Source of the DNA: Alphaproteobacteria bacterium
GTDB taxonomy: Bacteria; Pseudomonadota; Alphaproteobacteria; SP197
Length of the DNA: 64,000 nt
Reading direction: 5' to 3'
Assembly: GCA_964291265.2 (NCBI GenBank)
Contig: OZ219747.1
Location: 1,248,001 to 1,312,000 of the forward strand
In this document: positions 1 through 64,000 of the stretch, piece after piece
How positions within the stretch are numbered: position 1 is the stretch's first letter
How the letters are laid out: each line of letters begins with the position of its first letter
Position numbers and translations under genes: made by a program
The notes under the pieces: model-generated
What the model saw: only the letters and a program-made list of their open reading frames with translations
The model's database searches: none
What the model was told of the DNA's origin: nothing

Positions 1-45
1 AGTCGTCCGTTCGGACTGAAGGGTTGCTCTTCAAGGGTGGCCGGA

Positions 46-1014
46 TCAGTCCTTCATGGATGCCGGACCGAGGGGATGTTCGCGGTGGGGGTAGGGGTGG
101 TGATGCCCGCCGTGGTGGTGATGGTGGCCGGTGCCGATCCCCTCGACATGGTGGTGGTGACTTTCCTGGCGCAGGCCGACCTCGTCCTCGAAGCCGAGGA
201 CCTGCTCGCGGTACTTGCAGGCCTGGCAGTTCATGTTGCCGGTTCCGTTCAGGATCTCGTCCACCCTGGCGACGAAGGTCTCGACCACCAGGGGATGATC
301 GTTGAGATAGCCGGCCTGGACAATGGAGGTGTCGGGATGGCGGACCGCGGCACTGGCCGCCGCATCGTAGATGCGCCTGACAAGAACCCCGGTGAAGAGA
401 AAGTAGGGGAAGACGATGATGCGCCGGAAACCCAGTCTGACGACATGATCAAGCGCCGGTGCGACCAGCGGAAACGTGACACCCGAATAGGCTGTCTCCC
501 CCCAGCCCAGACCGAGCCCTTCGGTCAGCAGACGGGTGACCCTGGCGACGTTGGCATTGGCATCGGGGTCCGATGTGCCACGTCCGACCACCATCAGCAG
601 GGTGTCGCTGGCGGCGACAGGACCGTGTGTCGCATCCGCTTTCCTGATGGCCTCCGTTACCCTCTCGCTGGCGGCCTTGATCATCCTCATGTCGTGACCG
701 AGATCACGGCCGTAGCGCACCTGGACTCCGGTATCGCGGGACCACGTGTTGAGGACCCCCGGGATGTCGTTCTTGACATGGCCGGCGGCAAACAGCATTC
801 CGGGCACAGCAAGGATATCGTGTGCACCGCCTTTGCGAAGGCGGTCGAGACCCTCGCGTATGACCGGGGTTGCGAATTCGAGAAAGCCGTGGGCGACCGG
901 CCAGTTGAACCTGGGTGCAAGCGTGCGGGCGAGGGCCGTGAACTCGGCGATGGCCGCTCCGTCGCGGCTACCGTGACCGCACAACATGACGGCAGTGTGA
1001 CTCATATCCTGCAT
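46..1014 (-). CDS. cbiX: Sirohydrochlorin cobaltochelatase, long-form CbiX
   Basis: CGHGSRD and AAGHVKNDIP motifs, second GRGTSDPDAN domain, MNCQACKYR motif and His-rich C-terminal tail. Confidence 0.9.
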   Translation of the reverse strand: MQDMSHTAVMLCGHGSRDGAAIAEFTALARTLAPRFNWPVAHGFLEFATPVIREGLDRLRKGGAHDILAVPGMLFAAGHVKNDIPGVLNTWSRDTGVQVRYGRDLGHDMRMIKAASERVTEAIRKADATHGPVAASDTLLMVVGRGTSDPDANANVARVTRLLTEGLGLGWGETAYSGVTFPLVAPALDHVVRLGFRRIIVFPYFLFTGVLVRRIYDAAASAAVRHPDTSIVQAGYLNDHPLVVETFVARVDEILNGTGNMNCQACKYREQVLGFEDEVGLRQESHHHHVEGIGTGHHHHHGGHHHPYPHREHPLGPASMKD

Positions 1015-1067
1015 CCCTTGCCGGCTGGACTATCATGGGAGCGTGCCATCCACCGCCGCGAGCCTTC

Positions 1068-2009
1068 ATGATCTTCGACAACGCAGTACCGGCAGCTCTC
1101 GTGGTCGCTGTCGTTCTGGATTGGCTGATTGGCGATCCGCGCTGGCTGTGGGGACGATTGAAGCATCCGGTCGTGGTTCTCGGATCCTTCATCGATGTTC
1201 TTGATCGACATGTCAATCGTGGCAGTTCCGCCAGACGACGCGTGGCGGGTTTCGCAGTGCTTGCCGCGATCGTGGTTGTCGCTGTGGCAGCGGGAATCCT
1301 GCTCGCCTTCCTTGGCTGGTTCGTGGAAGCCATTGTCATGGCCATCCTGCTGGCCCAGCGGAGTCTCCACGACCACGTGCGGGCCGTCGCCACGGCCCTG
1401 CGGCGCGACGGGCTCGAAGAGGGGCGTCGCGTGGTTGGGCTGATCGTCGGGCGCGACACAGGCCAACTGGACTGTCATGGCGTGAGTCGGGCGGCGATCG
1501 AGAGTTGCGCCGAGAACTTTGCCGACGGCGTCGTGGCCCCCATTTTCTGGTACGTGGTGGCAGGCTTGCCGGGCCTCCTCGTCTACAAGGCGGTCAACAC
1601 CCTCGACAGCATGATCGGTCATCGCGATTCGCGCCATCGCGCCTTCGGCCAGGCCTCGGCGCGGTGCGATGACCTGCTGAACCTCCTGCCTGCCAGGCTG
1701 TCCGCCCTGATGGTTGTCGGCGCCTGCTTGTTCATGGCGGGTGCCGACCCGCGGCGGTCCTGGCGTGCGCTGTGGCGAGACGCCGGTCACCACAGGTCAC
1801 CGAACGCCGGCTGGCCCGAAGCGGCCTTCGCCGGTGCCCTCGGCGTTGCCATTGCCGGCCCGCGACGCTACGCAGGCATCCTGGTGTTCGACGCCTGGAT
1901 GGGTGACGGACGCGTCGCCTGCACACCGGACGACATCGATGCGGCCCTGCGACTCTATGTGCGTTCCTGCATCCTTGCCGGAGGTCTCTGCGTCCTCCTC
2001 ATCATCTGA
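1068..2009 (+). CDS. cobD: Adenosylcobinamide-phosphate synthase CobD/CbiB
   Basis: LDWLIGDP..HPV, ENFADGVVAP, YKAVNTLDSMIGH and SPNAGWPEAA motifs; start could be 1035. Confidence 0.92.
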   Translation: MIFDNAVPAALVVAVVLDWLIGDPRWLWGRLKHPVVVLGSFIDVLDRHVNRGSSARRRVAGFAVLAAIVVVAVAAGILLAFLGWFVEAIVMAILLAQRSLHDHVRAVATALRRDGLEEGRRVVGLIVGRDTGQLDCHGVSRAAIESCAENFADGVVAPIFWYVVAGLPGLLVYKAVNTLDSMIGHRDSRHRAFGQASARCDDLLNLLPARLSALMVVGACLFMAGADPRRSWRALWRDAGHHRSPNAGWPEAAFAGALGVAIAGPRRYAGILVFDAWMGDGRVACTPDDIDAALRLYVRSCILAGGLCVLLII

Positions 2010-2147
2010 ACATCGCAGGTCATGACTCGGCAGGCAGAGGCTCCAGGTTTGCATCAGCCAGCCTGTGATCGCTTGCCGCGTCGGTGTTGCCGATACGGTC
2101 TGCCCACATCGGGACCGGACGCTGCGGCCGTTCAACATCGTGACCGG

Positions 2148-3344
2148 TCAAGCCGTGGCGGCGGCTGCGGGAGATCTGCCCGCAAGCCAGCGCAGGACCG
2201 CATACCCGACGATACCGGAAACCAGCGAGCCCGACAGCACACCGAGCCGCACCGCCGCCTGGTGCGCCGGGTCTTCGAAGGCAAGCGCGCCGATGAACAG
2301 GCTCATGGTGAAGCCGATGCCTGCCAGCGCCGACGCGCCATAGACATGCAGCCATGTTACCCCGTCGGGCAGTCGGCATATCCCGAACCGCACCCCAACC
2401 CATGTCAGACCGAAGATGCCGAGCTGCTTGCCGACGGTCAGCCCGGCGGCGATGCCGAGAGGGACCGACGACAGGAAACTGCCTAACGAGAGCCCGCCAA
2501 GGTGCACACCGGCATTGGCGAAGGCGAAGACCGGCATCACGAACAGCGCAACGAATCCGTGCAGGCCATGCTCAGCCCGTATCAGGGGCGGCGGGGTCGA
2601 TGCGGCGTTCTTCGTGCGCAGTGGTATGAACAGCGCAATGACCACGCCGGCAAGCGTTGCGTGGATCCCGGACTTCAGCACGGCCACCCACATGACGAGA
2701 CCGACGAGAATGTATGGCAGCAGCCGCGTCACGCCAGTCAGGTTCAGCGTCAGCAGTACGGCCGCGCCAACGCCGGCGATGGTCAGCGAAGTCAGCGACA
2801 GGTCGGCCGTGTAGAAGACTGCAATGATGAGGATCGCACCCAGATCGTCGATCACCGCCAGAGCCAGCAGGAACACCTTCAGCCCTGCCGGAACCCGGCT
2901 GCCGAGCAGGGCCAGTATGCCGACGGCGAAGGCGATGTCCGTCGCCGCCGGGATTGCCCAGCCGCGAAGCGCCGCCGCATCGCCGGCATTGAGCGCCATG
3001 TAGATCAGCGCCGGCGCCGCCATGCCTCCGACCGCGCCCAGAGCGGGTAGCGCTGCCTGGCGCCACGAGGACAGGTTGCCCGCCAGGAGCTCCCGCTTGA
3101 TCTCCAGCCCGACCAGCAGGAAGAACATCGCCATAAGCCCGTCGTTGATCCAGAGCAGCAGCGGCTTCTCCAGCGCCAGCGCGCCGACCTGCACGACCAC
3201 CGGGATGGTCAGCAGGGCGTCGTAAAGAGGGGCGAGCGGCGAGTTGTCGAGCACCAGCGCCGCCACGGCGGCCAACATCAACAACACACCGCCGGCGGCT
3301 TCGTGTTTCAGCAGCGTCAATACACGGCCGACCCGAATGAACAT
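2148..3344 (-). CDS. nhaA: Na+/H+ antiporter NhaA
   Basis: WINDGLMAMFFLLVGLEIKRE, GWAIPAATDIAF, LAVIDDLGA and GIGFTMSLFI motifs. Confidence 0.97.
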   Translation of the reverse strand: MFIRVGRVLTLLKHEAAGGVLLMLAAVAALVLDNSPLAPLYDALLTIPVVVQVGALALEKPLLLWINDGLMAMFFLLVGLEIKRELLAGNLSSWRQAALPALGAVGGMAAPALIYMALNAGDAAALRGWAIPAATDIAFAVGILALLGSRVPAGLKVFLLALAVIDDLGAILIIAVFYTADLSLTSLTIAGVGAAVLLTLNLTGVTRLLPYILVGLVMWVAVLKSGIHATLAGVVIALFIPLRTKNAASTPPPLIRAEHGLHGFVALFVMPVFAFANAGVHLGGLSLGSFLSSVPLGIAAGLTVGKQLGIFGLTWVGVRFGICRLPDGVTWLHVYGASALAGIGFTMSLFIGALAFEDPAHQAAVRLGVLSGSLVSGIVGYAVLRWLAGRSPAAAATA

Positions 3345-3559
3345 GCACGCTCTTCCGATATTGCGGAACCGACAGCCGACGCCCCTTGCTCAAGGGTCTG
3401 TTGGCGCCCCTTGGCAGGAACTTACCATATCCGGTTCAATCTGGAAGGTATCGTGAGGTCACGTGCACTGGCGTCCGGAGAAGATTCGTTGGTTCCCGGT
3501 GACTGTTCACCCCCTTGTTGGGGTCTGATTGGTCGTGGTGCAACGTGATCATGCTGCGG

Positions 3560-4060
3560 CCTTTCCGGCGAGCAGGCTTCGACAGCGTTGACCCCGCCGA
3601 CCTTGGAGCGCCGCGTCCTCTACGACATCGTGTTCGAAGTCGTCGAGCGCCGCGTCGACGCCGAGATCAAGGAATGCCCGAAGTGCCGGGCCCCGTGCAG
3701 TACGGCGTAGTGCGGCGTCGGCATCCAGGCCCTCGTCATCAACCTGCTGGTCGCCCAGATGCTCATCCCTGCGCCGGGCCGTCGCGCTCGTGCAGGCGAT
3801 CTTCGGCATCAGGCTCTCCGAAGCGACCTGTCTCGGCCATGTCCGGCGTCTTCACGATGCGCTCGCGTCATGGGAGGCCGCCGCCGTGGCGCATCTCCTG
3901 CAACGCCCGGCCCTGCATATCGACGAGGCCGGCTTGCGGATCGCTGGCAAGGCCCCATGGATTTATGTCGTCACCCACGGGTTGACCCGTGACGTTCCCG
4001 CACCATGAAGCGCGGCCGGGAGGCGATCGAAGAGATCGGCATCATCATCCCGCCCGGCGG
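3560..4060 (+). pseudogene. Frameshifted IS66-family transposase remnant
   Basis: Fragments in different frames: EIKECPKC, VQYG..GIQALVINLLVAQM, GIRLSEAT, LHIDEAGLRIAGKAPWIYV, RGREAIEEIGII; boundaries approximate. Confidence 0.7.
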
Positions 4061-4299
4061 ATGCACCTTCGCCCCAAGACCCCATGCCACAAGCCGGGAA
4101 AGCGCCGCCAGACGGCGCAACAGGACGGCTCTGCTCGCACACTCGAAAAAGCTGTGCCCGGTGAGCCCTGATGCACCAGCAGTGCCCACTGAAACAGGCA
4201 CGCAGTGAACCCGGAACGCCTCAACCATGCCAGGTCCCTGTCACATCTACAATCCACAGGACCGAAAAAGAAAAAGGAATGGTCCTGCAAAAAAAGTCC

Positions 4300-4330
4300 T
4301 TGATTTGACGGGCGGGGGGGGGGGTAGAGT
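4300..4330 (+). promoter_or_regulatory. Sigma70-like promoter with a G11 tract in the -35/-10 spacer
   Basis: TTGATT at 4300-4305 or TTGACG at 4305-4310, G11 at 4314-4324, TAGAGT at 4325-4330, A-tracts upstream. Confidence 0.55.
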
Positions 4331-4362
4331 GTGCGTTCATGGCAAATCGGGAGGGTATTTCC

Positions 4363-7047
4363 ATGGCGATCGAGCGGACCGGCGGCGCCGGCGATGACAC
4401 GCTGACGGGCGGTATCGGCGACGATACGCTGACCGGCGGCCTCGGAGACGACATCCTCACCGGCGGGGCCGGGGACGACACGCTGACGGGCGGAACCGCA
4501 AACCCGGACGCCGACGCGAGCTTTCTCGACATGAACCCCGGCAGTTCGGACGATGACACGCTGGACGGCGGTGCGGGCGACGACACGCTGGACGGCGGCG
4601 CGGGCGCCGACACGCTCACCGGCGGCGCTGGGGACGACACGCTCTATGGCGGCAACGGTGACGACACGCTCGAGGGGGGTGACGGCATCGACAGCCTGTT
4701 CGGCGGTCAGGGCGACGACCGGCTGACGGGCGGCCGAGGCAACGACTACCTCTATGGTGGCCTGGGGGCCGATGTCTTCGCCTTCGCGGTGGGGGACGGG
4801 GCCGACACCATGACCGGTTTCGAGGTGGGCGACATCATCGAGATTGCCGGCGTGTCCGGCGGCTTCGGGGACCTGGTGATCGAGCAGGACGGCTCCAATA
4901 CCGTCATCCGCTACGGTGACGGCGACACGATCACGCTGGAGAACGTGACGGCGTCCTCCCTGGGCGCGGACGACTTCCGGTTTCCGGATGCCGGGACCGC
5001 ACCGCCGGAGGCTGGCGGCGAGGAGGCTGTCTCGCCGGACGCCCTGGCACAGGGTGCGCCGCCGCAGGGCACGTCCGGCGACGCCTCGAGCGGCGGGCCT
5101 GCTGGCGGCGAGGTGCTGAAGGGCGGCAAGGGCGCCGACACGCTGACCGGCGGTGATGGCGACGACACCCTGCGTGGCTACAGGGGCGCCGACACGCTGA
5201 CCGGTGGGGCCGGCGACGACCTCCTCTATGGCGGCCTGGGCGCCGACACGCTGACCGGCGGGGCCGGCGACGACACCCTGGGGGGCGGCAAGGGCAATGA
5301 CACGCTGATGGGCGGAGCTGGCAACGACACCCTGCGTGGCGCCAGGGGCGCCGACACGCTGACCGGCGGAGCCGGCGACGACACGCTGGCCGGTGGCAAG
5401 GGCGCCGACACCTTCGTGTTCGCGGCGGGAGACGGCGACGACACCATTACCGACTTCGGGGGTGGCGACAGGATTCGCCTGGATGGCGTATCCGGCGGGT
5501 TTGAGGCGCTGGTCATCGAGCAGGACGGCGACGACGCCGTCGTCGGTTATGGCGACAGCGGCGACACCATCCGGCTGACTGGTATCACAGCGACCTCCCT
5601 CGGCGAGGACGACTTCATCCTGCCTCCCGGCGACAGCGAAACGGTCGTGTACGGCGCCAGTGCCGGCGACCCGCCCGGCGTGAGCGGGCTGTCCGGGAAG
5701 AACGGCGACGGCGAGGACAAGATCCTGGGCCGCGAGGGTGGCGACAACGCGCCTGCGGACCCACCGTCCGGCACCGGCGAAACCCCGAAAGTGCCGGTCC
5801 CCGACGGCGTCATCCTGCACGGCGACGATACGCTGAACGGCGGAGCCGGAGACGACTACCTCCATGGCGGCAGCGGTGATGACACGTTGTACGGCGGAGC
5901 CGGAGACGACTACCTCTATGGCGGCGACGGCGACGACACGCTGTACGGCGAGGCCGGCGACGACTACCTCTATGGCCGCGACGGCGACGACACGCTGTAC
6001 GGCGGGGCCGGCGACGACTACCTCTATGGCCGCGGCGGCGACGACACGCTGTACGGCGGGGCCGGCGACGACAGACTCCATGGCGGTGGCGGAGACGACA
6101 CGCTGAACGGCGGCGACGGTGACGACACGCTGAAGGGCGGCGCTGGCGCCGACTTGTTCAGTGGCGGCAAGGGGGCCGATACGTTCTGGCTCGACAAGAG
6201 CAAAGAGGGGGATACGATCACCGATTTCGAGGCGGGCGACACGATCGTGCTCGATTTCTTCGTGAGCGGCGGGTTCGCGGCGCTGACCATTGAGCAAGTC
6301 GGCGAGGATACCGTGATCGGCCACAGCAGCATGAGTGGTTCGATCAGGCTTTTGGGCGTCAAGGCGGATTCCTTGACCGCACAGGACTTCTCTCTGCCTT
6401 ACACCGATGCTCCGCACGGCAGGACGTTGAGAGGTGGCGACGGCGAAGACCACTTATACGGCGACGACGGTGACGACACGCTGTACGGCGGAGCCGGCAA
6501 CGACGACCTGAGGGGCTGGGGCGGCGACGACGTGATCCATGGCGGCGGCGGTGACGACTTCATTCAGGGCGATTCCCAAAACGATGGGACAGGTCATGGC
6601 GACGATACGATCTATGGGGGCGATGGCGATGACGACATCACCGGCAACGGCGGCGATGACACGATCTATGGTGGCGATGGCGATGACACGATCGATGGCG
6701 GTTACTACAGCGGCGACGATACGCTCTACGGCGGAGCCGGCAACGACATCCTGCGGGGCAGCGTATCGGGGACGACTACGTTCGTGTTCGCGGCCGGTGA
6801 CGGGGCTGACACAATCACGAATTTCGGCACCGGCGGCACCGGCGACACCATCGCGATCACCGGACACGACGGCGGATTTTCGGCTTTGCGCATCACGCAG
6901 ACGACTGGAAAATATGGTACCGATATCGTCATCGGTTACGGTGCCGGTGACGACACGATTCGTCTTCAAGGCTACCACGACACGATTAGTCTTCAAGGCT
7001 ACCAGTATCCGCCACTGACCGAGGCCGATTTCGATTTTCTGGGTTGA
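4363..7047 (+). CDS. RTX-repeat Ca2+-binding protein with four modules, probable type I secretion substrate
   Basis: Dozens of GGxGDDTL nonapeptides; four domains ending GADDFRF, GEDDFIL, TAQDFSL, TEADFDFLG; GGAGG RBS before ATG 4363 (ORF open from 4339). Confidence 0.88.
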   Translation: MAIERTGGAGDDTLTGGIGDDTLTGGLGDDILTGGAGDDTLTGGTANPDADASFLDMNPGSSDDDTLDGGAGDDTLDGGAGADTLTGGAGDDTLYGGNGDDTLEGGDGIDSLFGGQGDDRLTGGRGNDYLYGGLGADVFAFAVGDGADTMTGFEVGDIIEIAGVSGGFGDLVIEQDGSNTVIRYGDGDTITLENVTASSLGADDFRFPDAGTAPPEAGGEEAVSPDALAQGAPPQGTSGDASSGGPAGGEVLKGGKGADTLTGGDGDDTLRGYRGADTLTGGAGDDLLYGGLGADTLTGGAGDDTLGGGKGNDTLMGGAGNDTLRGARGADTLTGGAGDDTLAGGKGADTFVFAAGDGDDTITDFGGGDRIRLDGVSGGFEALVIEQDGDDAVVGYGDSGDTIRLTGITATSLGEDDFILPPGDSETVVYGASAGDPPGVSGLSGKNGDGEDKILGREGGDNAPADPPSGTGETPKVPVPDGVILHGDDTLNGGAGDDYLHGGSGDDTLYGGAGDDYLYGGDGDDTLYGEAGDDYLYGRDGDDTLYGGAGDDYLYGRGGDDTLYGGAGDDRLHGGGGDDTLNGGDGDDTLKGGAGADLFSGGKGADTFWLDKSKEGDTITDFEAGDTIVLDFFVSGGFAALTIEQVGEDTVIGHSSMSGSIRLLGVKADSLTAQDFSLPYTDAPHGRTLRGGDGEDHLYGDDGDDTLYGGAGNDDLRGWGGDDVIHGGGGDDFIQGDSQNDGTGHGDDTIYGGDGDDDITGNGGDDTIYGGDGDDTIDGGYYSGDDTLYGGAGNDILRGSVSGTTTFVFAAGDGADTITNFGTGGTGDTIAITGHDGGFSALRITQTTGKYGTDIVIGYGAGDDTIRLQGYHDTISLQGYQYPPLTEADFDFLG
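6951..7004 (+). repeat. 27-bp tandem duplication near the RTX C-terminus
   Basis: cgacacgattcgtcttcaaggctacca / cgacacgattagtcttcaaggctacca, encoding DTIRLQGYH DTISLQGYQ. Confidence 0.85.
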
Positions 7048-7284
7048 TCTTTCCGGATGGCCGGCCTTGGTGGCGCCTGCAGCCGCCGTTCTGCCGTCAG
7101 CGGCGATGGCACATGGCTGCGTTGCCTGTCGGTGTCTGCTCGGGTTCAGCCGCCGCCCGAGCCTGCATTGCAGGAGTCCGGGCTTGTGAGGGGCCACCTG
7201 CCGGTCACGGTCCGCAAGGCGGGGACCGCAGATTGTTCCTCCCCCCTGGGCAGTTGCTTGCTTCATCTCATGCGGCCGGCGCCG

Positions 7285-7579
7285 GGGTGTGATGTAGGCT
7301 GATGTTGTCGTTGGCTGGTGCGTCGTCTGCCCCGATCATGGCTGTCCACGCGCTTTCGAAGCGGCCGGATTTGATGAGGGCGCGGAAGGTGAGAACGGCT
7401 TGTCCGCCGACGATGCGCCAGCGCATGCCGGTGCGCTGTGTGACGAGGGTCTTGTTGGCTGCCTCGACAAGTCCCGAGCCGATGGCGATCCCCTGTTGCT
7501 TCAGCGCGTGGTAGCGCATGCGGTGGCGATGCTTGCGGAAGAAGGCCAGTTCCCTGTCGATGTCGGCTCGGCCCGCCGG
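7285..7579 (-). pseudogene. ISKra4-like transposase, 3' fragment
   Basis: FFRKHRHRMRY..GIAIGSGLVEAANKTLVTQR..GMRW..GGQAVLTFRAL. Confidence 0.8.
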
Positions 7580-7585
7580 CTTAGG

Positions 7586-9539
7586 CCGAAGTTCCGGACG
7601 TTTTCCAGCTGGAAATCGCGTCAAGTCGTTGATCTTGCGCGGTTTATCGGGTTTGACGGACTTCACAACGTACCCATGTACGGATGCATTTTGTGCTTGA
7701 CACACGGCAGTGCCGTGCCTATGTACAGTAGCCATGTACATCGAAGCCGTCCCCAACCGCTCCTCGCCGCCCGCCATCCTGCTCCGCGAGTCCTATCGCG
7801 AAAACGGAAAGGTCAAGAAGCGCACCATCGCCAACCTCTCCAAGTGGTCCCCCACTCTCGTCGAGGGATTGCGCATCCTCCTCAAGGGAGGAACAGCAGT
7901 CCGACATCTCGACGATGCCTTCGACATCGTCCGCTCCCTCCCCCATGGGCATGTCGCCGCGGTGCTGGGAACCCTGAAGAAGCTGGGACTGGACAGGTTG
8001 ATCGACCCGAAGCCCTCGCATGAGCGCGATCAGGTCCTGGCCATGATCGTGGCACGCATCCTCGAGCCCGCCTCGAAGCTGGCCACGGCCAGGGGGCTGG
8101 CCGAGGCCACGGCGGTCAGCACCCTGGGCGAGGTCCTCGATGCGGAGATGGACGAGGACGCCCTCTACGGCGCCATGGACTGGCTCCTGGAGCGTCAGGA
8201 GAGGATCGAGCGGTCCCTGGCGAAGCGGCGCCTCGAAGAGGGCTGCCTGGTGCTCTATGACCTGACCTCGGTATGGATGGAGGGGAGAGCGTGTCCCCTG
8301 GCAAGGAGGGGTCATTCCCGGGATGGCAAGAAGGGCAAGCTGCAGATCGAGTTCGGCCTTCTGTGCGATCGGGACGGCTGTCCAGTGTCGGTGGAAGTGT
8401 TCCCCGGCAACACGGCGGACCCCGGGACGGTGGCATCACAGATCACCACGCTGCAGGAGCGCTTCTCCCTGGCGAAGGTGGTGCTGGTGGGAGACCGGGG
8501 GATGCTGACCGAGGCGCGCATACGCGAGGAGGTGAAGCCTGCGGGCCTGGACTGGATCAGCGCCTTGAGGGGACCGGCCATCCGCGCCCTTGTGGAGGCC
8601 GGCGACGTCGAGATGTCGCTCTTCGACGAGAGGGACCTGGTGGAGATCACCAGCGATGCGTATCCCGGCGAACGCCTCATGGTCTGCCGCAACCCCCTGC
8701 TGGCCGAGGACCGGGCCCGCAAGCGCCAGGAGCTGCTCGAGGCCACCGAGGCCCTGCTTGAACCGATCGCAGCAGCGACACGGCGCGACAAGCGCCGTCT
8801 CAAGGGTGCCGACAAGATCGGGGAGAGGGTCGGCAAGGTCATCGGCAAGTACAAGATGGCGAAGCACTTCACGTGGTCCATCGACGACGAGGGTGTCTTC
8901 ACCTATGGGCGCGATGAGGCTGCCATCGCCGCCGAGGCCAGGCTCGACGGCCTCTACGTGATCCGCACCAGCCTGCCGCAGAGCGAGCTCGACGGTCCCG
9001 GCACGGTGCGCGCCTACAAGCGGCTGAGTTCGGTGGAACGGGCCTTCCGCAGCCTGAAGACCGTGGATCTGAAGGTCCGCCCCGTCTACCACCGCACCGA
9101 ACCCCGGGTCCGCGCCCATGTCTTCCTGTGCATGCTCGCCTACTACGTTGAATGGCACATGCGCCAGAGACTGAAGCCCATGCTGTTCGACGACGAGGAT
9201 GCCGAAGGCGCCGAGGCCCGGCGGCCGTCCGTCGTGGCGCCGGCAGAAGTCTCGGCGAGCGCCCGGGCCAAGGCGGCAACCAAGAGGACGCCCGGGGGTG
9301 ATCCGGTGCACAGCTTCCGCACTCTCCTCGATGATCTCGCGACCATCACCCGCAACACCGTGGCGCCCCGCCTTGCGGGCGCCCAACCCTTCCAGGTCAC
9401 CACGCGGCCCACGCCGCTCCAGAGAAGAGCACTCAAGCTCCTGGGCGTGAAGCCGTAATGTACCCAGTCAGACGCCCCTGAGATCCATCGAATGCCATTT
9501 ATATCAAGCACTTGCACTTGATCGGCGCTGGAACTTCGG
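7586..9539 (+). mobile_element. IS1634-family insertion sequence, 1954 bp
   Basis: Terminal IRs CCGAAGTTCC / GGAACTTCGG; direct repeat CTTAGG at 7580-7585 and 9540-9545. Confidence 0.9.
7734..9458 (+). CDS. IS1634-family DDE transposase
   Basis: LLRESYRENGKVKKRTIANL, LYDLTS, GHSRDGK, VGDRGM, VERAFRSLK..VRPVYH..RVRAHVFLCMLAY. Confidence 0.93.
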   Translation: MYIEAVPNRSSPPAILLRESYRENGKVKKRTIANLSKWSPTLVEGLRILLKGGTAVRHLDDAFDIVRSLPHGHVAAVLGTLKKLGLDRLIDPKPSHERDQVLAMIVARILEPASKLATARGLAEATAVSTLGEVLDAEMDEDALYGAMDWLLERQERIERSLAKRRLEEGCLVLYDLTSVWMEGRACPLARRGHSRDGKKGKLQIEFGLLCDRDGCPVSVEVFPGNTADPGTVASQITTLQERFSLAKVVLVGDRGMLTEARIREEVKPAGLDWISALRGPAIRALVEAGDVEMSLFDERDLVEITSDAYPGERLMVCRNPLLAEDRARKRQELLEATEALLEPIAAATRRDKRRLKGADKIGERVGKVIGKYKMAKHFTWSIDDEGVFTYGRDEAAIAAEARLDGLYVIRTSLPQSELDGPGTVRAYKRLSSVERAFRSLKTVDLKVRPVYHRTEPRVRAHVFLCMLAYYVEWHMRQRLKPMLFDDEDAEGAEARRPSVVAPAEVSASARAKAATKRTPGGDPVHSFRTLLDDLATITRNTVAPRLAGAQPFQVTTRPTPLQRRALKLLGVKP

Positions 9540-9545
9540 CTTAGG

Positions 9546-9694
9546 CGGTGTCGCGAAGGTGGCGCAGCGCCCGGATCACCCTGTCGATGCCGCGGGGGTC
9601 GTGACGCAGGATCTCGCGGTACTTCTCGAACCAGTGGGGCGCCGCTGCATGATCGGCGGCCACGCGCAGATGCTCGCAGGCATGCCAGAAGTCG
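9546..9694 (-). pseudogene. ISKra4-like transposase, middle fragment
   Basis: Minus strand reads DFWHACEHL..WFEKYREILRHDPRGIDRVIRALRHL; joins the 15021-15243 fragment across the AGTCG duplication. Confidence 0.8.
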
Positions 9695-9762
9695 TGTTGA
9701 TGGCTGCATAGAACGGCGGGATTTCGGCGATTTGCCGCGCTTTGTCAGGGTCGTGTTTCTTC

Positions 9763-9853
9763 CCTGTTGTCAGGTCCTATTGTCACGTCCTGTTGTCGTG
9801 GGTTCAGTGTTCGGCTGATTGTCTCCCCGAGCGCCGCCCGTTTTCCTATTGTC
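9763..9853 (+). repeat. Subterminal CCTRTTGTC repeats
   Basis: Copies at 9763, 9776 and 9789 (13-bp period) and at 9845. Confidence 0.7.
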
Positions 9854-10124
9854 GTTTTGGTCCGGTTCGGATTGTTCCGTCGGCCTCTGCTTCGGTCTTG
9901 GTGACGGTTGCCGGGAGGGTTTCGGTTCCGAGGCACTCGCGGGATCGTCTGTTTTCCCTGTGGTCTGGGTCGTGTTGTCCGGTCCCGGGGCGGCGTTTTT
10001 GCCGCCGCCCCGGGTGGATGCTAGATCGGCATCGAAAGAAAGAGCGATGCGATGCCGGGCAGAGTTGTGATGACGCCCCCCGGCGCAGCACCCGGACGAG
10101 CCGGTCACGGGGGACCGAACTCCC

Positions 10125-10655
10125 GTGTATTGTCGAGCCATTTTGCGTCCGGGTCCACCCCCGCTCTCGAGACGGATCGTGTGCACGACGGGACGACTGT
10201 TCAACTGCAAGCGGTGTCAGCGGCAGGTTGTTCTCTGCCGGTCGTGTGACCGGGGGCATGTGTATTGCTCCGATGAGTGCAGGGAGCGGTCCCGGATCGA
10301 GCGGCGCCGCGCGTCGCGTCGTCGCTACCAGAGCACGCTGAGGGGCCGTGAGACGGGCCGTCACCGCCAGCGGCGTTACCGGCTCCGCAAGGCGGAGGAG
10401 GCGCGTGCGTTGAAGGCCAGGGCGGCGATGCTTGCCGAGATCATGGGCACGCAGACGTCTGCTGTGGTGCTGCTTGGCGACGTTCCGGCGGTGTCTGGAG
10501 ACGCCGGTTCCGAAGAAATCGTTACGGACCACCCTTCCCGACTGCTGCCGACCTCCCTACCTGCGGTTGTGAAGGCGCGAGAGCGACGCGAATCGCCGCT
10601 TCGGTGCGCCCGGTGCGGACGGGTCGTGACGCATGTGGTGCTGAGGGACCTGTGA
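10125..10655 (+). CDS. Cys-rich, Arg-rich putative zinc-binding protein upstream of istA
   Basis: CKRC-x6-CRSC-x6-CSDEC, long basic helix, C-terminal CARCG; intact in both copies; start may be GTG 10179. Confidence 0.7.
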   Translation: MYCRAILRPGPPPLSRRIVCTTGRLFNCKRCQRQVVLCRSCDRGHVYCSDECRERSRIERRRASRRRYQSTLRGRETGRHRQRRYRLRKAEEARALKARAAMLAEIMGTQTSAVVLLGDVPAVSGDAGSEEIVTDHPSRLLPTSLPAVVKARERRESPLRCARCGRVVTHVVLRDL

Positions 10656-10687
10656 TGCGGCGTTGAGGAACCAAAGGGAGGGAGTTC

Positions 10688-12181
10688 ATGGCGATCGACG
10701 AGGACACGCGGGCGACGATCGTGCGGCTGTCGCGGGCCGAGGGCTGGGCTGTGGGGACGATTGCCCGGCATCTCGGCGTGCACCACGGCACGGTGACGCG
10801 GGCGCTCAAGGCGTCGGGGCAGGAGCGGCGGCCGCGGGCCAAGCTCATCGACCCCTTCGTTGCCTTCCTCGGGGAGCGTCTTGAGGCGTCGCCGGACCTT
10901 CCGGCCAGCACGCTCTGGCGACAGGTCGTGGCCCTGGGCTACCGCGGCGGCGAGGATCACTTCCGTCACGACCTGCGCCGCCTCGGGCTGAGGCCGGTGA
11001 AGAGGCCCGAGCCGTCGCTGCGGCTGAGCTTCCTTCCGGGCGAGCAGGCGCAGGTTGACTGGGCCGAGTTCGGGAAGGTCCGCATTGGCCGGGCGGAGCG
11101 CAGGCTCATGGGGCTTCTCGTCACCCTCAGCTACTCGCGCCAGACTGTCCTGAGCCTGTTCCACGACGCGCGGATGGCCAGCTTCCTGCAAGGCCATGTC
11201 GAGGCTTTCGCGGCATTCGGGGGTGTGCCGCGGAGGCTTCTGTACGACAACCTGAAGAGTGCCGTGGTGACGCGCCGCGGCAAGGCGGTCACCTATCATC
11301 CGATGCTGCTCGGCCTCGCGGCCCACTATGCCTTCGAACCGAGCGCCGCCTGGCCCAGGAGCCCGCAGGAGAAGGGCCGCGTGGAACGCCGTGTGCGCTT
11401 CGCGCGCACCGGGTTCTTCGCCGGGCGCGACATCACGGTCCCGCTCGGCGAGCTCAACGCCGCGGTTCGGGAGTGGTGCTTCGGCGCCGCCGCGGAGCGG
11501 CCCTGGCCGGACGACGACAGTCTCCTGGTGCGGGACGCCTTCGCCCGGGAGAGGGAGCACCTGATCGTCCTTCCCGTCGACCCCTTCCCGCATCACGAGG
11601 TCCGCCCGGTGCGCATCGACAAGACCTGCCACGCCCGCTTCGACACCAACGACTACAGCGTTCCGGGTAGCTTCTCCAAGGCCCTGCTGACGCTGGTCGC
11701 CGACCGCGACGAGGTCCGCATCCTCGACGGCGCCGACGAGGTCGCGCGCCACCGACGCTCCTACGACAGGAAGCAGGCCGTCACCGATCCGGAGCATGCC
11801 AGGGCGATCGCCGCGGGCAAGCGGCGGGCCCGCTCCATGAGCGTCCGCGACCGGGTCCTGCGCACCGTGCCGCGGGCCGAGGAGATGCTGGCGCGCGCCG
11901 GGACCAACGGGCGCAACGTGGCCTCCTGCGCCCGGATGCTGGAGACGCTTCTCAACGCGCACGGCGCCGACGCTCTCGACCGGGCTGTCGCCACGGCGCT
12001 GGAGCGCGGCTCGTGCCACCCCGAAACCGTGCGCGTCATCATCGAAGAGCGCCGCCGGGAGCAGGGCCTGCCGCCCCTCAGCATCGCCGACGACGGCCGC
12101 GGCGGCCGTGGCACGACGCCGCGGGGGACCGCTCTCGACGCCTACGACAGGCCCGAAGCCAGCGCCAGGAACAAGACATGA
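10688..12181 (+). CDS. istA: IS21-family transposase IstA
   Basis: N-terminal HTH (IARHLGVHHGTVTRAL), PGEQAQVDW, LYDNLKSAV, PQEKGRVER, FDTNDYSVP; GGGAGGGAG RBS. Confidence 0.95.
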   Translation: MAIDEDTRATIVRLSRAEGWAVGTIARHLGVHHGTVTRALKASGQERRPRAKLIDPFVAFLGERLEASPDLPASTLWRQVVALGYRGGEDHFRHDLRRLGLRPVKRPEPSLRLSFLPGEQAQVDWAEFGKVRIGRAERRLMGLLVTLSYSRQTVLSLFHDARMASFLQGHVEAFAAFGGVPRRLLYDNLKSAVVTRRGKAVTYHPMLLGLAAHYAFEPSAAWPRSPQEKGRVERRVRFARTGFFAGRDITVPLGELNAAVREWCFGAAAERPWPDDDSLLVRDAFAREREHLIVLPVDPFPHHEVRPVRIDKTCHARFDTNDYSVPGSFSKALLTLVADRDEVRILDGADEVARHRRSYDRKQAVTDPEHARAIAAGKRRARSMSVRDRVLRTVPRAEEMLARAGTNGRNVASCARMLETLLNAHGADALDRAVATALERGSCHPETVRVIIEERRREQGLPPLSIADDGRGGRGTTPRGTALDAYDRPEASARNKT

Positions 12182-12879
12182 GCGAGCTCAGGGAGCGTGC
12201 CCGGGCGCTCGGCCTCCACGGGCTCGTCGAACGCTGGGACGAGGTCGCCGGGACCGCATGGATCGAGGAGGTGGTCAGCGGCGAGGAACAGGCCCGCAGG
12301 GCCCGCAGCCACGAGCGCCGCCGCGCCGCGGCGCGGCTGCCCGCCTTCAAGCCCCTGGCGGACTTCGACTGGACATGGCCGCGCGACATCAGCCGGGCTC
12401 ATGTCGAAGCGCTCCTCGGCCTCGGCTTCGTCGACCGTGCGGACAACGCCGTGCTCGTCGGCGGGCAGGGCACCGGAAAGACCATGATCGCCGCCAACGT
12501 GGCGCACCAGGCCCTGCTGCACGGCCACACCGTCCGCTTCGAGAAGGCGCCGGAACTGCTCGAGGCACTCGCCGAGACCGTCTCGCGCAGCGAGCTGCGC
12601 CGCCGCCTCGCGATCCTCGCCAGGCCCCGCCTGCTCGTCCTCGACGAAATCGGCTACGTGACCCTCGAAAGCCACCATGCCGACATCCTCTACGCCATCG
12701 TCTCGCGGCGCTATCAGCGCCGCTCGACCATGGTCACGACAAGCCTCGCCTTCGCCCAGTGGGACCGCGTCTTCCCCAGCGCCTCCGGCATCGCCGGCAC
12801 CGTCGACCGGCTCATGCACGACGCAACCCTCATCTCCATCGACAGCGACTCCTGGCGGCTCAGGCGTGAAACCCGATAA
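12178..12879 (+). CDS. istB: IS21-family AAA+ ATPase IstB
   Basis: KPLADFDW, Walker A GGQGTGKT, Walker B LLVLDEIGY, VDRLMH; ATGA overlap with istA. Confidence 0.95.
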   Translation: MSELRERARALGLHGLVERWDEVAGTAWIEEVVSGEEQARRARSHERRRAAARLPAFKPLADFDWTWPRDISRAHVEALLGLGFVDRADNAVLVGGQGTGKTMIAANVAHQALLHGHTVRFEKAPELLEALAETVSRSELRRRLAILARPRLLVLDEIGYVTLESHHADILYAIVSRRYQRRSTMVTTSLAFAQWDRVFPSASGIAGTVDRLMHDATLISIDSDSWRLRRETR

Positions 12880-13759
12880 ACCCCGCCGCGTCGACTTCGA
12901 CGCCGTCAAGCGCATGCCGTTCGAACGCATCGCCGCCGACTGGGGATACGTCCGCGACGAACAGGCCTCGACACGCGCCAACCCCGTCCTGTGCGCACCC
13001 GGCCTGCCGAAGCTCGTCACGAAGTGCCTCAACAACGGACACTGGGTCTACTTCAACACCCAGAACGATGAAGACAACGGAACCGTCATCGACTTCATGC
13101 TCAACCGCGGACTGGCCTTCGCCGACATCTGCACCCGCTTCGCAGCACCCGACGCCGCGCCACGCGACTTCCGCAGCCTCTGGGCCGCGGCAACGCCCGA
13201 TGCGGCCCCGGACTGGCTCACCGGGCGCGGCATCCTCCCGGAGACCCTCGACACCTGCCGCCCCCTGGTCCGCCGCGACCACAACGGACGCGTCCTCTTC
13301 GCCCATCGCAACAGGAAGCGAAAGCTCACCGGCTTCGAGATCGGTCCCCCCGACGGACCGAAACGCTTCGCCACCGGTGGAACCCGAAGCCTGTTCGCCG
13401 TCCGCGCCGGAACCGCCGCGGACCTCGAGGCCCTCGTCATCACCGAAAGCGCCGTCGACGCCCTCAGCCTGGCCCAGATCGACCAATGTCCCCCCAGCCA
13501 CGCCTTCCTCTCCACCGCCGGGGCACCCTCGCGAAGACAGCACGAACAGATCAGCCTCGCCGCAAGCAGCCTGCCCAACGTCAGGACCATCGTCCTCGCC
13601 CAGGACCACGACGAGGCCGGAGAGCGACAGGCCGAAACCCTGCGCAAAAAGATGAAGCTCCCCTCCCACGTCTCGTTCCACAGACGCAGACCGCCGGAAA
13701 ACGCCGACTGGAACGACGTCGTCAACGCCAGGACCAAAGAACCACAAGCGAGATCATGA
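12866..13759 (+). CDS. Toprim-domain (DUF3991/Toprim_2-like) primase-like protein, about 297 aa
   Basis: DNGTVIDF, WLTGRGI, LVITESAVDALSLAQ, FLSTAG, IVLAQDHDEAG, PPENADWNDVV; GTG start overlaps the istB end. Confidence 0.8.
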   Translation: MKPDKPRRVDFDAVKRMPFERIAADWGYVRDEQASTRANPVLCAPGLPKLVTKCLNNGHWVYFNTQNDEDNGTVIDFMLNRGLAFADICTRFAAPDAAPRDFRSLWAAATPDAAPDWLTGRGILPETLDTCRPLVRRDHNGRVLFAHRNRKRKLTGFEIGPPDGPKRFATGGTRSLFAVRAGTAADLEALVITESAVDALSLAQIDQCPPSHAFLSTAGAPSRRQHEQISLAASSLPNVRTIVLAQDHDEAGERQAETLRKKMKLPSHVSFHRRRPPENADWNDVVNARTKEPQARS

Positions 13760-13785
13760 CCACGTCCGTCACAAGGAGACCACTC

Positions 13786-14076
13786 ATGCCCCTCACGCCC
13801 GCCGAAAAGCAGCGGCGATACCGGGAACGGCGCAAGGCCGGCATCCCTCCCGTCCACACCCCAAAGCACCGTGACCGGCGCTCGCGACCGCAACGCTGGA
13901 ACGACGCCGTGGCCGAACTGCGCGCCCTGCAGGACGAATGGCGTGACCACCTCGACAGCATCCCCGAAAGCCTCCGTGACACGCCTTACGGAGAACGCCT
14001 GCAGAGCGTCGCCGATGCCGACATCGAGGCCCTCGAGGACATCGAACCGCCACGCGGCTACGGAAGGGATACGTGA
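13786..14076 (+). CDS. Small hypothetical protein with basic N-terminus (96 aa)
   Basis: AAGGAG RBS; MPLTPAEKQRRYRERRK..RSRPQRWNDAVAEL..IEPPRGYGRD; alternative ATG 13756 overlaps the Toprim stop; intact in both copies. Confidence 0.75.
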   Translation: MPLTPAEKQRRYRERRKAGIPPVHTPKHRDRRSRPQRWNDAVAELRALQDEWRDHLDSIPESLRDTPYGERLQSVADADIEALEDIEPPRGYGRDT

Positions 14077-14646
14077 TCCCGCAAGACCCTTGAACGCGGT
14101 CACGCGTTACCATCCAGGAATGAGAACGTCTCACCCCGACGCGCTTCTCAGCCTCCCCGGGAAACCCCCGGGCCGTCCAAACGACACCGCATCACGAGAC
14201 TGCCGCAGCCGCTGGCCGGACTGGCTTACAGGTCGCAGCATCCGCCCGAAAACACTCAACGCCTGCCGCACCCTGCAGGACGAATGGCGTGACCGCCTCG
14301 ACAGCATCCCCGAAACCCTCCGTGACACGCCTTACGGAGAACGCCTGCAGATCGTCGCCGATGCCGACATCGAGGCTCTCGAGGACATCGAACCGCCACG
14401 CGGCTACGGAAGGGACACGTAATCTCGCAAGACCCTTGAACGCGGTCACGCGTTACCATCCAGGAATGAGAACGTCTCACCCCGACGCGCCTCTCAGCCT
14501 CCCCGGGAAACCCCCGGGCCGTCCAAACGACACCACATCACGAGACTGCCGCAGCCGCTGAGCCGCAGCAACGCCCGATCCGCCGCCGGACTGGCTCACA
14601 GGTCGCAGCATCCGCCCGAAAACACTCGACGCCTGCCGCACCCTGC
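13925..14646 (+). repeat. Tandem duplication of about 346 bp inside the element
   Basis: ccctgcaggacgaatggcgtgacc at 13925 and 14271; the second unit has an extra 24 bp. Confidence 0.9.
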
Positions 14647-14870
14647 GCCGCCGCAACCGCAACGCACGCAGCCTCTTCGCCCAGCGCAACAGAAACCGTC
14701 AGCTCTCCAGCCTCGAGATCGTCCCGCCCGACGAACCACGACGAGGACGGAGAACGCCAGAACGAAACCACGCGCAAAAGCCTGAAGCTCCCCTCCCACA
14801 TCACGTTCCACAAACGCCGAACGCCAGAAAACGCCGACCGGAACGACATCGTCAACGTCAATGCAAGACC
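14538..14870 (+). pseudogene. Decayed, internally deleted paralog of the Toprim gene
   Basis: Aligns codon by codon to about 13160-13358 and 13604-13740; TGG changed to TGA. Confidence 0.8.
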
Positions 14871-15020
14871 AATGGGATCCAACAATAGGCAGAAAACAAA
14901 GACCGGGCGGACCTTCGTCCAATGCCGCACGTTCTCCTGTCGTGGTCACCCACTCACACGATCAGCGCCCAAAAGAGCGGTTCTCCGCCAATATCCCGCC
15001 GTTCTAAATCGCCGCCGACA

Positions 15021-15243
15021 AGTCGATCACCTCGGTTTCGGGCTCAAGACCAGAGAGGAAGGTCCAGTTGTCGGCGTCGGCGTCGGCGATGGCGCTGATC
15101 CTGATCGCGGGACGCTTGCGCCTGATGACCTCGCTTGCCAGCTGCGCCTTCAGCGTGCGCTTGCCGCGCTCGGGCATGCGGCCGAGATAGACGGTCTTCA
15201 GGCGCTCACCGTCGGCATCGTGGAAGGAGGGAGACTGTGCCAC
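15021..15243 (-). pseudogene. ISKra4-like transposase, upstream fragment
   Basis: FHDADGERLKTVYLGRMPERGKRTLK..IADADADNWTFL..EVID, continuing as FWHA at 9694 once the element is removed. Confidence 0.8.
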
Positions 15244-15764
15244 AGGGCGCCTCGCAACGGCCGTCCTCGCCGATCCGCAGCGCCATCATGGGATCGAACA
15301 CTCCTCGCATGGCCCGATACAACCGCAACACGGGCGCCGACTGCATCACCGTCCTCAATGGCATGGACGCTCCGGGACGCCCTGTGGCGCGTTTCTTCGC
15401 TACCGGCGACGCCCATCAGGCCCATGGCGTCCATGGCGCCCGTTCCGCCCTCCCCGTCGCGTGATGACGGCGAAGCGCGCAGGCGCGATGTCGTTCAAGG
15501 GCACCCTGTCAATGCAGGGTCCGTCCCGCGACACCGGAACCGGGAGGGCGTACCGACCGGCGTGCTGCCTGGCAGGGCCCTGTGGCGACGAAGCGGCATT
15601 GTTGCGAATCGGCTCGGCACCGGAGCGGATTGCACCGTGGGCCCGTCGTCTGCCTGGCATGTACGCGGGCTGAACACGGCAACCTCATGTGATCGCGCCG
15701 TCTAAGCCTGTGTCGGGAGAAGCGAATGTTGCGAAGTGGCGCCTGCCGGTCTGCTGGTGCCGGC

Positions 15765-17252
15765 TCATGAATTCCCTCTGCGTTTGCGGGCGATGTCGAG
15801 CCAGCGATCGATATCGGTCGAGGATTCGATGGCGTCGGCCACGGCGTCAATGGCCATATCGACCTCCCTCTCGAAGGCGATGCCGTTCGCCGCACGACCG
15901 CCGAGGCGTTCGAGGAAGCGGTGTCGGAAGCCGTCCGAACGGAACAGTCCGTGCATGTAGCAGCCCATGATGCGTCCCGAGCGCGAGACCGCACCATCGC
16001 CCCCCGATTCCAGTTCCACCATGGGCCGTTCCAGGTCCGGTCCGGTCGTCACGCCCATGTGCATCTCGTAGCCTGCAACCGGTTCTCCCGTCATGATGTC
16101 GCGGCCCCTGACCTCGGCCAGCTGCTTGGTGTCGGCAAGCGTGGTCGTGATGTCGAGCAGGCCGAGTCCGGGCTCCGAACCCGGTCTTCCCTCGATGCCG
16201 GAGGGGTCGGCGACCTCGCGTCCCAGCATCTGGTAGCCGCCGCACAGTCCGACGATCCACCCGCCGCGCCGGACATGGGCGGCAAGATCGATGTCCCATC
16301 CGTGGGCCCTGAGCGAGGCAAGGTCGGCCAGTGTGCTCTTGGAGCCTGGCAGGATGACAAGATCGCAGGTCCCGGGAAGCGGCTCGCCCGGTTCGATCAT
16401 CCGGAGGTCGACATCCGGTTCCGACATCAGGGGATCAAGGTCGTCGAAGTTGGCGATACGGTCGAAGCGCAGGCAGACAACGCGGATGGCAGCCCCGGTC
16501 CGTCCGGCGCGTGGCCGCGGTCGATCGAGGGCAACCGCATCCTCGGCCGGCAGGCGCCGCGCCGCCGCAAGGTGGGGAATGACTCCGAGACAGTCGAGGC
16601 CGGCATGCTGTCTGATGATGTCGAGCGCGGGATCGAAGAGCGAGACATCGCCGCGGAACCTGTTGATGCAGCAGGCATGCACGAGGTGCCGTTCATCCTC
16701 ATCGAGAAGAGCCATGGTGCCGACGATGCCGGCGATGACGCCGCCGCGGTCGATATCCCCGACGAGCACGACGGGAACGCGGGCCTCGAGGGCAAAACCC
16801 ATGTTGGCGATGTCCCCGTCCCTGAGGTTGACCTCTGCCGGCGATCCCGCCCCCTCGACGAGGACGAGATCGGCCGCGGCCTCCAGATATCGGAAGCTCT
16901 CCATGACGGGCGCCATGAGCGTGCCCGCAAGATCGCGGTAGCCCCGGGCCGAGCTCGAACCCAGTAAACGTCCCTGGACAATGATCTGGGATGTGCGGTC
17001 GGACTGGGGCTTGAGAAGCACGGGATTCATGTGAACGCTGGCCGGGAGGCCACAGGCCCTCGCCTGAAGCATCTGGGCACGGCCGATTTCACCGCCATCG
17101 GCGGCCACGCCGGCGTTGTTCGACATGTTCTGGGGCTTGAAGGGCATGGTCGTCAGACCGCGCCGGGTGAAGGCGCGGGCGAGACCGGTGACGATCAGGG
17201 ATTTTCCGACATCCGAACCGGTCCCCTGGACCATCACTGCAGGCGTCGCCAC
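15765..17252 (-). CDS. cobQ: Cobyric acid synthase
   Basis: MVQGTGSDVGKS, FKPQNMSNN, VEGAGSPAEVNL, GLCGGYQMLG, YMHGLF. Confidence 0.97.
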   Translation of the reverse strand: MATPAVMVQGTGSDVGKSLIVTGLARAFTRRGLTTMPFKPQNMSNNAGVAADGGEIGRAQMLQARACGLPASVHMNPVLLKPQSDRTSQIIVQGRLLGSSSARGYRDLAGTLMAPVMESFRYLEAAADLVLVEGAGSPAEVNLRDGDIANMGFALEARVPVVLVGDIDRGGVIAGIVGTMALLDEDERHLVHACCINRFRGDVSLFDPALDIIRQHAGLDCLGVIPHLAAARRLPAEDAVALDRPRPRAGRTGAAIRVVCLRFDRIANFDDLDPLMSEPDVDLRMIEPGEPLPGTCDLVILPGSKSTLADLASLRAHGWDIDLAAHVRRGGWIVGLCGGYQMLGREVADPSGIEGRPGSEPGLGLLDITTTLADTKQLAEVRGRDIMTGEPVAGYEMHMGVTTGPDLERPMVELESGGDGAVSRSGRIMGCYMHGLFRSDGFRHRFLERLGGRAANGIAFEREVDMAIDAVADAIESSTDIDRWLDIARKRRGNS

Positions 17253-17271
17253 GACGGTATGTTCCGGCGCC

Positions 17272-17889
17272 TCAGAATTCGATGCCGGGCTGACTGCGCA
17301 CGCCCTCGCGGAAGGGATGCTTCACGAGGGTCATCTCGGTGACGAGGTCGGCAATCTCGATGAGTGCAACCGGGGCATTGCGCCCGGTGACAACGACATG
17401 GAGGTCATCGCGGCGGGCGTCGAGCGTATCGAGCACATCGTCGGCATCGACATACCCGTAGCGCAACGCGATGTTGAGTTCGTCGAGTATGACGAGGCGG
17501 ATTCCGGGGTCGGCCATGAGTTCGCAGGAGGCCTTCCAGGCAGCCAGGGCCATCTCGGTATCGCGCTCGCGGTCCTGGGTCTCCCAGGTGAACCCCTCGC
17601 CCATGACCTTCCAGGTGACCTGTTCGGGAAACCGACGGAACACCTCCAGTTCACCGATCGTGTCGCGCCCCTTGATGAACTGCACGACGCCGATGCGATA
17701 GCCGTGACCCAGGCAGCGCAGGGCCATGCCCCACGCGGCTGTCGACTTTCCCTTTCCCTTGCCCGTGTGGACGATGAGAAGTCCGCGCTCCTCGGTCTTG
17801 GTGGCCATCATGCGATCACGGGCAGCCTTGCGCTTCCTCATCCTGTCCCGGTGATGCCGGTTGATGGAGTCGTCGTCGGACGTCGTCAT
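17272..17889 (-). CDS. cobO: Cob(I)yrinic acid a,c-diamide adenosyltransferase
   Basis: HTGKGKGKSTAA, VVQFIKG, MGEGFTW, VTGRNAP, ADLVTEM..KHPF. Confidence 0.96.
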   Translation of the reverse strand: MTTSDDDSINRHHRDRMRKRKAARDRMMATKTEERGLLIVHTGKGKGKSTAAWGMALRCLGHGYRIGVVQFIKGRDTIGELEVFRRFPEQVTWKVMGEGFTWETQDRERDTEMALAAWKASCELMADPGIRLVILDELNIALRYGYVDADDVLDTLDARRDDLHVVVTGRNAPVALIEIADLVTEMTLVKHPFREGVRSQPGIEF

Positions 17890-20800
17890 GGGATGTCCCT
17901 TTCGCCGAGGAGCGTTTCGAGGGCATGTATCGTACTGTTGCGTCGCGGTGTCCACAGACCGCGTCTGAAGGCCTCGTGCAGGCGTCCGGCGATGTCGGTC
18001 AGGGCCTCGGGGTTGGCCCGGTCGAGAAATGCCCGGATTTCCGTGTTGTCCAGCCATGCATCGGCAATGGCATCGAAGTGGTGCCCGGGCACCGCGCCGG
18101 TCGTTGCGGCGAAGCCGAAGAGGTAGTCCACCGTGGCCGCCATTTCGAAGGCGCCCTTGTAACCGTGGCGCATTACCCCGGCGATCCACCTGGGGTTGAC
18201 GACACGGCCTCGCACGACGCGCGCGATCTCCTCCTTCAGCGTTGCAATTCGCGGGTTTTCGGGGCGCGAGTGATCGTTGTGGTAGACCGCCGGCTGCCGT
18301 CCCGAGACGCGCCGTACCGCCGCCGCAAGGCCGCCTTCGAACTGGTAGTAGTCGTCCGAATCGAGAAGGTCGTGTTCCCTGTTGTCCTGGTTGTGGATGA
18401 CGGCTTCGACATGCCGCAACCGGGTCTCGAGGAGAGAGTGTGCGGCCTCGCCTTCGGCGCCGGCGCCATAGGCAAACCCGCTCCATGCGACATAGGCCCG
18501 GGCAAGATCATCGCGCTCATCCCAACCACCTCCGTCGATCAGCGCCTGAAGACCGGCGCCGTAGGCGCCCGGCATCGACCCGAAGACCCTGGTGGCGGCA
18601 TGTTGGAAGGAGTTTTTCCCGGCGCCTGCTGTCTCGTCGCGCACCATCGCCGCCAGGGGGTTGACGTTCGCCGGTTCGTCGAGCTCTGCAACGGCGCGCG
18701 CGGCCGTGTCGACGAGGTCGATGAGGGAAGGGAAGGCATCGCGAAAGAAGCCGGATACCCTCAACGTGACATCGACACGGGGCCGTCCCAGCACCCCCGC
18801 GGGCATGATCTCGTAGCCAGTGACGCGACCGCTGACGGTATCCCAGGACGGCTGGACTCCCATCAGCGCCAGGGCCTGGGCGATGTCGTCGCCACCGGTC
18901 CTCATGGTGGCTGTCCCCCATGCCGACAGGGCCACGGCGCGCGGCCATTCACCGTGATCCTGGAGATGGCGCTCCACAAGCCGGTTGGCGGACATCCATC
19001 CCAGGCGCCAGGCGGCGGGCGTGGGCACCGATCGCGTGTCCACCGAATAGAAGTTCCGTCCCGTGGGAAGGACTTCCGGGCGGCCACGCGTCGGGGCGCC
19101 CGATGGTCCGGGTTCCACGAACGAGCCGTCGAGGCCGGCAAGCAGGCCGTTGATCTCGTGTGCGCCGCAGACCTGGAGCGCCGGGCGAAGCCGGTTTTCG
19201 ACATCGTCCATCACTCGCGCCGTCGAGGACCAGGATGGATCAGGGGAGATCGAGCCGTCGACGAGGGCAAGAGCGAGGCTCTCGAGGCGTTCCAGCGTGT
19301 CCCCGGTGGTCCGCCACGGCTTCGCGTCGAGTGCGGCGAGAACATCCGGCCTTCGACCCGACCATGGCACGGCCGGGGCCATGTCGAGAGGATCGAAGTC
19401 GAGCGCGAGATCATGAGCGAGTGCGCGCGTGATCGATTGCCCGGCGCCCCTTCCGTCCCCCCGGGGGGCTCGTGCCAGGGCGACGAGCGAGGAGTTGGCA
19501 AGGGAACCTTCAGGCGATCGTCCGAAGATGTGCAGGCCGTCCCTGATCTGCAGTTCCTTGATCTCGCAAAGGTGGCCATCGAGCTTGGTCAGCTTCGCCT
19601 CCATGTCATCGGCCCCGGTGATGCCGCAGTCTTCCTCGAGACCGCTGCTGGCAAGGAGTTCCAGGATGTCCGTCGCGATGACGTCAAGACGTCTGGGATC
19701 GATCTGCGAGGCTTCGTAGTATTCGTCAACAAGCCGTTCGAGCGTTTCGAGTTCTCCATAGGCGCCGGCCCTGGCAAGCGGTGGGGTGAGATGGTCCACG
19801 ATCACCGCGGAGGCGCGCCTCTTCGCCTGGGTGCCCTCCCCGGGATCGTTCACGATGAAGGGGTAGAGATGGGGAAGCGGGGCGAAGGCTGCCTCGGGAA
19901 AGCACGAGGATGACAAGGCCAGCGCCTTCCCCGGGAGCCACTCCAGGTTGCCATGCTTGCCAAGGTGGATCACCGCATGGGCATCGAAAGGCCCCGACAA
20001 CCACATGTAGAAGGCAAGATAGGCATGGGGCGGGACGAGGGCGGGATCGTGGTAGCTCGTGGCCGGGTCGATGTCGTAGCCTCGGGTGGGCTGGATGCCG
20101 ATCGCCAGATTGTCCCAGCGATGAACGCCAAGGTGGAAGAGGCCGTCTGAAACGAAGGGATCGGTCTCCGGTTCCCCCCAGCGCTGGAGGATTGTCTCGC
20201 GGACATCCATCGGCAGGGTCTCGAAGCGCTCATGGTAGATGTGAAGGGGGAGCGTGACGTCCGATCGCCGGGGCGTCGGGCCGGTCCTCCGGTTGGTTGG
20301 TCCCGCCATCAGTGTTTCGATGAGTTCGGCGCCGTCGAAGGGAACGCCATCCACGCGGTATCCGGCGCCCTTCATGGCCTCGACGATGGTGGCTGCCGAG
20401 GCCGGTGTGTCGAGTCCAACTCCGTTGGCGAGGCGTGAATCCCTGCCGGGGTAGTTGGCGAGAACGATGGCGACACGGCGTTTCCGGGGAGGCGTGCGTC
20501 GCAGGCGAACCCAGCTGGCAGCCAGCTTTGCGGTCCAGGCAACACGGTCGGCGACCGGCTGATGGATCACGGCATTGATCTCGGTTTCCGGAAGACGCGG
20601 TCCCGGGGACTTGAAGGAGATGGCGCGGGCGAGAATGCGTCCGTCGACCTCCGGCAGCGCCACGTTCATCGCGATGTCGCGAGGGGCAAGGCCGCGTGTG
20701 CGTGTCTGCCATGTGTCGAGGGGTTCACCGGAAAGGACGACCTGGAGAATCGGGCAATCGGCGTCATCGAAGGGTGAGGGACCTCGGTCGGCGCCCGGAC

Positions 20801-21617
20801 TCGAGACCGCGAAGCCGGTTGCGTTGACGATCACCGCTGGCCGGAAGGTGGCCAGCGATTCCTCGACAAGGACGGCTGCTGCCGGATCCTTGAGGCTCTG
20901 GCTGTAGAGGGGCAGGGAGTTGATCCCTTCCTTCGCCAGGGCACGCACAAGGGCATCGACCGGCCGTGTGTCGCCGGCCTGGACCAGGGCCCGGTAGAAG
21001 TGGACAAGCGCCACGTCCCGTCCGTCGTCGATCCAGTGTCCGGGGAACGCGTCGCCGGTGACGTCTCCCTCGCCTGGCCAGTAATATCCCGCCCGCGGAA
21101 ACATCACGGGCGGTTCGGCTACCCCGTCATGACCCGCGAGCGCCGCTGCATGCACGAGGACGTTGTCGGCATTGTCCCGGCCTCCGTGAATGAGGTAGCC
21201 CCACAACCGGTCATAGTCGGCATCGCCCACGGTCGAAAGACGGCGCAGCTCCCCGTCCTGCCGGTCATCTCCGGGCAACAGGGCAAGCGCGATTCCGTGC
21301 CGTCTGGCGGTGGCGGTGATTTCATCGATGCCGTAGCGCCAGTAGGAGGCGCCGCCAAGCAGGCGGACAATGACCACGCGCGCCGGCACGATGATCGCCT
21401 CGACGTAGGTGTCCACCGACAGGTGGTGTCCGAGCTGGAGAATGTTGGCAAGGCGCACCGCGGGAGAGCCCGCGGGCCGGCGGGCCGCGGCCGCCGCCAG
21501 CATGGCAAGTTCCGTGTCGGCAGCGGAAAGAACGATGATGTCCCCCGGGGTCTGGCCGAGATCGAGAGCTTCCGTACCATCCGGGACAACGCCCGGCTGC
21601 GTGGTCAGCAGGTGCAT
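17886..21617 (-). CDS. cobN: Cobaltochelatase subunit CobN
   Basis: 1243 aa; LSAADTEL, HLGKHGNLEWLPGK, LPTGRNFYSVD, MRHGYKGAFE. Confidence 0.97.
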   Translation of the reverse strand: MHLLTTQPGVVPDGTEALDLGQTPGDIIVLSAADTELAMLAAAAARRPAGSPAVRLANILQLGHHLSVDTYVEAIIVPARVVIVRLLGGASYWRYGIDEITATARRHGIALALLPGDDRQDGELRRLSTVGDADYDRLWGYLIHGGRDNADNVLVHAAALAGHDGVAEPPVMFPRAGYYWPGEGDVTGDAFPGHWIDDGRDVALVHFYRALVQAGDTRPVDALVRALAKEGINSLPLYSQSLKDPAAAVLVEESLATFRPAVIVNATGFAVSSPGADRGPSPFDDADCPILQVVLSGEPLDTWQTRTRGLAPRDIAMNVALPEVDGRILARAISFKSPGPRLPETEINAVIHQPVADRVAWTAKLAASWVRLRRTPPRKRRVAIVLANYPGRDSRLANGVGLDTPASAATIVEAMKGAGYRVDGVPFDGAELIETLMAGPTNRRTGPTPRRSDVTLPLHIYHERFETLPMDVRETILQRWGEPETDPFVSDGLFHLGVHRWDNLAIGIQPTRGYDIDPATSYHDPALVPPHAYLAFYMWLSGPFDAHAVIHLGKHGNLEWLPGKALALSSSCFPEAAFAPLPHLYPFIVNDPGEGTQAKRRASAVIVDHLTPPLARAGAYGELETLERLVDEYYEASQIDPRRLDVIATDILELLASSGLEEDCGITGADDMEAKLTKLDGHLCEIKELQIRDGLHIFGRSPEGSLANSSLVALARAPRGDGRGAGQSITRALAHDLALDFDPLDMAPAVPWSGRRPDVLAALDAKPWRTTGDTLERLESLALALVDGSISPDPSWSSTARVMDDVENRLRPALQVCGAHEINGLLAGLDGSFVEPGPSGAPTRGRPEVLPTGRNFYSVDTRSVPTPAAWRLGWMSANRLVERHLQDHGEWPRAVALSAWGTATMRTGGDDIAQALALMGVQPSWDTVSGRVTGYEIMPAGVLGRPRVDVTLRVSGFFRDAFPSLIDLVDTAARAVAELDEPANVNPLAAMVRDETAGAGKNSFQHAATRVFGSMPGAYGAGLQALIDGGGWDERDDLARAYVAWSGFAYGAGAEGEAAHSLLETRLRHVEAVIHNQDNREHDLLDSDDYYQFEGGLAAAVRRVSGRQPAVYHNDHSRPENPRIATLKEEIARVVRGRVVNPRWIAGVMRHGYKGAFEMAATVDYLFGFAATTGAVPGHHFDAIADAWLDNTEIRAFLDRANPEALTDIAGRLHEAFRRGLWTPRRNSTIHALETLLGERDIP

Positions 21618-22696
21618 CAGGTTGTCCGGCCACCAACGTCACTGGCGATGGCGTGCCGGTCCATGCCATTGAGACCGATCACGACAAGCTCGCTGCGCCT
21701 CTCCTCGTCCGGTTCCCAGGGCCGGTCATAATACCTCTCGATGCGTGGTCCCACGCCCTGGATGACGTGGCGCATGGGTTTGCCGGCAACATGGAGGAAG
21801 CCCTTGATGCGCAGGATGTCATGCTGCTCCACCGCCGCAGCCAGTGAACTCTCCAGGGCACCGGGATCCGTGATGCTGTCGAGAGCGATGGTGAAACTCG
21901 TGAAATCGTCGTGATCGTGATCGTCTTCCGCCCCGTCATGGTGGGAGGGACGGTTGGCCAGATCATCCTCCGCAGCGGCGCCGATGCCGAGCATGGCCAG
22001 GGGATCGACGGCACCTCCGGATGCGGCAATCACCCTGGTTCCGGGTCTGCGATGGGTGTCCACGGTCCGGCGCACCGCGCACAGCAGAGTGTCGTCGACA
22101 AGGTCCGTCTTGTTGAGGACGACCACGTCGGCACTCAGGACCTGTTCCTCGAACACCTCCGCGAGGGAGCTCTCGTGGTCAAGGCTGGCATCGTCGCGGC
22201 GCAGACGGTCGACAGCATCCGGGTCGTCGGCAAATCGACCGTCCGCCACGGCCCTTGCATCGATCACCGCGATGACGCCGTCGACGGTCACCCTTGTCTT
22301 CACCTCGGGCCAGGTGAAGGCCTTGATCAGGGGTTTGGGCAGGGCGAGTCCCGACGTTTCGATGATGATGTGCTCGGGGGGCAGGGAGCGCTCGATCAGT
22401 GTGCGCATCGTTGGCACAAAGTCATCGGCAACGGTGCAGCAGATGCAGCCGTTGGCGAGTTCGACGATGTCGTCGTCGGGACAGGACTCCAGTCCGCAGC
22501 CTCGGATCAGCTCCCGATCCACTCCGAGATCCCCGAACTCGTTGATGATGAAGGCGAGCCGGCGTCCGGTTGCGGCACCGGCCAGATGCCGGATCATGGT
22601 CGTCTTGCCGGATCCCAGGAAGCCGGTGAGGACGGTGGCAGGAATCTTGGCGGCAAACATGTCAGTACGGCGACGATGAGAAACGTGAGCGGACAT
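21617..22696 (-). CDS. cobW: Cobalamin biosynthesis GTPase CobW
   Basis: TGFLGSGKTT, ELANGCICCTVADDF, IETSGLALPKPL; start 22696 (RBS) or 22660. Confidence 0.95.
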   Translation of the reverse strand: MSAHVSHRRRTDMFAAKIPATVLTGFLGSGKTTMIRHLAGAATGRRLAFIINEFGDLGVDRELIRGCGLESCPDDDIVELANGCICCTVADDFVPTMRTLIERSLPPEHIIIETSGLALPKPLIKAFTWPEVKTRVTVDGVIAVIDARAVADGRFADDPDAVDRLRRDDASLDHESSLAEVFEEQVLSADVVVLNKTDLVDDTLLCAVRRTVDTHRRPGTRVIAASGGAVDPLAMLGIGAAAEDDLANRPSHHDGAEDDHDHDDFTSFTIALDSITDPGALESSLAAAVEQHDILRIKGFLHVAGKPMRHVIQGVGPRIERYYDRPWEPDEERRSELVVIGLNGMDRHAIASDVGGRTT

Positions 22697-22739
22697 CTGC
22701 CCCTCCCTCCGAGGTGTGCAGGCCTGTTGTGCCGGAACG

Positions 22740-22915
22740 GGTGAGATCTCCTGACTCCGGGTCATCGATCCAGGGACTCCTTCCCGGCACCACGTGCCAG
22801 TGGATGTCGTGTCCCGTGTCTCGCCGTTACAGTTGCGGGGGCAGTGCCGGCCTTGGATCCACCGATCCGCACCGGCTTCCCTCGCCTCGTTCCAGGAAGT
22901 CGAACCTAGCAGGCG
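22740..22915 (-). promoter_or_regulatory. Cobalamin (B12) riboswitch
   Basis: Minus strand AGGGAAGCCGGTG..CCGGCACTGCCCCCGCAACTGTAA..CCACTG..GGGAAG..GAGTCAGGAGA directly upstream of cobW. Confidence 0.92.
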
Positions 22916-22945
22916 TGCAGGGGCGGGACAAGCCGGAGCAGTCAA

Positions 22946-23563
22946 TCACCGTGGCGAACTCCCGGGTTGCGAAGCCGGAGTCGGGTTTTTTGCACTGTCC
23001 GCAGGCGGGCCCTTGAGTGTGAGGGGAAGACCGGCCGCCACGAAGATGACGCGTCCGGCCATGGCGCCGATGCGCTGGTGCATGGTTCCCGCCTCGTCGC
23101 GGAACATGCGGGCCAGGGCGTTCTCCGGAACGATTCCCATTCCCACTTCGTTGGACACGAGGACAACCTGGCCCTCGGCCCTGCCGAGTGCACGAAGAAG
23201 GTCGTCGACATCCCGCTGGGGAGAGCGTCCGGCTGCCATGACGTTGGCGAGCCACAGGGTCAGGCAGTCGACAAGCACGGCCCGGCTGGATGATGTCGCG
23301 TTGTCGAGAGCGTCTGCCAGGCGGAGGGGCGCCTCGACGGTCACCCATGCATCGCCGCGTCGGCGCCGGTGCCTGCGAATGCGTTCTGCCATCTCCGCAT
23401 CATGAGCTTCGGCAGTGGCGATGTAGCAGGTGGAAAGCCCGGTGGCCTCGACCTGACGTTCGGCAAACAGGCTCTTGCCGGAACGTGCACCACCGAGCAC
23501 CAGGCAGACACTGGAGTTGCCCTGGCAGGATGATGGCGTGTTGAGGTCCGATGCGTCCGACAT
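22946..23563 (-). CDS. cobU: Adenosylcobinamide kinase/guanylyltransferase CobU (CobP)
   Basis: LGGARSGKS, YIATA, LVDCLTLWL, VSNEVGMGIVP. Confidence 0.95.
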   Translation of the reverse strand: MSDASDLNTPSSCQGNSSVCLVLGGARSGKSLFAERQVEATGLSTCYIATAEAHDAEMAERIRRHRRRRGDAWVTVEAPLRLADALDNATSSSRAVLVDCLTLWLANVMAAGRSPQRDVDDLLRALGRAEGQVVLVSNEVGMGIVPENALARMFRDEAGTMHQRIGAMAGRVIFVAAGLPLTLKGPPADSAKNPTPASQPGSSPR

Positions 23564-23687
23564 ACGGGGATCACTTCAAGGTGGCTCGAAGGTGTTCAAT
23601 GGGCGAACCTCACAGTCCCTGTCAAACCGTCTTGCGGGAGACGTTGCCGGAGTGCCATCGTGACGGGAGCACACAGGAGAGTGCCCG

Positions 23688-24251
23688 ATGGCGGCAGCAG
23701 GTCTCGTCGAGATTGCACCCCCTTCATGGGATGTCACGCTTGATCTCGTTTACGGCCGGCCGGACAACTTCACGGGCAAGGTGATCTATGCCCGTCCTCG
23801 CTGTTTCCTCGTGGGCGCTGCGGCAACCTGTCTCGATCGCGCCATATCGTTCGCTGGCGAACAGGGACTGCGCCTTGTGGTGACCGATGCCTTCCGCCCC
23901 TCGGAGGCCCAGTGGAGTCTGTGGGACCATACGCCTGATGACAGATTCCTCACCCATCCCGAACGCGGCTCGCCCCACAGCCGTGGCGTGGCCGTCGACG
24001 TCACGCTCGAGTCCGCCGCTGGCGCGCGCCTTGACATGGGCGGGCCCGTTGACGACTTGACGGAGAACGCGCGTCACGATGCACCGGGCATCACGTCCGG
24101 GCAGCGAGCCAACCGGCTCCTGCTTCTTGGCATCATGACGGCGGCAGGGTTCGACTGGTACAATGTCGAGTGGTGGCATTATCAGTTGTTCGATTCGCGC
24201 CGCTGGCCGGTGCTGTCGGACAGCGAGGCCGGAACCGGCATCATGTCCTGA
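23688..24251 (+). CDS. ddpX: D-alanyl-D-alanine dipeptidase (VanX/DdpX, M15D)
   Basis: DNFTG, DAFRP, GSPHSRGVAVD, EWWHY. Confidence 0.9.
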   Translation: MAAAGLVEIAPPSWDVTLDLVYGRPDNFTGKVIYARPRCFLVGAAATCLDRAISFAGEQGLRLVVTDAFRPSEAQWSLWDHTPDDRFLTHPERGSPHSRGVAVDVTLESAAGARLDMGGPVDDLTENARHDAPGITSGQRANRLLLLGIMTAAGFDWYNVEWWHYQLFDSRRWPVLSDSEAGTGIMS

Positions 24252-24303
24252 CCGTTTCCGGCCGGTTGATCGTCTTGTGTGCTCAAGGCATGCGGAGACT
24301 GCC

Positions 24304-25359
24304 ATGCGATGTGTACGAATGCTCGCCCTGACGGGGATCATGTGGTGGGGCGCGATGGCATGCACGGGCGCCGTCGTGCCGCCGCTGCCGGTCATGGCGG
24401 ATGAACCGCAGTCCGCGGTGGTGGTCGTCTATCATCGGTTCGGCGACGACGCCTATCCCTCGACCAGCGTCACCATGGAACAATTCGAACAGCACCTCGC
24501 CATTCTCGAGGAGGGTGGATACCGGGTCCTGCCCCTCGACGAGATTGTCAGGGGCCTTGCAGGGGAACGCGAGCTTCCCGACAGGGCCGTCGCCATCACT
24601 GTCGATGACACCGACCGGTCCATCCTCACCGAGGCCATGCCGCGGTTGCTGGACCGGGGATTCCCCTTCACCGTCTTCATCAACACCGATGCGGTGAACA
24701 ACTCCCTGTCGTCGATCAGCTGGGATGATGTCCGGGCCATGCACGAGGCCGGAGTCGCCATCGGTGCCCAGAGTGCCGGTCATGGCCACATGGCGTTCAT
24801 GGACCGCGGCAGGGTCGAGGAAGACCTGGCGCGCATGACATCGGATTTCATCAATCAACTGGGGTTCGTGCCGAAGCTGTTCGCCTATCCCTACGGAGAA
24901 TTCAGTTCGGAACTGGCGGCCATGCTCCGCGATGTCGGCTACGACGCCGCCTTCGGCCAGCACTCCGGCGTTGCCGTCGAGGGGGCGGACATGTTCGCCC
25001 TGCCACGCTTTGCCCTCAACGAGCGCTTCGGCACACCGGAGAGGTTCAGCACCATCGTCGAGGCGCTTCCTCTTCCCGTCACGGGCTCTCTTCCGCTGGA
25101 CATGGTCATTCGCCACAACGGTTCCAACCCGCCCCACATCGGGTTCACGGTCGCCGACCATGTCGGCCCTCTCGACCGGCTGGCCTGTTTCCCGTCACAC
25201 GGCGAGGTCGTGCTTGAGACCCTCGGCAGGCGGGTCGAGGTGCGCCTCGACAGACCCCTCCCCCAGGGTCGCAATCGCATCAACTGCACCCTGCCGGCAA
25301 CCGAGGGGCGCTTTCGCTGGCTGGGCATACCGTTTCTCGTTCCAGGCGGTGAGGAGTGA
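24304..25359 (+). CDS. Exported polysaccharide deacetylase (CE4/NodB-like)
   Basis: YHRFG, AITVDD, FAYPYGE, LPRF; signal-like N-terminus; start uncertain. Confidence 0.85.
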   Translation: MRCVRMLALTGIMWWGAMACTGAVVPPLPVMADEPQSAVVVVYHRFGDDAYPSTSVTMEQFEQHLAILEEGGYRVLPLDEIVRGLAGERELPDRAVAITVDDTDRSILTEAMPRLLDRGFPFTVFINTDAVNNSLSSISWDDVRAMHEAGVAIGAQSAGHGHMAFMDRGRVEEDLARMTSDFINQLGFVPKLFAYPYGEFSSELAAMLRDVGYDAAFGQHSGVAVEGADMFALPRFALNERFGTPERFSTIVEALPLPVTGSLPLDMVIRHNGSNPPHIGFTVADHVGPLDRLACFPSHGEVVLETLGRRVEVRLDRPLPQGRNRINCTLPATEGRFRWLGIPFLVPGGEE

Positions 25360-25437
25360 GCGGGCCCGCCGTTCAAGGAAGTTCAACCGGCGGGACTGCG
25401 CGGTGATCTCAGCTTGAGCCCTGCTCCGGCGCCACGG

Positions 25438-25463
25438 CAGGGACGACCGGTCTCCCGTCCCTG
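25438..25463. terminator. Hairpin between convergent genes
   Basis: CAGGGACG-N10-CGTCCCTG; no U-tract. Confidence 0.3.
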
Positions 25464-25507
25464 GGCGAAGGGGGCGCTGTCGGGCGACGATGGTCCGCAG
25501 GCAGCGG

Positions 25508-26416
25508 TCAGGCAGTGAGGGCGACGAGGCGTGCGGTGTCGAAATCGGTCAGGCGGTTCTGGTCGATCACCGTGTGAACGTGGTTGATGTACTCCGGTTC
25601 CTCGGCATAGCGGTCGAGCATGCTGGCAAGGGCGTGACTGTCGAGGGGCTCACCGTTCTGCCGCAACCTGGCGCGCAGGTCGCGGAACGCTGCGTAGGCA
25701 GAGTGACAGTTGAGATTGTATGCATAGGCGGCCACTGCCGCCCTGAGATCGCGGAACGACCGGACCACGTAGGTCTTGTCGGGATCGCGGTTGCGGGGTA
25801 CGAGGCCGGCGTGGATGTTCCAGGCCTTCTGGCCGAAGACGGCATTGCCGTTGCGGGCGAATCGTGATGTTCCCCAACCGGATTCGATGGCTGACTGGGC
25901 CAGGGCCAGAGAAACCGGAACGACATCGACCCGATGAAGAAGTGCGCCGATGTCGCCGCTCTCGACCCCGTAGAGCGAAGCCATGGAATCGAGCCAGACC
26001 ACATCGTGAGGGGAAAGGGGGGCGCCAGTCCCGACCACCTGATCGAGATGTTCGAGACGGTGGCGTTCGGCGAGGATGTCCTCGTTGACCTTGAGGATCA
26101 GCGGCAACATGACCTTCAGGAAGATCTGCTTGCGCGCGGCGACATCGTCGATGAGGTGCATGTCGGCCGGCATGCGCTTCACCAGGATGCGGGGGACGGC
26201 AATGGCCTTAAGACGGATCTCGTCGAGCCTGAGGCCGGCCGTCGACAGCGCCGTGTCGAGGGAGGCGACGGCGCCACCAAGGTCCTGCACGACCGCAAGG
26301 GCGAGCGGACGCTCGGACGGGTGTGGCACCGTCGTGGCTGAGCCCTCGGACTCGGCGATGGCAGGGCTCGACGTCAGGAACGCAGCGCACACGCAGACTG
26401 TGGGGAAGAATCTCAT
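25508..26416 (-). CDS. Glucosaminidase-domain (GH73, Bax-like) protein
   Basis: RVDVVPVSLALAQSAIESGWGTSRFARNGNAVFGQ, YNLNCHSAY. Confidence 0.88.
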   Translation of the reverse strand: MRFFPTVCVCAAFLTSSPAIAESEGSATTVPHPSERPLALAVVQDLGGAVASLDTALSTAGLRLDEIRLKAIAVPRILVKRMPADMHLIDDVAARKQIFLKVMLPLILKVNEDILAERHRLEHLDQVVGTGAPLSPHDVVWLDSMASLYGVESGDIGALLHRVDVVPVSLALAQSAIESGWGTSRFARNGNAVFGQKAWNIHAGLVPRNRDPDKTYVVRSFRDLRAAVAAYAYNLNCHSAYAAFRDLRARLRQNGEPLDSHALASMLDRYAEEPEYINHVHTVIDQNRLTDFDTARLVALTA

Positions 26417-26473
26417 GGATTCTCAGACTTTCGCGAAGGCAAGGAAGATGAAGCAGGCCGACCCGGTGGTGAG

Positions 26474-27022
26474 CTAGAGAACCGGGCGGACCTCCACGAC
26501 ATCGGGGATGTAGTGCTTCAGGAGGTTCTCGATGCCCATCTTGAGGGTCATTGTCGAGCTTGGACAACCGTGACAGGCGCCCTGCATGGTGAGCGAGACG
26601 ACTCCGTTCCGGTATGAATGGAACACGATGTCGCCGCCGTCCTGGGCAACGGCGGGCCTCACCCTGGTATCGAGAAGTTCCTTGATCTGCGCCACGACCT
26701 CGCTGTCGGCCTCATCGCCCGCCGGTTCGTCCATGCGGACGGACATGACGGGAACGCCGGTCACGAAGTGCTCCATGATGACACCGAGGAGGACCGGCTT
26801 CATCATCTGCCAGTCGTTCTCCGGCGATCGTGTCACGGAGATGAAATCCCGGCCGAGAAACACGCCGGCCACACCGGCAACGTCAAAGAGACGACGAGCC
26901 AGTGGTGACACGCCGGCGGAATCGGAATCCGGAAAGTTTGCGGTTCCCGTGTCCATGACTGTCCTTCCGGGAAGGAACTTCATGGTCAGCGGATTGGGTG
27001 TGTCTTCTGTCTGGATGAACAC
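26474..27022 (-). CDS. NifU/Nfu-family Fe-S scaffold protein
   Basis: FIQTEDTPNP, VRPAVAQDGGDI, GACHGCPSS. Confidence 0.93.
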   Translation of the reverse strand: MFIQTEDTPNPLTMKFLPGRTVMDTGTANFPDSDSAGVSPLARRLFDVAGVAGVFLGRDFISVTRSPENDWQMMKPVLLGVIMEHFVTGVPVMSVRMDEPAGDEADSEVVAQIKELLDTRVRPAVAQDGGDIVFHSYRNGVVSLTMQGACHGCPSSTMTLKMGIENLLKHYIPDVVEVRPVL

Positions 27023-27159
27023 GGTTCGAGCCCGTTCTTGTGTTCCCTTGATCTGCATAGTGGCGAATTGCCCGCAGGATTGCAAGGCTGGGGGGCGCGA
27101 CCATCACTGCTTGCGCCTCCCGGGAGCCGGGATTGGGCCGAGCGCCGCCGGTCATGCTG

Positions 27160-27666
27160 TCACGTGATGTTGATGATGTCCTCGTCGGAGATGGTGCCCG
27201 GAATGATGACGAGCGGGATGGCAAGGCGCCCGGCGAGATGTCCGGCGAGCCAGGACACCAGCTTTCCGCGGCCTTCCGCAGGGTTCGAGCCGACGCACAG
27301 GAGGTCGATCATCGGGTCGTCATCGACCGCGCTCAGGATCTCGTCGCCAATGCGGCCCTCGCGCACGAGAAGTTCCGGCATCACGCCCGCCCAGGAGTTG
27401 ACATCCTGCGCGAGTTCGTTGAGCAGCGCCTCGGCGGCCTCGAGCTGCTCCTCGCGCATCATGTGCTCGACACCGGACCACTGCCTGAAATCCACCGGCT
27501 GCACGACGTGGAGAAGCGCCACCCTTCCATGGGTGTTCTTGGCCCGGCGGCAGGCATAGTGCACCGCCACCCGGCTCGGCGGCGAAGCATCGACGCAGAC
27601 CAGGAACTTGACCTGCCCGGCGACATGTCCGGGACGCTCGGCGTCCCTAGGTGTGGTTCCGCTCAT
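27160..27666 (-). CDS. Universal stress protein
   Basis: KFLVCVD, LLHVV, VREG, IPLVIIPG. Confidence 0.85.
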   Translation of the reverse strand: MSGTTPRDAERPGHVAGQVKFLVCVDASPPSRVAVHYACRRAKNTHGRVALLHVVQPVDFRQWSGVEHMMREEQLEAAEALLNELAQDVNSWAGVMPELLVREGRIGDEILSAVDDDPMIDLLCVGSNPAEGRGKLVSWLAGHLAGRLAIPLVIIPGTISDEDIINIT

Positions 27667-27688
27667 CGTGGTCCAGATTGTGCCACGA

Positions 27689-28426
27689 TCAGGTCCGCCG
27701 GAACAGCAGGTTGCCGGCGAGGCCGGCGATGACGGCAGCGACCACGGCGGCTACGCCGTAGAACTCGGACTCGCGATGGGCAAAGTTGTAGATCTCGGCG
27801 CCGAAGCCGGCCCTGGAGATGATCAGTGGTGACGATTGTGCCGCTACCACGTTGCCATCGCGTATCAGGAAAGTGTCCGCGGCATAGGTGCCCACGGGGA
27901 TGTCCGCCGGAAGGGCGATGGTGGCGCGGAACAGCCGGCCGCCGGCGAGGCTCACGGTGCTCGGCTCCACCGGGTAGAGCCCTTCCGACTGTTTCAGTTC
28001 GATCAGCGCCGCGCGGAATTCGTCGCGCACGAAGGGTTCCATGTCGGCAGGTTCGAGTCGCAGTCCGTCAATGCCGATCTCCATGACCCGGCGCATGTCG
28101 GCATCGACAATCTCTCCGAGCGGGCGTGTCGACGCGAGGCCGTAGAAGGCGGGAACGGACCTGAAGACAGCCGATTGTGCATTGATCCAGATGCCGAAGA
28201 CCGGCGCCTTCCTGCGGACCACCACCTCCTGGCGCGGTCCGCGAATGACAACCACGATGTCGCCCTCGCTCTCGATCGCTCCGAACACGAGGATCTCGGT
28301 TCCGGCAAAGTCGGCGGTAATGCCGATGGCATGGTGTGACAGACCCGCCATGACGTCCTGGGCGGTCGCCTTGCCGGGTTCGGCAGAGACCGCTGCCAGG
28401 AGCGCAAGGGCCGCCAGGCGTTTCAA
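27689..28426 (-). CDS. Conserved membrane protein (TIGR02186-like)
   Basis: ITADFAGTEILVFGA, VRRK..FGIWIN, LFRATIALP; TTG start overlapping the upstream gene. Confidence 0.8.
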   Translation of the reverse strand: MKRLAALALLAAVSAEPGKATAQDVMAGLSHHAIGITADFAGTEILVFGAIESEGDIVVVIRGPRQEVVVRRKAPVFGIWINAQSAVFRSVPAFYGLASTRPLGEIVDADMRRVMEIGIDGLRLEPADMEPFVRDEFRAALIELKQSEGLYPVEPSTVSLAGGRLFRATIALPADIPVGTYAADTFLIRDGNVVAAQSSPLIISRAGFGAEIYNFAHRESEFYGVAAVVAAVIAGLAGNLLFRRT

Positions 28427-29346
28427 TGGAACCCCGTGGGCGACAGGGTGTAGAGACGAGCCGGCTCGGCCACCAGGCGCCACAGCAGGGTCACGCAGAC
28501 GCCCAGCACGACAAGGGCCAGAAGCCCGCGCAGTTCCTCGCCACGCAGCTCCGCACCCACCCTGGTGCCGAACTGCGCGCCGAACACGGCCCCCAGTGTC
28601 AGGATGCCGGCCAGCATGACATCGACGGTCTGTGTGCTCGTGGCGTGCAGGAATGTCGCCGTGGCCGTCACGAAGGTGATCTGGAAGAGCGATGTGCCGA
28701 TGACGACACCGACCGGCATGCCGAGCAGGTAGATCATGGCGGGCACCAGGAAGAAGCCACCGCCCACACCCATGATGGCTGCGAGGATGCCGATGATGAA
28801 ACCGAGCATGATCGGCAGCACGGCGCTGATGTAGAGCCTGGATGTGCGGAAGCGCATCTTGAAGGGCAGCCCATGGCCCCAGTGGTGGACATGGGCCTTG
28901 CGGCGCACGTTCGTGCCGCCGCGCCGGCGCAGGATGGCGCGCAGCGATTCCACCATCATCAGTGTTCCGATGGAGCCCAGCATGACGACGTAGGAGATCG
29001 AAATCACAAGGTCGATCTGGCCGATCTGACGCAGGATGCCGAACAGCCACACACCGAAGATCGAACCGAGCACACCACCGGCGATGAGGACGCCGCCCAT
29101 CTTGAAATCGACCTGGCGGCGCCGCCAGTGCGCCATGAAACCCGAGACCGACGCCGCCACCACCTGGTTCACCTCGGACCCCACGGCCACCGGGGGCGGA
29201 ACGCCGATGAAGATGAGCAGGGGAGTCATCAAGAATCCGCCGCCGACTCCGAACAGGCCTGACAGGAAGCCGACCGCACCACCCATGCCGAGCAGGAGAA
29301 AGATGTCCACGGACATCTCCGCAATCGGCAGGTAGATCTGGAACAT
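28423..29346 (-). CDS. TauE/SafE-family permease
   Basis: IYLPIAE, GFLSGLFGVGGGFLMTPLLI, MGVGGGF. Confidence 0.9.
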   Translation of the reverse strand: MFQIYLPIAEMSVDIFLLLGMGGAVGFLSGLFGVGGGFLMTPLLIFIGVPPPVAVGSEVNQVVAASVSGFMAHWRRRQVDFKMGGVLIAGGVLGSIFGVWLFGILRQIGQIDLVISISYVVMLGSIGTLMMVESLRAILRRRGGTNVRRKAHVHHWGHGLPFKMRFRTSRLYISAVLPIMLGFIIGILAAIMGVGGGFFLVPAMIYLLGMPVGVVIGTSLFQITFVTATATFLHATSTQTVDVMLAGILTLGAVFGAQFGTRVGAELRGEELRGLLALVVLGVCVTLLWRLVAEPARLYTLSPTGFH

Positions 29347-29461
29347 GGCAGTGGTCGCTGGCTAACGGCGTCCTGCCCCTTGTGCGCCTGCCTGCTGCCG
29401 GAGACAAGGGACGCGGGCAAGAAAATGTCCGTTTGCCAGTGTCGTGCGCCCTGACGGTCCT

Positions 29462-31798
29462 CTAGTCATCGCCAGGCGGCGGATTCGCGAGAACCTGCCG
29501 CTTCCCGACGTGATTGGCGGCACTGACCACACCGTTCTTCTCCATCTGTTCGATGATCGAGGCGGCACGGTTGTAACCGATCTGCAGGTGGCGCTGGATG
29601 AAACTGGTTGATGCCTTCTGTTCCTTCGTCACGATGAAGACGGCGCGGTCGTAGAGCGCCCGGTTCTTGTCGGGTGCTCCGCCAGCCGCCATGTCCGACA
29701 GGGTATCGACGGCCTCCGGGGGTTCCTCCGTGACGGAGTCGAGGTACTCGGGCCCGCCTTGCGCATGCAGGTAGGCGACAACCTCGCGTACCTCCTCGTC
29801 GCTGACGAAGGGGCCGTGAATGCGCGTCAGCCGGCCTCCGCCGCGCAGGAACAGCATGTCGCCCTTGCCGAGCAATTGTTCGGCGCCCTGGTCACCGATG
29901 ATCGTGCGGCTGTCGATCTTGGAGGTGACGTTGAACGACACCCGGCACGGGAAGTTGGCCTTGATGGTGCCTGTGATGACATCCACGGAAGGCCGCTGGG
30001 TGGCCATGATGAGGTGGATGCCGGCGGCCCGCGCCATCTGCGACAGGCGCTGGATGGCGCCCTCGATGTCGCGGCCCGCCACCAGCATGAGATCCGCCAT
30101 CTCGTCCACCACGACGACGATGAAGGGCAGGGGGCTGTCGGCAATGATCTCCTCCTCGAAACACGGATCACCGGTTCTTGCGTCGAATCCGGTCTGCACG
30201 GTCCGTGTCAGGGCGGTGCCTTCCGCGAGCGCCGCGGCGACACGGGCGTTGAAGCCCTCGATGTTGCGCACCCCGATCTTCTGCATGCCCCGGTAGCGTC
30301 TCTCCATTTCGCCGACCACCCACTTCAGGGCCATGACCGCCTTGTGCGGTTCGGTGACCACCGGTGCGAGAAGGTGCGGAATGTCGTCGTAGACCGAGAG
30401 TTCCAGCATCTTCGGATCGATCAGGATGAGCCGGCACTCGTCCGGAGAAAGCCTGTAGAGGAGGGACAGGATCATGGCATTGACCGCCACCGACTTGCCG
30501 GACCCGGTGGTTCCGGCCACCAGCAGGTGAGGCATGTCGGCAAGATCCTCGATCACCGGGGCGCCCGAAATCTGCTTGCCCAGGGCGATCGGCAACCTGG
30601 CGTCCTTCCTGGCGAAGTCGCGGGTTTCCAGGAGCTCGCGCAGAACCACCATCTCGCGGTCGTCGTTGGGGAGTTCTATGCCGAGCACCGTGCGTCCGGG
30701 AACCACGGCTACGCGGGCCGACACCGCAGACATGTTCCGTGCGATGTCGTCGGCCAGCCCTATGATGCGGCTGGCGCGTATGCCTGCATCGGGTTCGAGC
30801 TCGTAGAGTGTCACCACCGGGCCCGTGCGCACATCTTCAATGTGACCGCGGATGCCGAAGTCCGACAGCACCTCTTCAAGCCTCCGCGCCTTCTCGACCA
30901 GTGCGTTCCTGCTGACCTCGCGTCGCATGGAGGAATCGACATTGACCAGGAGTTCGCGGGGAGGAAGCCGGAAGGTCCCGTCTTGGCGCAGGTCCTTGCG
31001 CGGCGCCGGTTGCCGGTTGTCGGCGGATTTCCGGCGGCTGGCCGATCCGGAACCCTTCTTGCGGGGCTTCTTCGGGCTCGGGCGCCGCGACAGGTCCCCC
31101 CTGGGCATGGGGAAGTCGGGGATCGCATCACTGCGGGTTGCCGGCTTGTGTCTGCCGGCGCGCCACAGCGCGATCCGGTGTTTCAGCCGCCTCGGACCGC
31201 GCACCGCGGCACGGCACAATCGCCAGCCCAGCCTGACATCGGCCCACGGAACAGCTGCCGCGAACACCAGGGCGGCCAGCGCCGGCACATGGAGCGCCTG
31301 AGCATAGCCCTCCACCATGGCGAGGGAGGTTCCGAGCGTCTGCGCGGCCCAGGTCACCGCCAGGGTGCCGCCGATGCCGCCCGCACCGGCAGTGAGCCAC
31401 GCGCCCACCGGCATTGCCGCAAGAGCCGGCATCCAGAGCAGCGTCGCCGCCACGGCCGCGAGGGCGCGCCAGAGGGGAAGGGACAAACGGTGACGAAAGA
31501 TGAGGGAGCGTCCCCACGCGAGCAGCACGAAGGCCGGCAGGAGTCCGGCGATCCCGGAAAATGTGAGGATGGCTTCGGCCACGGTGGCGCCCGTGGCGCC
31601 GGCATGGTTGAGCACCGGTCCGCCCGTTACGTAGTTCAGCGATGGATCGGCAGCCTCGAACGTGACGAGAGCCAGGGCGACCCAGCCGGCAACAGCGAGG
31701 CAGGCGATGCCGAGGGCTTCCTTCAGCCGTCGGTTCATCCACGCCAGCGCTGTCGGCGGGAGCAGGTTGGGAAAGAACGACACCGGTCGTGTGGTCAT
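29462..31798 (-). CDS. ftsK: DNA translocase FtsK
   Basis: N-terminal TM region, PHLLVAGTTGSGKSV, DEMADLM, ATQRPSVDVITG, gamma domain IGYNRAA. Confidence 0.97.
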   Translation of the reverse strand: MTTRPVSFFPNLLPPTALAWMNRRLKEALGIACLAVAGWVALALVTFEAADPSLNYVTGGPVLNHAGATGATVAEAILTFSGIAGLLPAFVLLAWGRSLIFRHRLSLPLWRALAAVAATLLWMPALAAMPVGAWLTAGAGGIGGTLAVTWAAQTLGTSLAMVEGYAQALHVPALAALVFAAAVPWADVRLGWRLCRAAVRGPRRLKHRIALWRAGRHKPATRSDAIPDFPMPRGDLSRRPSPKKPRKKGSGSASRRKSADNRQPAPRKDLRQDGTFRLPPRELLVNVDSSMRREVSRNALVEKARRLEEVLSDFGIRGHIEDVRTGPVVTLYELEPDAGIRASRIIGLADDIARNMSAVSARVAVVPGRTVLGIELPNDDREMVVLRELLETRDFARKDARLPIALGKQISGAPVIEDLADMPHLLVAGTTGSGKSVAVNAMILSLLYRLSPDECRLILIDPKMLELSVYDDIPHLLAPVVTEPHKAVMALKWVVGEMERRYRGMQKIGVRNIEGFNARVAAALAEGTALTRTVQTGFDARTGDPCFEEEIIADSPLPFIVVVVDEMADLMLVAGRDIEGAIQRLSQMARAAGIHLIMATQRPSVDVITGTIKANFPCRVSFNVTSKIDSRTIIGDQGAEQLLGKGDMLFLRGGGRLTRIHGPFVSDEEVREVVAYLHAQGGPEYLDSVTEEPPEAVDTLSDMAAGGAPDKNRALYDRAVFIVTKEQKASTSFIQRHLQIGYNRAASIIEQMEKNGVVSAANHVGKRQVLANPPPGDD

Positions 31799-31801
31799 GA
31801 C

Positions 31802-33004
31802 TCAGTTCCCTGCTGCCAGTGTTTCCGCAAGACGGGTCAGGCCTTCCCGGGTGGAGTCGTGATCGCCGACCAGAGCCACGCGGATGTAGGGAAGGGCTTC
31901 ATTGGTGCCATCGTTCCTGTCCTCGGCAAGGAAGGCGCCGGGGAGAACCTTGACGGCCGCTTCGGCCCACAGCCTTCTTGCTGCCTCGATGCCGTTGCCG
32001 ACATCCAGCCACAGGAAGAAACCGCCAGGTGGCCTGAAGAATCCGAAACGGTTGCCCAGAACGGCCTCGGCCATGTCGATCTTCTCCCGGTAGAGCCGAC
32101 GGTTCTCCTCGACGTGCTCCTCGTCGGACCACAGCACCTCGGCGGTGTTCAGGACGGCCATCGGACTGGCTGCCGCCGCATACCTGCGCAGGCGCATGTA
32201 GGCGGCGATGAAATCGGGATCGCCGGCCACGAAACCATGCCGCAGACCGGGAACGCTGGAGCGCTTGGACAATGAATGGAAGCACACGACATGTGACAGA
32301 TCACCGTCCTCGGCACAGACCTGCATGACACCGGGCGGTGGTGCGCGATCCCAGATTTCCGCGTAGCACTCGTCTGCGACGAGCAGAAAGTCGTGTCGCC
32401 TGGCGAGGGCGACAGCCCGCCGGAGATAGGCGGGATCGGCCACCGCGCCCTGTGGATTGGCAGGTGAACAAAGGTAGAAGATGGCTGTTCTGTCGAGAAC
32501 GTCATCGGTGAGACCGTCGAGATCCGGCAGGAAGCCGGTCCGCGAGGTGCAGGGCATGAAGAACGGCTGTGCTCCGGCGGCCACGGCGCCCGCCTTGTAG
32601 GGCGGGTAGAAGGGATTGGGCATCAGCGCCAGCGGTCTGCCCTTCGCCCATGTTGTCGGCACGGCTGCGAGGGCGACCATGAAGAGGCCCTCCCTGGTTC
32701 CCTGGACCGGGATGATGCTCCGGTCGGGGTCGATGAAGCCGTCGCAGAGAGCGTAGCGCCGGGAGAGCCAGGCAGCCATGGCACGCCTCAGACCCGGTGT
32801 GCCCTCCACCGGGGGATACCTGCCGTAATCCACGAAGGCATCGGACAATGGCCGGCGCGCGATCTCCGGCACACCATGGCGCGGTTCGCCGATCCACATC
32901 GCGATCGCCTCGCTGTTGCCGTCAGGCAACGCCATGTCCTTGATGAGCGCGTTCATGCGCCGGAAAGGGTATTCCTTCAGGGTTTCGAGTCTGTCGCTGA
33001 TCAT
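31802..33004 (-). CDS. PLP aminotransferase class I/II (DapC-like)
   Basis: GTREGLF, PNPFY, LCSPANPQG, DECYAEI, SLSKRSSVPGLR. Confidence 0.88.
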   Translation of the reverse strand: MISDRLETLKEYPFRRMNALIKDMALPDGNSEAIAMWIGEPRHGVPEIARRPLSDAFVDYGRYPPVEGTPGLRRAMAAWLSRRYALCDGFIDPDRSIIPVQGTREGLFMVALAAVPTTWAKGRPLALMPNPFYPPYKAGAVAAGAQPFFMPCTSRTGFLPDLDGLTDDVLDRTAIFYLCSPANPQGAVADPAYLRRAVALARRHDFLLVADECYAEIWDRAPPPGVMQVCAEDGDLSHVVCFHSLSKRSSVPGLRHGFVAGDPDFIAAYMRLRRYAAAASPMAVLNTAEVLWSDEEHVEENRRLYREKIDMAEAVLGNRFGFFRPPGGFFLWLDVGNGIEAARRLWAEAAVKVLPGAFLAEDRNDGTNEALPYIRVALVGDHDSTREGLTRLAETLAAGN

Positions 33005-33106
33005 GCTGTCATTCCGAGGACGGTCCGAAGTGTGGCACACATTTGCTCCCGCAATCAAAATATTCACTGTTGATGGTCTGTTAAGCGGTATTCCTCCCGG
33101 TTTCAG

Positions 33107-33982
33107 TCAACTTTTTCCCTGGCGCGCCAGGGATTCCCTGCGTGCGACATGGAGACCGGCAAGAACGATGATGACGGTGCCGGACCATGTCCACGTGTCC
33201 GGAAACTCGCGCCAGAAGACCCAGCCGTAGAACGTGGCGCCGACGATCTCCGTATAGATGAAGGGCGCCAGAAGCGAGGCCGGCGCCAGGGTATAGGCCC
33301 TGATGACGAGACCGTTGCTGCCCGACGAGAGCAGGGCAATCACCACGAGCGCCGCCCATTGCCAGCCAACGGGTGACTGCCAGTACCACGGACTGATCGC
33401 CGCGAGCACGACCAGGGTCACCAGAGATGACCACAACATCATGTTCGGAGTGGAGTTTCTCACCGAAATCTTGCGTGTGATGACGACATAGACCGACCAG
33501 ATCACCGTCGCCAGAACCGGCCAGATGGCGCCCCATCCCATGAGCCCCGAACCGGGTCGCACGATGATGAGACCGCCGACGAGGCCAACGGCGCAGGCGG
33601 CCCAGCGATGCCATCCGGCGCGTTCACCGAGAAACACGTGGGCCATGGCCGTGATCACGAGGGGACCGACGAAGAGAATGGCGATGAGATCGGCGAACTG
33701 GAGGACCCTGAGGCCGCTGTAGAACGTGAACCCCATGGCGAACTGGCAGGCCGAACGGGCGATCTGCCAACCCGTATCGGCGGTCCGGATGAGGCGCAGC
33801 GGATTGGGCTCGCGTGACACCAGCAGAGCCATGACCACGAGGCCGCAGGCCTGGAACACCATGACCTGGAAGATCGGCAGATCCTGGATGGTCCATTTCG
33901 CCAGGGCGTCGGAGGTGTTGACCACCAACAGTGACAGCAGCATCAGGATGATGCCGGCGGCGTGAGGATGGAATCGGGTCAC
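33107..33982 (-). CDS. DMT/EamA-family transporter
   Basis: About ten hydrophobic segments, FLGERAG, APASLLAPF; GTGA overlap with the amidase stop. Confidence 0.85.
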   Translation of the reverse strand: MTRFHPHAAGIILMLLSLLVVNTSDALAKWTIQDLPIFQVMVFQACGLVVMALLVSREPNPLRLIRTADTGWQIARSACQFAMGFTFYSGLRVLQFADLIAILFVGPLVITAMAHVFLGERAGWHRWAACAVGLVGGLIIVRPGSGLMGWGAIWPVLATVIWSVYVVITRKISVRNSTPNMMLWSSLVTLVVLAAISPWYWQSPVGWQWAALVVIALLSSGSNGLVIRAYTLAPASLLAPFIYTEIVGATFYGWVFWREFPDTWTWSGTVIIVLAGLHVARRESLARQGKS

Positions 33983-35337
33983 GCCGGCGGTTGTGTCATT
34001 CCCGCCACCTCGACGGCGCGGGCGAGACGCAGCAGGGCCTCCTCCCTGCCGGGCCGTTGCATGAGCATCAGGCCTGCCGGCATGCCGGACGCGGCTTTCC
34101 CGCACGGCAGGGTGATGGCGCAGACCTTCAGGAGATTGCCCGGTGTCGTGTTTCCCAGCATGGCGGCGTTCGCATCTGTGTACACCTTCTCGTCCTCGAG
34201 GAGGTCGGCGATTTGCGGGGCGCTGATACGCACGGTGGGGGCGACCAGGGAGTCGCATCCGCCCATCCTGCGATGGAGCCTGCCGGCCACGGAGTCGAGT
34301 TCACGCAGGATTTCCAGAACTTCGTGTCCCGCCTGGATCTTGCCGGAGAGGAACCGGGGCAGCATGAAGGAGAAGATCTTGTCCGGCATGTCGCTCACGA
34401 CACCGGACCAGGACGACCAGGCATCCGTCGTGATCAGCCGTCCGGCGACTCTCATCGATTCCGCGAACTCGTCGACATCCTGCCATTCGACACGTGCGCC
34501 GGCATCCTCGAGACGTGCGAGCGCCTCGCGGCAGCAGCGATCAATTCCTTCATCGATACCGCGCCACATCGGCGAGGCGACGGCGATGAGGCGCTTTCCT
34601 GCGATGCGGGCGCCGTCCAGGTCAGCCATCGGCCTGCCCGAGAGGACGGACCACATGGCCGCGGCATCGGCCACGTCCGAGGCCAGGGGTCCGATGGTGT
34701 CGAACAGCGATGCCAGGGGCATCACGCCGTCCATGGGGAGTGCGCCTATGGTGGTCTTGAAACCGACCACGCCATTGAGGGCTGCGGGAATACGCACCGA
34801 CCCTCCGGTATCGCTGCCGATCGCGATCGGGCCCAGCCCGCGCGCAACGGCGACTCCGGCTCCCGACGACGAGCCTCCGGGAACGCGGTCGACAGTCGCG
34901 TCATGGGCATTGGCCGGTGTTCCATGAGTCGTGTTGATTCCGAGTCCGGAGAAGGCGAACTCGGTCATGTTGGTCTTGCCGAGGAAGACGGTGCCTTCCT
35001 GGGTGGCGCGCCGCAGCACAAGGCCGTCGCGTTCGGGGATGCGGCCCGCGAGAGCCCGTGCGGCCATCGTTGTCTCGACACCGGCGACATCGACCACGTC
35101 CTTCCAGGACACCGGGACGCCGTCGAGAGGTCCTCGCCGCAATCCCTGGCGCTGGCGGCGACGGGCGGCTTCGGCTTCCGCGCGGGTACGATCCCGGACA
35201 AGGCGGATGAAGATCCGGCCGTCGCCGTCAAGCGACGCGATGCGCTCGAGAAAGTGCTCGGCAAGATCCACGGGATCGATCGCACCGGCGGCCATCTCCC
35301 GGCCAAGCTGCAGCGCCGTCATGTCGTGCCACATCAT
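33979..35337 (-). CDS. Amidase-signature family protein
   Basis: GPLDGVPVSWKD, GKTNMTEFA, PGGSSSG, IGSDTGGSVRIPA. Confidence 0.92.
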   Translation of the reverse strand: MMWHDMTALQLGREMAAGAIDPVDLAEHFLERIASLDGDGRIFIRLVRDRTRAEAEAARRRQRQGLRRGPLDGVPVSWKDVVDVAGVETTMAARALAGRIPERDGLVLRRATQEGTVFLGKTNMTEFAFSGLGINTTHGTPANAHDATVDRVPGGSSSGAGVAVARGLGPIAIGSDTGGSVRIPAALNGVVGFKTTIGALPMDGVMPLASLFDTIGPLASDVADAAAMWSVLSGRPMADLDGARIAGKRLIAVASPMWRGIDEGIDRCCREALARLEDAGARVEWQDVDEFAESMRVAGRLITTDAWSSWSGVVSDMPDKIFSFMLPRFLSGKIQAGHEVLEILRELDSVAGRLHRRMGGCDSLVAPTVRISAPQIADLLEDEKVYTDANAAMLGNTTPGNLLKVCAITLPCGKAASGMPAGLMLMQRPGREEALLRLARAVEVAGMTQPPA

Positions 35338-35447
35338 CGCCCCGTTCCCCTGCTGTCCCTCACGGGATGTTTCCGGTTGCTTGCTATCACTGTCGCGCGG
35401 ATGCTGCCAGTGATGACGTTGGGCTGGATGTGATGTTGAATGGAGCC

Positions 35448-36656
35448 ATGGACTCGCGTTTCGACATCTGTGTCGTCGGCGGTGGCATGAGCGGCATGAC
35501 GACCGCCCTTGCCCTGGCGCGGGCCGGCTTCGAGGTGGCCCTGGTCGAAAGGGTTCCCCGCCAGACGATTCTTGACGCCTCGTTCGACGGGCGCGTCTCC
35601 TCCATTTCCTGGGGTTCGAAACTGGTTCTTGAACGGCTCGATGCATGGCAGGGCGTCGTTCCCCAAGCCCAGCCCATCCTTGACATCCGCGTCTCGGATC
35701 GACAGTCGCCCTTCTTCCTTCACTACGACCATCGGGATGTCGGTGACCATCCCATGGGGTGGATCATGGAGAATCGGGCGCTTCGGCAGGCTCTCGACAG
35801 CGCGGTCGACCACGCCACGCGGGTGCATCGGGTATGCGCGCGCGTTGTCGCCATGGAATGCGACGATGCGGGCGCGACCCTGGACCTTGACGATGATTCC
35901 AGGCTGCGCTGCGGTCTTGTCGTGGCCTGCGACGGCGCCGGTTCGCCGTTGCGCACCATGTCCGGCATCGCCACCTGGCGGCACGATTACCGGCAGACGG
36001 CCATCATCGCCACGGTGCGCCACACAAGACCACACAACGGTATCGCCCACGAGCGGTTCCTCGCCGGTGGTCCCTTCGCCATCCTGCCCCTGCCGGGGAA
36101 TCGCTCCTCCGTCGTGTGGACAGAGGACGAGGATGTCGCGAGGCGGATCCTCGAACTCGACCACGGCGCGTTCGCAGAGGAGCTGGCGTGGAGGTTCGGC
36201 GACTTTCTGGGACCGCTGGACGTGACGGGACCGGTCCTTGACCACCATCTCTCCCTGGCGGTCGCCAACCGTCTCATCGGCTTCCGGCTGGTCCTTGTGG
36301 GCGATGCCGCCCACGCCATTCATCCCATTGCCGGTCAGGGGTTCAATCTGGGTATCCGCGATGCGGCAGTGCTCGCCGAGGTTCTGGCCGACATGGCGCG
36401 TCTCGGACTGGGTCCGGGTTCGGGCGCTGCCCTGACGGCCTACGCCCGCCGGCGCCGTGTGGATACGTGGATGCTGGTCACCATGACCCACGGTCTCAAC
36501 CGCCTCTTTGCCATGCGCTCGCCTCCGGTGGCGCTGGCCCGCGGCCTTGGTCTCGCTCTGGTGGGATCCATGAAACCCGTCAAGCGCCTGCTCATGAAGG
36601 ATGCCATGGGAGTGGCCGGGCGGTTGCCGCGGTTGATGACCGGGGAGAGGCTGTAG
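35448..36656 (+). CDS. UbiH/UbiF/VisC-family FAD-dependent hydroxylase
   Basis: VVGGGMSG, ACDGAGS, LVGDAAHAIHPIAGQGFNLGIRD. Confidence 0.92.
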   Translation: MDSRFDICVVGGGMSGMTTALALARAGFEVALVERVPRQTILDASFDGRVSSISWGSKLVLERLDAWQGVVPQAQPILDIRVSDRQSPFFLHYDHRDVGDHPMGWIMENRALRQALDSAVDHATRVHRVCARVVAMECDDAGATLDLDDDSRLRCGLVVACDGAGSPLRTMSGIATWRHDYRQTAIIATVRHTRPHNGIAHERFLAGGPFAILPLPGNRSSVVWTEDEDVARRILELDHGAFAEELAWRFGDFLGPLDVTGPVLDHHLSLAVANRLIGFRLVLVGDAAHAIHPIAGQGFNLGIRDAAVLAEVLADMARLGLGPGSGAALTAYARRRRVDTWMLVTMTHGLNRLFAMRSPPVALARGLGLALVGSMKPVKRLLMKDAMGVAGRLPRLMTGERL

Positions 36657-36667
36657 CCACGGCCGGA

Positions 36668-37951
36668 TCAGGAGCGGTCCTGCTGGTCCTCCAGAGTGTT
36701 CAGCACCAGCCAGCCCGCTGCCAGCAGGACAACGATGACAGCCATGCCAAGGCGCTGGCTCGACGTCGCGTAGGCGACCACGCCGACGAGCAGCGGACCG
36801 GCGAAGCTGGTGATCTTGCCGGAGAGCGCGAACAGGCCGAACATTTCACCGGTCATGTGCGACGGGGCGAGGCGGGCCATGAGCGATCGGCTTGCCGACT
36901 GCACCGGACCGATGAAAACGCCGAGCAGGCCACCGAGTATCCAGAACCAGAGCGTCGATTCGATGATCAGCACGACGACACTGAGCACGATGAGGGCGGC
37001 GAGCGTGACAAGCAGTGTCCGCCGCGCTCCGACCCGGTCGTCCACCCATCCGAACGCCGCGGCTCCTGCGCACGCCGTGATGTTGAGCAGGATGGCGAAC
37101 AACAACACCGATTCCTCGTCCATGGCGAAGGTGGTGGCGGCATAGACGCCTCCCAGGGCGAAGAGCGTGTTGAGGCCGTCGACATAGAGCAGTCGGGCGA
37201 TGAGGAACCTGATGATCGTGCGGTGCTGGCGAAACTCCCGCAGCGTGTCCATGAGCTGTTTGACGCCGATGCGCACGGCCTCTGCCGGCGCCCGTCCGGT
37301 GCCCGGTCGGTCTGGCGTGAACAGGAAGAACGGCCAGCTGAAGATAATGAACCAGAGCGCCGTGACGACGGCAACGAAACGGATGTGCTCCGCCTCATCG
37401 CGTTCCAGGCCGAAGGGGAGCGGATCGGCCAGGACAAGGAACCCGAGGACCAGGACGAGACAGCCGATTCCCCCGGCATATCCCAGGCCCCAGGCCCATC
37501 CCGACAGGCGGCCGAAGCGGGAGGGTTCGACGAGATCCGGCAGCATCGCGTTGTAGAACACAACCGACGTCTCGAAGGCGACGTTGACCAGGACGACGAG
37601 GCCGAGGACCGGAATGATCCAGCGCGATTCGGGGGCGCAGAACCACAGCGCCGCCGTCGCGACGACCATGATGAGACTGAAACCCATGACCCATGGCTTG
37701 CGCCGGCCGCCGGCATCCGCGATGGCGCCTGCCACCGGCGCCAGGATGGCGATGACGAGTGCCGAGACCGCGATACCCCAACTCCACAGGGCAAGACCCT
37801 CCGCCTCGCTGTCGGCAACGGCGCGGGCAAAGTAGGGAGCAAAGATGAACGTGATGACGATGGTGGGCGTGGGAGAGTTCGCCCAGTCGAAGAGACACCA
37901 CGAGACAAGTCCCCTGGCTCCGGCAGGACGGGTGGTTCCGGTGGTTGTCAT
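36668..37951 (-). CDS. MFS transporter (ATG22/UMF1-like)
   Basis: SWCLFDWANS, FYNAMLP, QSASRSLMARL, FGLFALSGK. Confidence 0.88.
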   Translation of the reverse strand: MTTTGTTRPAGARGLVSWCLFDWANSPTPTIVITFIFAPYFARAVADSEAEGLALWSWGIAVSALVIAILAPVAGAIADAGGRRKPWVMGFSLIMVVATAALWFCAPESRWIIPVLGLVVLVNVAFETSVVFYNAMLPDLVEPSRFGRLSGWAWGLGYAGGIGCLVLVLGFLVLADPLPFGLERDEAEHIRFVAVVTALWFIIFSWPFFLFTPDRPGTGRAPAEAVRIGVKQLMDTLREFRQHRTIIRFLIARLLYVDGLNTLFALGGVYAATTFAMDEESVLLFAILLNITACAGAAAFGWVDDRVGARRTLLVTLAALIVLSVVVLIIESTLWFWILGGLLGVFIGPVQSASRSLMARLAPSHMTGEMFGLFALSGKITSFAGPLLVGVVAYATSSQRLGMAVIVVLLAAGWLVLNTLEDQQDRS

Positions 37952-38598
37952 GACGCTTCCCGACTGATGCCGCCCCGGTGCCCGGGACAACGGTATCCCG
38001 CCCGCCGGTCCTGCCGGTTGATCGCATGGAGAACCCGGGGTCCCTGGCAGGCGACGACATCCTTCCTGCACGTGAACCCAAGTCTCGACATCAGGCGCCT
38101 TGACGAGAGGTTGTGAGGGCTCGTGATGGCCTTGATGCTGCGTGTGCTCAATTCCATGAAGGCATGCTCGAGAACCCGTGCGGTGGCCTTCAGCTACTCG
38201 GCAGAATCGACGTCATCGCCGATGACGCATCCCGTGCTGCCCATGATGGGCGCCTTGGTCCGGGTCTTCTCCAGTACGCCCCACATGCCGCTGCCATGGT
38301 GTTCGAAGGCCGCGGCGGCCGTTCGTACCGGGAGAGGGCGCCCGGGTCACTGGAACACCCCGGAATGATCCGTGAGACTATGTGCTCCTGGTCGGCAAAC
38401 AGGTTCCCGAGTGCCGGGAGGCGACCCCTCTCGAGGAGACGCAACTCGAGCCGCCTTGCAGCAGGAACTGTCACACGCCTGTCACCTCGACCGTTCATGT
38501 GACACTGTGCCGGTGCACCATTCCCCGGACAACCCCCGGGCTTGGCAAGCGGAGGACAAGGTGGCGGGAACCAGCTCATGCCGGACGCGAAGGAACCG

Positions 38599-39471
38599 AT
38601 GACAATCGCGCTGATCCACGGACTCTCCGCGCTGGCCGGACGCTATGACGGGTTGCTCGTGGACCTGTGGGGATGCCTGCACGACGGTATCGACGCCCAT
38701 GCCGGAGCCGTCGAGGCACTGGTGGCGTTCCGCCGCCTGGGCGGTCGTGTCGTGTTGCTGTCCAACGCCCCACGCACGCCACAGGCCGTTGCCCGGCAGC
38801 TGCAGGCGATGGGGGTTCCCGACTGCGCCTGGGACGGGATCATGACAGCCGGCCTGGCGACGCGTCTGGCCGTCGAGCATGGCGAGGACCCCTGGTATGC
38901 AGCGCTGGGTCCCAGGTTCTGGCACCTGGGAACGGAACGGGATGCACATCTTCTTGACGGGCTTGCCCGCCAGCGATGCACCAGCATCGATGAGGCGGAC
39001 TTCGTGCTGTGCTGCGGTATCCGTTGCCCGGGCGAGACCCTTGGCGACATCATGCCTGACCTCGAACCGGCGCTCGAACGCGGCCTGCCGATGGTGTCGG
39101 CCAATCCGGACAGGTTCGTGCTGCGAGGCAAGGCGCGCGAGATCTGCGCCGGCACCATCGCCGATGCCTATGTCGCCCGCGGAGGATGCATGCGCCAGGA
39201 GGGAAAGCCCTTCCCGTCGGTCTACCGGCGATGCCTTGCCATGCTGGCGGGTGTGCTGCCGGAACGCGTCCTTGCCGTGGGAGACGGCATCGGGACGGAC
39301 ATTGTCGGAGCACGTGACAGTGGTATCGATGCGGTATGGATCACGGGCGGCCTGCCGGCCCACTTCTGGGGCATCGCACCGCATCAGGTTCCGCCGCGGC
39401 CCCTTGTCGATGAAGCCTGCCGGCATCATGGCGTCACTCCGGCGGGCATCATGCCCATGCTGGCTTGGTAG
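38599..39471 (+). CDS. HAD subfamily IIA hydrolase (TIGR01459-like)
   Basis: DLWGCLHDG, LSNAPR, ANPD, GKP, VGDGIGTD. Confidence 0.88.
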   Translation: MTIALIHGLSALAGRYDGLLVDLWGCLHDGIDAHAGAVEALVAFRRLGGRVVLLSNAPRTPQAVARQLQAMGVPDCAWDGIMTAGLATRLAVEHGEDPWYAALGPRFWHLGTERDAHLLDGLARQRCTSIDEADFVLCCGIRCPGETLGDIMPDLEPALERGLPMVSANPDRFVLRGKAREICAGTIADAYVARGGCMRQEGKPFPSVYRRCLAMLAGVLPERVLAVGDGIGTDIVGARDSGIDAVWITGGLPAHFWGIAPHQVPPRPLVDEACRHHGVTPAGIMPMLAW

Positions 39472-39795
39472 CAGGAGAGACCAGGGGTGTCGAGGGCATT
39501 CGCGCCTGTGCCGAACGCGAGTCGCAGGGGTCTGCTCATTCCTCTTCGGAGACCCGAATTCAGGCGAGTTTCCGGTCGCGCCGCGGGAGCACGGCACTGA
39601 TGTCAGTACAGCGAACTCCATGCTGCATCGACGCTATCGGCCGAGGGCCGCAGAAACGTGTCGACTGCCCGTCGCTCGACCACTACAATGGGTCGCAAGA
39701 CGATGACCGTCTGGTCGGTTCCCGGGGCGGTTCGCGTGATGGGCGCGCGGACGAAAGCACCGCCAAACCAGCCACGTCAACCAGGAGAAGTTATC

Positions 39796-40587
39796 ATGAA
39801 GAAGATACGTACGATCCTGGCGGCGGCACTCGCCGTCGTTGCATTCGGCATGGTCAATGTTGCCACCGCGGAAACGCTGCGGGTCGGAATGGAGTGCACC
39901 TACGCACCGTTCAATTTCAAGAACGCCGATGGTGACCTCATGGGCTATGACGTCGATGTTGCCAAGGGTGTCGCCGGCCTTATCGGCGCTGATCTGGAAT
40001 TTGTCTGCCAGCAATGGGACGGCATGATCCCGGCTCTCCTCGCCAACAAGTTCGACTTGATCATCGCGTCCATGTCGATCACCGAGAAACGCCTGGAGAA
40101 AATGGACTTCTCCGACACGTACCGCATTTCCGTTGGCCGTCTGGTGGGGAGAACGGATGCCGGTTGGGAGTTGTTCGACGATGCGGGCAATCCGATCCCC
40201 GAGAACTTCGCCGGCCTCAAGGTGGGGCTTGAACGGGCAACGACCTACGCCGACTGGTTCGAGAACGAGTTGCCGGAAGCTGAAGTGGTTCTCTACGATT
40301 CGAACGAGGCACTGTATCTCGATCTGGTGAATGGCCGAACCGACATGATCATGACCAATCCCATGAAGGCCTACCTCAGATTTCTCAGCCAGGAGGACGG
40401 CGGGAGTTTTGAGTTTGTCAGCCCGCAGATCGACGAGAAGAAGTACTTCGGCATTGGTGTCGGCATTGGACTGCGAAAGGGCAATGACGAATTGAAGGCC
40501 CGCCTGAATGCCGCCATCAGGACGCTGACCGATGACGGTTCACTGGAGAAGTACGCCCTGCAGTACTTCCCCTTCGCCATCCACTGA
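39796..40587 (+). CDS. Polar amino-acid ABC transporter substrate-binding protein
   Basis: Signal peptide, YAPFNF, WDGMIPALLANKFD..SMSIT; AGGAG RBS. Confidence 0.92.
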   Translation: MKKIRTILAAALAVVAFGMVNVATAETLRVGMECTYAPFNFKNADGDLMGYDVDVAKGVAGLIGADLEFVCQQWDGMIPALLANKFDLIIASMSITEKRLEKMDFSDTYRISVGRLVGRTDAGWELFDDAGNPIPENFAGLKVGLERATTYADWFENELPEAEVVLYDSNEALYLDLVNGRTDMIMTNPMKAYLRFLSQEDGGSFEFVSPQIDEKKYFGIGVGIGLRKGNDELKARLNAAIRTLTDDGSLEKYALQYFPFAIH

Positions 40588-40726
40588 CCGGGCGCCCCAA
40601 AGCCCACAGTCAAGAGCAGACGCACAGTCCGCGATGAGGGTCTTGAGAGGCCCCCGTCGCGGACGTTTGTCCGGTGATCTGGCATTCCGCCCGCAATTGC
40701 TGTGCTGTCGCGCCAGATTGGGATAA

Positions 40727-41428
40727 GTGGCAGTGGACGCGCTGGATGGCTGGTGGGATGACTATTTCCGGGGGTCTCTTGTTGTCGTCGAGGTCTTTGT
40801 CGTAGCACTGATCCTGACGATCCTGTTTGGCTTGATTGGCGCGGCTGCGAAACTATCGAGGAATCGTGTCGCCAGGGCTATGGCCAGCGGCTATACGGTC
40901 GTCTTTCGCGGCACACCCGAGATTCTGGTTCTCTTGCTGATTTACTTCGGGTCCGCAGTCACCCTGACAGCCATTGCCCGGATCTTCGATCCCCAGATCA
41001 AGTTCGTCGATCTCCCGCCATTCTGGGCGGGATCGTTTGCCATCGCACTGATCGTCGGCTCCTACGCGACGGAGACCTTCCGCGGCGCCTTCCTCGGTGT
41101 CGCAACGGGACAGATCGAGGCTGCCCGGGCGCTCGGTCTCTCGACCCTGCAGACATTCGTCCATGTGCGTATTCCGGCGATGTGGCGGCTCGCGCTGCCG
41201 CCTTTCGGCAATCACATGCTCTCGCTGATCAAGGATACGGCGCTGATCGCCATCATCGGCCTGGAGGAAACGCTGTTTGTCGCCGCCCAGGCAATTGGCA
41301 CCACGAACAGGCCGTTTACCATGTATATTGTCGTTGGCGCGATCTATCTGGGGCTGTCGACGATCATCACCCTCGCCGTCATGGTTCTGGAAAAATACGC
41401 CAATCGGCATCTGGAGGTCGCGCGATGA
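40727..41428 (+). CDS. Polar amino-acid ABC permease (HisQ-like)
   Basis: FRGTPEI, GQIEAARALG, LIKDTAL. Confidence 0.92.
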   Translation: MAVDALDGWWDDYFRGSLVVVEVFVVALILTILFGLIGAAAKLSRNRVARAMASGYTVVFRGTPEILVLLLIYFGSAVTLTAIARIFDPQIKFVDLPPFWAGSFAIALIVGSYATETFRGAFLGVATGQIEAARALGLSTLQTFVHVRIPAMWRLALPPFGNHMLSLIKDTALIAIIGLEETLFVAAQAIGTTNRPFTMYIVVGAIYLGLSTIITLAVMVLEKYANRHLEVAR

Positions 41429-42120
41429 GCTTCGACATGGCGCTGATCCTGGACAGCATTCCCAGGATGCTCATGGGAATTGGGCTGACGCTTCAGTTGC
41501 TCTTCCTGTCGGCGGCGCTGGGCCTGACCTTCGCCGTCATCCTGTTGTTGATGCGAATCAGCGGCCGGTGGTATCTCGCGGTCCCGACAATGGCCTATAT
41601 CTACATCTTTCGCGGTACTCCCATACTGGTGCAGATTTTCATCATCTACTATGGTCTGCCGCAGCTGGAGTTCGTGCGCCACAGCATTGTCTGGCCGATC
41701 CTGCGGGAACCCTTCGGCTGCGCAATTCTCGCCCTGACACTCAATACCGCCGCCTACGTTTCGGAAATCCTGCGTGGCGGAGTGCTGGGCGTGGACCGCG
41801 GCCTGCAGGAAGCCGGTGCGGCACTGGGGCTCGGCACACGGCATCGATTCATCTACATCACGACTCCCATCGCCATCCGCCTGGCGCTTCCGGCCTACAG
41901 CAATGACGTCATCAGCCTGATGAAAAGTACGGCCCTGGCCAGCACGATCACGCTCCTGGACATGACGGGTATCGCGCGAACCATCGTGGCCGAAACCTAC
42001 GCGCCGTATGAGATTTTCATTTCGCTGATGGTCATCTATCTGATCCTGACGTGGATGATTCAGAGAGGTTTCGGCTGGGTGGAGAAGTGCATGAGCCGGT
42101 ATGTGAGAGAGGGGGTGTGA
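41425..42120 (+). CDS. Polar amino-acid ABC permease (HisM-like)
   Basis: FRGTPILVQIFIIYYGL, LNTAAY, LPAYSND; ATGA overlap. Confidence 0.92.
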   Translation: MSFDMALILDSIPRMLMGIGLTLQLLFLSAALGLTFAVILLLMRISGRWYLAVPTMAYIYIFRGTPILVQIFIIYYGLPQLEFVRHSIVWPILREPFGCAILALTLNTAAYVSEILRGGVLGVDRGLQEAGAALGLGTRHRFIYITTPIAIRLALPAYSNDVISLMKSTALASTITLLDMTGIARTIVAETYAPYEIFISLMVIYLILTWMIQRGFGWVEKCMSRYVREGV

Positions 42121-42121
42121 C

Positions 42122-42874
42122 ATGAACGACAGCACCCCAGTCGACATCATTCAACTCAGGAACGTCAGCAAGTTCTTTGGTACGTTCCAGGCGCTCAAGG
42201 ACGTCAATCTGTCGGTCAGGAAGGGGGAGCGCGTTGTCGTTTGTGGTCCTTCCGGGTCAGGCAAGTCGACGCTGATTCGGTGCATCAACCGGCTCGAGAA
42301 ACACGACAGCGGCACGATCACCGTCAATGGCCTCGAGTTGACCGGTGACGTCAGCAACATGGATGCCGTACGCCGCGATGTCGGCATGGTGTTTCAGGAC
42401 TTCAACCTGTTTCCCCACATGACGGTGGTCAAGAATCTCATGCTGGCGCCCAAGCTGGTGCGCAGGTTCTCGAGGTCGCAGGCCCATGACATCGCCATGC
42501 GCTACCTTGAAAGGGTCAAGATCCCGGAGCAGGCCGACAAGTATCCCAGCCAACTCTCCGGTGGACAGCAGCAACGTGTGGCAATCGCCCGTGCACTGTG
42601 CATGGAACCCATGATCATGCTGTTCGACGAACCGACCTCGGCGCTCGATCCGGAGATGATCGCCGAAGTCCTCGACGTCATGACGGCTCTGGCGCGCGAC
42701 GGCATGACCATGATCTGCGTCACCCACGAGATGGGGTTTGCCCGTTCGGTGGCCGACAAGGTCGTTTTCATGGACGAGGGCGAGATCGTCGAAATGAATC
42801 CGCCCGGGGAGTTCTTCGACAAGCCGAGGAGCGAACGCACCAGGCTGTTTCTCAGCCAGGTCCTGTCATACTGA
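42122..42874 (+). CDS. Amino-acid ABC transporter ATP-binding protein
   Basis: GPSGSGKS, LSGGQQQRVAIARAL, FDEPTSALDPE. Confidence 0.95.
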   Translation: MNDSTPVDIIQLRNVSKFFGTFQALKDVNLSVRKGERVVVCGPSGSGKSTLIRCINRLEKHDSGTITVNGLELTGDVSNMDAVRRDVGMVFQDFNLFPHMTVVKNLMLAPKLVRRFSRSQAHDIAMRYLERVKIPEQADKYPSQLSGGQQQRVAIARALCMEPMIMLFDEPTSALDPEMIAEVLDVMTALARDGMTMICVTHEMGFARSVADKVVFMDEGEIVEMNPPGEFFDKPRSERTRLFLSQVLSY

Positions 42875-42884
42875 AGCCGGCGGC

Positions 42885-43667
42885 GTGGACCAGGCCCTCA
42901 TCGATGAACTTGCCGAGTTCGCCGGCCGGCTGGCCGATGCGGGTGGCCCGGTCATCCGCAGGGCGCATCAAGGAGGCTTCTCGACCGAAGCGAAGGCCGA
43001 TGGCAGCCCGGTGACCGATGTCGATCGTGCTGTCGAGGACCGGTTGCGCGCGATGATCGCGATGTTCTGTCCGGATCACGGCATCGTCGGCGAGGAACGC
43101 GGCGCCACAGCGGCTGACGATGGTCCGGTCTGGGTGATCGACCCGATCGACGGTACGCTGCCCTTCCTCGCCGGCATCCCGGTGTTCGGTACGCTGATCG
43201 CCCTGCTTGAGGACGGTGTGCCGCTGATCGGCGTGATCGACATGCCGGCGACCGAGGAACGTTGGCTCGGTTGTCGGTCCCGTCCGACGACACGCAATGG
43301 CGTGACGGTCAGTGTGCGTCCCTGCGGCGGCCTCGCCGACGCGCTGATGTCGACCAGCAATCCGGATTTCTACGGCGCCGACGACGGCGTCGCCTTCGCA
43401 CGACTCAAGGCGGCGGTACGCTGGACGGTCTACGGCGGCAGCTGCCTTGCCTATGCCCAGCTCGCCTCGGGACGTACCGACCTCGGCATCGACGTCGCGC
43501 TCGACCCTTTCGACTACCTTGCGCTGGTGCCCGTCATAGAGGGGGCCGGAGGCGTCATCAGCGATTGGCGGGGCGCGCCGCTGACCATGGCCTCCGGCAG
43601 CCGCATCCTCGCTGCCGGCGATGCGCGAAGACATGCCGAGGCCTTGGCGATCCTGGCGGGTGCCTGA
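42885..43667 (+). CDS. Inositol monophosphatase family protein (HisN-like histidinol phosphatase)
   Basis: KADGSPVT, WVIDPIDGT, FGTLIAL, ISDWRG. Confidence 0.85.
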   Translation: MDQALIDELAEFAGRLADAGGPVIRRAHQGGFSTEAKADGSPVTDVDRAVEDRLRAMIAMFCPDHGIVGEERGATAADDGPVWVIDPIDGTLPFLAGIPVFGTLIALLEDGVPLIGVIDMPATEERWLGCRSRPTTRNGVTVSVRPCGGLADALMSTSNPDFYGADDGVAFARLKAAVRWTVYGGSCLAYAQLASGRTDLGIDVALDPFDYLALVPVIEGAGGVISDWRGAPLTMASGSRILAAGDARRHAEALAILAGA

Positions 43668-44304
43668 GGCGCCTGTCGTGACGGTGCCTTGCCCGTGGGC
43701 ATGGAGCCGGCTGACACGATTCATCGCCCGTGGTACCGGTCCGGTCCAACACTCAGGGAAGATCGCCGCCGCGCATTCGATCACGGTCTGCCGTGTCTCC
43801 GCAGGGGGGCTGGCAGCGCTTGTTCGAGCCTGTTGCCGCGGGCCGTCCCGCGAGGTCTTCGAGCGTGAACCCGTGCGTCACGACCACGCGTTGGTTCAGG
43901 GGACATCGACAAGGCCTCCTTCGGCGCGCACATCGTGCCGGAGGCGGTCGAGCGCCTCATTCGACAGGTAAAGTACCCGGAACATGCATCGGCCCCTTCT
44001 GAGCAGCTCATGAGGTGTCCGGCGTACGGGTCATGACAGCCGTGCAGTCGGGCTCATGGCGCCTGCCTTCACGGTCGTCCGGTGAGGAATTCGGACTTCC
44101 CTACATGGCCTGAGGGCATCGCCCCGTCGTTGAGCGAGGCGGCCCTTCGGCATGGCGTTCTCCCCTGATCCTGTTGTACAGGGGGGGAGGAAACGATGTG
44201 CACCCGCTCGCTCGGCGAAAGCACTTGCGAGAGAGAGTATGCTGATTCAGCGTGTCGATGTTCCGGTGTCACGCCGCCAGCTTCGTCAGAGGGAGAATGG
44301 ACCC

Positions 44305-46389
44305 ATGCTGCCCGAACCGGTCCGCAAGGGATACAGCGTCTGCCCGCACGACTGCCCGTCGACCTGTGCCCTTGAGGTCGACCTTCTCGCGGCGGACCGG
44401 ATCGGCAGGGTGAGGGGGGCGAAGGACAACAGCTACACTGCCGGTGTCGTCTGCGCCAAGGTGGCGCGCTACGCAGAGAGGATCCATCATCCGCAACGCC
44501 TGACGACGCCATTGCGCCGCGTCGGGGACAAGGGGTCGACGGACTTTGTTCCCGTCACCTGGGATGAAGCGATGGACGAGGTTGCGACCCGTTTCGCCGA
44601 GGCGGAAGCCTGCCATGGCGCCGAAACGGTCTGGCCATACTACTATGCCGGCACCATGGGCCTCGTGATGCGTGACGGCATCAACCGGCTGCGCCATGTC
44701 AAGCGCTACAGCGGACAGCACAACACCATCTGCACCACACTGGCCTGGGCCGGCTACATGGCCGGTACCGGAGCGCTCATGGGCCCCGACCCCCGCGAGA
44801 TGGCGAAAGCCGACTGTGTTGTCATCTGGGGCACCAATCCTGTCAACACGCAGGTCAACGTCATGACCCACGCGATGCGCGCACGCAGGGAACGCGGCGC
44901 AACCATCGTGGTCGTCGACACCTACCGTACCGGCACGGCCGACAAGGCGGACCTCTTCCTGTGCGTGAAACCCGGAACGGACGCAGCCCTGGCCTGTGGC
45001 GTCATGCATGTCCTCTTCCGCGACGACTTGGCCAACCGCCCATGGATGGATCGGTACACCGATGATCCGGCAGGCCTCGAGAAGCACCTCGAGACCCGAA
45101 CCCCCGAGTGGGCCGAAGCGATCTGCGGCGTGCCCGCTGACAGGATCGAGACCCTTGCCCGGCTGGTGGGCCGAACACCCAGGACCTACCTGCGCCTGGG
45201 TTACGGATTCTGTCGCGGCCGCAACGGTGCCGTCTCCATGCATGCCGCCAGCTGCATCGCCTCGGTGACCGGTTCGTGGCGTCACGAAGGTGGTGGCGCC
45301 TTTCACAACAACGGCCAGATCTACCGCTGGGACCGCACGATGATCGAAGGTATCGACCGGAGGGATGCGTCGGTTCGCGTCTTCGACCAGTCGCGCATCG
45401 GTCCGGTCCTCGTCGGTGACAGGCGCGATCTCGGTGAGGGTCCTCCAGTGACCGCCATGCTGATCCAGAACACCAACCCGATGGTGGTGGCTCCCGATCT
45501 CGGCCTCGTGCACCGGGGATTTGCCCGGGACGACCTGTTCTGCTGCGTGCACGAGCAGTTCATGACGGAAACGGCCAGGATGGCCGATATCGTGTTGCCC
45601 GCCACGATGTTCCTCGAACACGACGACATCTACCAGGGGGGCGGACATCAGCACATCATGTGGGGGCCCAAGCTGGTTTCGCCCCCGGAAGAGTGTCGCA
45701 GCAACCACGACGTCATCTGCGATCTCGCCCGCCGCCTCGGGGTGGCGGACGAGCATCCCGGGTTCTCCATGACACCCGTCGAACTGGCCGATCACCTGAT
45801 GCAGGCATCGGGTTGGGGACCACTGGACAGTCTCGTTGCCAGGAGATGGATGGACGTTCAGCCCGACTTCGAGAAGGCGCATTTCATCAAGGGATTCGGT
45901 CACGCCGACGGTCGTTTCCGCTTCCGTGCGGACTGGTCGCACCGGCACAATGTCTTCGCGCCGCAAGGCGTGCCGCAGACCATGCCGCGGTTTCCCGATT
46001 TCTGGGATGTCATCGACACACGCCATCCCCTGCGACTCGTGACGGCGCCGGCGCGCCACTACCTCAACTCGAGTTTCACCGAAACGCCGACATCCATCCG
46101 GCACGAGAAGGCGCCCACGGCCCAGGTGCATCCCGACGATGCCCGCCCCCTCGGCATCACGGATGGCTCACGGGTGCGCCTGGGCAACGAGAAGGGCAGC
46201 GTCGTGCTGCGGGCCCGTGTCACGGGCGATCAGCTGGCCGGCACGGTCGTCGTCGAGAGCGTCTGGCCCAACAGCGCGTTCGACGAAGGGGTGGGCATCA
46301 ATCTCCTGGTGTCGGCGGAACCCGGCGCCCCGATCGGTGGCGGTCTCTTCCACGATACCTCGGTGTGGCTCGAACGTCAGTCCGACTGA
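44305..46389 (+). CDS. Molybdopterin-dependent oxidoreductase
   Basis: CPHDCPSTC..CAKV Fe-S motif, MTETARMADIVLPA, C-terminal dinucleotide-binding domain. Confidence 0.9.
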   Translation: MLPEPVRKGYSVCPHDCPSTCALEVDLLAADRIGRVRGAKDNSYTAGVVCAKVARYAERIHHPQRLTTPLRRVGDKGSTDFVPVTWDEAMDEVATRFAEAEACHGAETVWPYYYAGTMGLVMRDGINRLRHVKRYSGQHNTICTTLAWAGYMAGTGALMGPDPREMAKADCVVIWGTNPVNTQVNVMTHAMRARRERGATIVVVDTYRTGTADKADLFLCVKPGTDAALACGVMHVLFRDDLANRPWMDRYTDDPAGLEKHLETRTPEWAEAICGVPADRIETLARLVGRTPRTYLRLGYGFCRGRNGAVSMHAASCIASVTGSWRHEGGGAFHNNGQIYRWDRTMIEGIDRRDASVRVFDQSRIGPVLVGDRRDLGEGPPVTAMLIQNTNPMVVAPDLGLVHRGFARDDLFCCVHEQFMTETARMADIVLPATMFLEHDDIYQGGGHQHIMWGPKLVSPPEECRSNHDVICDLARRLGVADEHPGFSMTPVELADHLMQASGWGPLDSLVARRWMDVQPDFEKAHFIKGFGHADGRFRFRADWSHRHNVFAPQGVPQTMPRFPDFWDVIDTRHPLRLVTAPARHYLNSSFTETPTSIRHEKAPTAQVHPDDARPLGITDGSRVRLGNEKGSVVLRARVTGDQLAGTVVVESVWPNSAFDEGVGINLLVSAEPGAPIGGGLFHDTSVWLERQSD

Positions 46390-46619
46390 GACCATGTCAG
46401 CACGCCGCATCCCTGTTGCCCCTCTCTCAACAAACGCCTTCTGACAGACACATGAAGGAATGAAGCACCGGCGCGTGACGGCCTCTTCATCACCGGGAAC
46501 GCTCCCGGAGGCCTGGATCCGTGGTTCCACATGTTCCTTGAATGTTCTCATATCGAGATGCCGCCATGGAGAACGGACTCAGATTCCGTCACGAGACTCA
46601 CTCGCACCGCGCCCGTCCC

Positions 46620-46706
46620 ATGAAACGCAAGGCGTGCATCGAGACATCGGTCATCAGCTGTCCGACGGAACGGCCGTCGCCGGACCTTGTCACAGCCGCT
46701 TGCCCG
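46620..46706 (+). pseudogene. Truncated PIN-domain-like N-terminus
   Basis: MKRKACIETSVISCPTERPSPDLVTAA resembles the recalled PIN-like N-terminus K-V-Y-I-E-T-S-V-I-S-Y-L-T-x-R-P-S-R-D-L; no continuation. Confidence 0.4.
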
Positions 46707-46938
46707 TGCCCTGTCCCGTCAGCACGTGTCGTTGTTGGCGAAGATGGAATCGGCTTCTGCGACACAGACGTTGTCGTTCTCGATCGTGCTGTCCTGCTGG
46801 GGCACCTTGTTGAACGACCCGCGCCCGGTGGCGTGTTGGCTGATGTGGAGACGTTCGTCGCGATGGCTCGCTTTCCGGGTGAAGGGGGCGTCGCGAGGGC
46901 CACCGCCGCTTTGACGGCTGGCCCAAGCCCGCCTCGAG

Positions 46939-47571
46939 TCAGCGCCAGGCGAAGACCGGCTGCTCGAGATGATCGACCCGGGTTGCCCGCCCGCTCAGCG
47001 CCACTTCGCGAAACTGGTAGATCACGGCAGCGGTCGGGGCGTGGATCCTGCTTCCGGCGATCGGCATGCGGATCACCGGGCGGTCACTCTCGGGTATGGT
47101 GACGAACTCCGGGGACCCTGGTCTGTAGAGGCAGGTGAAGGGAATACGGTGGACGGCTTCGACCTCTTGCGGATTGGCCTTCAACTCGACCTTGCCCCCG
47201 CCCCAGATGACAACCGGCGTGATGAGGTAGCCTGACCGTGTCGGATAATCGTCGAGTCGTCCCAGCACGGCGCTCTTGTCGAGATCGAGGCCCACCTCCT
47301 CGGCGAGTTCCCGCAGTGCCGCCTCCTCGGGCGTCTCGCCGGGATCGAGACGGCCTCCGGGAAGTGCCCACTGTCCGGCATGGTGGTTCATGCGCGCCGA
47401 CCGGCGCGTCAGGATGAAGGCGCCCCGGTCCTCGCGGTCGGAGACGACGGTCATGCTCACGGCAGCGCTCTTGCGTCCTTCAGGGGCGATCTGCCGTGTC
47501 TCGAATTCGCCAAGATGGCGCATCATGCGCTCCTTGAGGGCAGGGCCGTTGACGAGACTGTCCGCGTTCAT
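46939..47571 (-). CDS. Nudix CoA pyrophosphatase
   Basis: HAGQWALPGGRLDPGETPEEAALRELAEEVG. Confidence 0.88.
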   Translation of the reverse strand: MNADSLVNGPALKERMMRHLGEFETRQIAPEGRKSAAVSMTVVSDREDRGAFILTRRSARMNHHAGQWALPGGRLDPGETPEEAALRELAEEVGLDLDKSAVLGRLDDYPTRSGYLITPVVIWGGGKVELKANPQEVEAVHRIPFTCLYRPGSPEFVTIPESDRPVIRMPIAGSRIHAPTAAVIYQFREVALSGRATRVDHLEQPVFAWR

Positions 47572-47701
47572 GGCAAGGTTCTCCCCCGGTGTCCCGGAAC
47601 CAGGGCGTGGACTGTGACCGGCCGGCGAAGGGGCGTCAACGCGCCCCTTGCGCCCGGGCCATCTGTCCGGCAGAAGGTGACGGACGATCCGGCAGGGACA
47701 G

Positions 47702-48799
47702 GTGATGACGATTCCCTCGAACATGGCAGCCGTCCTGCTGACCGGGCACGGCGGGCTGGACATGCTGGAGTACCGGGAGGACGTACCTCGCCCCGATCCC
47801 GCACGGGGCGAGGTGCTGATCAGGGTTGCCGCAGCGGGAATCAACAACACGGATATCAACACGCGGATCGGCTGGTACTCGAAGAAGGTGACCGGCGGCA
47901 CCTCTGAAGGAGCGGCGTCGATTGACGTGTCCGACGCGTCATGGTCCGGCGTGGCGATGACATTTCCGAGGATCCAGGGAGCCGACTGCTGCGGCAGGAT
48001 CGTCGCCATCGGCGAGGGTGTCGATCCTGCACGCATGGGCGAGCGCGTCATTGTCCGCAGCGTGATGCGGGCACCCCTTGCCTCGAGCCCGTTCGAGTGC
48101 TGGACCTTCGGTTCCGAGTGCGACGGGGCCTTCGCCCAGTTCGCGGTGGCGCCGTCTGCCGAAACCTATGCCGTGACGAGCGACTGGACGGACATCGAAC
48201 TGGCCTCCATTCCCTGTGCCTGGTCGACCGCCGAGAACATGCTGGAGAGGGCGGGTGTGGGGGCGGAGCGAATTCTCGTGACCGGTGCCTCCGGCGGTGT
48301 CGGGTCGGCGGCAGTGCAGTTGGCCCGGTACCGGGGAGCCACGGTCATCGCCGTGGCCGGCGCGGCCAAGGCGGAAGGCGTCCGGGCGCTCGGAGCCAGC
48401 GAGGTGATCGACCGCGATGCGGACCCCGTTGTCGCGCTCGGACAGGAATCGGTCGAGGCGGTCATCGACGTCGTGGGTGGAGCGACATGGCCGCGTTTTC
48501 TCGACATCCTGAAACGCGGCGGCCGTTACGCCACATCCGGCGCCATCAGCGCCCCGCTGGTCGAACTCGACCTGCGGACACTCTATCTCAAGGACCTGAC
48601 GCTGATAGGCTGTACGGCCCAGCAGGAAATCGTCTTCGACAACCTGGTGCGTGCCGTCGAAGGAGGTTCGGTCCGCCCCCTGGTGGCCGCCACCTTTCCG
48701 CTCAACGAGATCAGGCAGGCGCAACGCGCCTTCGCGGCCAAGACCCACGTCGGCAAGATCGTCCTCGTCCCGCCTCCCGTGGAGGGAGAGCCCCCGTGA
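47702..48799 (+). CDS. MDR-family alcohol dehydrogenase / quinone oxidoreductase
   Basis: INNTDINTR, IQGADCCG, VTGASGGVG, GKIVL. Confidence 0.9.
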   Translation: MMTIPSNMAAVLLTGHGGLDMLEYREDVPRPDPARGEVLIRVAAAGINNTDINTRIGWYSKKVTGGTSEGAASIDVSDASWSGVAMTFPRIQGADCCGRIVAIGEGVDPARMGERVIVRSVMRAPLASSPFECWTFGSECDGAFAQFAVAPSAETYAVTSDWTDIELASIPCAWSTAENMLERAGVGAERILVTGASGGVGSAAVQLARYRGATVIAVAGAAKAEGVRALGASEVIDRDADPVVALGQESVEAVIDVVGGATWPRFLDILKRGGRYATSGAISAPLVELDLRTLYLKDLTLIGCTAQQEIVFDNLVRAVEGGSVRPLVAATFPLNEIRQAQRAFAAKTHVGKIVLVPPPVEGEPP

Positions 48800-48836
48800 T
48801 GCGGGAACGTGCGACGGTGTCGGGAGAAACGTGACC

Positions 48837-50066
48837 ATGCCCGTGATCGATGGCGACAGACTGATGCGCGATCTCGAGACGCTTCGCACGTTCGGCCGGT
48901 GCGGCAGCGGCGTGGTTCGCCAGTCCCTGAGCGAGACCGACATGGAGTCCCGCCGCTGGCTGGTGGAGCGCATGGCGGATGCGGGGCTCGACGCCGGGAT
49001 CGACGGCATCGGTACGGTCTTCGGCCGCTCGCGCAAGCCCGGCAGGGCGCTGCTCGTCGGCTCCCACACCGATACCCAGCCCACGGGGGGCTGGCTCGAC
49101 GGCGCCCTGGGCGTCATGTATGGCCTTGAAACGGTGCGCGCCTTCGCCGAGTCCCGCGAAACCCGGGACCTTGCCGTCGATGTCGCTTCCTGGATCGACG
49201 AGGAAGGAACCTTCTTCGGTTTGCTGGGAAGCAAGATGTTCTGTGGTCTCGTCGGAGAGGGCGACCTTGACGGGGCAAGCAATGCCGACGGGGTGAGCCT
49301 GCGTGCAGCGCTGCGCGATGCCGGTCTTGAGGGGCGCCTCCTTGAACGCCGTGTACCCGACCGGTACCGGGCCTACATGGAAGCCCACATCGAGCAGGGG
49401 CCGTGGCTCGAGGAAGAGAAGAGGCGCATCGGCGTGGTCACGGGCATCGTCGGTATCAGGGACGTGTCGGTCCGCTTCGAGGGCCAGCAAAACCACGCCG
49501 GTACGACCCCGATGGCCCGGCGCCGGGACGCCGGCGTGGCGCTTGTGGCCTTCGCCGCGCGTGTTCACGAGGTGTTTGCCGCACATGCCGGACCACGTTC
49601 CGTGTGGACCATCGGCACCATTCGCCTCGAGCCGGGTGCAGCCAGCATCATTCCGGGGCGCGCCTGGCTCTCCCTGCAGTATCGCGACGCCGATGAGGCG
49701 CGAATGGACCGTTTCGAAGGCCTTGTCCGGGACCTCGTCCGCGAGAGCAATGCATGTGGTCCGGTGGCCGTGTCGATGGAAGCGACGAAGGATCGGACCG
49801 CCGCTGCCCTCATGGATGCGAGCCTGCAGCGACACCTCGAGGCGGCGGCCGAGTGTCACGCTCCGGGAGCATGGATGTCCATGCCGAGCGCAGCGGTGCA
49901 TGACGCTCAGAACCTTGCCCAGGTCATGCCCAGCGCCATGCTGTTCGTGCCAAGCCAGGGCGGCATCAGCCACGCCTTCGAGGAAGACACGTCACGGGAG
50001 GACATTGTCCTCGGGTGCCGGGTCTTCGCCGACGCCGTCGCCTCGGTTCTCCTCGAGGGACGATAG
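48837..50066 (+). CDS. M20 Zn-dependent amidohydrolase (N-carbamoyl-amino-acid/allantoate type)
   Basis: GSHTDTQPTGGWLDGALG, DEEG, EAHIEQG, NHAGTTPM, GISH. Confidence 0.9.
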   Translation: MPVIDGDRLMRDLETLRTFGRCGSGVVRQSLSETDMESRRWLVERMADAGLDAGIDGIGTVFGRSRKPGRALLVGSHTDTQPTGGWLDGALGVMYGLETVRAFAESRETRDLAVDVASWIDEEGTFFGLLGSKMFCGLVGEGDLDGASNADGVSLRAALRDAGLEGRLLERRVPDRYRAYMEAHIEQGPWLEEEKRRIGVVTGIVGIRDVSVRFEGQQNHAGTTPMARRRDAGVALVAFAARVHEVFAAHAGPRSVWTIGTIRLEPGAASIIPGRAWLSLQYRDADEARMDRFEGLVRDLVRESNACGPVAVSMEATKDRTAAALMDASLQRHLEAAAECHAPGAWMSMPSAAVHDAQNLAQVMPSAMLFVPSQGGISHAFEEDTSREDIVLGCRVFADAVASVLLEGR

Positions 50067-50140
50067 AGCCGGGGCAATGTCGTGCAACGGCGCCCCTCGT
50101 CGTGCATGATGTTCGCTCGATGCATGAAAGGGATCCGCCC

Positions 50141-51085
50141 ATGGAGCAGAGGACGTTCGGTCACTCCGGCCTTCAGGTGTCGCTTGCCGGCATGGGCTGC
50201 AACACGCTCGGCTGGTCGGTGGACGAGAACCAGGGAACAAGGGTGGTTCATGCGGCCCTCGATTGTGGTGTGGCCCTGTTCGATACGGCGGACATGTACG
50301 ATGACGGAACCTCGGAACGCATTCTGGGAAAGGCGCTTGCCGGCCGCCGGCAGGACGTTGCGGTCGTGTCGAAGTTCGGCCTGAAGACGGCAAGCGACCA
50401 GCGCGACATACCGCGCGGGTCGCGTGACTACATTATCCGTTCCTGCGAGGGCAGCCTGCGCCGGCTCGGTACCGACTACATCGATCTCTACCTGCATCAC
50501 GCGCCCGATCCCCTGACCCCCGTGGCGGAAACGCTCGATGCCCTTGACCGCCTGATCGACCAGGGAAAGATCCGCTACCACGGCTGTTCCAACTACAGGG
50601 GCTGGCAGATCGCGGATGCGGCCTGGCAGGCCGATACCCTCTCGGTACCCCGCTTCGTTGCGGCGCAGAACGAGTGGAGTCTCATCTCGCGGGAGACCGA
50701 AACCGAGGTTGTGCCCGCGGCCCGGCGGTTCGGACTTGGCATCATGCCCTACTTTCCTCTGGCCATGGGATTTCTCACCGGAAAGTACACCTCAGGCGCC
50801 AAACCGCCCGAATCGTCGCGCCTGGCGTCGGGAGAGGTTCGCCATGCCGCCCTGCTGTCGCAGGAGAACTTCGAGCGTCTCGACAGGCTTGCGGCCTACG
50901 CCGAGGAACATGGAAGGAGTCTCCTGGAACTGGCCATCGGCTGGCTGGCGAGTCACGATACCGTCACCACCGTGATCTGCGGGGCCACCACGGAGGACCA
51001 GGTGAAGGCCAATGCGGCGGCGGTCGGTGCCTGGAACATGACGGCTGGCGACATCGACGAGATCGCCTCCATCGCCGGACCTTGA
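50141..51085 (+). CDS. Aldo/keto reductase
   Basis: FDTADMY, SLRRLGTDYIDLY, GKIRYHGCSN. Confidence 0.92.
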   Translation: MEQRTFGHSGLQVSLAGMGCNTLGWSVDENQGTRVVHAALDCGVALFDTADMYDDGTSERILGKALAGRRQDVAVVSKFGLKTASDQRDIPRGSRDYIIRSCEGSLRRLGTDYIDLYLHHAPDPLTPVAETLDALDRLIDQGKIRYHGCSNYRGWQIADAAWQADTLSVPRFVAAQNEWSLISRETETEVVPAARRFGLGIMPYFPLAMGFLTGKYTSGAKPPESSRLASGEVRHAALLSQENFERLDRLAAYAEEHGRSLLELAIGWLASHDTVTTVICGATTEDQVKANAAAVGAWNMTAGDIDEIASIAGP

Positions 51086-51112
51086 GACGGCAGCCCGAAG
51101 GGAAGTGATCCC

Positions 51113-51331
51113 ATGCCTCTTGTACTCCGCCATCTCCTCCTTGCCGCGGCCAGGCGGGCCGCGTCCGATCCCAGGGTGAGGGCCAAGGCGAAGAAGATCT
51201 ACGAAGAGAAGGCCCGCCCGGTCCTTGCCAGAAAGGCGCGTGAACTGAAGCAGGAAGCAGCCAGACGCGATCCCGAAGAGCATCCCGCACGATTCGTGGG
51301 GCGTGCCTTCAGGCGGTTTCTCGACGGCTGA
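51113..51331 (+). CDS. Small hypothetical protein (72 aa)
   Basis: Fills the gap in a co-directional gene run; purine-rich RBS-like sequence upstream. Confidence 0.6.
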   Translation: MPLVLRHLLLAAARRAASDPRVRAKAKKIYEEKARPVLARKARELKQEAARRDPEEHPARFVGRAFRRFLDG

Positions 51332-51348
51332 TCATTCTCCTCGGAACC

Positions 51349-52566
51349 ATGGATCGTTCCTGGAGATCACCCCTTGTCGTGATCGCTGCAGGTTGCGCCA
51401 TTGCCATGATCGGCTTCGGCGTCCGTTCCGTCTTCGGCCTCTTCCAGGAGCCGGTGACGCTTTCCCACGGCTGGAACCGGGAAGTGTTCGCGCTGGCGCT
51501 CGCCGTCCAGAACCTGCTCTGGGGCCTCGGCGTTCCGATCGCCGGAATGATCGCCGACCGCTTTGGTCCCGGCCGCGTGATCATCCTTGGAGCGATCGTC
51601 TATGCCGTTGGCATCTGGGCGATGTCGGTCGTCGAATCCGGCACCATGTTCGTTCTGGCAGCCGGTGTCCTTGTCGGTCTCGGTGTCGCCTTCACCGCCT
51701 TTTCCCTGGCGCTTGCCTCCATGGCCCGGGTCGTGGCGGCGGAGCGGCGTTCCTTCGTCCTCGGACTTGGCACCGCCGCCGGCTCCTTCGGTCAGTTCGT
51801 CTTTTCGCCCAATGCCCAGTTCGCCATCAGCCTGTTCGAATGGCAGGGCGCGCTCTTGGTCCTGGCGGCGGCATCCCTGGTGATGATCCCGCTGGCCTTC
51901 ATTCTGCCGGCTTCGTCTGCGGCCGTTGACGAAGCGGCATATGAACAGGGCATGCGGGATGCCATAGTCGAGGCCGGACGGCATTCCGGATACGTGCTGT
52001 TGACCCTCGGATTCTTCGTGTGCGGCTTTCAGATTGCCTTCATCACGGTGCATTTCCCGGCATTCGTGACCGGATCCGGCTTCGATGCCAGGGTGGCAGC
52101 CTGGTCGCTGGCCCTGGTGGGCGCCTTCAACATCGTCGGTTGCCTCCTGGCGGGAGTGGTCGGCCAGCGCTGGAGCAAGCGCTACAGTCTTTCCGTCATC
52201 TACTTCCTTCGGGCCGTGCTCATCGTCGCCTTCATGCTGGCCCCCAGAACCGACGCCACGATCTATCTCTTCGCCGGCTGCATGGGACTTGTCTGGCTCG
52301 CTACCGTGCCCCTGACGTCGGGCATCGTCGCCCAGGTCTTCGGCACCCGCTACATGGCCACTCTCTTCGGAATCGTGTTCTTCAGCCACCAGGCCGGCAG
52401 TTTCATCGGTGTCTGGCTGGGAGGGCGGCTCTTCGATGCGACCGGTTCCTACGACGTGATCTGGTGGATCAGTGCGGTGCTTGGACTGCTTGCCTGCCTG
52501 GTTCACCTTCCCTTGGACGAGAGACCACTGATGCGTCTTGCCGTTGTCCCGGAACGGGAGGCCTGA
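51349..52566 (+). CDS. MFS transporter
   Basis: GMIADRFG, LGFFVCGFQ, FFSHQAGSF; about twelve TM segments. Confidence 0.9.
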   Translation: MDRSWRSPLVVIAAGCAIAMIGFGVRSVFGLFQEPVTLSHGWNREVFALALAVQNLLWGLGVPIAGMIADRFGPGRVIILGAIVYAVGIWAMSVVESGTMFVLAAGVLVGLGVAFTAFSLALASMARVVAAERRSFVLGLGTAAGSFGQFVFSPNAQFAISLFEWQGALLVLAAASLVMIPLAFILPASSAAVDEAAYEQGMRDAIVEAGRHSGYVLLTLGFFVCGFQIAFITVHFPAFVTGSGFDARVAAWSLALVGAFNIVGCLLAGVVGQRWSKRYSLSVIYFLRAVLIVAFMLAPRTDATIYLFAGCMGLVWLATVPLTSGIVAQVFGTRYMATLFGIVFFSHQAGSFIGVWLGGRLFDATGSYDVIWWISAVLGLLACLVHLPLDERPLMRLAVVPEREA

Positions 52567-52607
52567 CCGTCGATGAGTGCCCGCGAGAGAGATGAGGGAT
52601 TGACTGC

Positions 52608-55226
52608 ATGACCATGGACGTGACACGCCTTGCCGATTACCGGCCCTTTCCCTGGCGCATCGATACCGTCGTTCTTCATGTCGCACTCGATCCCGCCGCG
52701 ACGGTCGTTCATGCCAGGCTGGCCGTCGAGGCGGCGCCAGGTGGCCAACCCCTGAAACTCGATGGGGACAGCCTCACCCTGGACATGGTGGCCATCGACG
52801 ACGTGCCGCTGGCAGCATCGGCCTATCGTCATGACGAGACAGGACTCGTCATCCATGAGCCCCCACGCGTGTTCACCCTTGAAACCCGAACCACCATCGC
52901 ACCGGCCCGCAATGTGGCCCTGGAGGGCCTCTATATGTCCTCGGGAATCTACTGCACGCAGTGCGAGGCCGAGGGGTTTCGCCGCATGACCTTCTTTCCC
53001 GACCGCCCCGACGTGCTCACCACCTACACCGTCGCCATCGATGCCGATCGCGGCAGCTGTCCGGTTCTCCTTTCCAACGGCAATCTGGTGAAGGAACATG
53101 ATCTCGCAGACGGCCGTCACCGCACGGTCTGGCATGATCCGTACCCGAAACCCTCCTATCTCTTCGCCCTGGTTGCCGGGGATCTTGACCGCCTTGAGGA
53201 TACCTTCACCACCGCCTCGGGCCGCGATGTCGACCTGCGGATCTGGAGTGAGCACGGCAACCGGGAAAAGTGTCTCTATGCCATGGATTCCCTCAAGAGG
53301 GCCATGCGCTGGGACGAGGAGAACCACGGTCTGGAGTACGACCTCGACACGTTCAACATTGTCGCCGTCGCGGATTTCAATGCCGGTGCGATGGAGAACA
53401 AGAGTCTCAACATCTTCAATTCCAGCCTGGTTCTCGCCAGTCCTCAGACGGCAACGGACGCAAACTACGAAGCCATCGAGAGTGTCATTGCCCACGAGTA
53501 CTTCCACAACTGGACCGGTGACCGCGTGACCTGCCGCGACTGGTTCCAGCTCTCTCTCAAGGAAGGACTCACCGTCTACCGCGATCAGGAATTCAGTGCT
53601 GACATGAGAAGCCGCCCGGTCAAGCGAATCGATGACGTGCGTCGCCTGCGCGCCGCGCAGTTTCCCGAAGACGCGGGGCCCATGGCCCATCCGGTGCGCC
53701 CGTCGAGCTACGTCGAGATCAACAACTTCTACACGCCGACCGTCTATGAGAAGGGGGCGGAGGTCATCCGCATGATGGAACGCATCCTCGGCAGGGACGG
53801 ATTCCGCAAGGGCATGGATCTCTACATTGACCGCCACGACGGCATGGCGGTGACCTGCGACGATTTCATCGCCGCCATGGCGGATGCCAGCGGGGTCGAT
53901 CTCGGGCACTTCAGCCTGTGGTACAGCCAGGCCGGCACGCCGGAAGTGACCGCCTCGGGTCAGTGGATCGCCGATGAGGCGGTCTATGAGCTCGTTCTCG
54001 AACAGGAAACGCCACCAACGCCGGGTCAGGCAGCCAAGAAGGCCCTCCGCATTCCCTTTGAAGTCGGTCTCGTCGGTCCGAACGGCAACGACATGGAGGT
54101 CACCCTCGAAGGCCGGAGCGCCACGAGCCATGTCCTCGACCTCGATCTTCCCTCCCGGACCTTCCGTTTCGAAGGTGTCGGAGCCCGTCCCGTCCTGTCG
54201 CTCAACCGGGGCTTCACGGCACCGGTGCGCGTCGCGTCCGATATCGATGATGCCGGCCTGGCCTTCCTCATGGCCCACGACAGCGATTCCTTTGCCCGCT
54301 GGGAGGCGGGTCAGAGTTACGCAACGCGCCTGCTTCTCGCCATGATCGCGACCATTCGCCAGGGCGGCACTCCGGCAACCGACGAGCGCTGGCTCGAGGC
54401 CATGTCGACGACCATCGGCGATTCGTCCCTCGATCCCGCGTTCAAGGCCCGTGCGCTCGCACTCCCCGGTGAATCCTGGCTCGCCGATCAGATGAAAACG
54501 GTGGATGTCGAAGCCATCCATGAGGCGAGGGAGGCCATGAGGCTGGCGGCGGCGAACCGCTTCCCCGGCAGCTGGAGAGCACTGATCGAAGGTGACGACG
54601 AACCCTACAGTCCCGGCGGCGAACAGGCCGGCAGGCGTGCGCTCAAGGGCGTGGCCCTGTCCTACTGTGCCGCGCCCGGTGACGCGGAGGCGGTCTCTCT
54701 CGTCACCGGGGTCTACGCCGGCGCCGGCAACATGACCGACCGCCTTGCCGCGCTGTCGCTGATCGCCGCCATCGACACGCCACACCGCGACACATGCCTC
54801 GCGGATTTTCGCGACCGGTTTCGTGACGATGACCTGGTCATGGACAAGTGGCTGGGCGTTCAGGCGTCGTCGCCGCTCGATGATACGCTCTCCAGGGTCC
54901 GTGACCTGCTCGCCCACGAGGTCTTCAGCCCGGAGAAGCCCAACAAGGTCTTCGCCCTCATCGGCGGTTTCGCGATGGCCAATCCCCTGAACTTCCATCG
55001 TCGCGACGGGTCGGGCTACCGCTTTGTCGCGGACCGGTTGGTGGAACTGGACGATGTCAATCCCCAGGTGGCGGCGCGGATCATCAACCCGCTCATGCGC
55101 TGGCGTCGCCAGGACAGTGATCGGCAGGCGCTCATGCGCCATGAACTGGAGCGAATAGGCGCGAAGCAGAACCTGTCGTCCGACCTTGGCGAGAAGATCA
55201 CGAAGTCCCTGGAGCAGGAGGAATAG
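52608..55226 (+). CDS. pepN: Aminopeptidase N
   Basis: TQCEAEGFRR, GAMENK, HEYFHNWTG..LKEG, NPQVAAR. Confidence 0.97.
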   Translation: MTMDVTRLADYRPFPWRIDTVVLHVALDPAATVVHARLAVEAAPGGQPLKLDGDSLTLDMVAIDDVPLAASAYRHDETGLVIHEPPRVFTLETRTTIAPARNVALEGLYMSSGIYCTQCEAEGFRRMTFFPDRPDVLTTYTVAIDADRGSCPVLLSNGNLVKEHDLADGRHRTVWHDPYPKPSYLFALVAGDLDRLEDTFTTASGRDVDLRIWSEHGNREKCLYAMDSLKRAMRWDEENHGLEYDLDTFNIVAVADFNAGAMENKSLNIFNSSLVLASPQTATDANYEAIESVIAHEYFHNWTGDRVTCRDWFQLSLKEGLTVYRDQEFSADMRSRPVKRIDDVRRLRAAQFPEDAGPMAHPVRPSSYVEINNFYTPTVYEKGAEVIRMMERILGRDGFRKGMDLYIDRHDGMAVTCDDFIAAMADASGVDLGHFSLWYSQAGTPEVTASGQWIADEAVYELVLEQETPPTPGQAAKKALRIPFEVGLVGPNGNDMEVTLEGRSATSHVLDLDLPSRTFRFEGVGARPVLSLNRGFTAPVRVASDIDDAGLAFLMAHDSDSFARWEAGQSYATRLLLAMIATIRQGGTPATDERWLEAMSTTIGDSSLDPAFKARALALPGESWLADQMKTVDVEAIHEAREAMRLAAANRFPGSWRALIEGDDEPYSPGGEQAGRRALKGVALSYCAAPGDAEAVSLVTGVYAGAGNMTDRLAALSLIAAIDTPHRDTCLADFRDRFRDDDLVMDKWLGVQASSPLDDTLSRVRDLLAHEVFSPEKPNKVFALIGGFAMANPLNFHRRDGSGYRFVADRLVELDDVNPQVAARIINPLMRWRRQDSDRQALMRHELERIGAKQNLSSDLGEKITKSLEQEE

Positions 55227-55230
55227 GAGC

Positions 55231-56040
55231 GTGCCCCACGTCACCACCTCCGGCGCTTCGCTGTGGTATGAGCAGACCGGTTCCGGTCATGACATCGTCT
55301 GGCTTCCCGGCGGGGATCAGCGCGGTTCGGCGATGAGATGGCAGGTGGAGGGATTCCCGGACTTTCGCAACACGACGATGGATCCCCGCGGCGTCGGCGA
55401 AACCACGTCCTTCGAAGGTCCGCCGTGGTCCATTCTCGACATGGCGCGCGACTGCGCCGAACTGATCGAGGCGCGCTGTTCGCCCCCCGTGGTGGCGGCA
55501 GGACTCTCCATGGGTTCCCTCATCGTCCAGGAACTGGCGATCAACTGGCCGCACCTCGTGCGCCTTGCCATCCCCATGGGGACCTTTGCCGTGTCGGAAG
55601 GATTTTCCCGGGAGTGGATGGAGGCAGAGATCCGTTATCGCCGCACGCGCGGCGACCTGCCGTTCGACTTTGCCGTCACGCACTACGCGGTCTTCATGTA
55701 TCCACCTGAAGTGCTGGATGATCCGCAACTCTGGGCGCGTCTGCGGGGGGTCACGGAAGCGGCCTACGGAGAACGGGACGGCGCCATGCTCGATGCCCAG
55801 TGGCAGGCGTGCTGCGAGTTCGACACGACGGCAAGACTCCCGCTGTGCGAGGTCCCGGTCCACGTCATCGGTTTCGGACTCGACATGCAGGCGCCGCCCT
55901 CCCTGGGCCGCAAGTGCGCCGCGCTGGCGGCCAACGGCCACTATTATCACCTCGAGGGCCTCAGTCACCTTTCTCTCTGTGGCCACCGCCACGAGGTGGT
56001 GAACGCCACCATCCGCGCCATCATCGAAGGCCATGGGTGA
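55231..56040 (+). CDS. Alpha/beta hydrolase
   Basis: DPRGVGET, GLSMG nucleophile elbow, C-terminal His; GTG start after AGGAG. Confidence 0.85.
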   Translation: MPHVTTSGASLWYEQTGSGHDIVWLPGGDQRGSAMRWQVEGFPDFRNTTMDPRGVGETTSFEGPPWSILDMARDCAELIEARCSPPVVAAGLSMGSLIVQELAINWPHLVRLAIPMGTFAVSEGFSREWMEAEIRYRRTRGDLPFDFAVTHYAVFMYPPEVLDDPQLWARLRGVTEAAYGERDGAMLDAQWQACCEFDTTARLPLCEVPVHVIGFGLDMQAPPSLGRKCAALAANGHYYHLEGLSHLSLCGHRHEVVNATIRAIIEGHG

Positions 56041-56810
56041 CGCCCGTCACCCGTTGCCGACGGGAGCGAGCGTATCGACATCGCCGCCTGACATCCGATG
56101 GCGGGGGCTTCCCGACCCGCCACGGCGCTCAGGCAGGCGCTGGAAACCCTGGCGAAGATCGCCTTCAGGGTCCCGTGGGCTGCCGATCCCGATCTGTGCC
56201 CCGATGCCCTGGTCAGCGCTCGCTGCCTGCACGAGGCGGGGGGCGGTCTGCGCAAGGCCGCTCGGGCGCGAGCGGCCATGGCAGGACAAGGCACGTCCGG
56301 CTTGTCGGACAAGGGTGAAGCGGCGGCCATCACGTCAACGCCTGCATGCCGGGTGGCCGGGCGTTTGCGGTCGCCCGATCCGACATGTTCGACACCTTGG
56401 AATCCGCTTGGCCGGCAGTCGTCGTTGACGCGGCGCCGGGCGACGGGGACGATGCGATGACAAGGGCACGCGAAGCGTTCTGAACTGTTGTGGTCGGGCC
56501 GACTGCAAGCCCACGCTGATTCGCTTCGGGCTGTTGGCCGAACGCCACATCAACGGGCCGGTTGCCCGTGAAGACGCGGTGACCACAGGGGCCACGACTT
56601 CCTCGCAGGCGGTGTTGACAAGGAATTCACATGACTGCGTGATCTCGTCGACAATGACCTGACGGCAGCGGCCTCGCTGCCTGTCATGAAGGCGGTTCCT
56701 TGAGGGAGCGGCCTGCGTTGGAGAGGCAGAACGGCCGATCGCCGGACGTTCTGCGCTGGATGTCGGGCCGCTTTGAGCAGGCGGTTCACCGCTGAGGGAG
56801 AGTCGCATCC

Positions 56811-57848
56811 ATGAAGTGGTCGAAGACGCTGACGATGGTCGAGGCCCATGCTGAAGGAGAGGTTGGCCGCGTCGTAACCGGAGGCTTTGTGAATGTTCCC
56901 GGCGAAACGATGGCTGCCAAGCTCGATCATCTCAACCGGGTCGACGACAGCATTCGCCGATTCTGCGTGTTCGAACCTCGTGGCTGCGCCCAAATGAGCA
57001 CGAATCTCGTCCTTCCCGCGACACGCCCCGATGCCGATGTCGGTTTCGTCGTCCTTCAGGGCGACAAGGCACACGCCATGTCGGGCTCGAATGCCATTTG
57101 TGTCACGACGGTCCTGCTGGAGACGGGCGCCGTGCCGATGACGGAGCCGGAAACGGTGGTGCGCCTCGACACGGCCGTTGGATTGGTTGCCGCACGCGCC
57201 GCGTGCCGAGACGGCAAGTGCGAGCGTGTCACACTCGACATGCCGTCGGCCTTTGTCGAGGACCTGGATGTCGGACTCGACGTACCGGAACTCGGCCCGG
57301 TCACGGTCGACATTGCCTTCGGCGGAATCTACTACGCCCTGATCGACCCCCGACAACTTGGCCTTTCGATCGCACCGGATCAGGGACGCGCGCTGGTGGA
57401 CGCCGGATCGAGGATCCATCGCGCCGTCAATGCCACTCTCTCGTTCCGTCATCCGGAAGTCCCGTCCCTGAATGCCCTGTCCTACGTCATGTTCGCCGAC
57501 ACGCTTGACGACGGCACACTGATCGGCGCGACAGTCATGCCGCCGGGGCGCCTGGACCGGTCGCCGTGCGGAACGGGCAACGCCGCCCGCCTGGCCGTGC
57601 GTGCGGCCCGCAACCAGACCCGTCCCGGTGATGTCGTCACGGCGCGATCGATCATCAACAGCGCGTTCAGCGTCGAGTTCCTGGGCCCGGCGCAGGTCGG
57701 TCCGAAACCGGCGATACGCGCCCGGATTTCCGGACGCGGGTGGATCCATGGAGTTCACCAGATCGGACTGGATCCGAGCGATCCGTTTCCGAACGGCTTT
57801 CTCCTCTCGGACACCTGGGGCGATGCCTTCGACCTTCTCGTATCCTGA
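56811..57848 (+). CDS. Proline racemase superfamily protein (Ser/Cys type)
   Basis: HAEGEVGRV, EPRG, AMSGSN, DIAFGG, DRSPCGTG. Confidence 0.9.
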   Translation: MKWSKTLTMVEAHAEGEVGRVVTGGFVNVPGETMAAKLDHLNRVDDSIRRFCVFEPRGCAQMSTNLVLPATRPDADVGFVVLQGDKAHAMSGSNAICVTTVLLETGAVPMTEPETVVRLDTAVGLVAARAACRDGKCERVTLDMPSAFVEDLDVGLDVPELGPVTVDIAFGGIYYALIDPRQLGLSIAPDQGRALVDAGSRIHRAVNATLSFRHPEVPSLNALSYVMFADTLDDGTLIGATVMPPGRLDRSPCGTGNAARLAVRAARNQTRPGDVVTARSIINSAFSVEFLGPAQVGPKPAIRARISGRGWIHGVHQIGLDPSDPFPNGFLLSDTWGDAFDLLVS

Positions 57849-58400
57849 ACGCGCGGTTTGCTGGACCAGTCAAGTCCGCGTCGTCGGCAGCCGAGAAGAC
57901 GGACGTCCGCCCACGACACTTGTTTCGGGCGTTCGACGACCAGCCGGCTGCACGCCTCCCCAGACTTGATGTTGATGGCTGCATAGAACGGCGGGATTTC
58001 GGCGATTTGCCGCGCTTTGTCAGGGTCGTGTTTCTTCCCTGTTGTCAGGTCCTATTGTCACGTCCTGTTGTCGTGGGTTCAGTGTTCGGTTGATTGTCTC
58101 ACCGAGCGTCGCCGTCTTTTCCTATTGTCGTTTTGGTCCGGTTCGGGTTGTTCCGTCGGCCTCTGCTTCGGTCTTGGTGAGGGTTGCCGGGAGGGTTCCG
58201 GTTCCGAGGCACTCGCGGGATCGTCTGTTTTCCCTGTGGTCTGGGTCGCGTTGTCCGGTCCCGGGGCGGCGACTTTGCCGCCGCCCCGGGTGGATGCTAG
58301 ATCGGCATCGAAAGAAAGAGCGATGCGATGCCGGGCAGAGTTGTGATGACGACCCCCGGCGCAGCACCCGGACGAGCCGGTCACGGGGGACCGAACTCCC

Positions 58401-58931
58401 GTGTATTGTCGAGCCATTTTGCGTCCGGGTCCACCCCCGCTCTCGAGACGGATCGTGTGCACGACGGGACGACTGTTCAACTGCAAGCGGTGTCAGCGGC
58501 AGGTTGTTCTCTGCCGGTCGTGTGACCGGGGGCATGTGTATTGCTCCGATGAGTGCAGGGAGCGGTCCCGGATCGAGCGGCGCCGCGCGTCGCGTCGTCG
58601 CTACCAGAGCACGCTGAGGGGCCGTGAGACGGGCCGTCACCGCCAGCGGCGTTACCGGCTCCGCAAGGCGGAGGAGGCGCGTGCGTTGAAGGCCAGGGCG
58701 GCGATGCTTGCCGAGATCATGGGCACGCAGACGTCTGCTGTGGTGCTGCTTGGCGACGTTCCGGCGGTGTCTGGAGACGCCGGTTCCGAAGAAATCGTTA
58801 CGGACCACCCTTCCCGACTGCTGCCGACCTCCCTACCTGCGGTTGTGAAGGCGCAAGAGCGACGCGAATCGCCGCTTCGGTGCGCCCGTTGCGGACGGGT
58901 CGTGACGCATGTGGTGCTGAGGGACCCGTGA
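58401..58931 (+). CDS. Cys-rich putative zinc-binding protein, copy 2
   Basis: Near-identical to 10125-10655. Confidence 0.7.
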   Translation: MYCRAILRPGPPPLSRRIVCTTGRLFNCKRCQRQVVLCRSCDRGHVYCSDECRERSRIERRRASRRRYQSTLRGRETGRHRQRRYRLRKAEEARALKARAAMLAEIMGTQTSAVVLLGDVPAVSGDAGSEEIVTDHPSRLLPTSLPAVVKAQERRESPLRCARCGRVVTHVVLRDP

Positions 58932-58963
58932 TGCGGCGTTGAGGAACCAGAGGGAGGGAGTTC

Positions 58964-60457
58964 ATGGCGATCGACGAGGACACGCGGGCGACGATCGTGC
59001 GGCTGTCGCGGGCCGAGGGCTGGGCTGTGGGGACGATTGCCCGGCATCTCGGCGTGCACCACGGCACGGTGACGCGGGCGCTCAAGGCGTCGGGGCAGGA
59101 GCGGCGGCCGCGGGCCAAGCTCATCGACCCCTTCGTTGCCTTCCTCGGGGAGCGTCTTGAGGCGTCGCCGGACCTTCCGGCCAGCACGCTCTGGCGACAG
59201 GTCGTGGCTCTGGGCTACCGCGGCGGCGAGGATCACTTCCGTCACGACCTGCGCCGCCTCGGGCTGAGGCCGGTGAAGAGGCCCGAGCCGTCGCTGCGGC
59301 TGAGCTTCCTTCCGGGCGAGCAGGCGCAGGTTGACTGGGCCGAGTTCGGGAAGGTCCGCATCGGCCGGGCGGAGCGCAGGCTCATGGGGCTTCTCGTCAC
59401 CCTCAGCTACTCGCGCCAGACTGTCCTGAGCCTGTTCCACGACGCGCGGATGGCCAGCTTCCTGCAAGGCCATGTCGAGGCTTTCGCGGCATTCGGGGGT
59501 GTGCCGCGGAGGCTTCTGTACGACAACCTGAAGAGTGCCGTGGTGACGCGCCGCGGCAAGGCGGTCACCTATCATCCGATGCTGCTCGGCCTCGCGGCCC
59601 ACTATGCCTTCGAACCGAGCGCCGCCTGGCCCAGGAGCCCGCAGGAGAAGGGCCGCGTGGAACGCCGTGTGCGCTTCGCGCGCACCGGGTTCTTCGCCGG
59701 GCGCGACATCACGGTCCCGCTCGGCGAGCTCAACGCCGCGGTTCGGGAGTGGTGCTTCGGCGCCGCCGCGGAGCGGCCCTGGCCGGACGACGACAGTCTC
59801 CTGGTGCGGGACGCCTTCGCCCGGGAGAGGGAGCACCTGATCGTCCTTCCCGTCGACCCCTTCCCGCATCACGAGGTCCGCCCGGTGCGCATCGACAAGA
59901 CCTGCCACGCCCGCTTCGACACCAACGACTACAGCGTTCCGGGTAGCTTCTCCAAGGCCCTGCTGACGCTGGTCGCCGACCGCGACGAGGTTCGCATCCT
60001 CGACGGCGCCGACGAGGTCGCGCGCCACCGACGCTCCTACGACAGGAAGCAGGCCGTCACCGATCCGGAGCATGCCAGGGCGATCGCCGCGGGCAAGCGG
60101 CGGGCCCGCTCCATGAGCGTCCGCGACCGGGTCCTGCGCACCGTGCCGCGGGCCGAGGAGATGCTGGCGCGCGCCGGGACCAACGGGCGCAACGTGGCCT
60201 CCTGCGCCCGGATGCTGGAGACGCTTCTCAACGCGCACGGCGCCGACGCTCTCGACCGGGCTGTCGCCACGGCGCTGGAGCGCGGCTCGTGCCACCCCGA
60301 AACCGTGCGCGTCATCATCGAGGAGCGCCGCCGGGAGCAGGGCCTGCCGCCCCTCAGCATCGCCGACGACGGCCGCGGCGGCCGTGGCACGACGCCGCGG
60401 GGGACCGCTCTCGACGCCTACGACAGGCCCGAAGCCAGCGCCAGGAACAAGACATGA
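58964..60457 (+). CDS. istA: IS21-family transposase IstA, copy 2
   Basis: Protein appears identical to 10688-12181. Confidence 0.95.
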   Translation: MAIDEDTRATIVRLSRAEGWAVGTIARHLGVHHGTVTRALKASGQERRPRAKLIDPFVAFLGERLEASPDLPASTLWRQVVALGYRGGEDHFRHDLRRLGLRPVKRPEPSLRLSFLPGEQAQVDWAEFGKVRIGRAERRLMGLLVTLSYSRQTVLSLFHDARMASFLQGHVEAFAAFGGVPRRLLYDNLKSAVVTRRGKAVTYHPMLLGLAAHYAFEPSAAWPRSPQEKGRVERRVRFARTGFFAGRDITVPLGELNAAVREWCFGAAAERPWPDDDSLLVRDAFAREREHLIVLPVDPFPHHEVRPVRIDKTCHARFDTNDYSVPGSFSKALLTLVADRDEVRILDGADEVARHRRSYDRKQAVTDPEHARAIAAGKRRARSMSVRDRVLRTVPRAEEMLARAGTNGRNVASCARMLETLLNAHGADALDRAVATALERGSCHPETVRVIIEERRREQGLPPLSIADDGRGGRGTTPRGTALDAYDRPEASARNKT

Positions 60458-61155
60458 GCGAGCTCAGGGAGCGTGCCCGGGCGCTCGGCCTCCACGGGCT
60501 CGTCGAACGCTGGGACGAGGTCGCCGGGACCGCATGGATCGAGGAGGTGGTCAGCGGCGAGGAACAGGCCCGCAGGGCCCGCAGCCACGAGCGCCGCCGC
60601 GCCGCGGCGCGGCTGCCCGCCTTCAAGCCCCTGGCGGACTTCGACTGGACATGGCCGCGCGACATCAGCCGGGCTCATGTCGAAGCGCTCCTCGGCCTCG
60701 GCTTCGTCGACCGTGCGGACAACGCCGTGCTCGTCGGCGGGCAGGGCACCGGAAAGACCATGATCGCCGCCAACGTGGCGCACCAGGCCCTGCTGCACGG
60801 CCACACCGTCCGCTTCGAGAAGGCGCCGGAACTGCTCGAGGCACTCGCCGAGACCGTCTCGCGCAGCGAGCTGCGCCGCCGCCTCGCGATCCTCGCCAGG
60901 CCCCGCCTGCTCGTCCTCGACGAAATCGGCTACGTGACCCTCGAAAGCCACCATGCCGACATCCTCTACGCCATCGTCTCGCGGCGCTATCAGCGCCGCT
61001 CGACCATGGTCACGACAAGCCTCGCCTTCGCCCAGTGGGACCGCGTCTTCCCCAGCGCCTCCGGCATCGCCGGCACCGTCGACCGGCTCATGCACGACGC
61101 AACCCTCATCTCCATCGACAGCGACTCCTGGCGGCTCAGGCGTGAAACCCGATAA
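60454..61155 (+). CDS. istB: IS21-family ATPase IstB, copy 2
   Basis: Walker A and B motifs as in copy 1. Confidence 0.95.
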   Translation: MSELRERARALGLHGLVERWDEVAGTAWIEEVVSGEEQARRARSHERRRAAARLPAFKPLADFDWTWPRDISRAHVEALLGLGFVDRADNAVLVGGQGTGKTMIAANVAHQALLHGHTVRFEKAPELLEALAETVSRSELRRRLAILARPRLLVLDEIGYVTLESHHADILYAIVSRRYQRRSTMVTTSLAFAQWDRVFPSASGIAGTVDRLMHDATLISIDSDSWRLRRETR

Positions 61156-62035
61156 ACCCCGCCGCGTCGACTTCGACGCCGTCAAGCGCATGCCGTTCGA
61201 ACGCATCGCCGCCGACTGGGGATACGTCCGCGACGAACAGGCCTCGACACGCGCCAACCCCGTCCTGTGCGCACCCGGCCTGCCGAAGCTCGTCACGAAG
61301 TGCCTCAACAACGGACACTGGGTCTACTTCAACACCCAGAACGATGAAGACAACGGAACCGTCATCGACTTCATGCTCAACCGCGGACTGGCCTTCGCCG
61401 ACATCTGCACCCGCTTCGCAGCACCCGACGCCGCGCCACGCGACTTCCGCAGCCTCTGGGCCGCGGCAACGCCCGATGCGGCCCCGGACTGGCTCACCGG
61501 GCGCGGCATCCTCCCGGAGACCCTCGACACCTGCCGCCCCCTGGTCCGCCGCGACCACAACGGACGCGTCCTCTTCGCCCATCGCAACAGGAAGCGAAAG
61601 CTCACCGGCTTCGAGATCGGTCCCCCCGACGGACCGAAACGCTTCGCCACCGGTGGAACCCGAAGCCTGTTCGCCGTCCGCGCCGGAACCGCCGCGGACC
61701 TCGAGGCCCTCGTCATCACCGAAAGCGCCGTCGACGCCCTCAGCCTGGCCCAGATCGACCAATGTCCCCCCAGCCACGCCTTCCTCTCCACCGCCGGGGC
61801 ACCCTCGCGAAGACAGCACGAACAGATCAGCCTCGCCGCAAGCAGCCTGCCCAACGTCAGGACCATCGTCCTCGCCCAGGACCACGACGAGGCCGGAGAG
61901 CGACAGGCCGAAACCCTGCGCAAAAAGATGAAGCTCCCCTCCCACGTCTCGTTCCACAGACGCAGACCGCCGGAAAACGCCGACTGGAACGACGTCGTCA
62001 ACGCCAGGACCAAAGAACCACAAGCGAGATCATGA
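61142..62035 (+). CDS. Toprim-domain primase-like protein, copy 2
   Basis: Protein appears identical to 12866-13759. Confidence 0.8.
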   Translation: MKPDKPRRVDFDAVKRMPFERIAADWGYVRDEQASTRANPVLCAPGLPKLVTKCLNNGHWVYFNTQNDEDNGTVIDFMLNRGLAFADICTRFAAPDAAPRDFRSLWAAATPDAAPDWLTGRGILPETLDTCRPLVRRDHNGRVLFAHRNRKRKLTGFEIGPPDGPKRFATGGTRSLFAVRAGTAADLEALVITESAVDALSLAQIDQCPPSHAFLSTAGAPSRRQHEQISLAASSLPNVRTIVLAQDHDEAGERQAETLRKKMKLPSHVSFHRRRPPENADWNDVVNARTKEPQARS

Positions 62036-62061
62036 CCACGTCCGTCACAAGGAGACCACTC

Positions 62062-62352
62062 ATGCCCCTCACGCCCGCCGAAAAGCAGCGGCGATACCGG
62101 GAACGGCGCAAGGCCGGCATCCCTCCCGTCCACACCCCAAAGCATCGTGACCGGCGCTCGCGACCGCAACGCTGGAACGACGCCGTGGCCGAACTGCGCG
62201 CCCTGCAGGACGAATGGCGTGACCGCCTCGACAGCATCCCCGAAAGCCTCCGTGACACGCCTTACGGAGAACGCCTGCAGAGCGTCGCCGATGCCGACAT
62301 CGAGGCCCTCGAGGACATCGAACCGCCACGCGGCTACGGAAGGGATACGTGA
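62062..62352 (+). CDS. Small hypothetical protein, copy 2
   Basis: Matches 13786-14076 with one H/R difference. Confidence 0.75.
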   Translation: MPLTPAEKQRRYRERRKAGIPPVHTPKHRDRRSRPQRWNDAVAELRALQDEWRDRLDSIPESLRDTPYGERLQSVADADIEALEDIEPPRGYGRDT

Positions 62353-62923
62353 TCCCGCAAGACCCTTGAACGCGGTCACGCGTTACCATCCAGGAATGAG
62401 AACGTCTCACCCCGACGCGCTTCTCAGCCTCCCCGGGGAAACCCCCGGGCCGTCCAAACGACACCGCATCACGAGACTGCCGCAGCCGCTGGCCGGACTG
62501 GCTTACAGGTCGCAGCATCCGCCCGAAAACACTCGACGCCTGCCGCACCCTGCAGGACGAATGGCGTGACCGCCTCGACAGCATCCCCGAAAGCCTCCGT
62601 GACACGCCTTACGGAGAACGCCTGCAGAGCGTCGCCGATGCCGACATCGAGGCCCTCGAGGACATCGAACCGCCACGCGGCTACGGAAGGGATACGTGAT
62701 CCCGCAAGACCCTTGAACGCGGTCACGCGTTACCATCCAGGAATGAGAACGTCTCACCCCGACGCGCCTCTCAGCCTCCCCGGGAAACACCCGGGCCGTC
62801 CAAACGACACCGCATCACGAGACTGCCGCAGCCGCTGAGCCGCAGCAACGCCCGATCCGCCGCCGGACTGGCTCACAGGTCGCAGCATCCGCCCGAAAAC
62901 ACTCGACGCCTGCCGCACCCTGC
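62201..62923 (+). repeat. Tandem duplication of about 347 bp, copy 2
   Basis: ccctgcaggacgaatggcgtgaccgcctcg occurs twice. Confidence 0.9.
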
Positions 62924-63508
62924 GCCGCCGCAACCGCAACGCACGCAGCCTCTTCGCCCAGCGCAACAGAAACCGTCAGCTCTCCAGCCTCGAGATCGTC
63001 CCGCCCGACGAACCACGACGAGGACGGAGAACGCCAGAACGAAACCACGCGCAAAAGCCTGAAGCTCCCCTCCCACATCACGTTCCACAAACGCCGAACG
63101 CCAGAAAACGCCGACCGGAACGACATCGTCAACGTCAATGCAAGACCAATGGGATCCAACAATAGGCAGAAAACAAAGACCGGGCGGACCTTCGTCCAAT
63201 GCCGCACGTTCTCCTGTCGTGGTCACCCACTCACACGATCAGCGCCCAAAAGAGCGGTTCTCCGCCAATATCCCGCCGTTCTAAATCGCCGCCGACAGAC
63301 TTGATCCACACCGCGGATCTTCGGCCAGCCCGCGACGTTCAGTCCGGCAAATGCCTGCGTGGGTAGACAGGGTCGGCAACGATCCCGTCTACTCGGCACT
63401 GGGGGCAACGCGCCTGTCGACTGCAAGTCCGTTCGAACATGTGTGAGCCACGCTGTCGATGGGACTGCTGCCGGGAGGCAGTTCCCGCTGCACTGACATC
63501 CGCACAGG

Positions 63509-64000
63509 TCAGGTCGATGCGGACCCGCCACAGTACCCGTAGTCCCTCCTGGCGGCGGCGGGGGTGACGAGACCGCTCCTGAGATCGGCGGCGATCAGGG
63601 TCGGGTCGCGTGTTGCCGGATCGCCGTAACCGCCGCCGCCAGGTGTCTCCATGCGAAGCGTTTCGCCCGGGGGAATGTCCTGTTCGCCCTTGCCGTTGAG
63701 CGGTCGCCCCGATGACAGGCGCAGGACACCGCGGGCGCCGTCACGGCCGCCCTCCCGGCCCCGCGGCGGATAGGTGATCCTGTCGAGTGCCGCTGCCAGC
63801 TGGAGCGTGGCGTTCTCGGACGATCCGACCTCGATGATCTGTCCGTGGCCGCCTCGATAGCGTCCGGCGCCGCCGGAGTCGGGACGCAATTCGCGGCGCC
63901 AGATGATGAGCGGAGCGACAGACTCGGCCAGTTCCACCTGGGTTCCGATGACACCGGAGGGAAAGGCAGTCGCATCGAGGCCGTCACTCGTGGGGCGGGC
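63509..64000 (-). CDS. Hydantoinase B/oxoprolinase family protein, C-terminal part (starts beyond the window)
   Basis: FPSGV, DSGGAGRYRGGHGQ, ETPGGGGYGDP, AARRDYG. Confidence 0.88.
   Translation of the reverse strand, partial: ARPTSDGLDATAFPSGVIGTQVELAESVAPLIIWRRELRPDSGGAGRYRGGHGQIIEVGSSENATLQLAAALDRITYPPRGREGGRDGARGVLRLSSGRPLNGKGEQDIPPGETLRMETPGGGGYGDPATRDPTLIAADLRSGLVTPAAARRDYGYCGGSAST

What the first reader, a model, noticed from the sequence alone, without database searches (positions are those of the whole stretch)
9695..15020. Strand composition flips inside the element although all genes face one way
Seen by hand count: 9901-9960 has 40/60 G+T (5 A), 9961-10020 has a single A, while 14761-14820 has 45/60 A+C. 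By eye, codons shift from G-ending in the Cys-rich ORF and early istA to C/A-ending in istB and the Toprim gene. Copy 2 shows the same pattern. Known: bacterial leading strands tend to be G/T-rich. Inference: the pattern fits long-term replication inward from both ends, as in Mu-like replicative transposition, a circular form with its origin at the end junction, or a linear replicon. Host replication with random insertion orientation should not produce it.
Basis: partly seen in the sequence, partly recalled or inferred. Interest (0 to 1): 0.78.

Follow-up and report, generated by a model that had tools for sequence, protein, structure and literature searches.

The report
Mirror-image base skew inside transposons
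This jumping gene, an IS21 relative that also encodes a primase-like protein, is G+T-rich at one end and A+C-rich at the other, and the same mirror-image slope runs through nearly every kind of mobile element in GC-rich relatives but not through host genes, so it is likely a general mutational scar left when each DNA strand is exposed during copying.

Summary
Confirmed. Across the 5,326-bp element (9695-15020), G+T at four-fold sites falls smoothly from 0.71 to 0.17. None of 8,627 other genome windows is as steep, the slope is significant inside istA alone, and a gradient fits better than a breakpoint. The element is an IS21 (Cys-rich ORF, istA, istB, DnaG-like primase) with 30 intact copies in both orientations. 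The gradient is not special to it. The same sign occurs in 141 of 155 GC-rich mobile-element ORFs (IS3, IS4, IS21, IS66, IS110, IS256, IS630, group II introns), against 802 of 1,426 host genes. A second element here, with helicase and primase, shows it too. Pseudogene duplicates in the tail show 14 G>A against 2 C>T changes, so the bias looks mutational. No circle junction or excess depth was seen. Best reading, inferred: each strand's 5' part is left single-stranded during copying or repair primed inward from the flanks. The main rival is recombination between copies. I found no paper on it. The scan earlier noted a primase-bearing IS21 in another genome, and same-sign flips around palindromes.

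The parts
9690..9694 (+). left copy of the 5-bp target-site duplication (AGTCG)
   Evidence: the empty-site joint skipping 5,331 bases is present in run X3
9695..9743 (+). left end: 5'-TG terminus and imperfect terminal inverted repeat (35-nt arm 9709-9743, 77% complementary to the right arm)
9744..10124 (+). non-coding left segment, the most G+T-rich part (0.59-0.66), with a hairpin at 9984-10014
10125..10655 (+). Cys-rich ORF of unknown function (start uncertain), conserved upstream of istA in most relatives; four-fold G+T 0.69
   Evidence: no Pfam or NCBIfam hit; only unnamed atlas clusters; tblastn hits in related loci
10688..12181 (+). istA, IS21 DDE transposase (D124, D187, E233); four-fold G+T falls about 0.24 per kb inside the gene
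   Evidence: NF033546 222 bits, cut-off 160; PF22483; motifs
12178..12879 (+). istB, AAA+ helper ATPase with Walker A and B; four-fold G+T 0.28
   Evidence: PF01695 171 bits; NF038214 191 bits, just under its cut-off of 200
12866..13759 (+). DUF3991 + Toprim protein (likely GTG start, 297 aa), DnaG/T7-gp4-like primase fold, acidic E and DxD motifs intact; four-fold G+T 0.18
13786..14076 (+). small 96-codon ORF, no family hit; less skewed than its neighbours (19 of 52 four-fold sites G+T); relatives occur in other elements of the genome
14077..14950 (+). non-coding tail made of a 346-bp tandem duplication and decayed copies of primase-gene segments (14528-14737, 14718-14860) with strand-biased substitutions
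14972..15020 (-). right terminal inverted repeat (arm 14972-15006) and CA-3' terminus
15021..15025 (+). right copy of the target-site duplication (AGTCG)
57970..63297 (+). second copy of the element, 99.4% identical, 7-bp duplication, same gradient

Best explanation
The element is an IS21-family transposon that also encodes a predicted primase, and its G+T-to-A+C ramp, shared with most mobile elements of GC-rich relatives, is likely a mutational scar of copying outside the normal replication fork. SHOWN: the ramp is real at silent and non-coding sites; it is mirror-symmetric (each strand is G+T-rich in its 5' part); host genes lack it; it does not need the primase; and neutral DNA at the right end has accumulated G>A far more often than C>T. 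INFERRED: whenever an element gains a copy, new DNA is made from 3' ends at its borders. These are the target 3'-OH groups in a strand-transfer intermediate, the flank 3'-OH in copy-out/paste-in, the flanks in gap repair of an emptied donor site, or the exon end in intron retrohoming. Each old or new strand then waits single-stranded until it is copied from its 3' end, so its 5' part waits longest. Cytosine deamination and related lesions in that part give C>T. On the top strand this reads as G+T on the left and A+C on the right. This element stands out because it is long and abundant. UNTESTED: that its primase primes the displaced strand; that copying, rather than recombination among copies, is the exposing event.
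For: Gradient inside istA, linear better than a step. It survives adjustment for codon family and next base (-0.24 +- 0.07 per kb). The swing of about 0.5 compares with a host leading/lagging difference of 0.035. All 8 related primase-bearing families tabulated fall from 0.48-0.67 to 0.15-0.31. The unrelated second element falls from 0.66 to 0.16. Negative in 141 of 155 de-duplicated ORFs with GC >= 0.60 against 802 of 1,426 host genes. Using only profile-matched cores, 77 of 83 against 397 of 777. Both G/C and T/A move together in IS3, IS4, IS66, IS110 and IS630. Tail pseudogene, polarised with 8 outgroups: G>A 14 of 81 G, C>T 2 of 126 C, p=5e-5; changes fall mostly at codon positions 1 and 2, as in neutral DNA. 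Copy-private transitions in 19 families of this genome lean the predicted way (combined z=2.2, p=0.03). Host spacers show no sense-strand skew (0.50-0.51). TnpB genes of IS200/605/607 show no average slope (7 of 16 negative). C>T in single-stranded DNA and G+T excess on exposed strands: PMC10030826 (passages seen). Copy-out/paste-in 'has been proposed' for IS21: PMC11208146 (passages seen).
Against: The slope ignores transposition chemistry (DDE replicative, DDE cut-and-paste, IS110, IS91-type, and weakly group II introns), so the model needs a different copying route for each family, and none was observed here. It needs rare copying events to supply a large share of all mutations, which is unmeasured. 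The crossing point lies at 31-35% of the length, not 50%. Left-end evidence is weak or contrary: polarised within-family polymorphisms on the left are C>T 23 vs G>A 33, and the between-family C>T/G>A rate ratio is 1.04 on the left against 0.58 on the right. Each private-mutation class alone is not significant, and the lean is clearer in older copies (left 17:8, right 7:11) than in young ones (left 7:12), which would fit a process acting on resident copies. IS21s below 62% GC show little or no slope, which is unexplained. Three relatives are significantly positive. One IS605 TnpB in a low-GC host has a strong slope (L436, -0.64). The TnpB control comes mostly from other, lower-GC hosts. Members of a family are kin, so the counts overstate independence.
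Confidence: 0.45

Rival explanations
1. Recombinational repair among dispersed copies. Breaks or collapsed forks inside a multicopy element are resected 5' to 3', exposing the top strand to the left of the break and the bottom strand to the right, and are repaired from another copy. Averaged over break positions this gives the same ramp for any repeat, whatever its transposase.
For: Copies of this element are heavily recombined: four-gamete incompatibility rises from 77 of 284 site pairs under 100 bp to 1,028 of 1,897 over 2 kb, and 4 of 30 intact copies show no matching duplication, one of them a boundary artefact. It explains the indifference to chemistry. Older copies show the clearer private-mutation lean. 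Earlier scan notes report the same sign around palindromic repeats (leads only, not tested here).
Against: It needs breaks to be enriched, or survivable, inside elements compared with their flanks; uniform breaks give no slope (reasoning). Non-transposase repeated coding blocks in this genome are mostly flat (fibronectin-like block -0.03 +- 0.05, RTX block -0.08 +- 0.10; 1 of 9 blocks clearly negative, and that one looks relaxase-like), though these have only 3-7 copies. Unique flanks of 30 copies show little skew (0.523 left, 0.507 right), but the insertions are young.
Confidence: 0.2
2. Read-through transcription from both flanks. Untranslated RNA entering a randomly oriented element forms R-loops and exposes the non-template strand: top strand at the left, bottom strand at the right.
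For: It needs no transposition chemistry. Antisense read-through is never translated, which would fit the stronger right-end effect and the left-shifted crossing. Older resident copies lean the predicted way.
Against: Host intergenic DNA has no sense-strand skew in any orientation class (0.497-0.512), and host four-fold G+T is 0.43-0.46 in all GC3 quintiles (crude gene calls). The ramp scales with element length rather than decaying over a fixed distance: the start-to-end change does not depend on ORF length (rho 0.12, p=0.14).
Confidence: 0.12
3. Selection for transcriptional insulation: each strand becomes C-rich, G-poor and unstructured toward its 3' end so that Rho stops transcripts before they leave the element.
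For: The slope is seen mainly in GC-rich hosts (Spearman -0.47 against GC), where Rho-dependent termination is thought to matter more (recalled). In group II introns only the G/C part moves.
Against: In the tail pseudogene C is lost freely to A (7) but rarely to T (2), which is a mutational asymmetry rather than protection of C. T is depleted where C is enriched (T/(A+T) 0.08 in the primase gene). It would need selection on hundreds of single silent sites.
Confidence: 0.1
4. One reading: the element replicates on its own as a circle with an origin at the end junction, or as a linear replicon, using its primase.
For: Intact DnaG-like primase. A second element pairs a similar primase with an AAA_25 helicase-like protein. 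Primase-bearing IS21s are somewhat steeper than GC-rich primase-less ones (-0.148 vs -0.100 per kb, p=0.046), but the hosts differ.
Against: The same or steeper slopes occur in primase-free IS4, IS630, IS256 and IS110 of the same order. Depth matches copy number in X1. The copies are ordinary insertions, 26 of 30 with target duplications.
Confidence: 0.06
5. Fusion of a G+T-rich left module with an A+C-rich right module.
For: The primase gene and small ORF are cargo that most relatives lack.
Against: The slope is significant within istA, a linear fit beats one or two steps, and it recurs in single-gene elements.
Confidence: 0.02

Closest known systems
IS21 family (IS5376, IS21; PMC10122671 and PMC11208146, passages seen)
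   Same: istA and istB in tandem, TG...CA ends, imperfect inverted repeats, 5-bp (5-7) target duplications, DDE triad, Walker motifs.
   Different: 5.3 kb rather than about 2.5 kb (typical size recalled); an extra Cys-rich ORF upstream and a primase-like gene plus a small ORF downstream. The passages read do not mention base composition.
Replication-linked strand skew of bacterial chromosomes (PMC10030826, passages seen)
   Same: The same G+T versus A+C polarity, attributed to C>T in single-stranded DNA.
   Different: It acts over 1-5 kb inside a mobile element, is independent of the replichore, is about 15 times the host's own four-fold skew, and is a ramp rather than a step.
Skew gradients of strand-displacement replicons (adenovirus, mitochondrial DNA; recalled, not retrieved)
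   Same: A linear gradient that tracks time spent single-stranded, mirror-symmetric when both ends are used.
   Different: Those are autonomous replicons. Here the pattern is in integrated elements without a polymerase, and there is no sign of free replication.
Bacteriophage Mu replicative transposition (mechanism recalled; IstA/MuA similarity in PMC11208146)
   Same: MuA-like transposase with an AAA+ helper, 5-bp duplication, 3'-OH primers at both ends.
   Different: No phage genes; cointegrates were not shown; the gradient is equally present in families that do not use this route.
DnaG / T7 gp4 / Twinkle primase domains
   Same: The predicted fold matches 1nui, 2au3, 1eqn and 7t8b (E about 3e-8 to 2e-7), with conserved E and DxD.
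   Different: TM-scores are only 0.40-0.49 and identity 11-17%; the N-terminal domain lacks a conserved zinc-binding cysteine set in the alignment; activity is untested.

Membership tests
IS21 family | IstA DDE transposase | tested here: met
   NF033546 222.4 bits against a cut-off of 160; D124, D187, E233 motifs
IS21 family | IstB AAA+ helper directly downstream | tested here: met
   PF01695 171 bits over cut-off; overlaps the istA stop; NF038214 191 bits, slightly under its cut-off of 200
IS21 family | TG...CA termini with inverted repeats | tested here: met
IS21 family | short target-site duplication | tested here: met
   26 of 30 intact copies: 21 of 5 bp, 4 of 6 bp, 1 of 7 bp; empty site in X3
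IS21 family | multiple internal transposase-binding repeats at both ends | tested here: inconclusive
   end sequences were printed and partial repeats are visible, but they were not mapped formally
IS21 family | IstB-dependent transposition | not testable with these tools
   needs a bench assay
Autonomous circular or linear replicon | free form: end-to-end junction or depth above copy number | tested here: inconclusive
   no such joint listed and X1 depth about 33 times the flank; contigs drop rare forms, so a rare circle is not excluded
Autonomous circular or linear replicon | own DNA polymerase, terminal protein or Rep initiator | tested here: not met
   the five ORFs give only IstA, IstB and Toprim family hits; two have no hit
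Mu-like replicative transposon | cointegrate or Shapiro intermediate in vivo | not testable with these tools
   no raw reads were available; rearranged flanks can equally come from recombination between copies
DnaG-type primase | Toprim fold with catalytic E and DxD | tested here: met
   invariant E, D and D in 38 aligned sequences; model pLDDT 91.8; fold matches
DnaG-type primase | RNA primer synthesis | not testable with these tools
   needs biochemistry

The most novel reading that the evidence does not exclude
Insertion sequences of GC-rich bacteria, across unrelated families, carry an undescribed mirror-image mutational signature that records how they are copied in vivo: inward from both borders, with long-lived single strands, even in families classed as cut-and-paste. 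Two unrelated transposons in this host lineage have also captured a primase (one with a helicase-like gene), likely to complete that copying themselves.
Probability: 0.4. Interest if true: 0.8.

Novelty: new variant of a known kind. Interest (0 to 1): 0.62.

Why it matters
How insertion sequences gain copies in living cells, above all those classed as cut-and-paste, is mostly inferred from a few laboratory systems. A strand-polar signature that can be read from sequence alone would make this testable across thousands of elements. It would also show that mobile DNA mutates under a regime different from its host's, and could help find element boundaries or unrecognised elements: the second element here is the top outlier of the genome-wide slope scan. 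Separately, transposons that carry a primase, or a primase with a helicase-like gene, are candidate intermediates between insertion sequences and self-synthesising elements. If recombination between copies is the cause instead, the signature measures ectopic repair in repeat-rich genomes.

Tried and rejected
Host replication: rejected. Amino-acid or codon-context artefact: rejected by adjusting for codon family and next base, and by using only profile-matched cores. A general within-gene codon ramp: host genes give -0.004 to -0.015 per kb, and the lowest-GC3 decile +0.005. Primase as the cause: rejected as necessary; distant primase relatives in deltaproteobacterial and Polyangiaceae loci L071-L079 lie without istA or istB and show no obvious ramp. 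Replicative versus cut-and-paste as the divider: my first hypothesis, rejected by IS4 and IS630. IS91 as a one-sided control: one search suggested it and notebook entry 5 says so, but one search showed that the upstream integrase-like ORF starts high (0.48-0.64), so these elements have a ramp too; withdrawn. Polarity of raw polymorphisms among the 30 copies was uninformative because of recombination. Reads: only assembled contigs of 3 runs from 1 study were available, no RNA holder was listed, and no circle joint was listed; this shows no absence, and a second, more permissive laying could not be obtained, so rare junctions remain unexamined. The automatic inverted-repeat finder was unreliable for many loci, so family comparisons use ORF slopes, not whole-element slopes. 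Rows dropped: ORFs under 800 nt (cores under 700 nt), near-duplicates sharing more than 25% of 15-mers, loci without istB within 400 nt, and, ORFs under 60% GC. The low-GC IS21 results are given. Literature searches (listings and abstract starts only) found nothing on skew gradients inside insertion sequences or on primase-bearing IS21. The library lacks most subscription papers, and ISfinder could not be consulted. No supplements were read.
Full report
Observation. The three hand counts are exact. In 200-bp windows G+T falls from 0.66 at 9700 to 0.30 at 14700 and returns to about 0.5 outside. The end-to-end slope is -0.29, and 0 of 8,627 equal-length windows elsewhere in the genome reach it. 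At four-fold sites G+T runs from 0.71 to 0.17 in a smooth series. The trend holds inside istA alone (p=1.8e-4), and a line fits better than one or two breakpoints. The host expectation from codon-family mix is 0.45 for each of the four main genes. The measure is unchanged by reverse complementing: a negative slope means that each strand is G+T-rich in its 5' part.

Anatomy. The element spans 9695-15020, with TG...CA ends, imperfect inverted repeats and an AGTCG duplication. It encodes a Cys-rich ORF with no family, IstA (NF033546 over cut-off), IstB, a DUF3991-Toprim protein and a 96-codon ORF. The Toprim protein has invariant acidic residues, and its model (pLDDT 91.8) matches T7 gp4, DnaG and Twinkle primase domains. 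The tail consists of duplicated, decayed pieces of the last two genes. The genome (two contigs, 4.8 Mb) holds 30 intact copies plus interrupted ones, in both orientations; 26 of the 30 have 5-7 bp duplications. The top strand is leading in 16 of 29 copies on the large contig, using replichores read from the weak host skew. Close relatives lie in at least a dozen other genomes, nearly all alphaproteobacterial MAGs, with IstA 48-81% identical, and the gradient is visible in the intact ones.

A second element. The steepest windows outside this family belong to a 5,161-bp element (G000:C2:47062-52222). It has a Cys-rich ORF, an rve transposase, an AAA_22 ATPase, an AAA_25 helicase-like protein and a DUF3991-Toprim protein only about 29% identical to the first. 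Its four-fold G+T runs 0.66, 0.57, 0.26, 0.21, 0.16. This first suggested that the primase causes the ramp.

The controls overturned that. I retrieved 80 metagenomic IstA relatives; none had a primase hit in its locus, though some contigs end early. After de-duplication, the istA+istB slope was negative in 11 of 11 primase-bearing families (-0.148 per kb), 43 of 46 GC-rich primase-less relatives (-0.100), 18 of 25 lower-GC ones (-0.005, no effect) and 14 of 19 plain IS21s (-0.064; 8 with z below -3, none above +3). Other families were drawn from the host's order, or its class for IS3. For ORFs with GC >= 0.60 the start-to-end change was: IS4 -0.36 (15 of 15 negative), IS630 -0.30 (13 of 13), IS256 -0.30 (10 of 10), IS110 -0.27 (13 of 14), IS3 -0.23 (8 of 9), IS66 -0.20 (12 of 13), group II intron RT -0.18 (9 of 10, G/C part only). 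In total 141 of 155 were negative, against -0.02 and 802 of 1,426 for host genes. With cores only and next-base adjustment, 77 of 83 were negative against 397 of 777; the intron value weakens to -0.075 +- 0.037 per kb. IS91-type elements also show a ramp. TnpB genes do not on average (7 of 16), with one strong exception and mostly in other hosts. IS4 and IS630 are classed as cut-and-paste from my own knowledge; the large IS4 subgroup sampled has not been shown here to use that route. Host genes were called crudely, from one genome only. Family members are related, so the counts are not independent trials.

Mutation or selection. The decayed primase duplicates in the tail give a neutral test. 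Against the state shared by the source gene and 8 outgroups, G>A occurred at 14 of 81 G and C>T at 2 of 126 C (p=5e-5); C>A 7 of 126 against G>T 1 of 81 was not significant. This equals C>T on the bottom strand at the right end, the lesion typical of single-stranded DNA (PMC10030826, passages). Between families, the G>T/C>A rate ratio is 0.85 on the left and 0.24 on the right, and C>T/G>A is 1.04 and 0.58. The mirror effect on the left is not shown directly: within-family changes there are C>T 23 and G>A 33. The 246 copy-private changes in 19 families lean the predicted way only in aggregate (p=0.03).

Replicon tests. In three assembled runs from one study, depth over the element in X1 was about 2,000 against about 60 on the unique flank, close to the copy number here. 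No joint from right end to left end was listed, and X3 holds the empty site. Contigs lose rare molecules, so a transient circle, as proposed for IS21 (PMC11208146, passage), is not excluded.

Mechanism. What these elements share, and host genes lack, is copying or repair outside the coupled fork, primed at their borders. A single strand copied from its 3' end leaves its 5' part exposed longest, which gives the observed sign for strand-transfer intermediates, copy-out, gap repair of donor sites, rolling-circle displacement and retrohoming. These routes are recalled; the IS91 end order (terIS at the promoter end) is from PMC13393415 (passages). I put this at 0.45. Ectopic repair among copies gives the same geometry, and recombination is clearly frequent here, but it needs breaks concentrated inside elements, and immobile repeats look flat (0.20). 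Read-through with R-loops lacks support in host spacers (0.12). Selection for Rho sites fits the tail spectrum poorly (0.10). An element-specific replicon (0.06) and a fusion (0.02) are disfavoured. The dependence on GC content and the off-centre crossing (31-35%) remain unexplained.

Novelty. The element is an IS21 by every feature I could test, and a variant by its cargo. A four-gene primase-bearing IS21 was noted earlier in this scan on another genome (e1-1160546). Same-sign flips around palindromic repeats were noted in other genomes (unchecked leads). Eight literature searches found no description of a skew gradient inside insertion sequences or of these primase-bearing elements. PMC10122671 was seen as passages only. 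Interest 0.62.

Noticed in passing
G000:C2:47062-52222 (L001:563-5723, minus strand): A 5,161-bp element, about 5-7 copies, ends TAAGCG...CGCTCA, 5-bp duplications: Cys-rich ORF, rve (IS481-like, under cut-off) transposase, ExeA-like AAA_22 ATPase, AAA_25 helicase-like protein, DUF3991-Toprim primase. A transposon with a candidate helicase-primase pair; relatives at L059, L064 and L180.
   Followed up: partly
window 9520-9694 and 15021-15290: Copy 1 sits inside another short repeated element (about 14 matches in the genome). Overall 20 of 30 intact copies have a repeated flank, and several are nested in their own family or in the second element.
   Followed up: partly
window 7710-9458: IS1634-family transposase (NF033559) just upstream; its family has a weak all-site slope (-0.064).
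   Followed up: partly
window 4339-7047: 902-aa protein with many RTX calcium-binding nonapeptide repeats (27-nt units), partly repeated elsewhere in the genome.
   Followed up: no
window 10125-10655: The Cys-rich ORF is conserved upstream of istA in most of 80 metagenomic relatives from many habitats and may define an unnamed three-gene IS21 subgroup of about 3.3 kb.
   Followed up: partly
window 13786-14076: The small ORF has 78%-identical relatives beside IS110 copies (for example G000:C2:2592786) and occurs in only one of the related primase-bearing families; probably shuttled cargo.
   Followed up: no
whole genome G000: About 22% of the large contig is repeated DNA, with many IS4, IS66 and other families and 16 group II intron copies. 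Copies of the element are mosaics.
   Followed up: partly
G000:C2:2151441-2160236: A three-copy block encoding a relaxase-like protein (label by eye, not scanned) with a negative four-fold slope in its first ORF (-0.28).
   Followed up: no
G000:C2:2873185-2874836 (L198): A repeated element whose ORF joins a DruA-like domain to a DDE_Tnp_1-associated domain.
   Followed up: no
L436: An IS605 TnpB gene in a 38%-GC host with a very strong ramp (0.79 to 0.26), the exception in its group.
   Followed up: no
L086, L115, L132: Primase-less IS21 relatives with significantly reversed (positive) slope.
   Followed up: no
19 repeat families of G000: Copy-private C>A outnumbers G>T 12 to 2 on the coding strand throughout the elements, not only at one end.
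   Followed up: no
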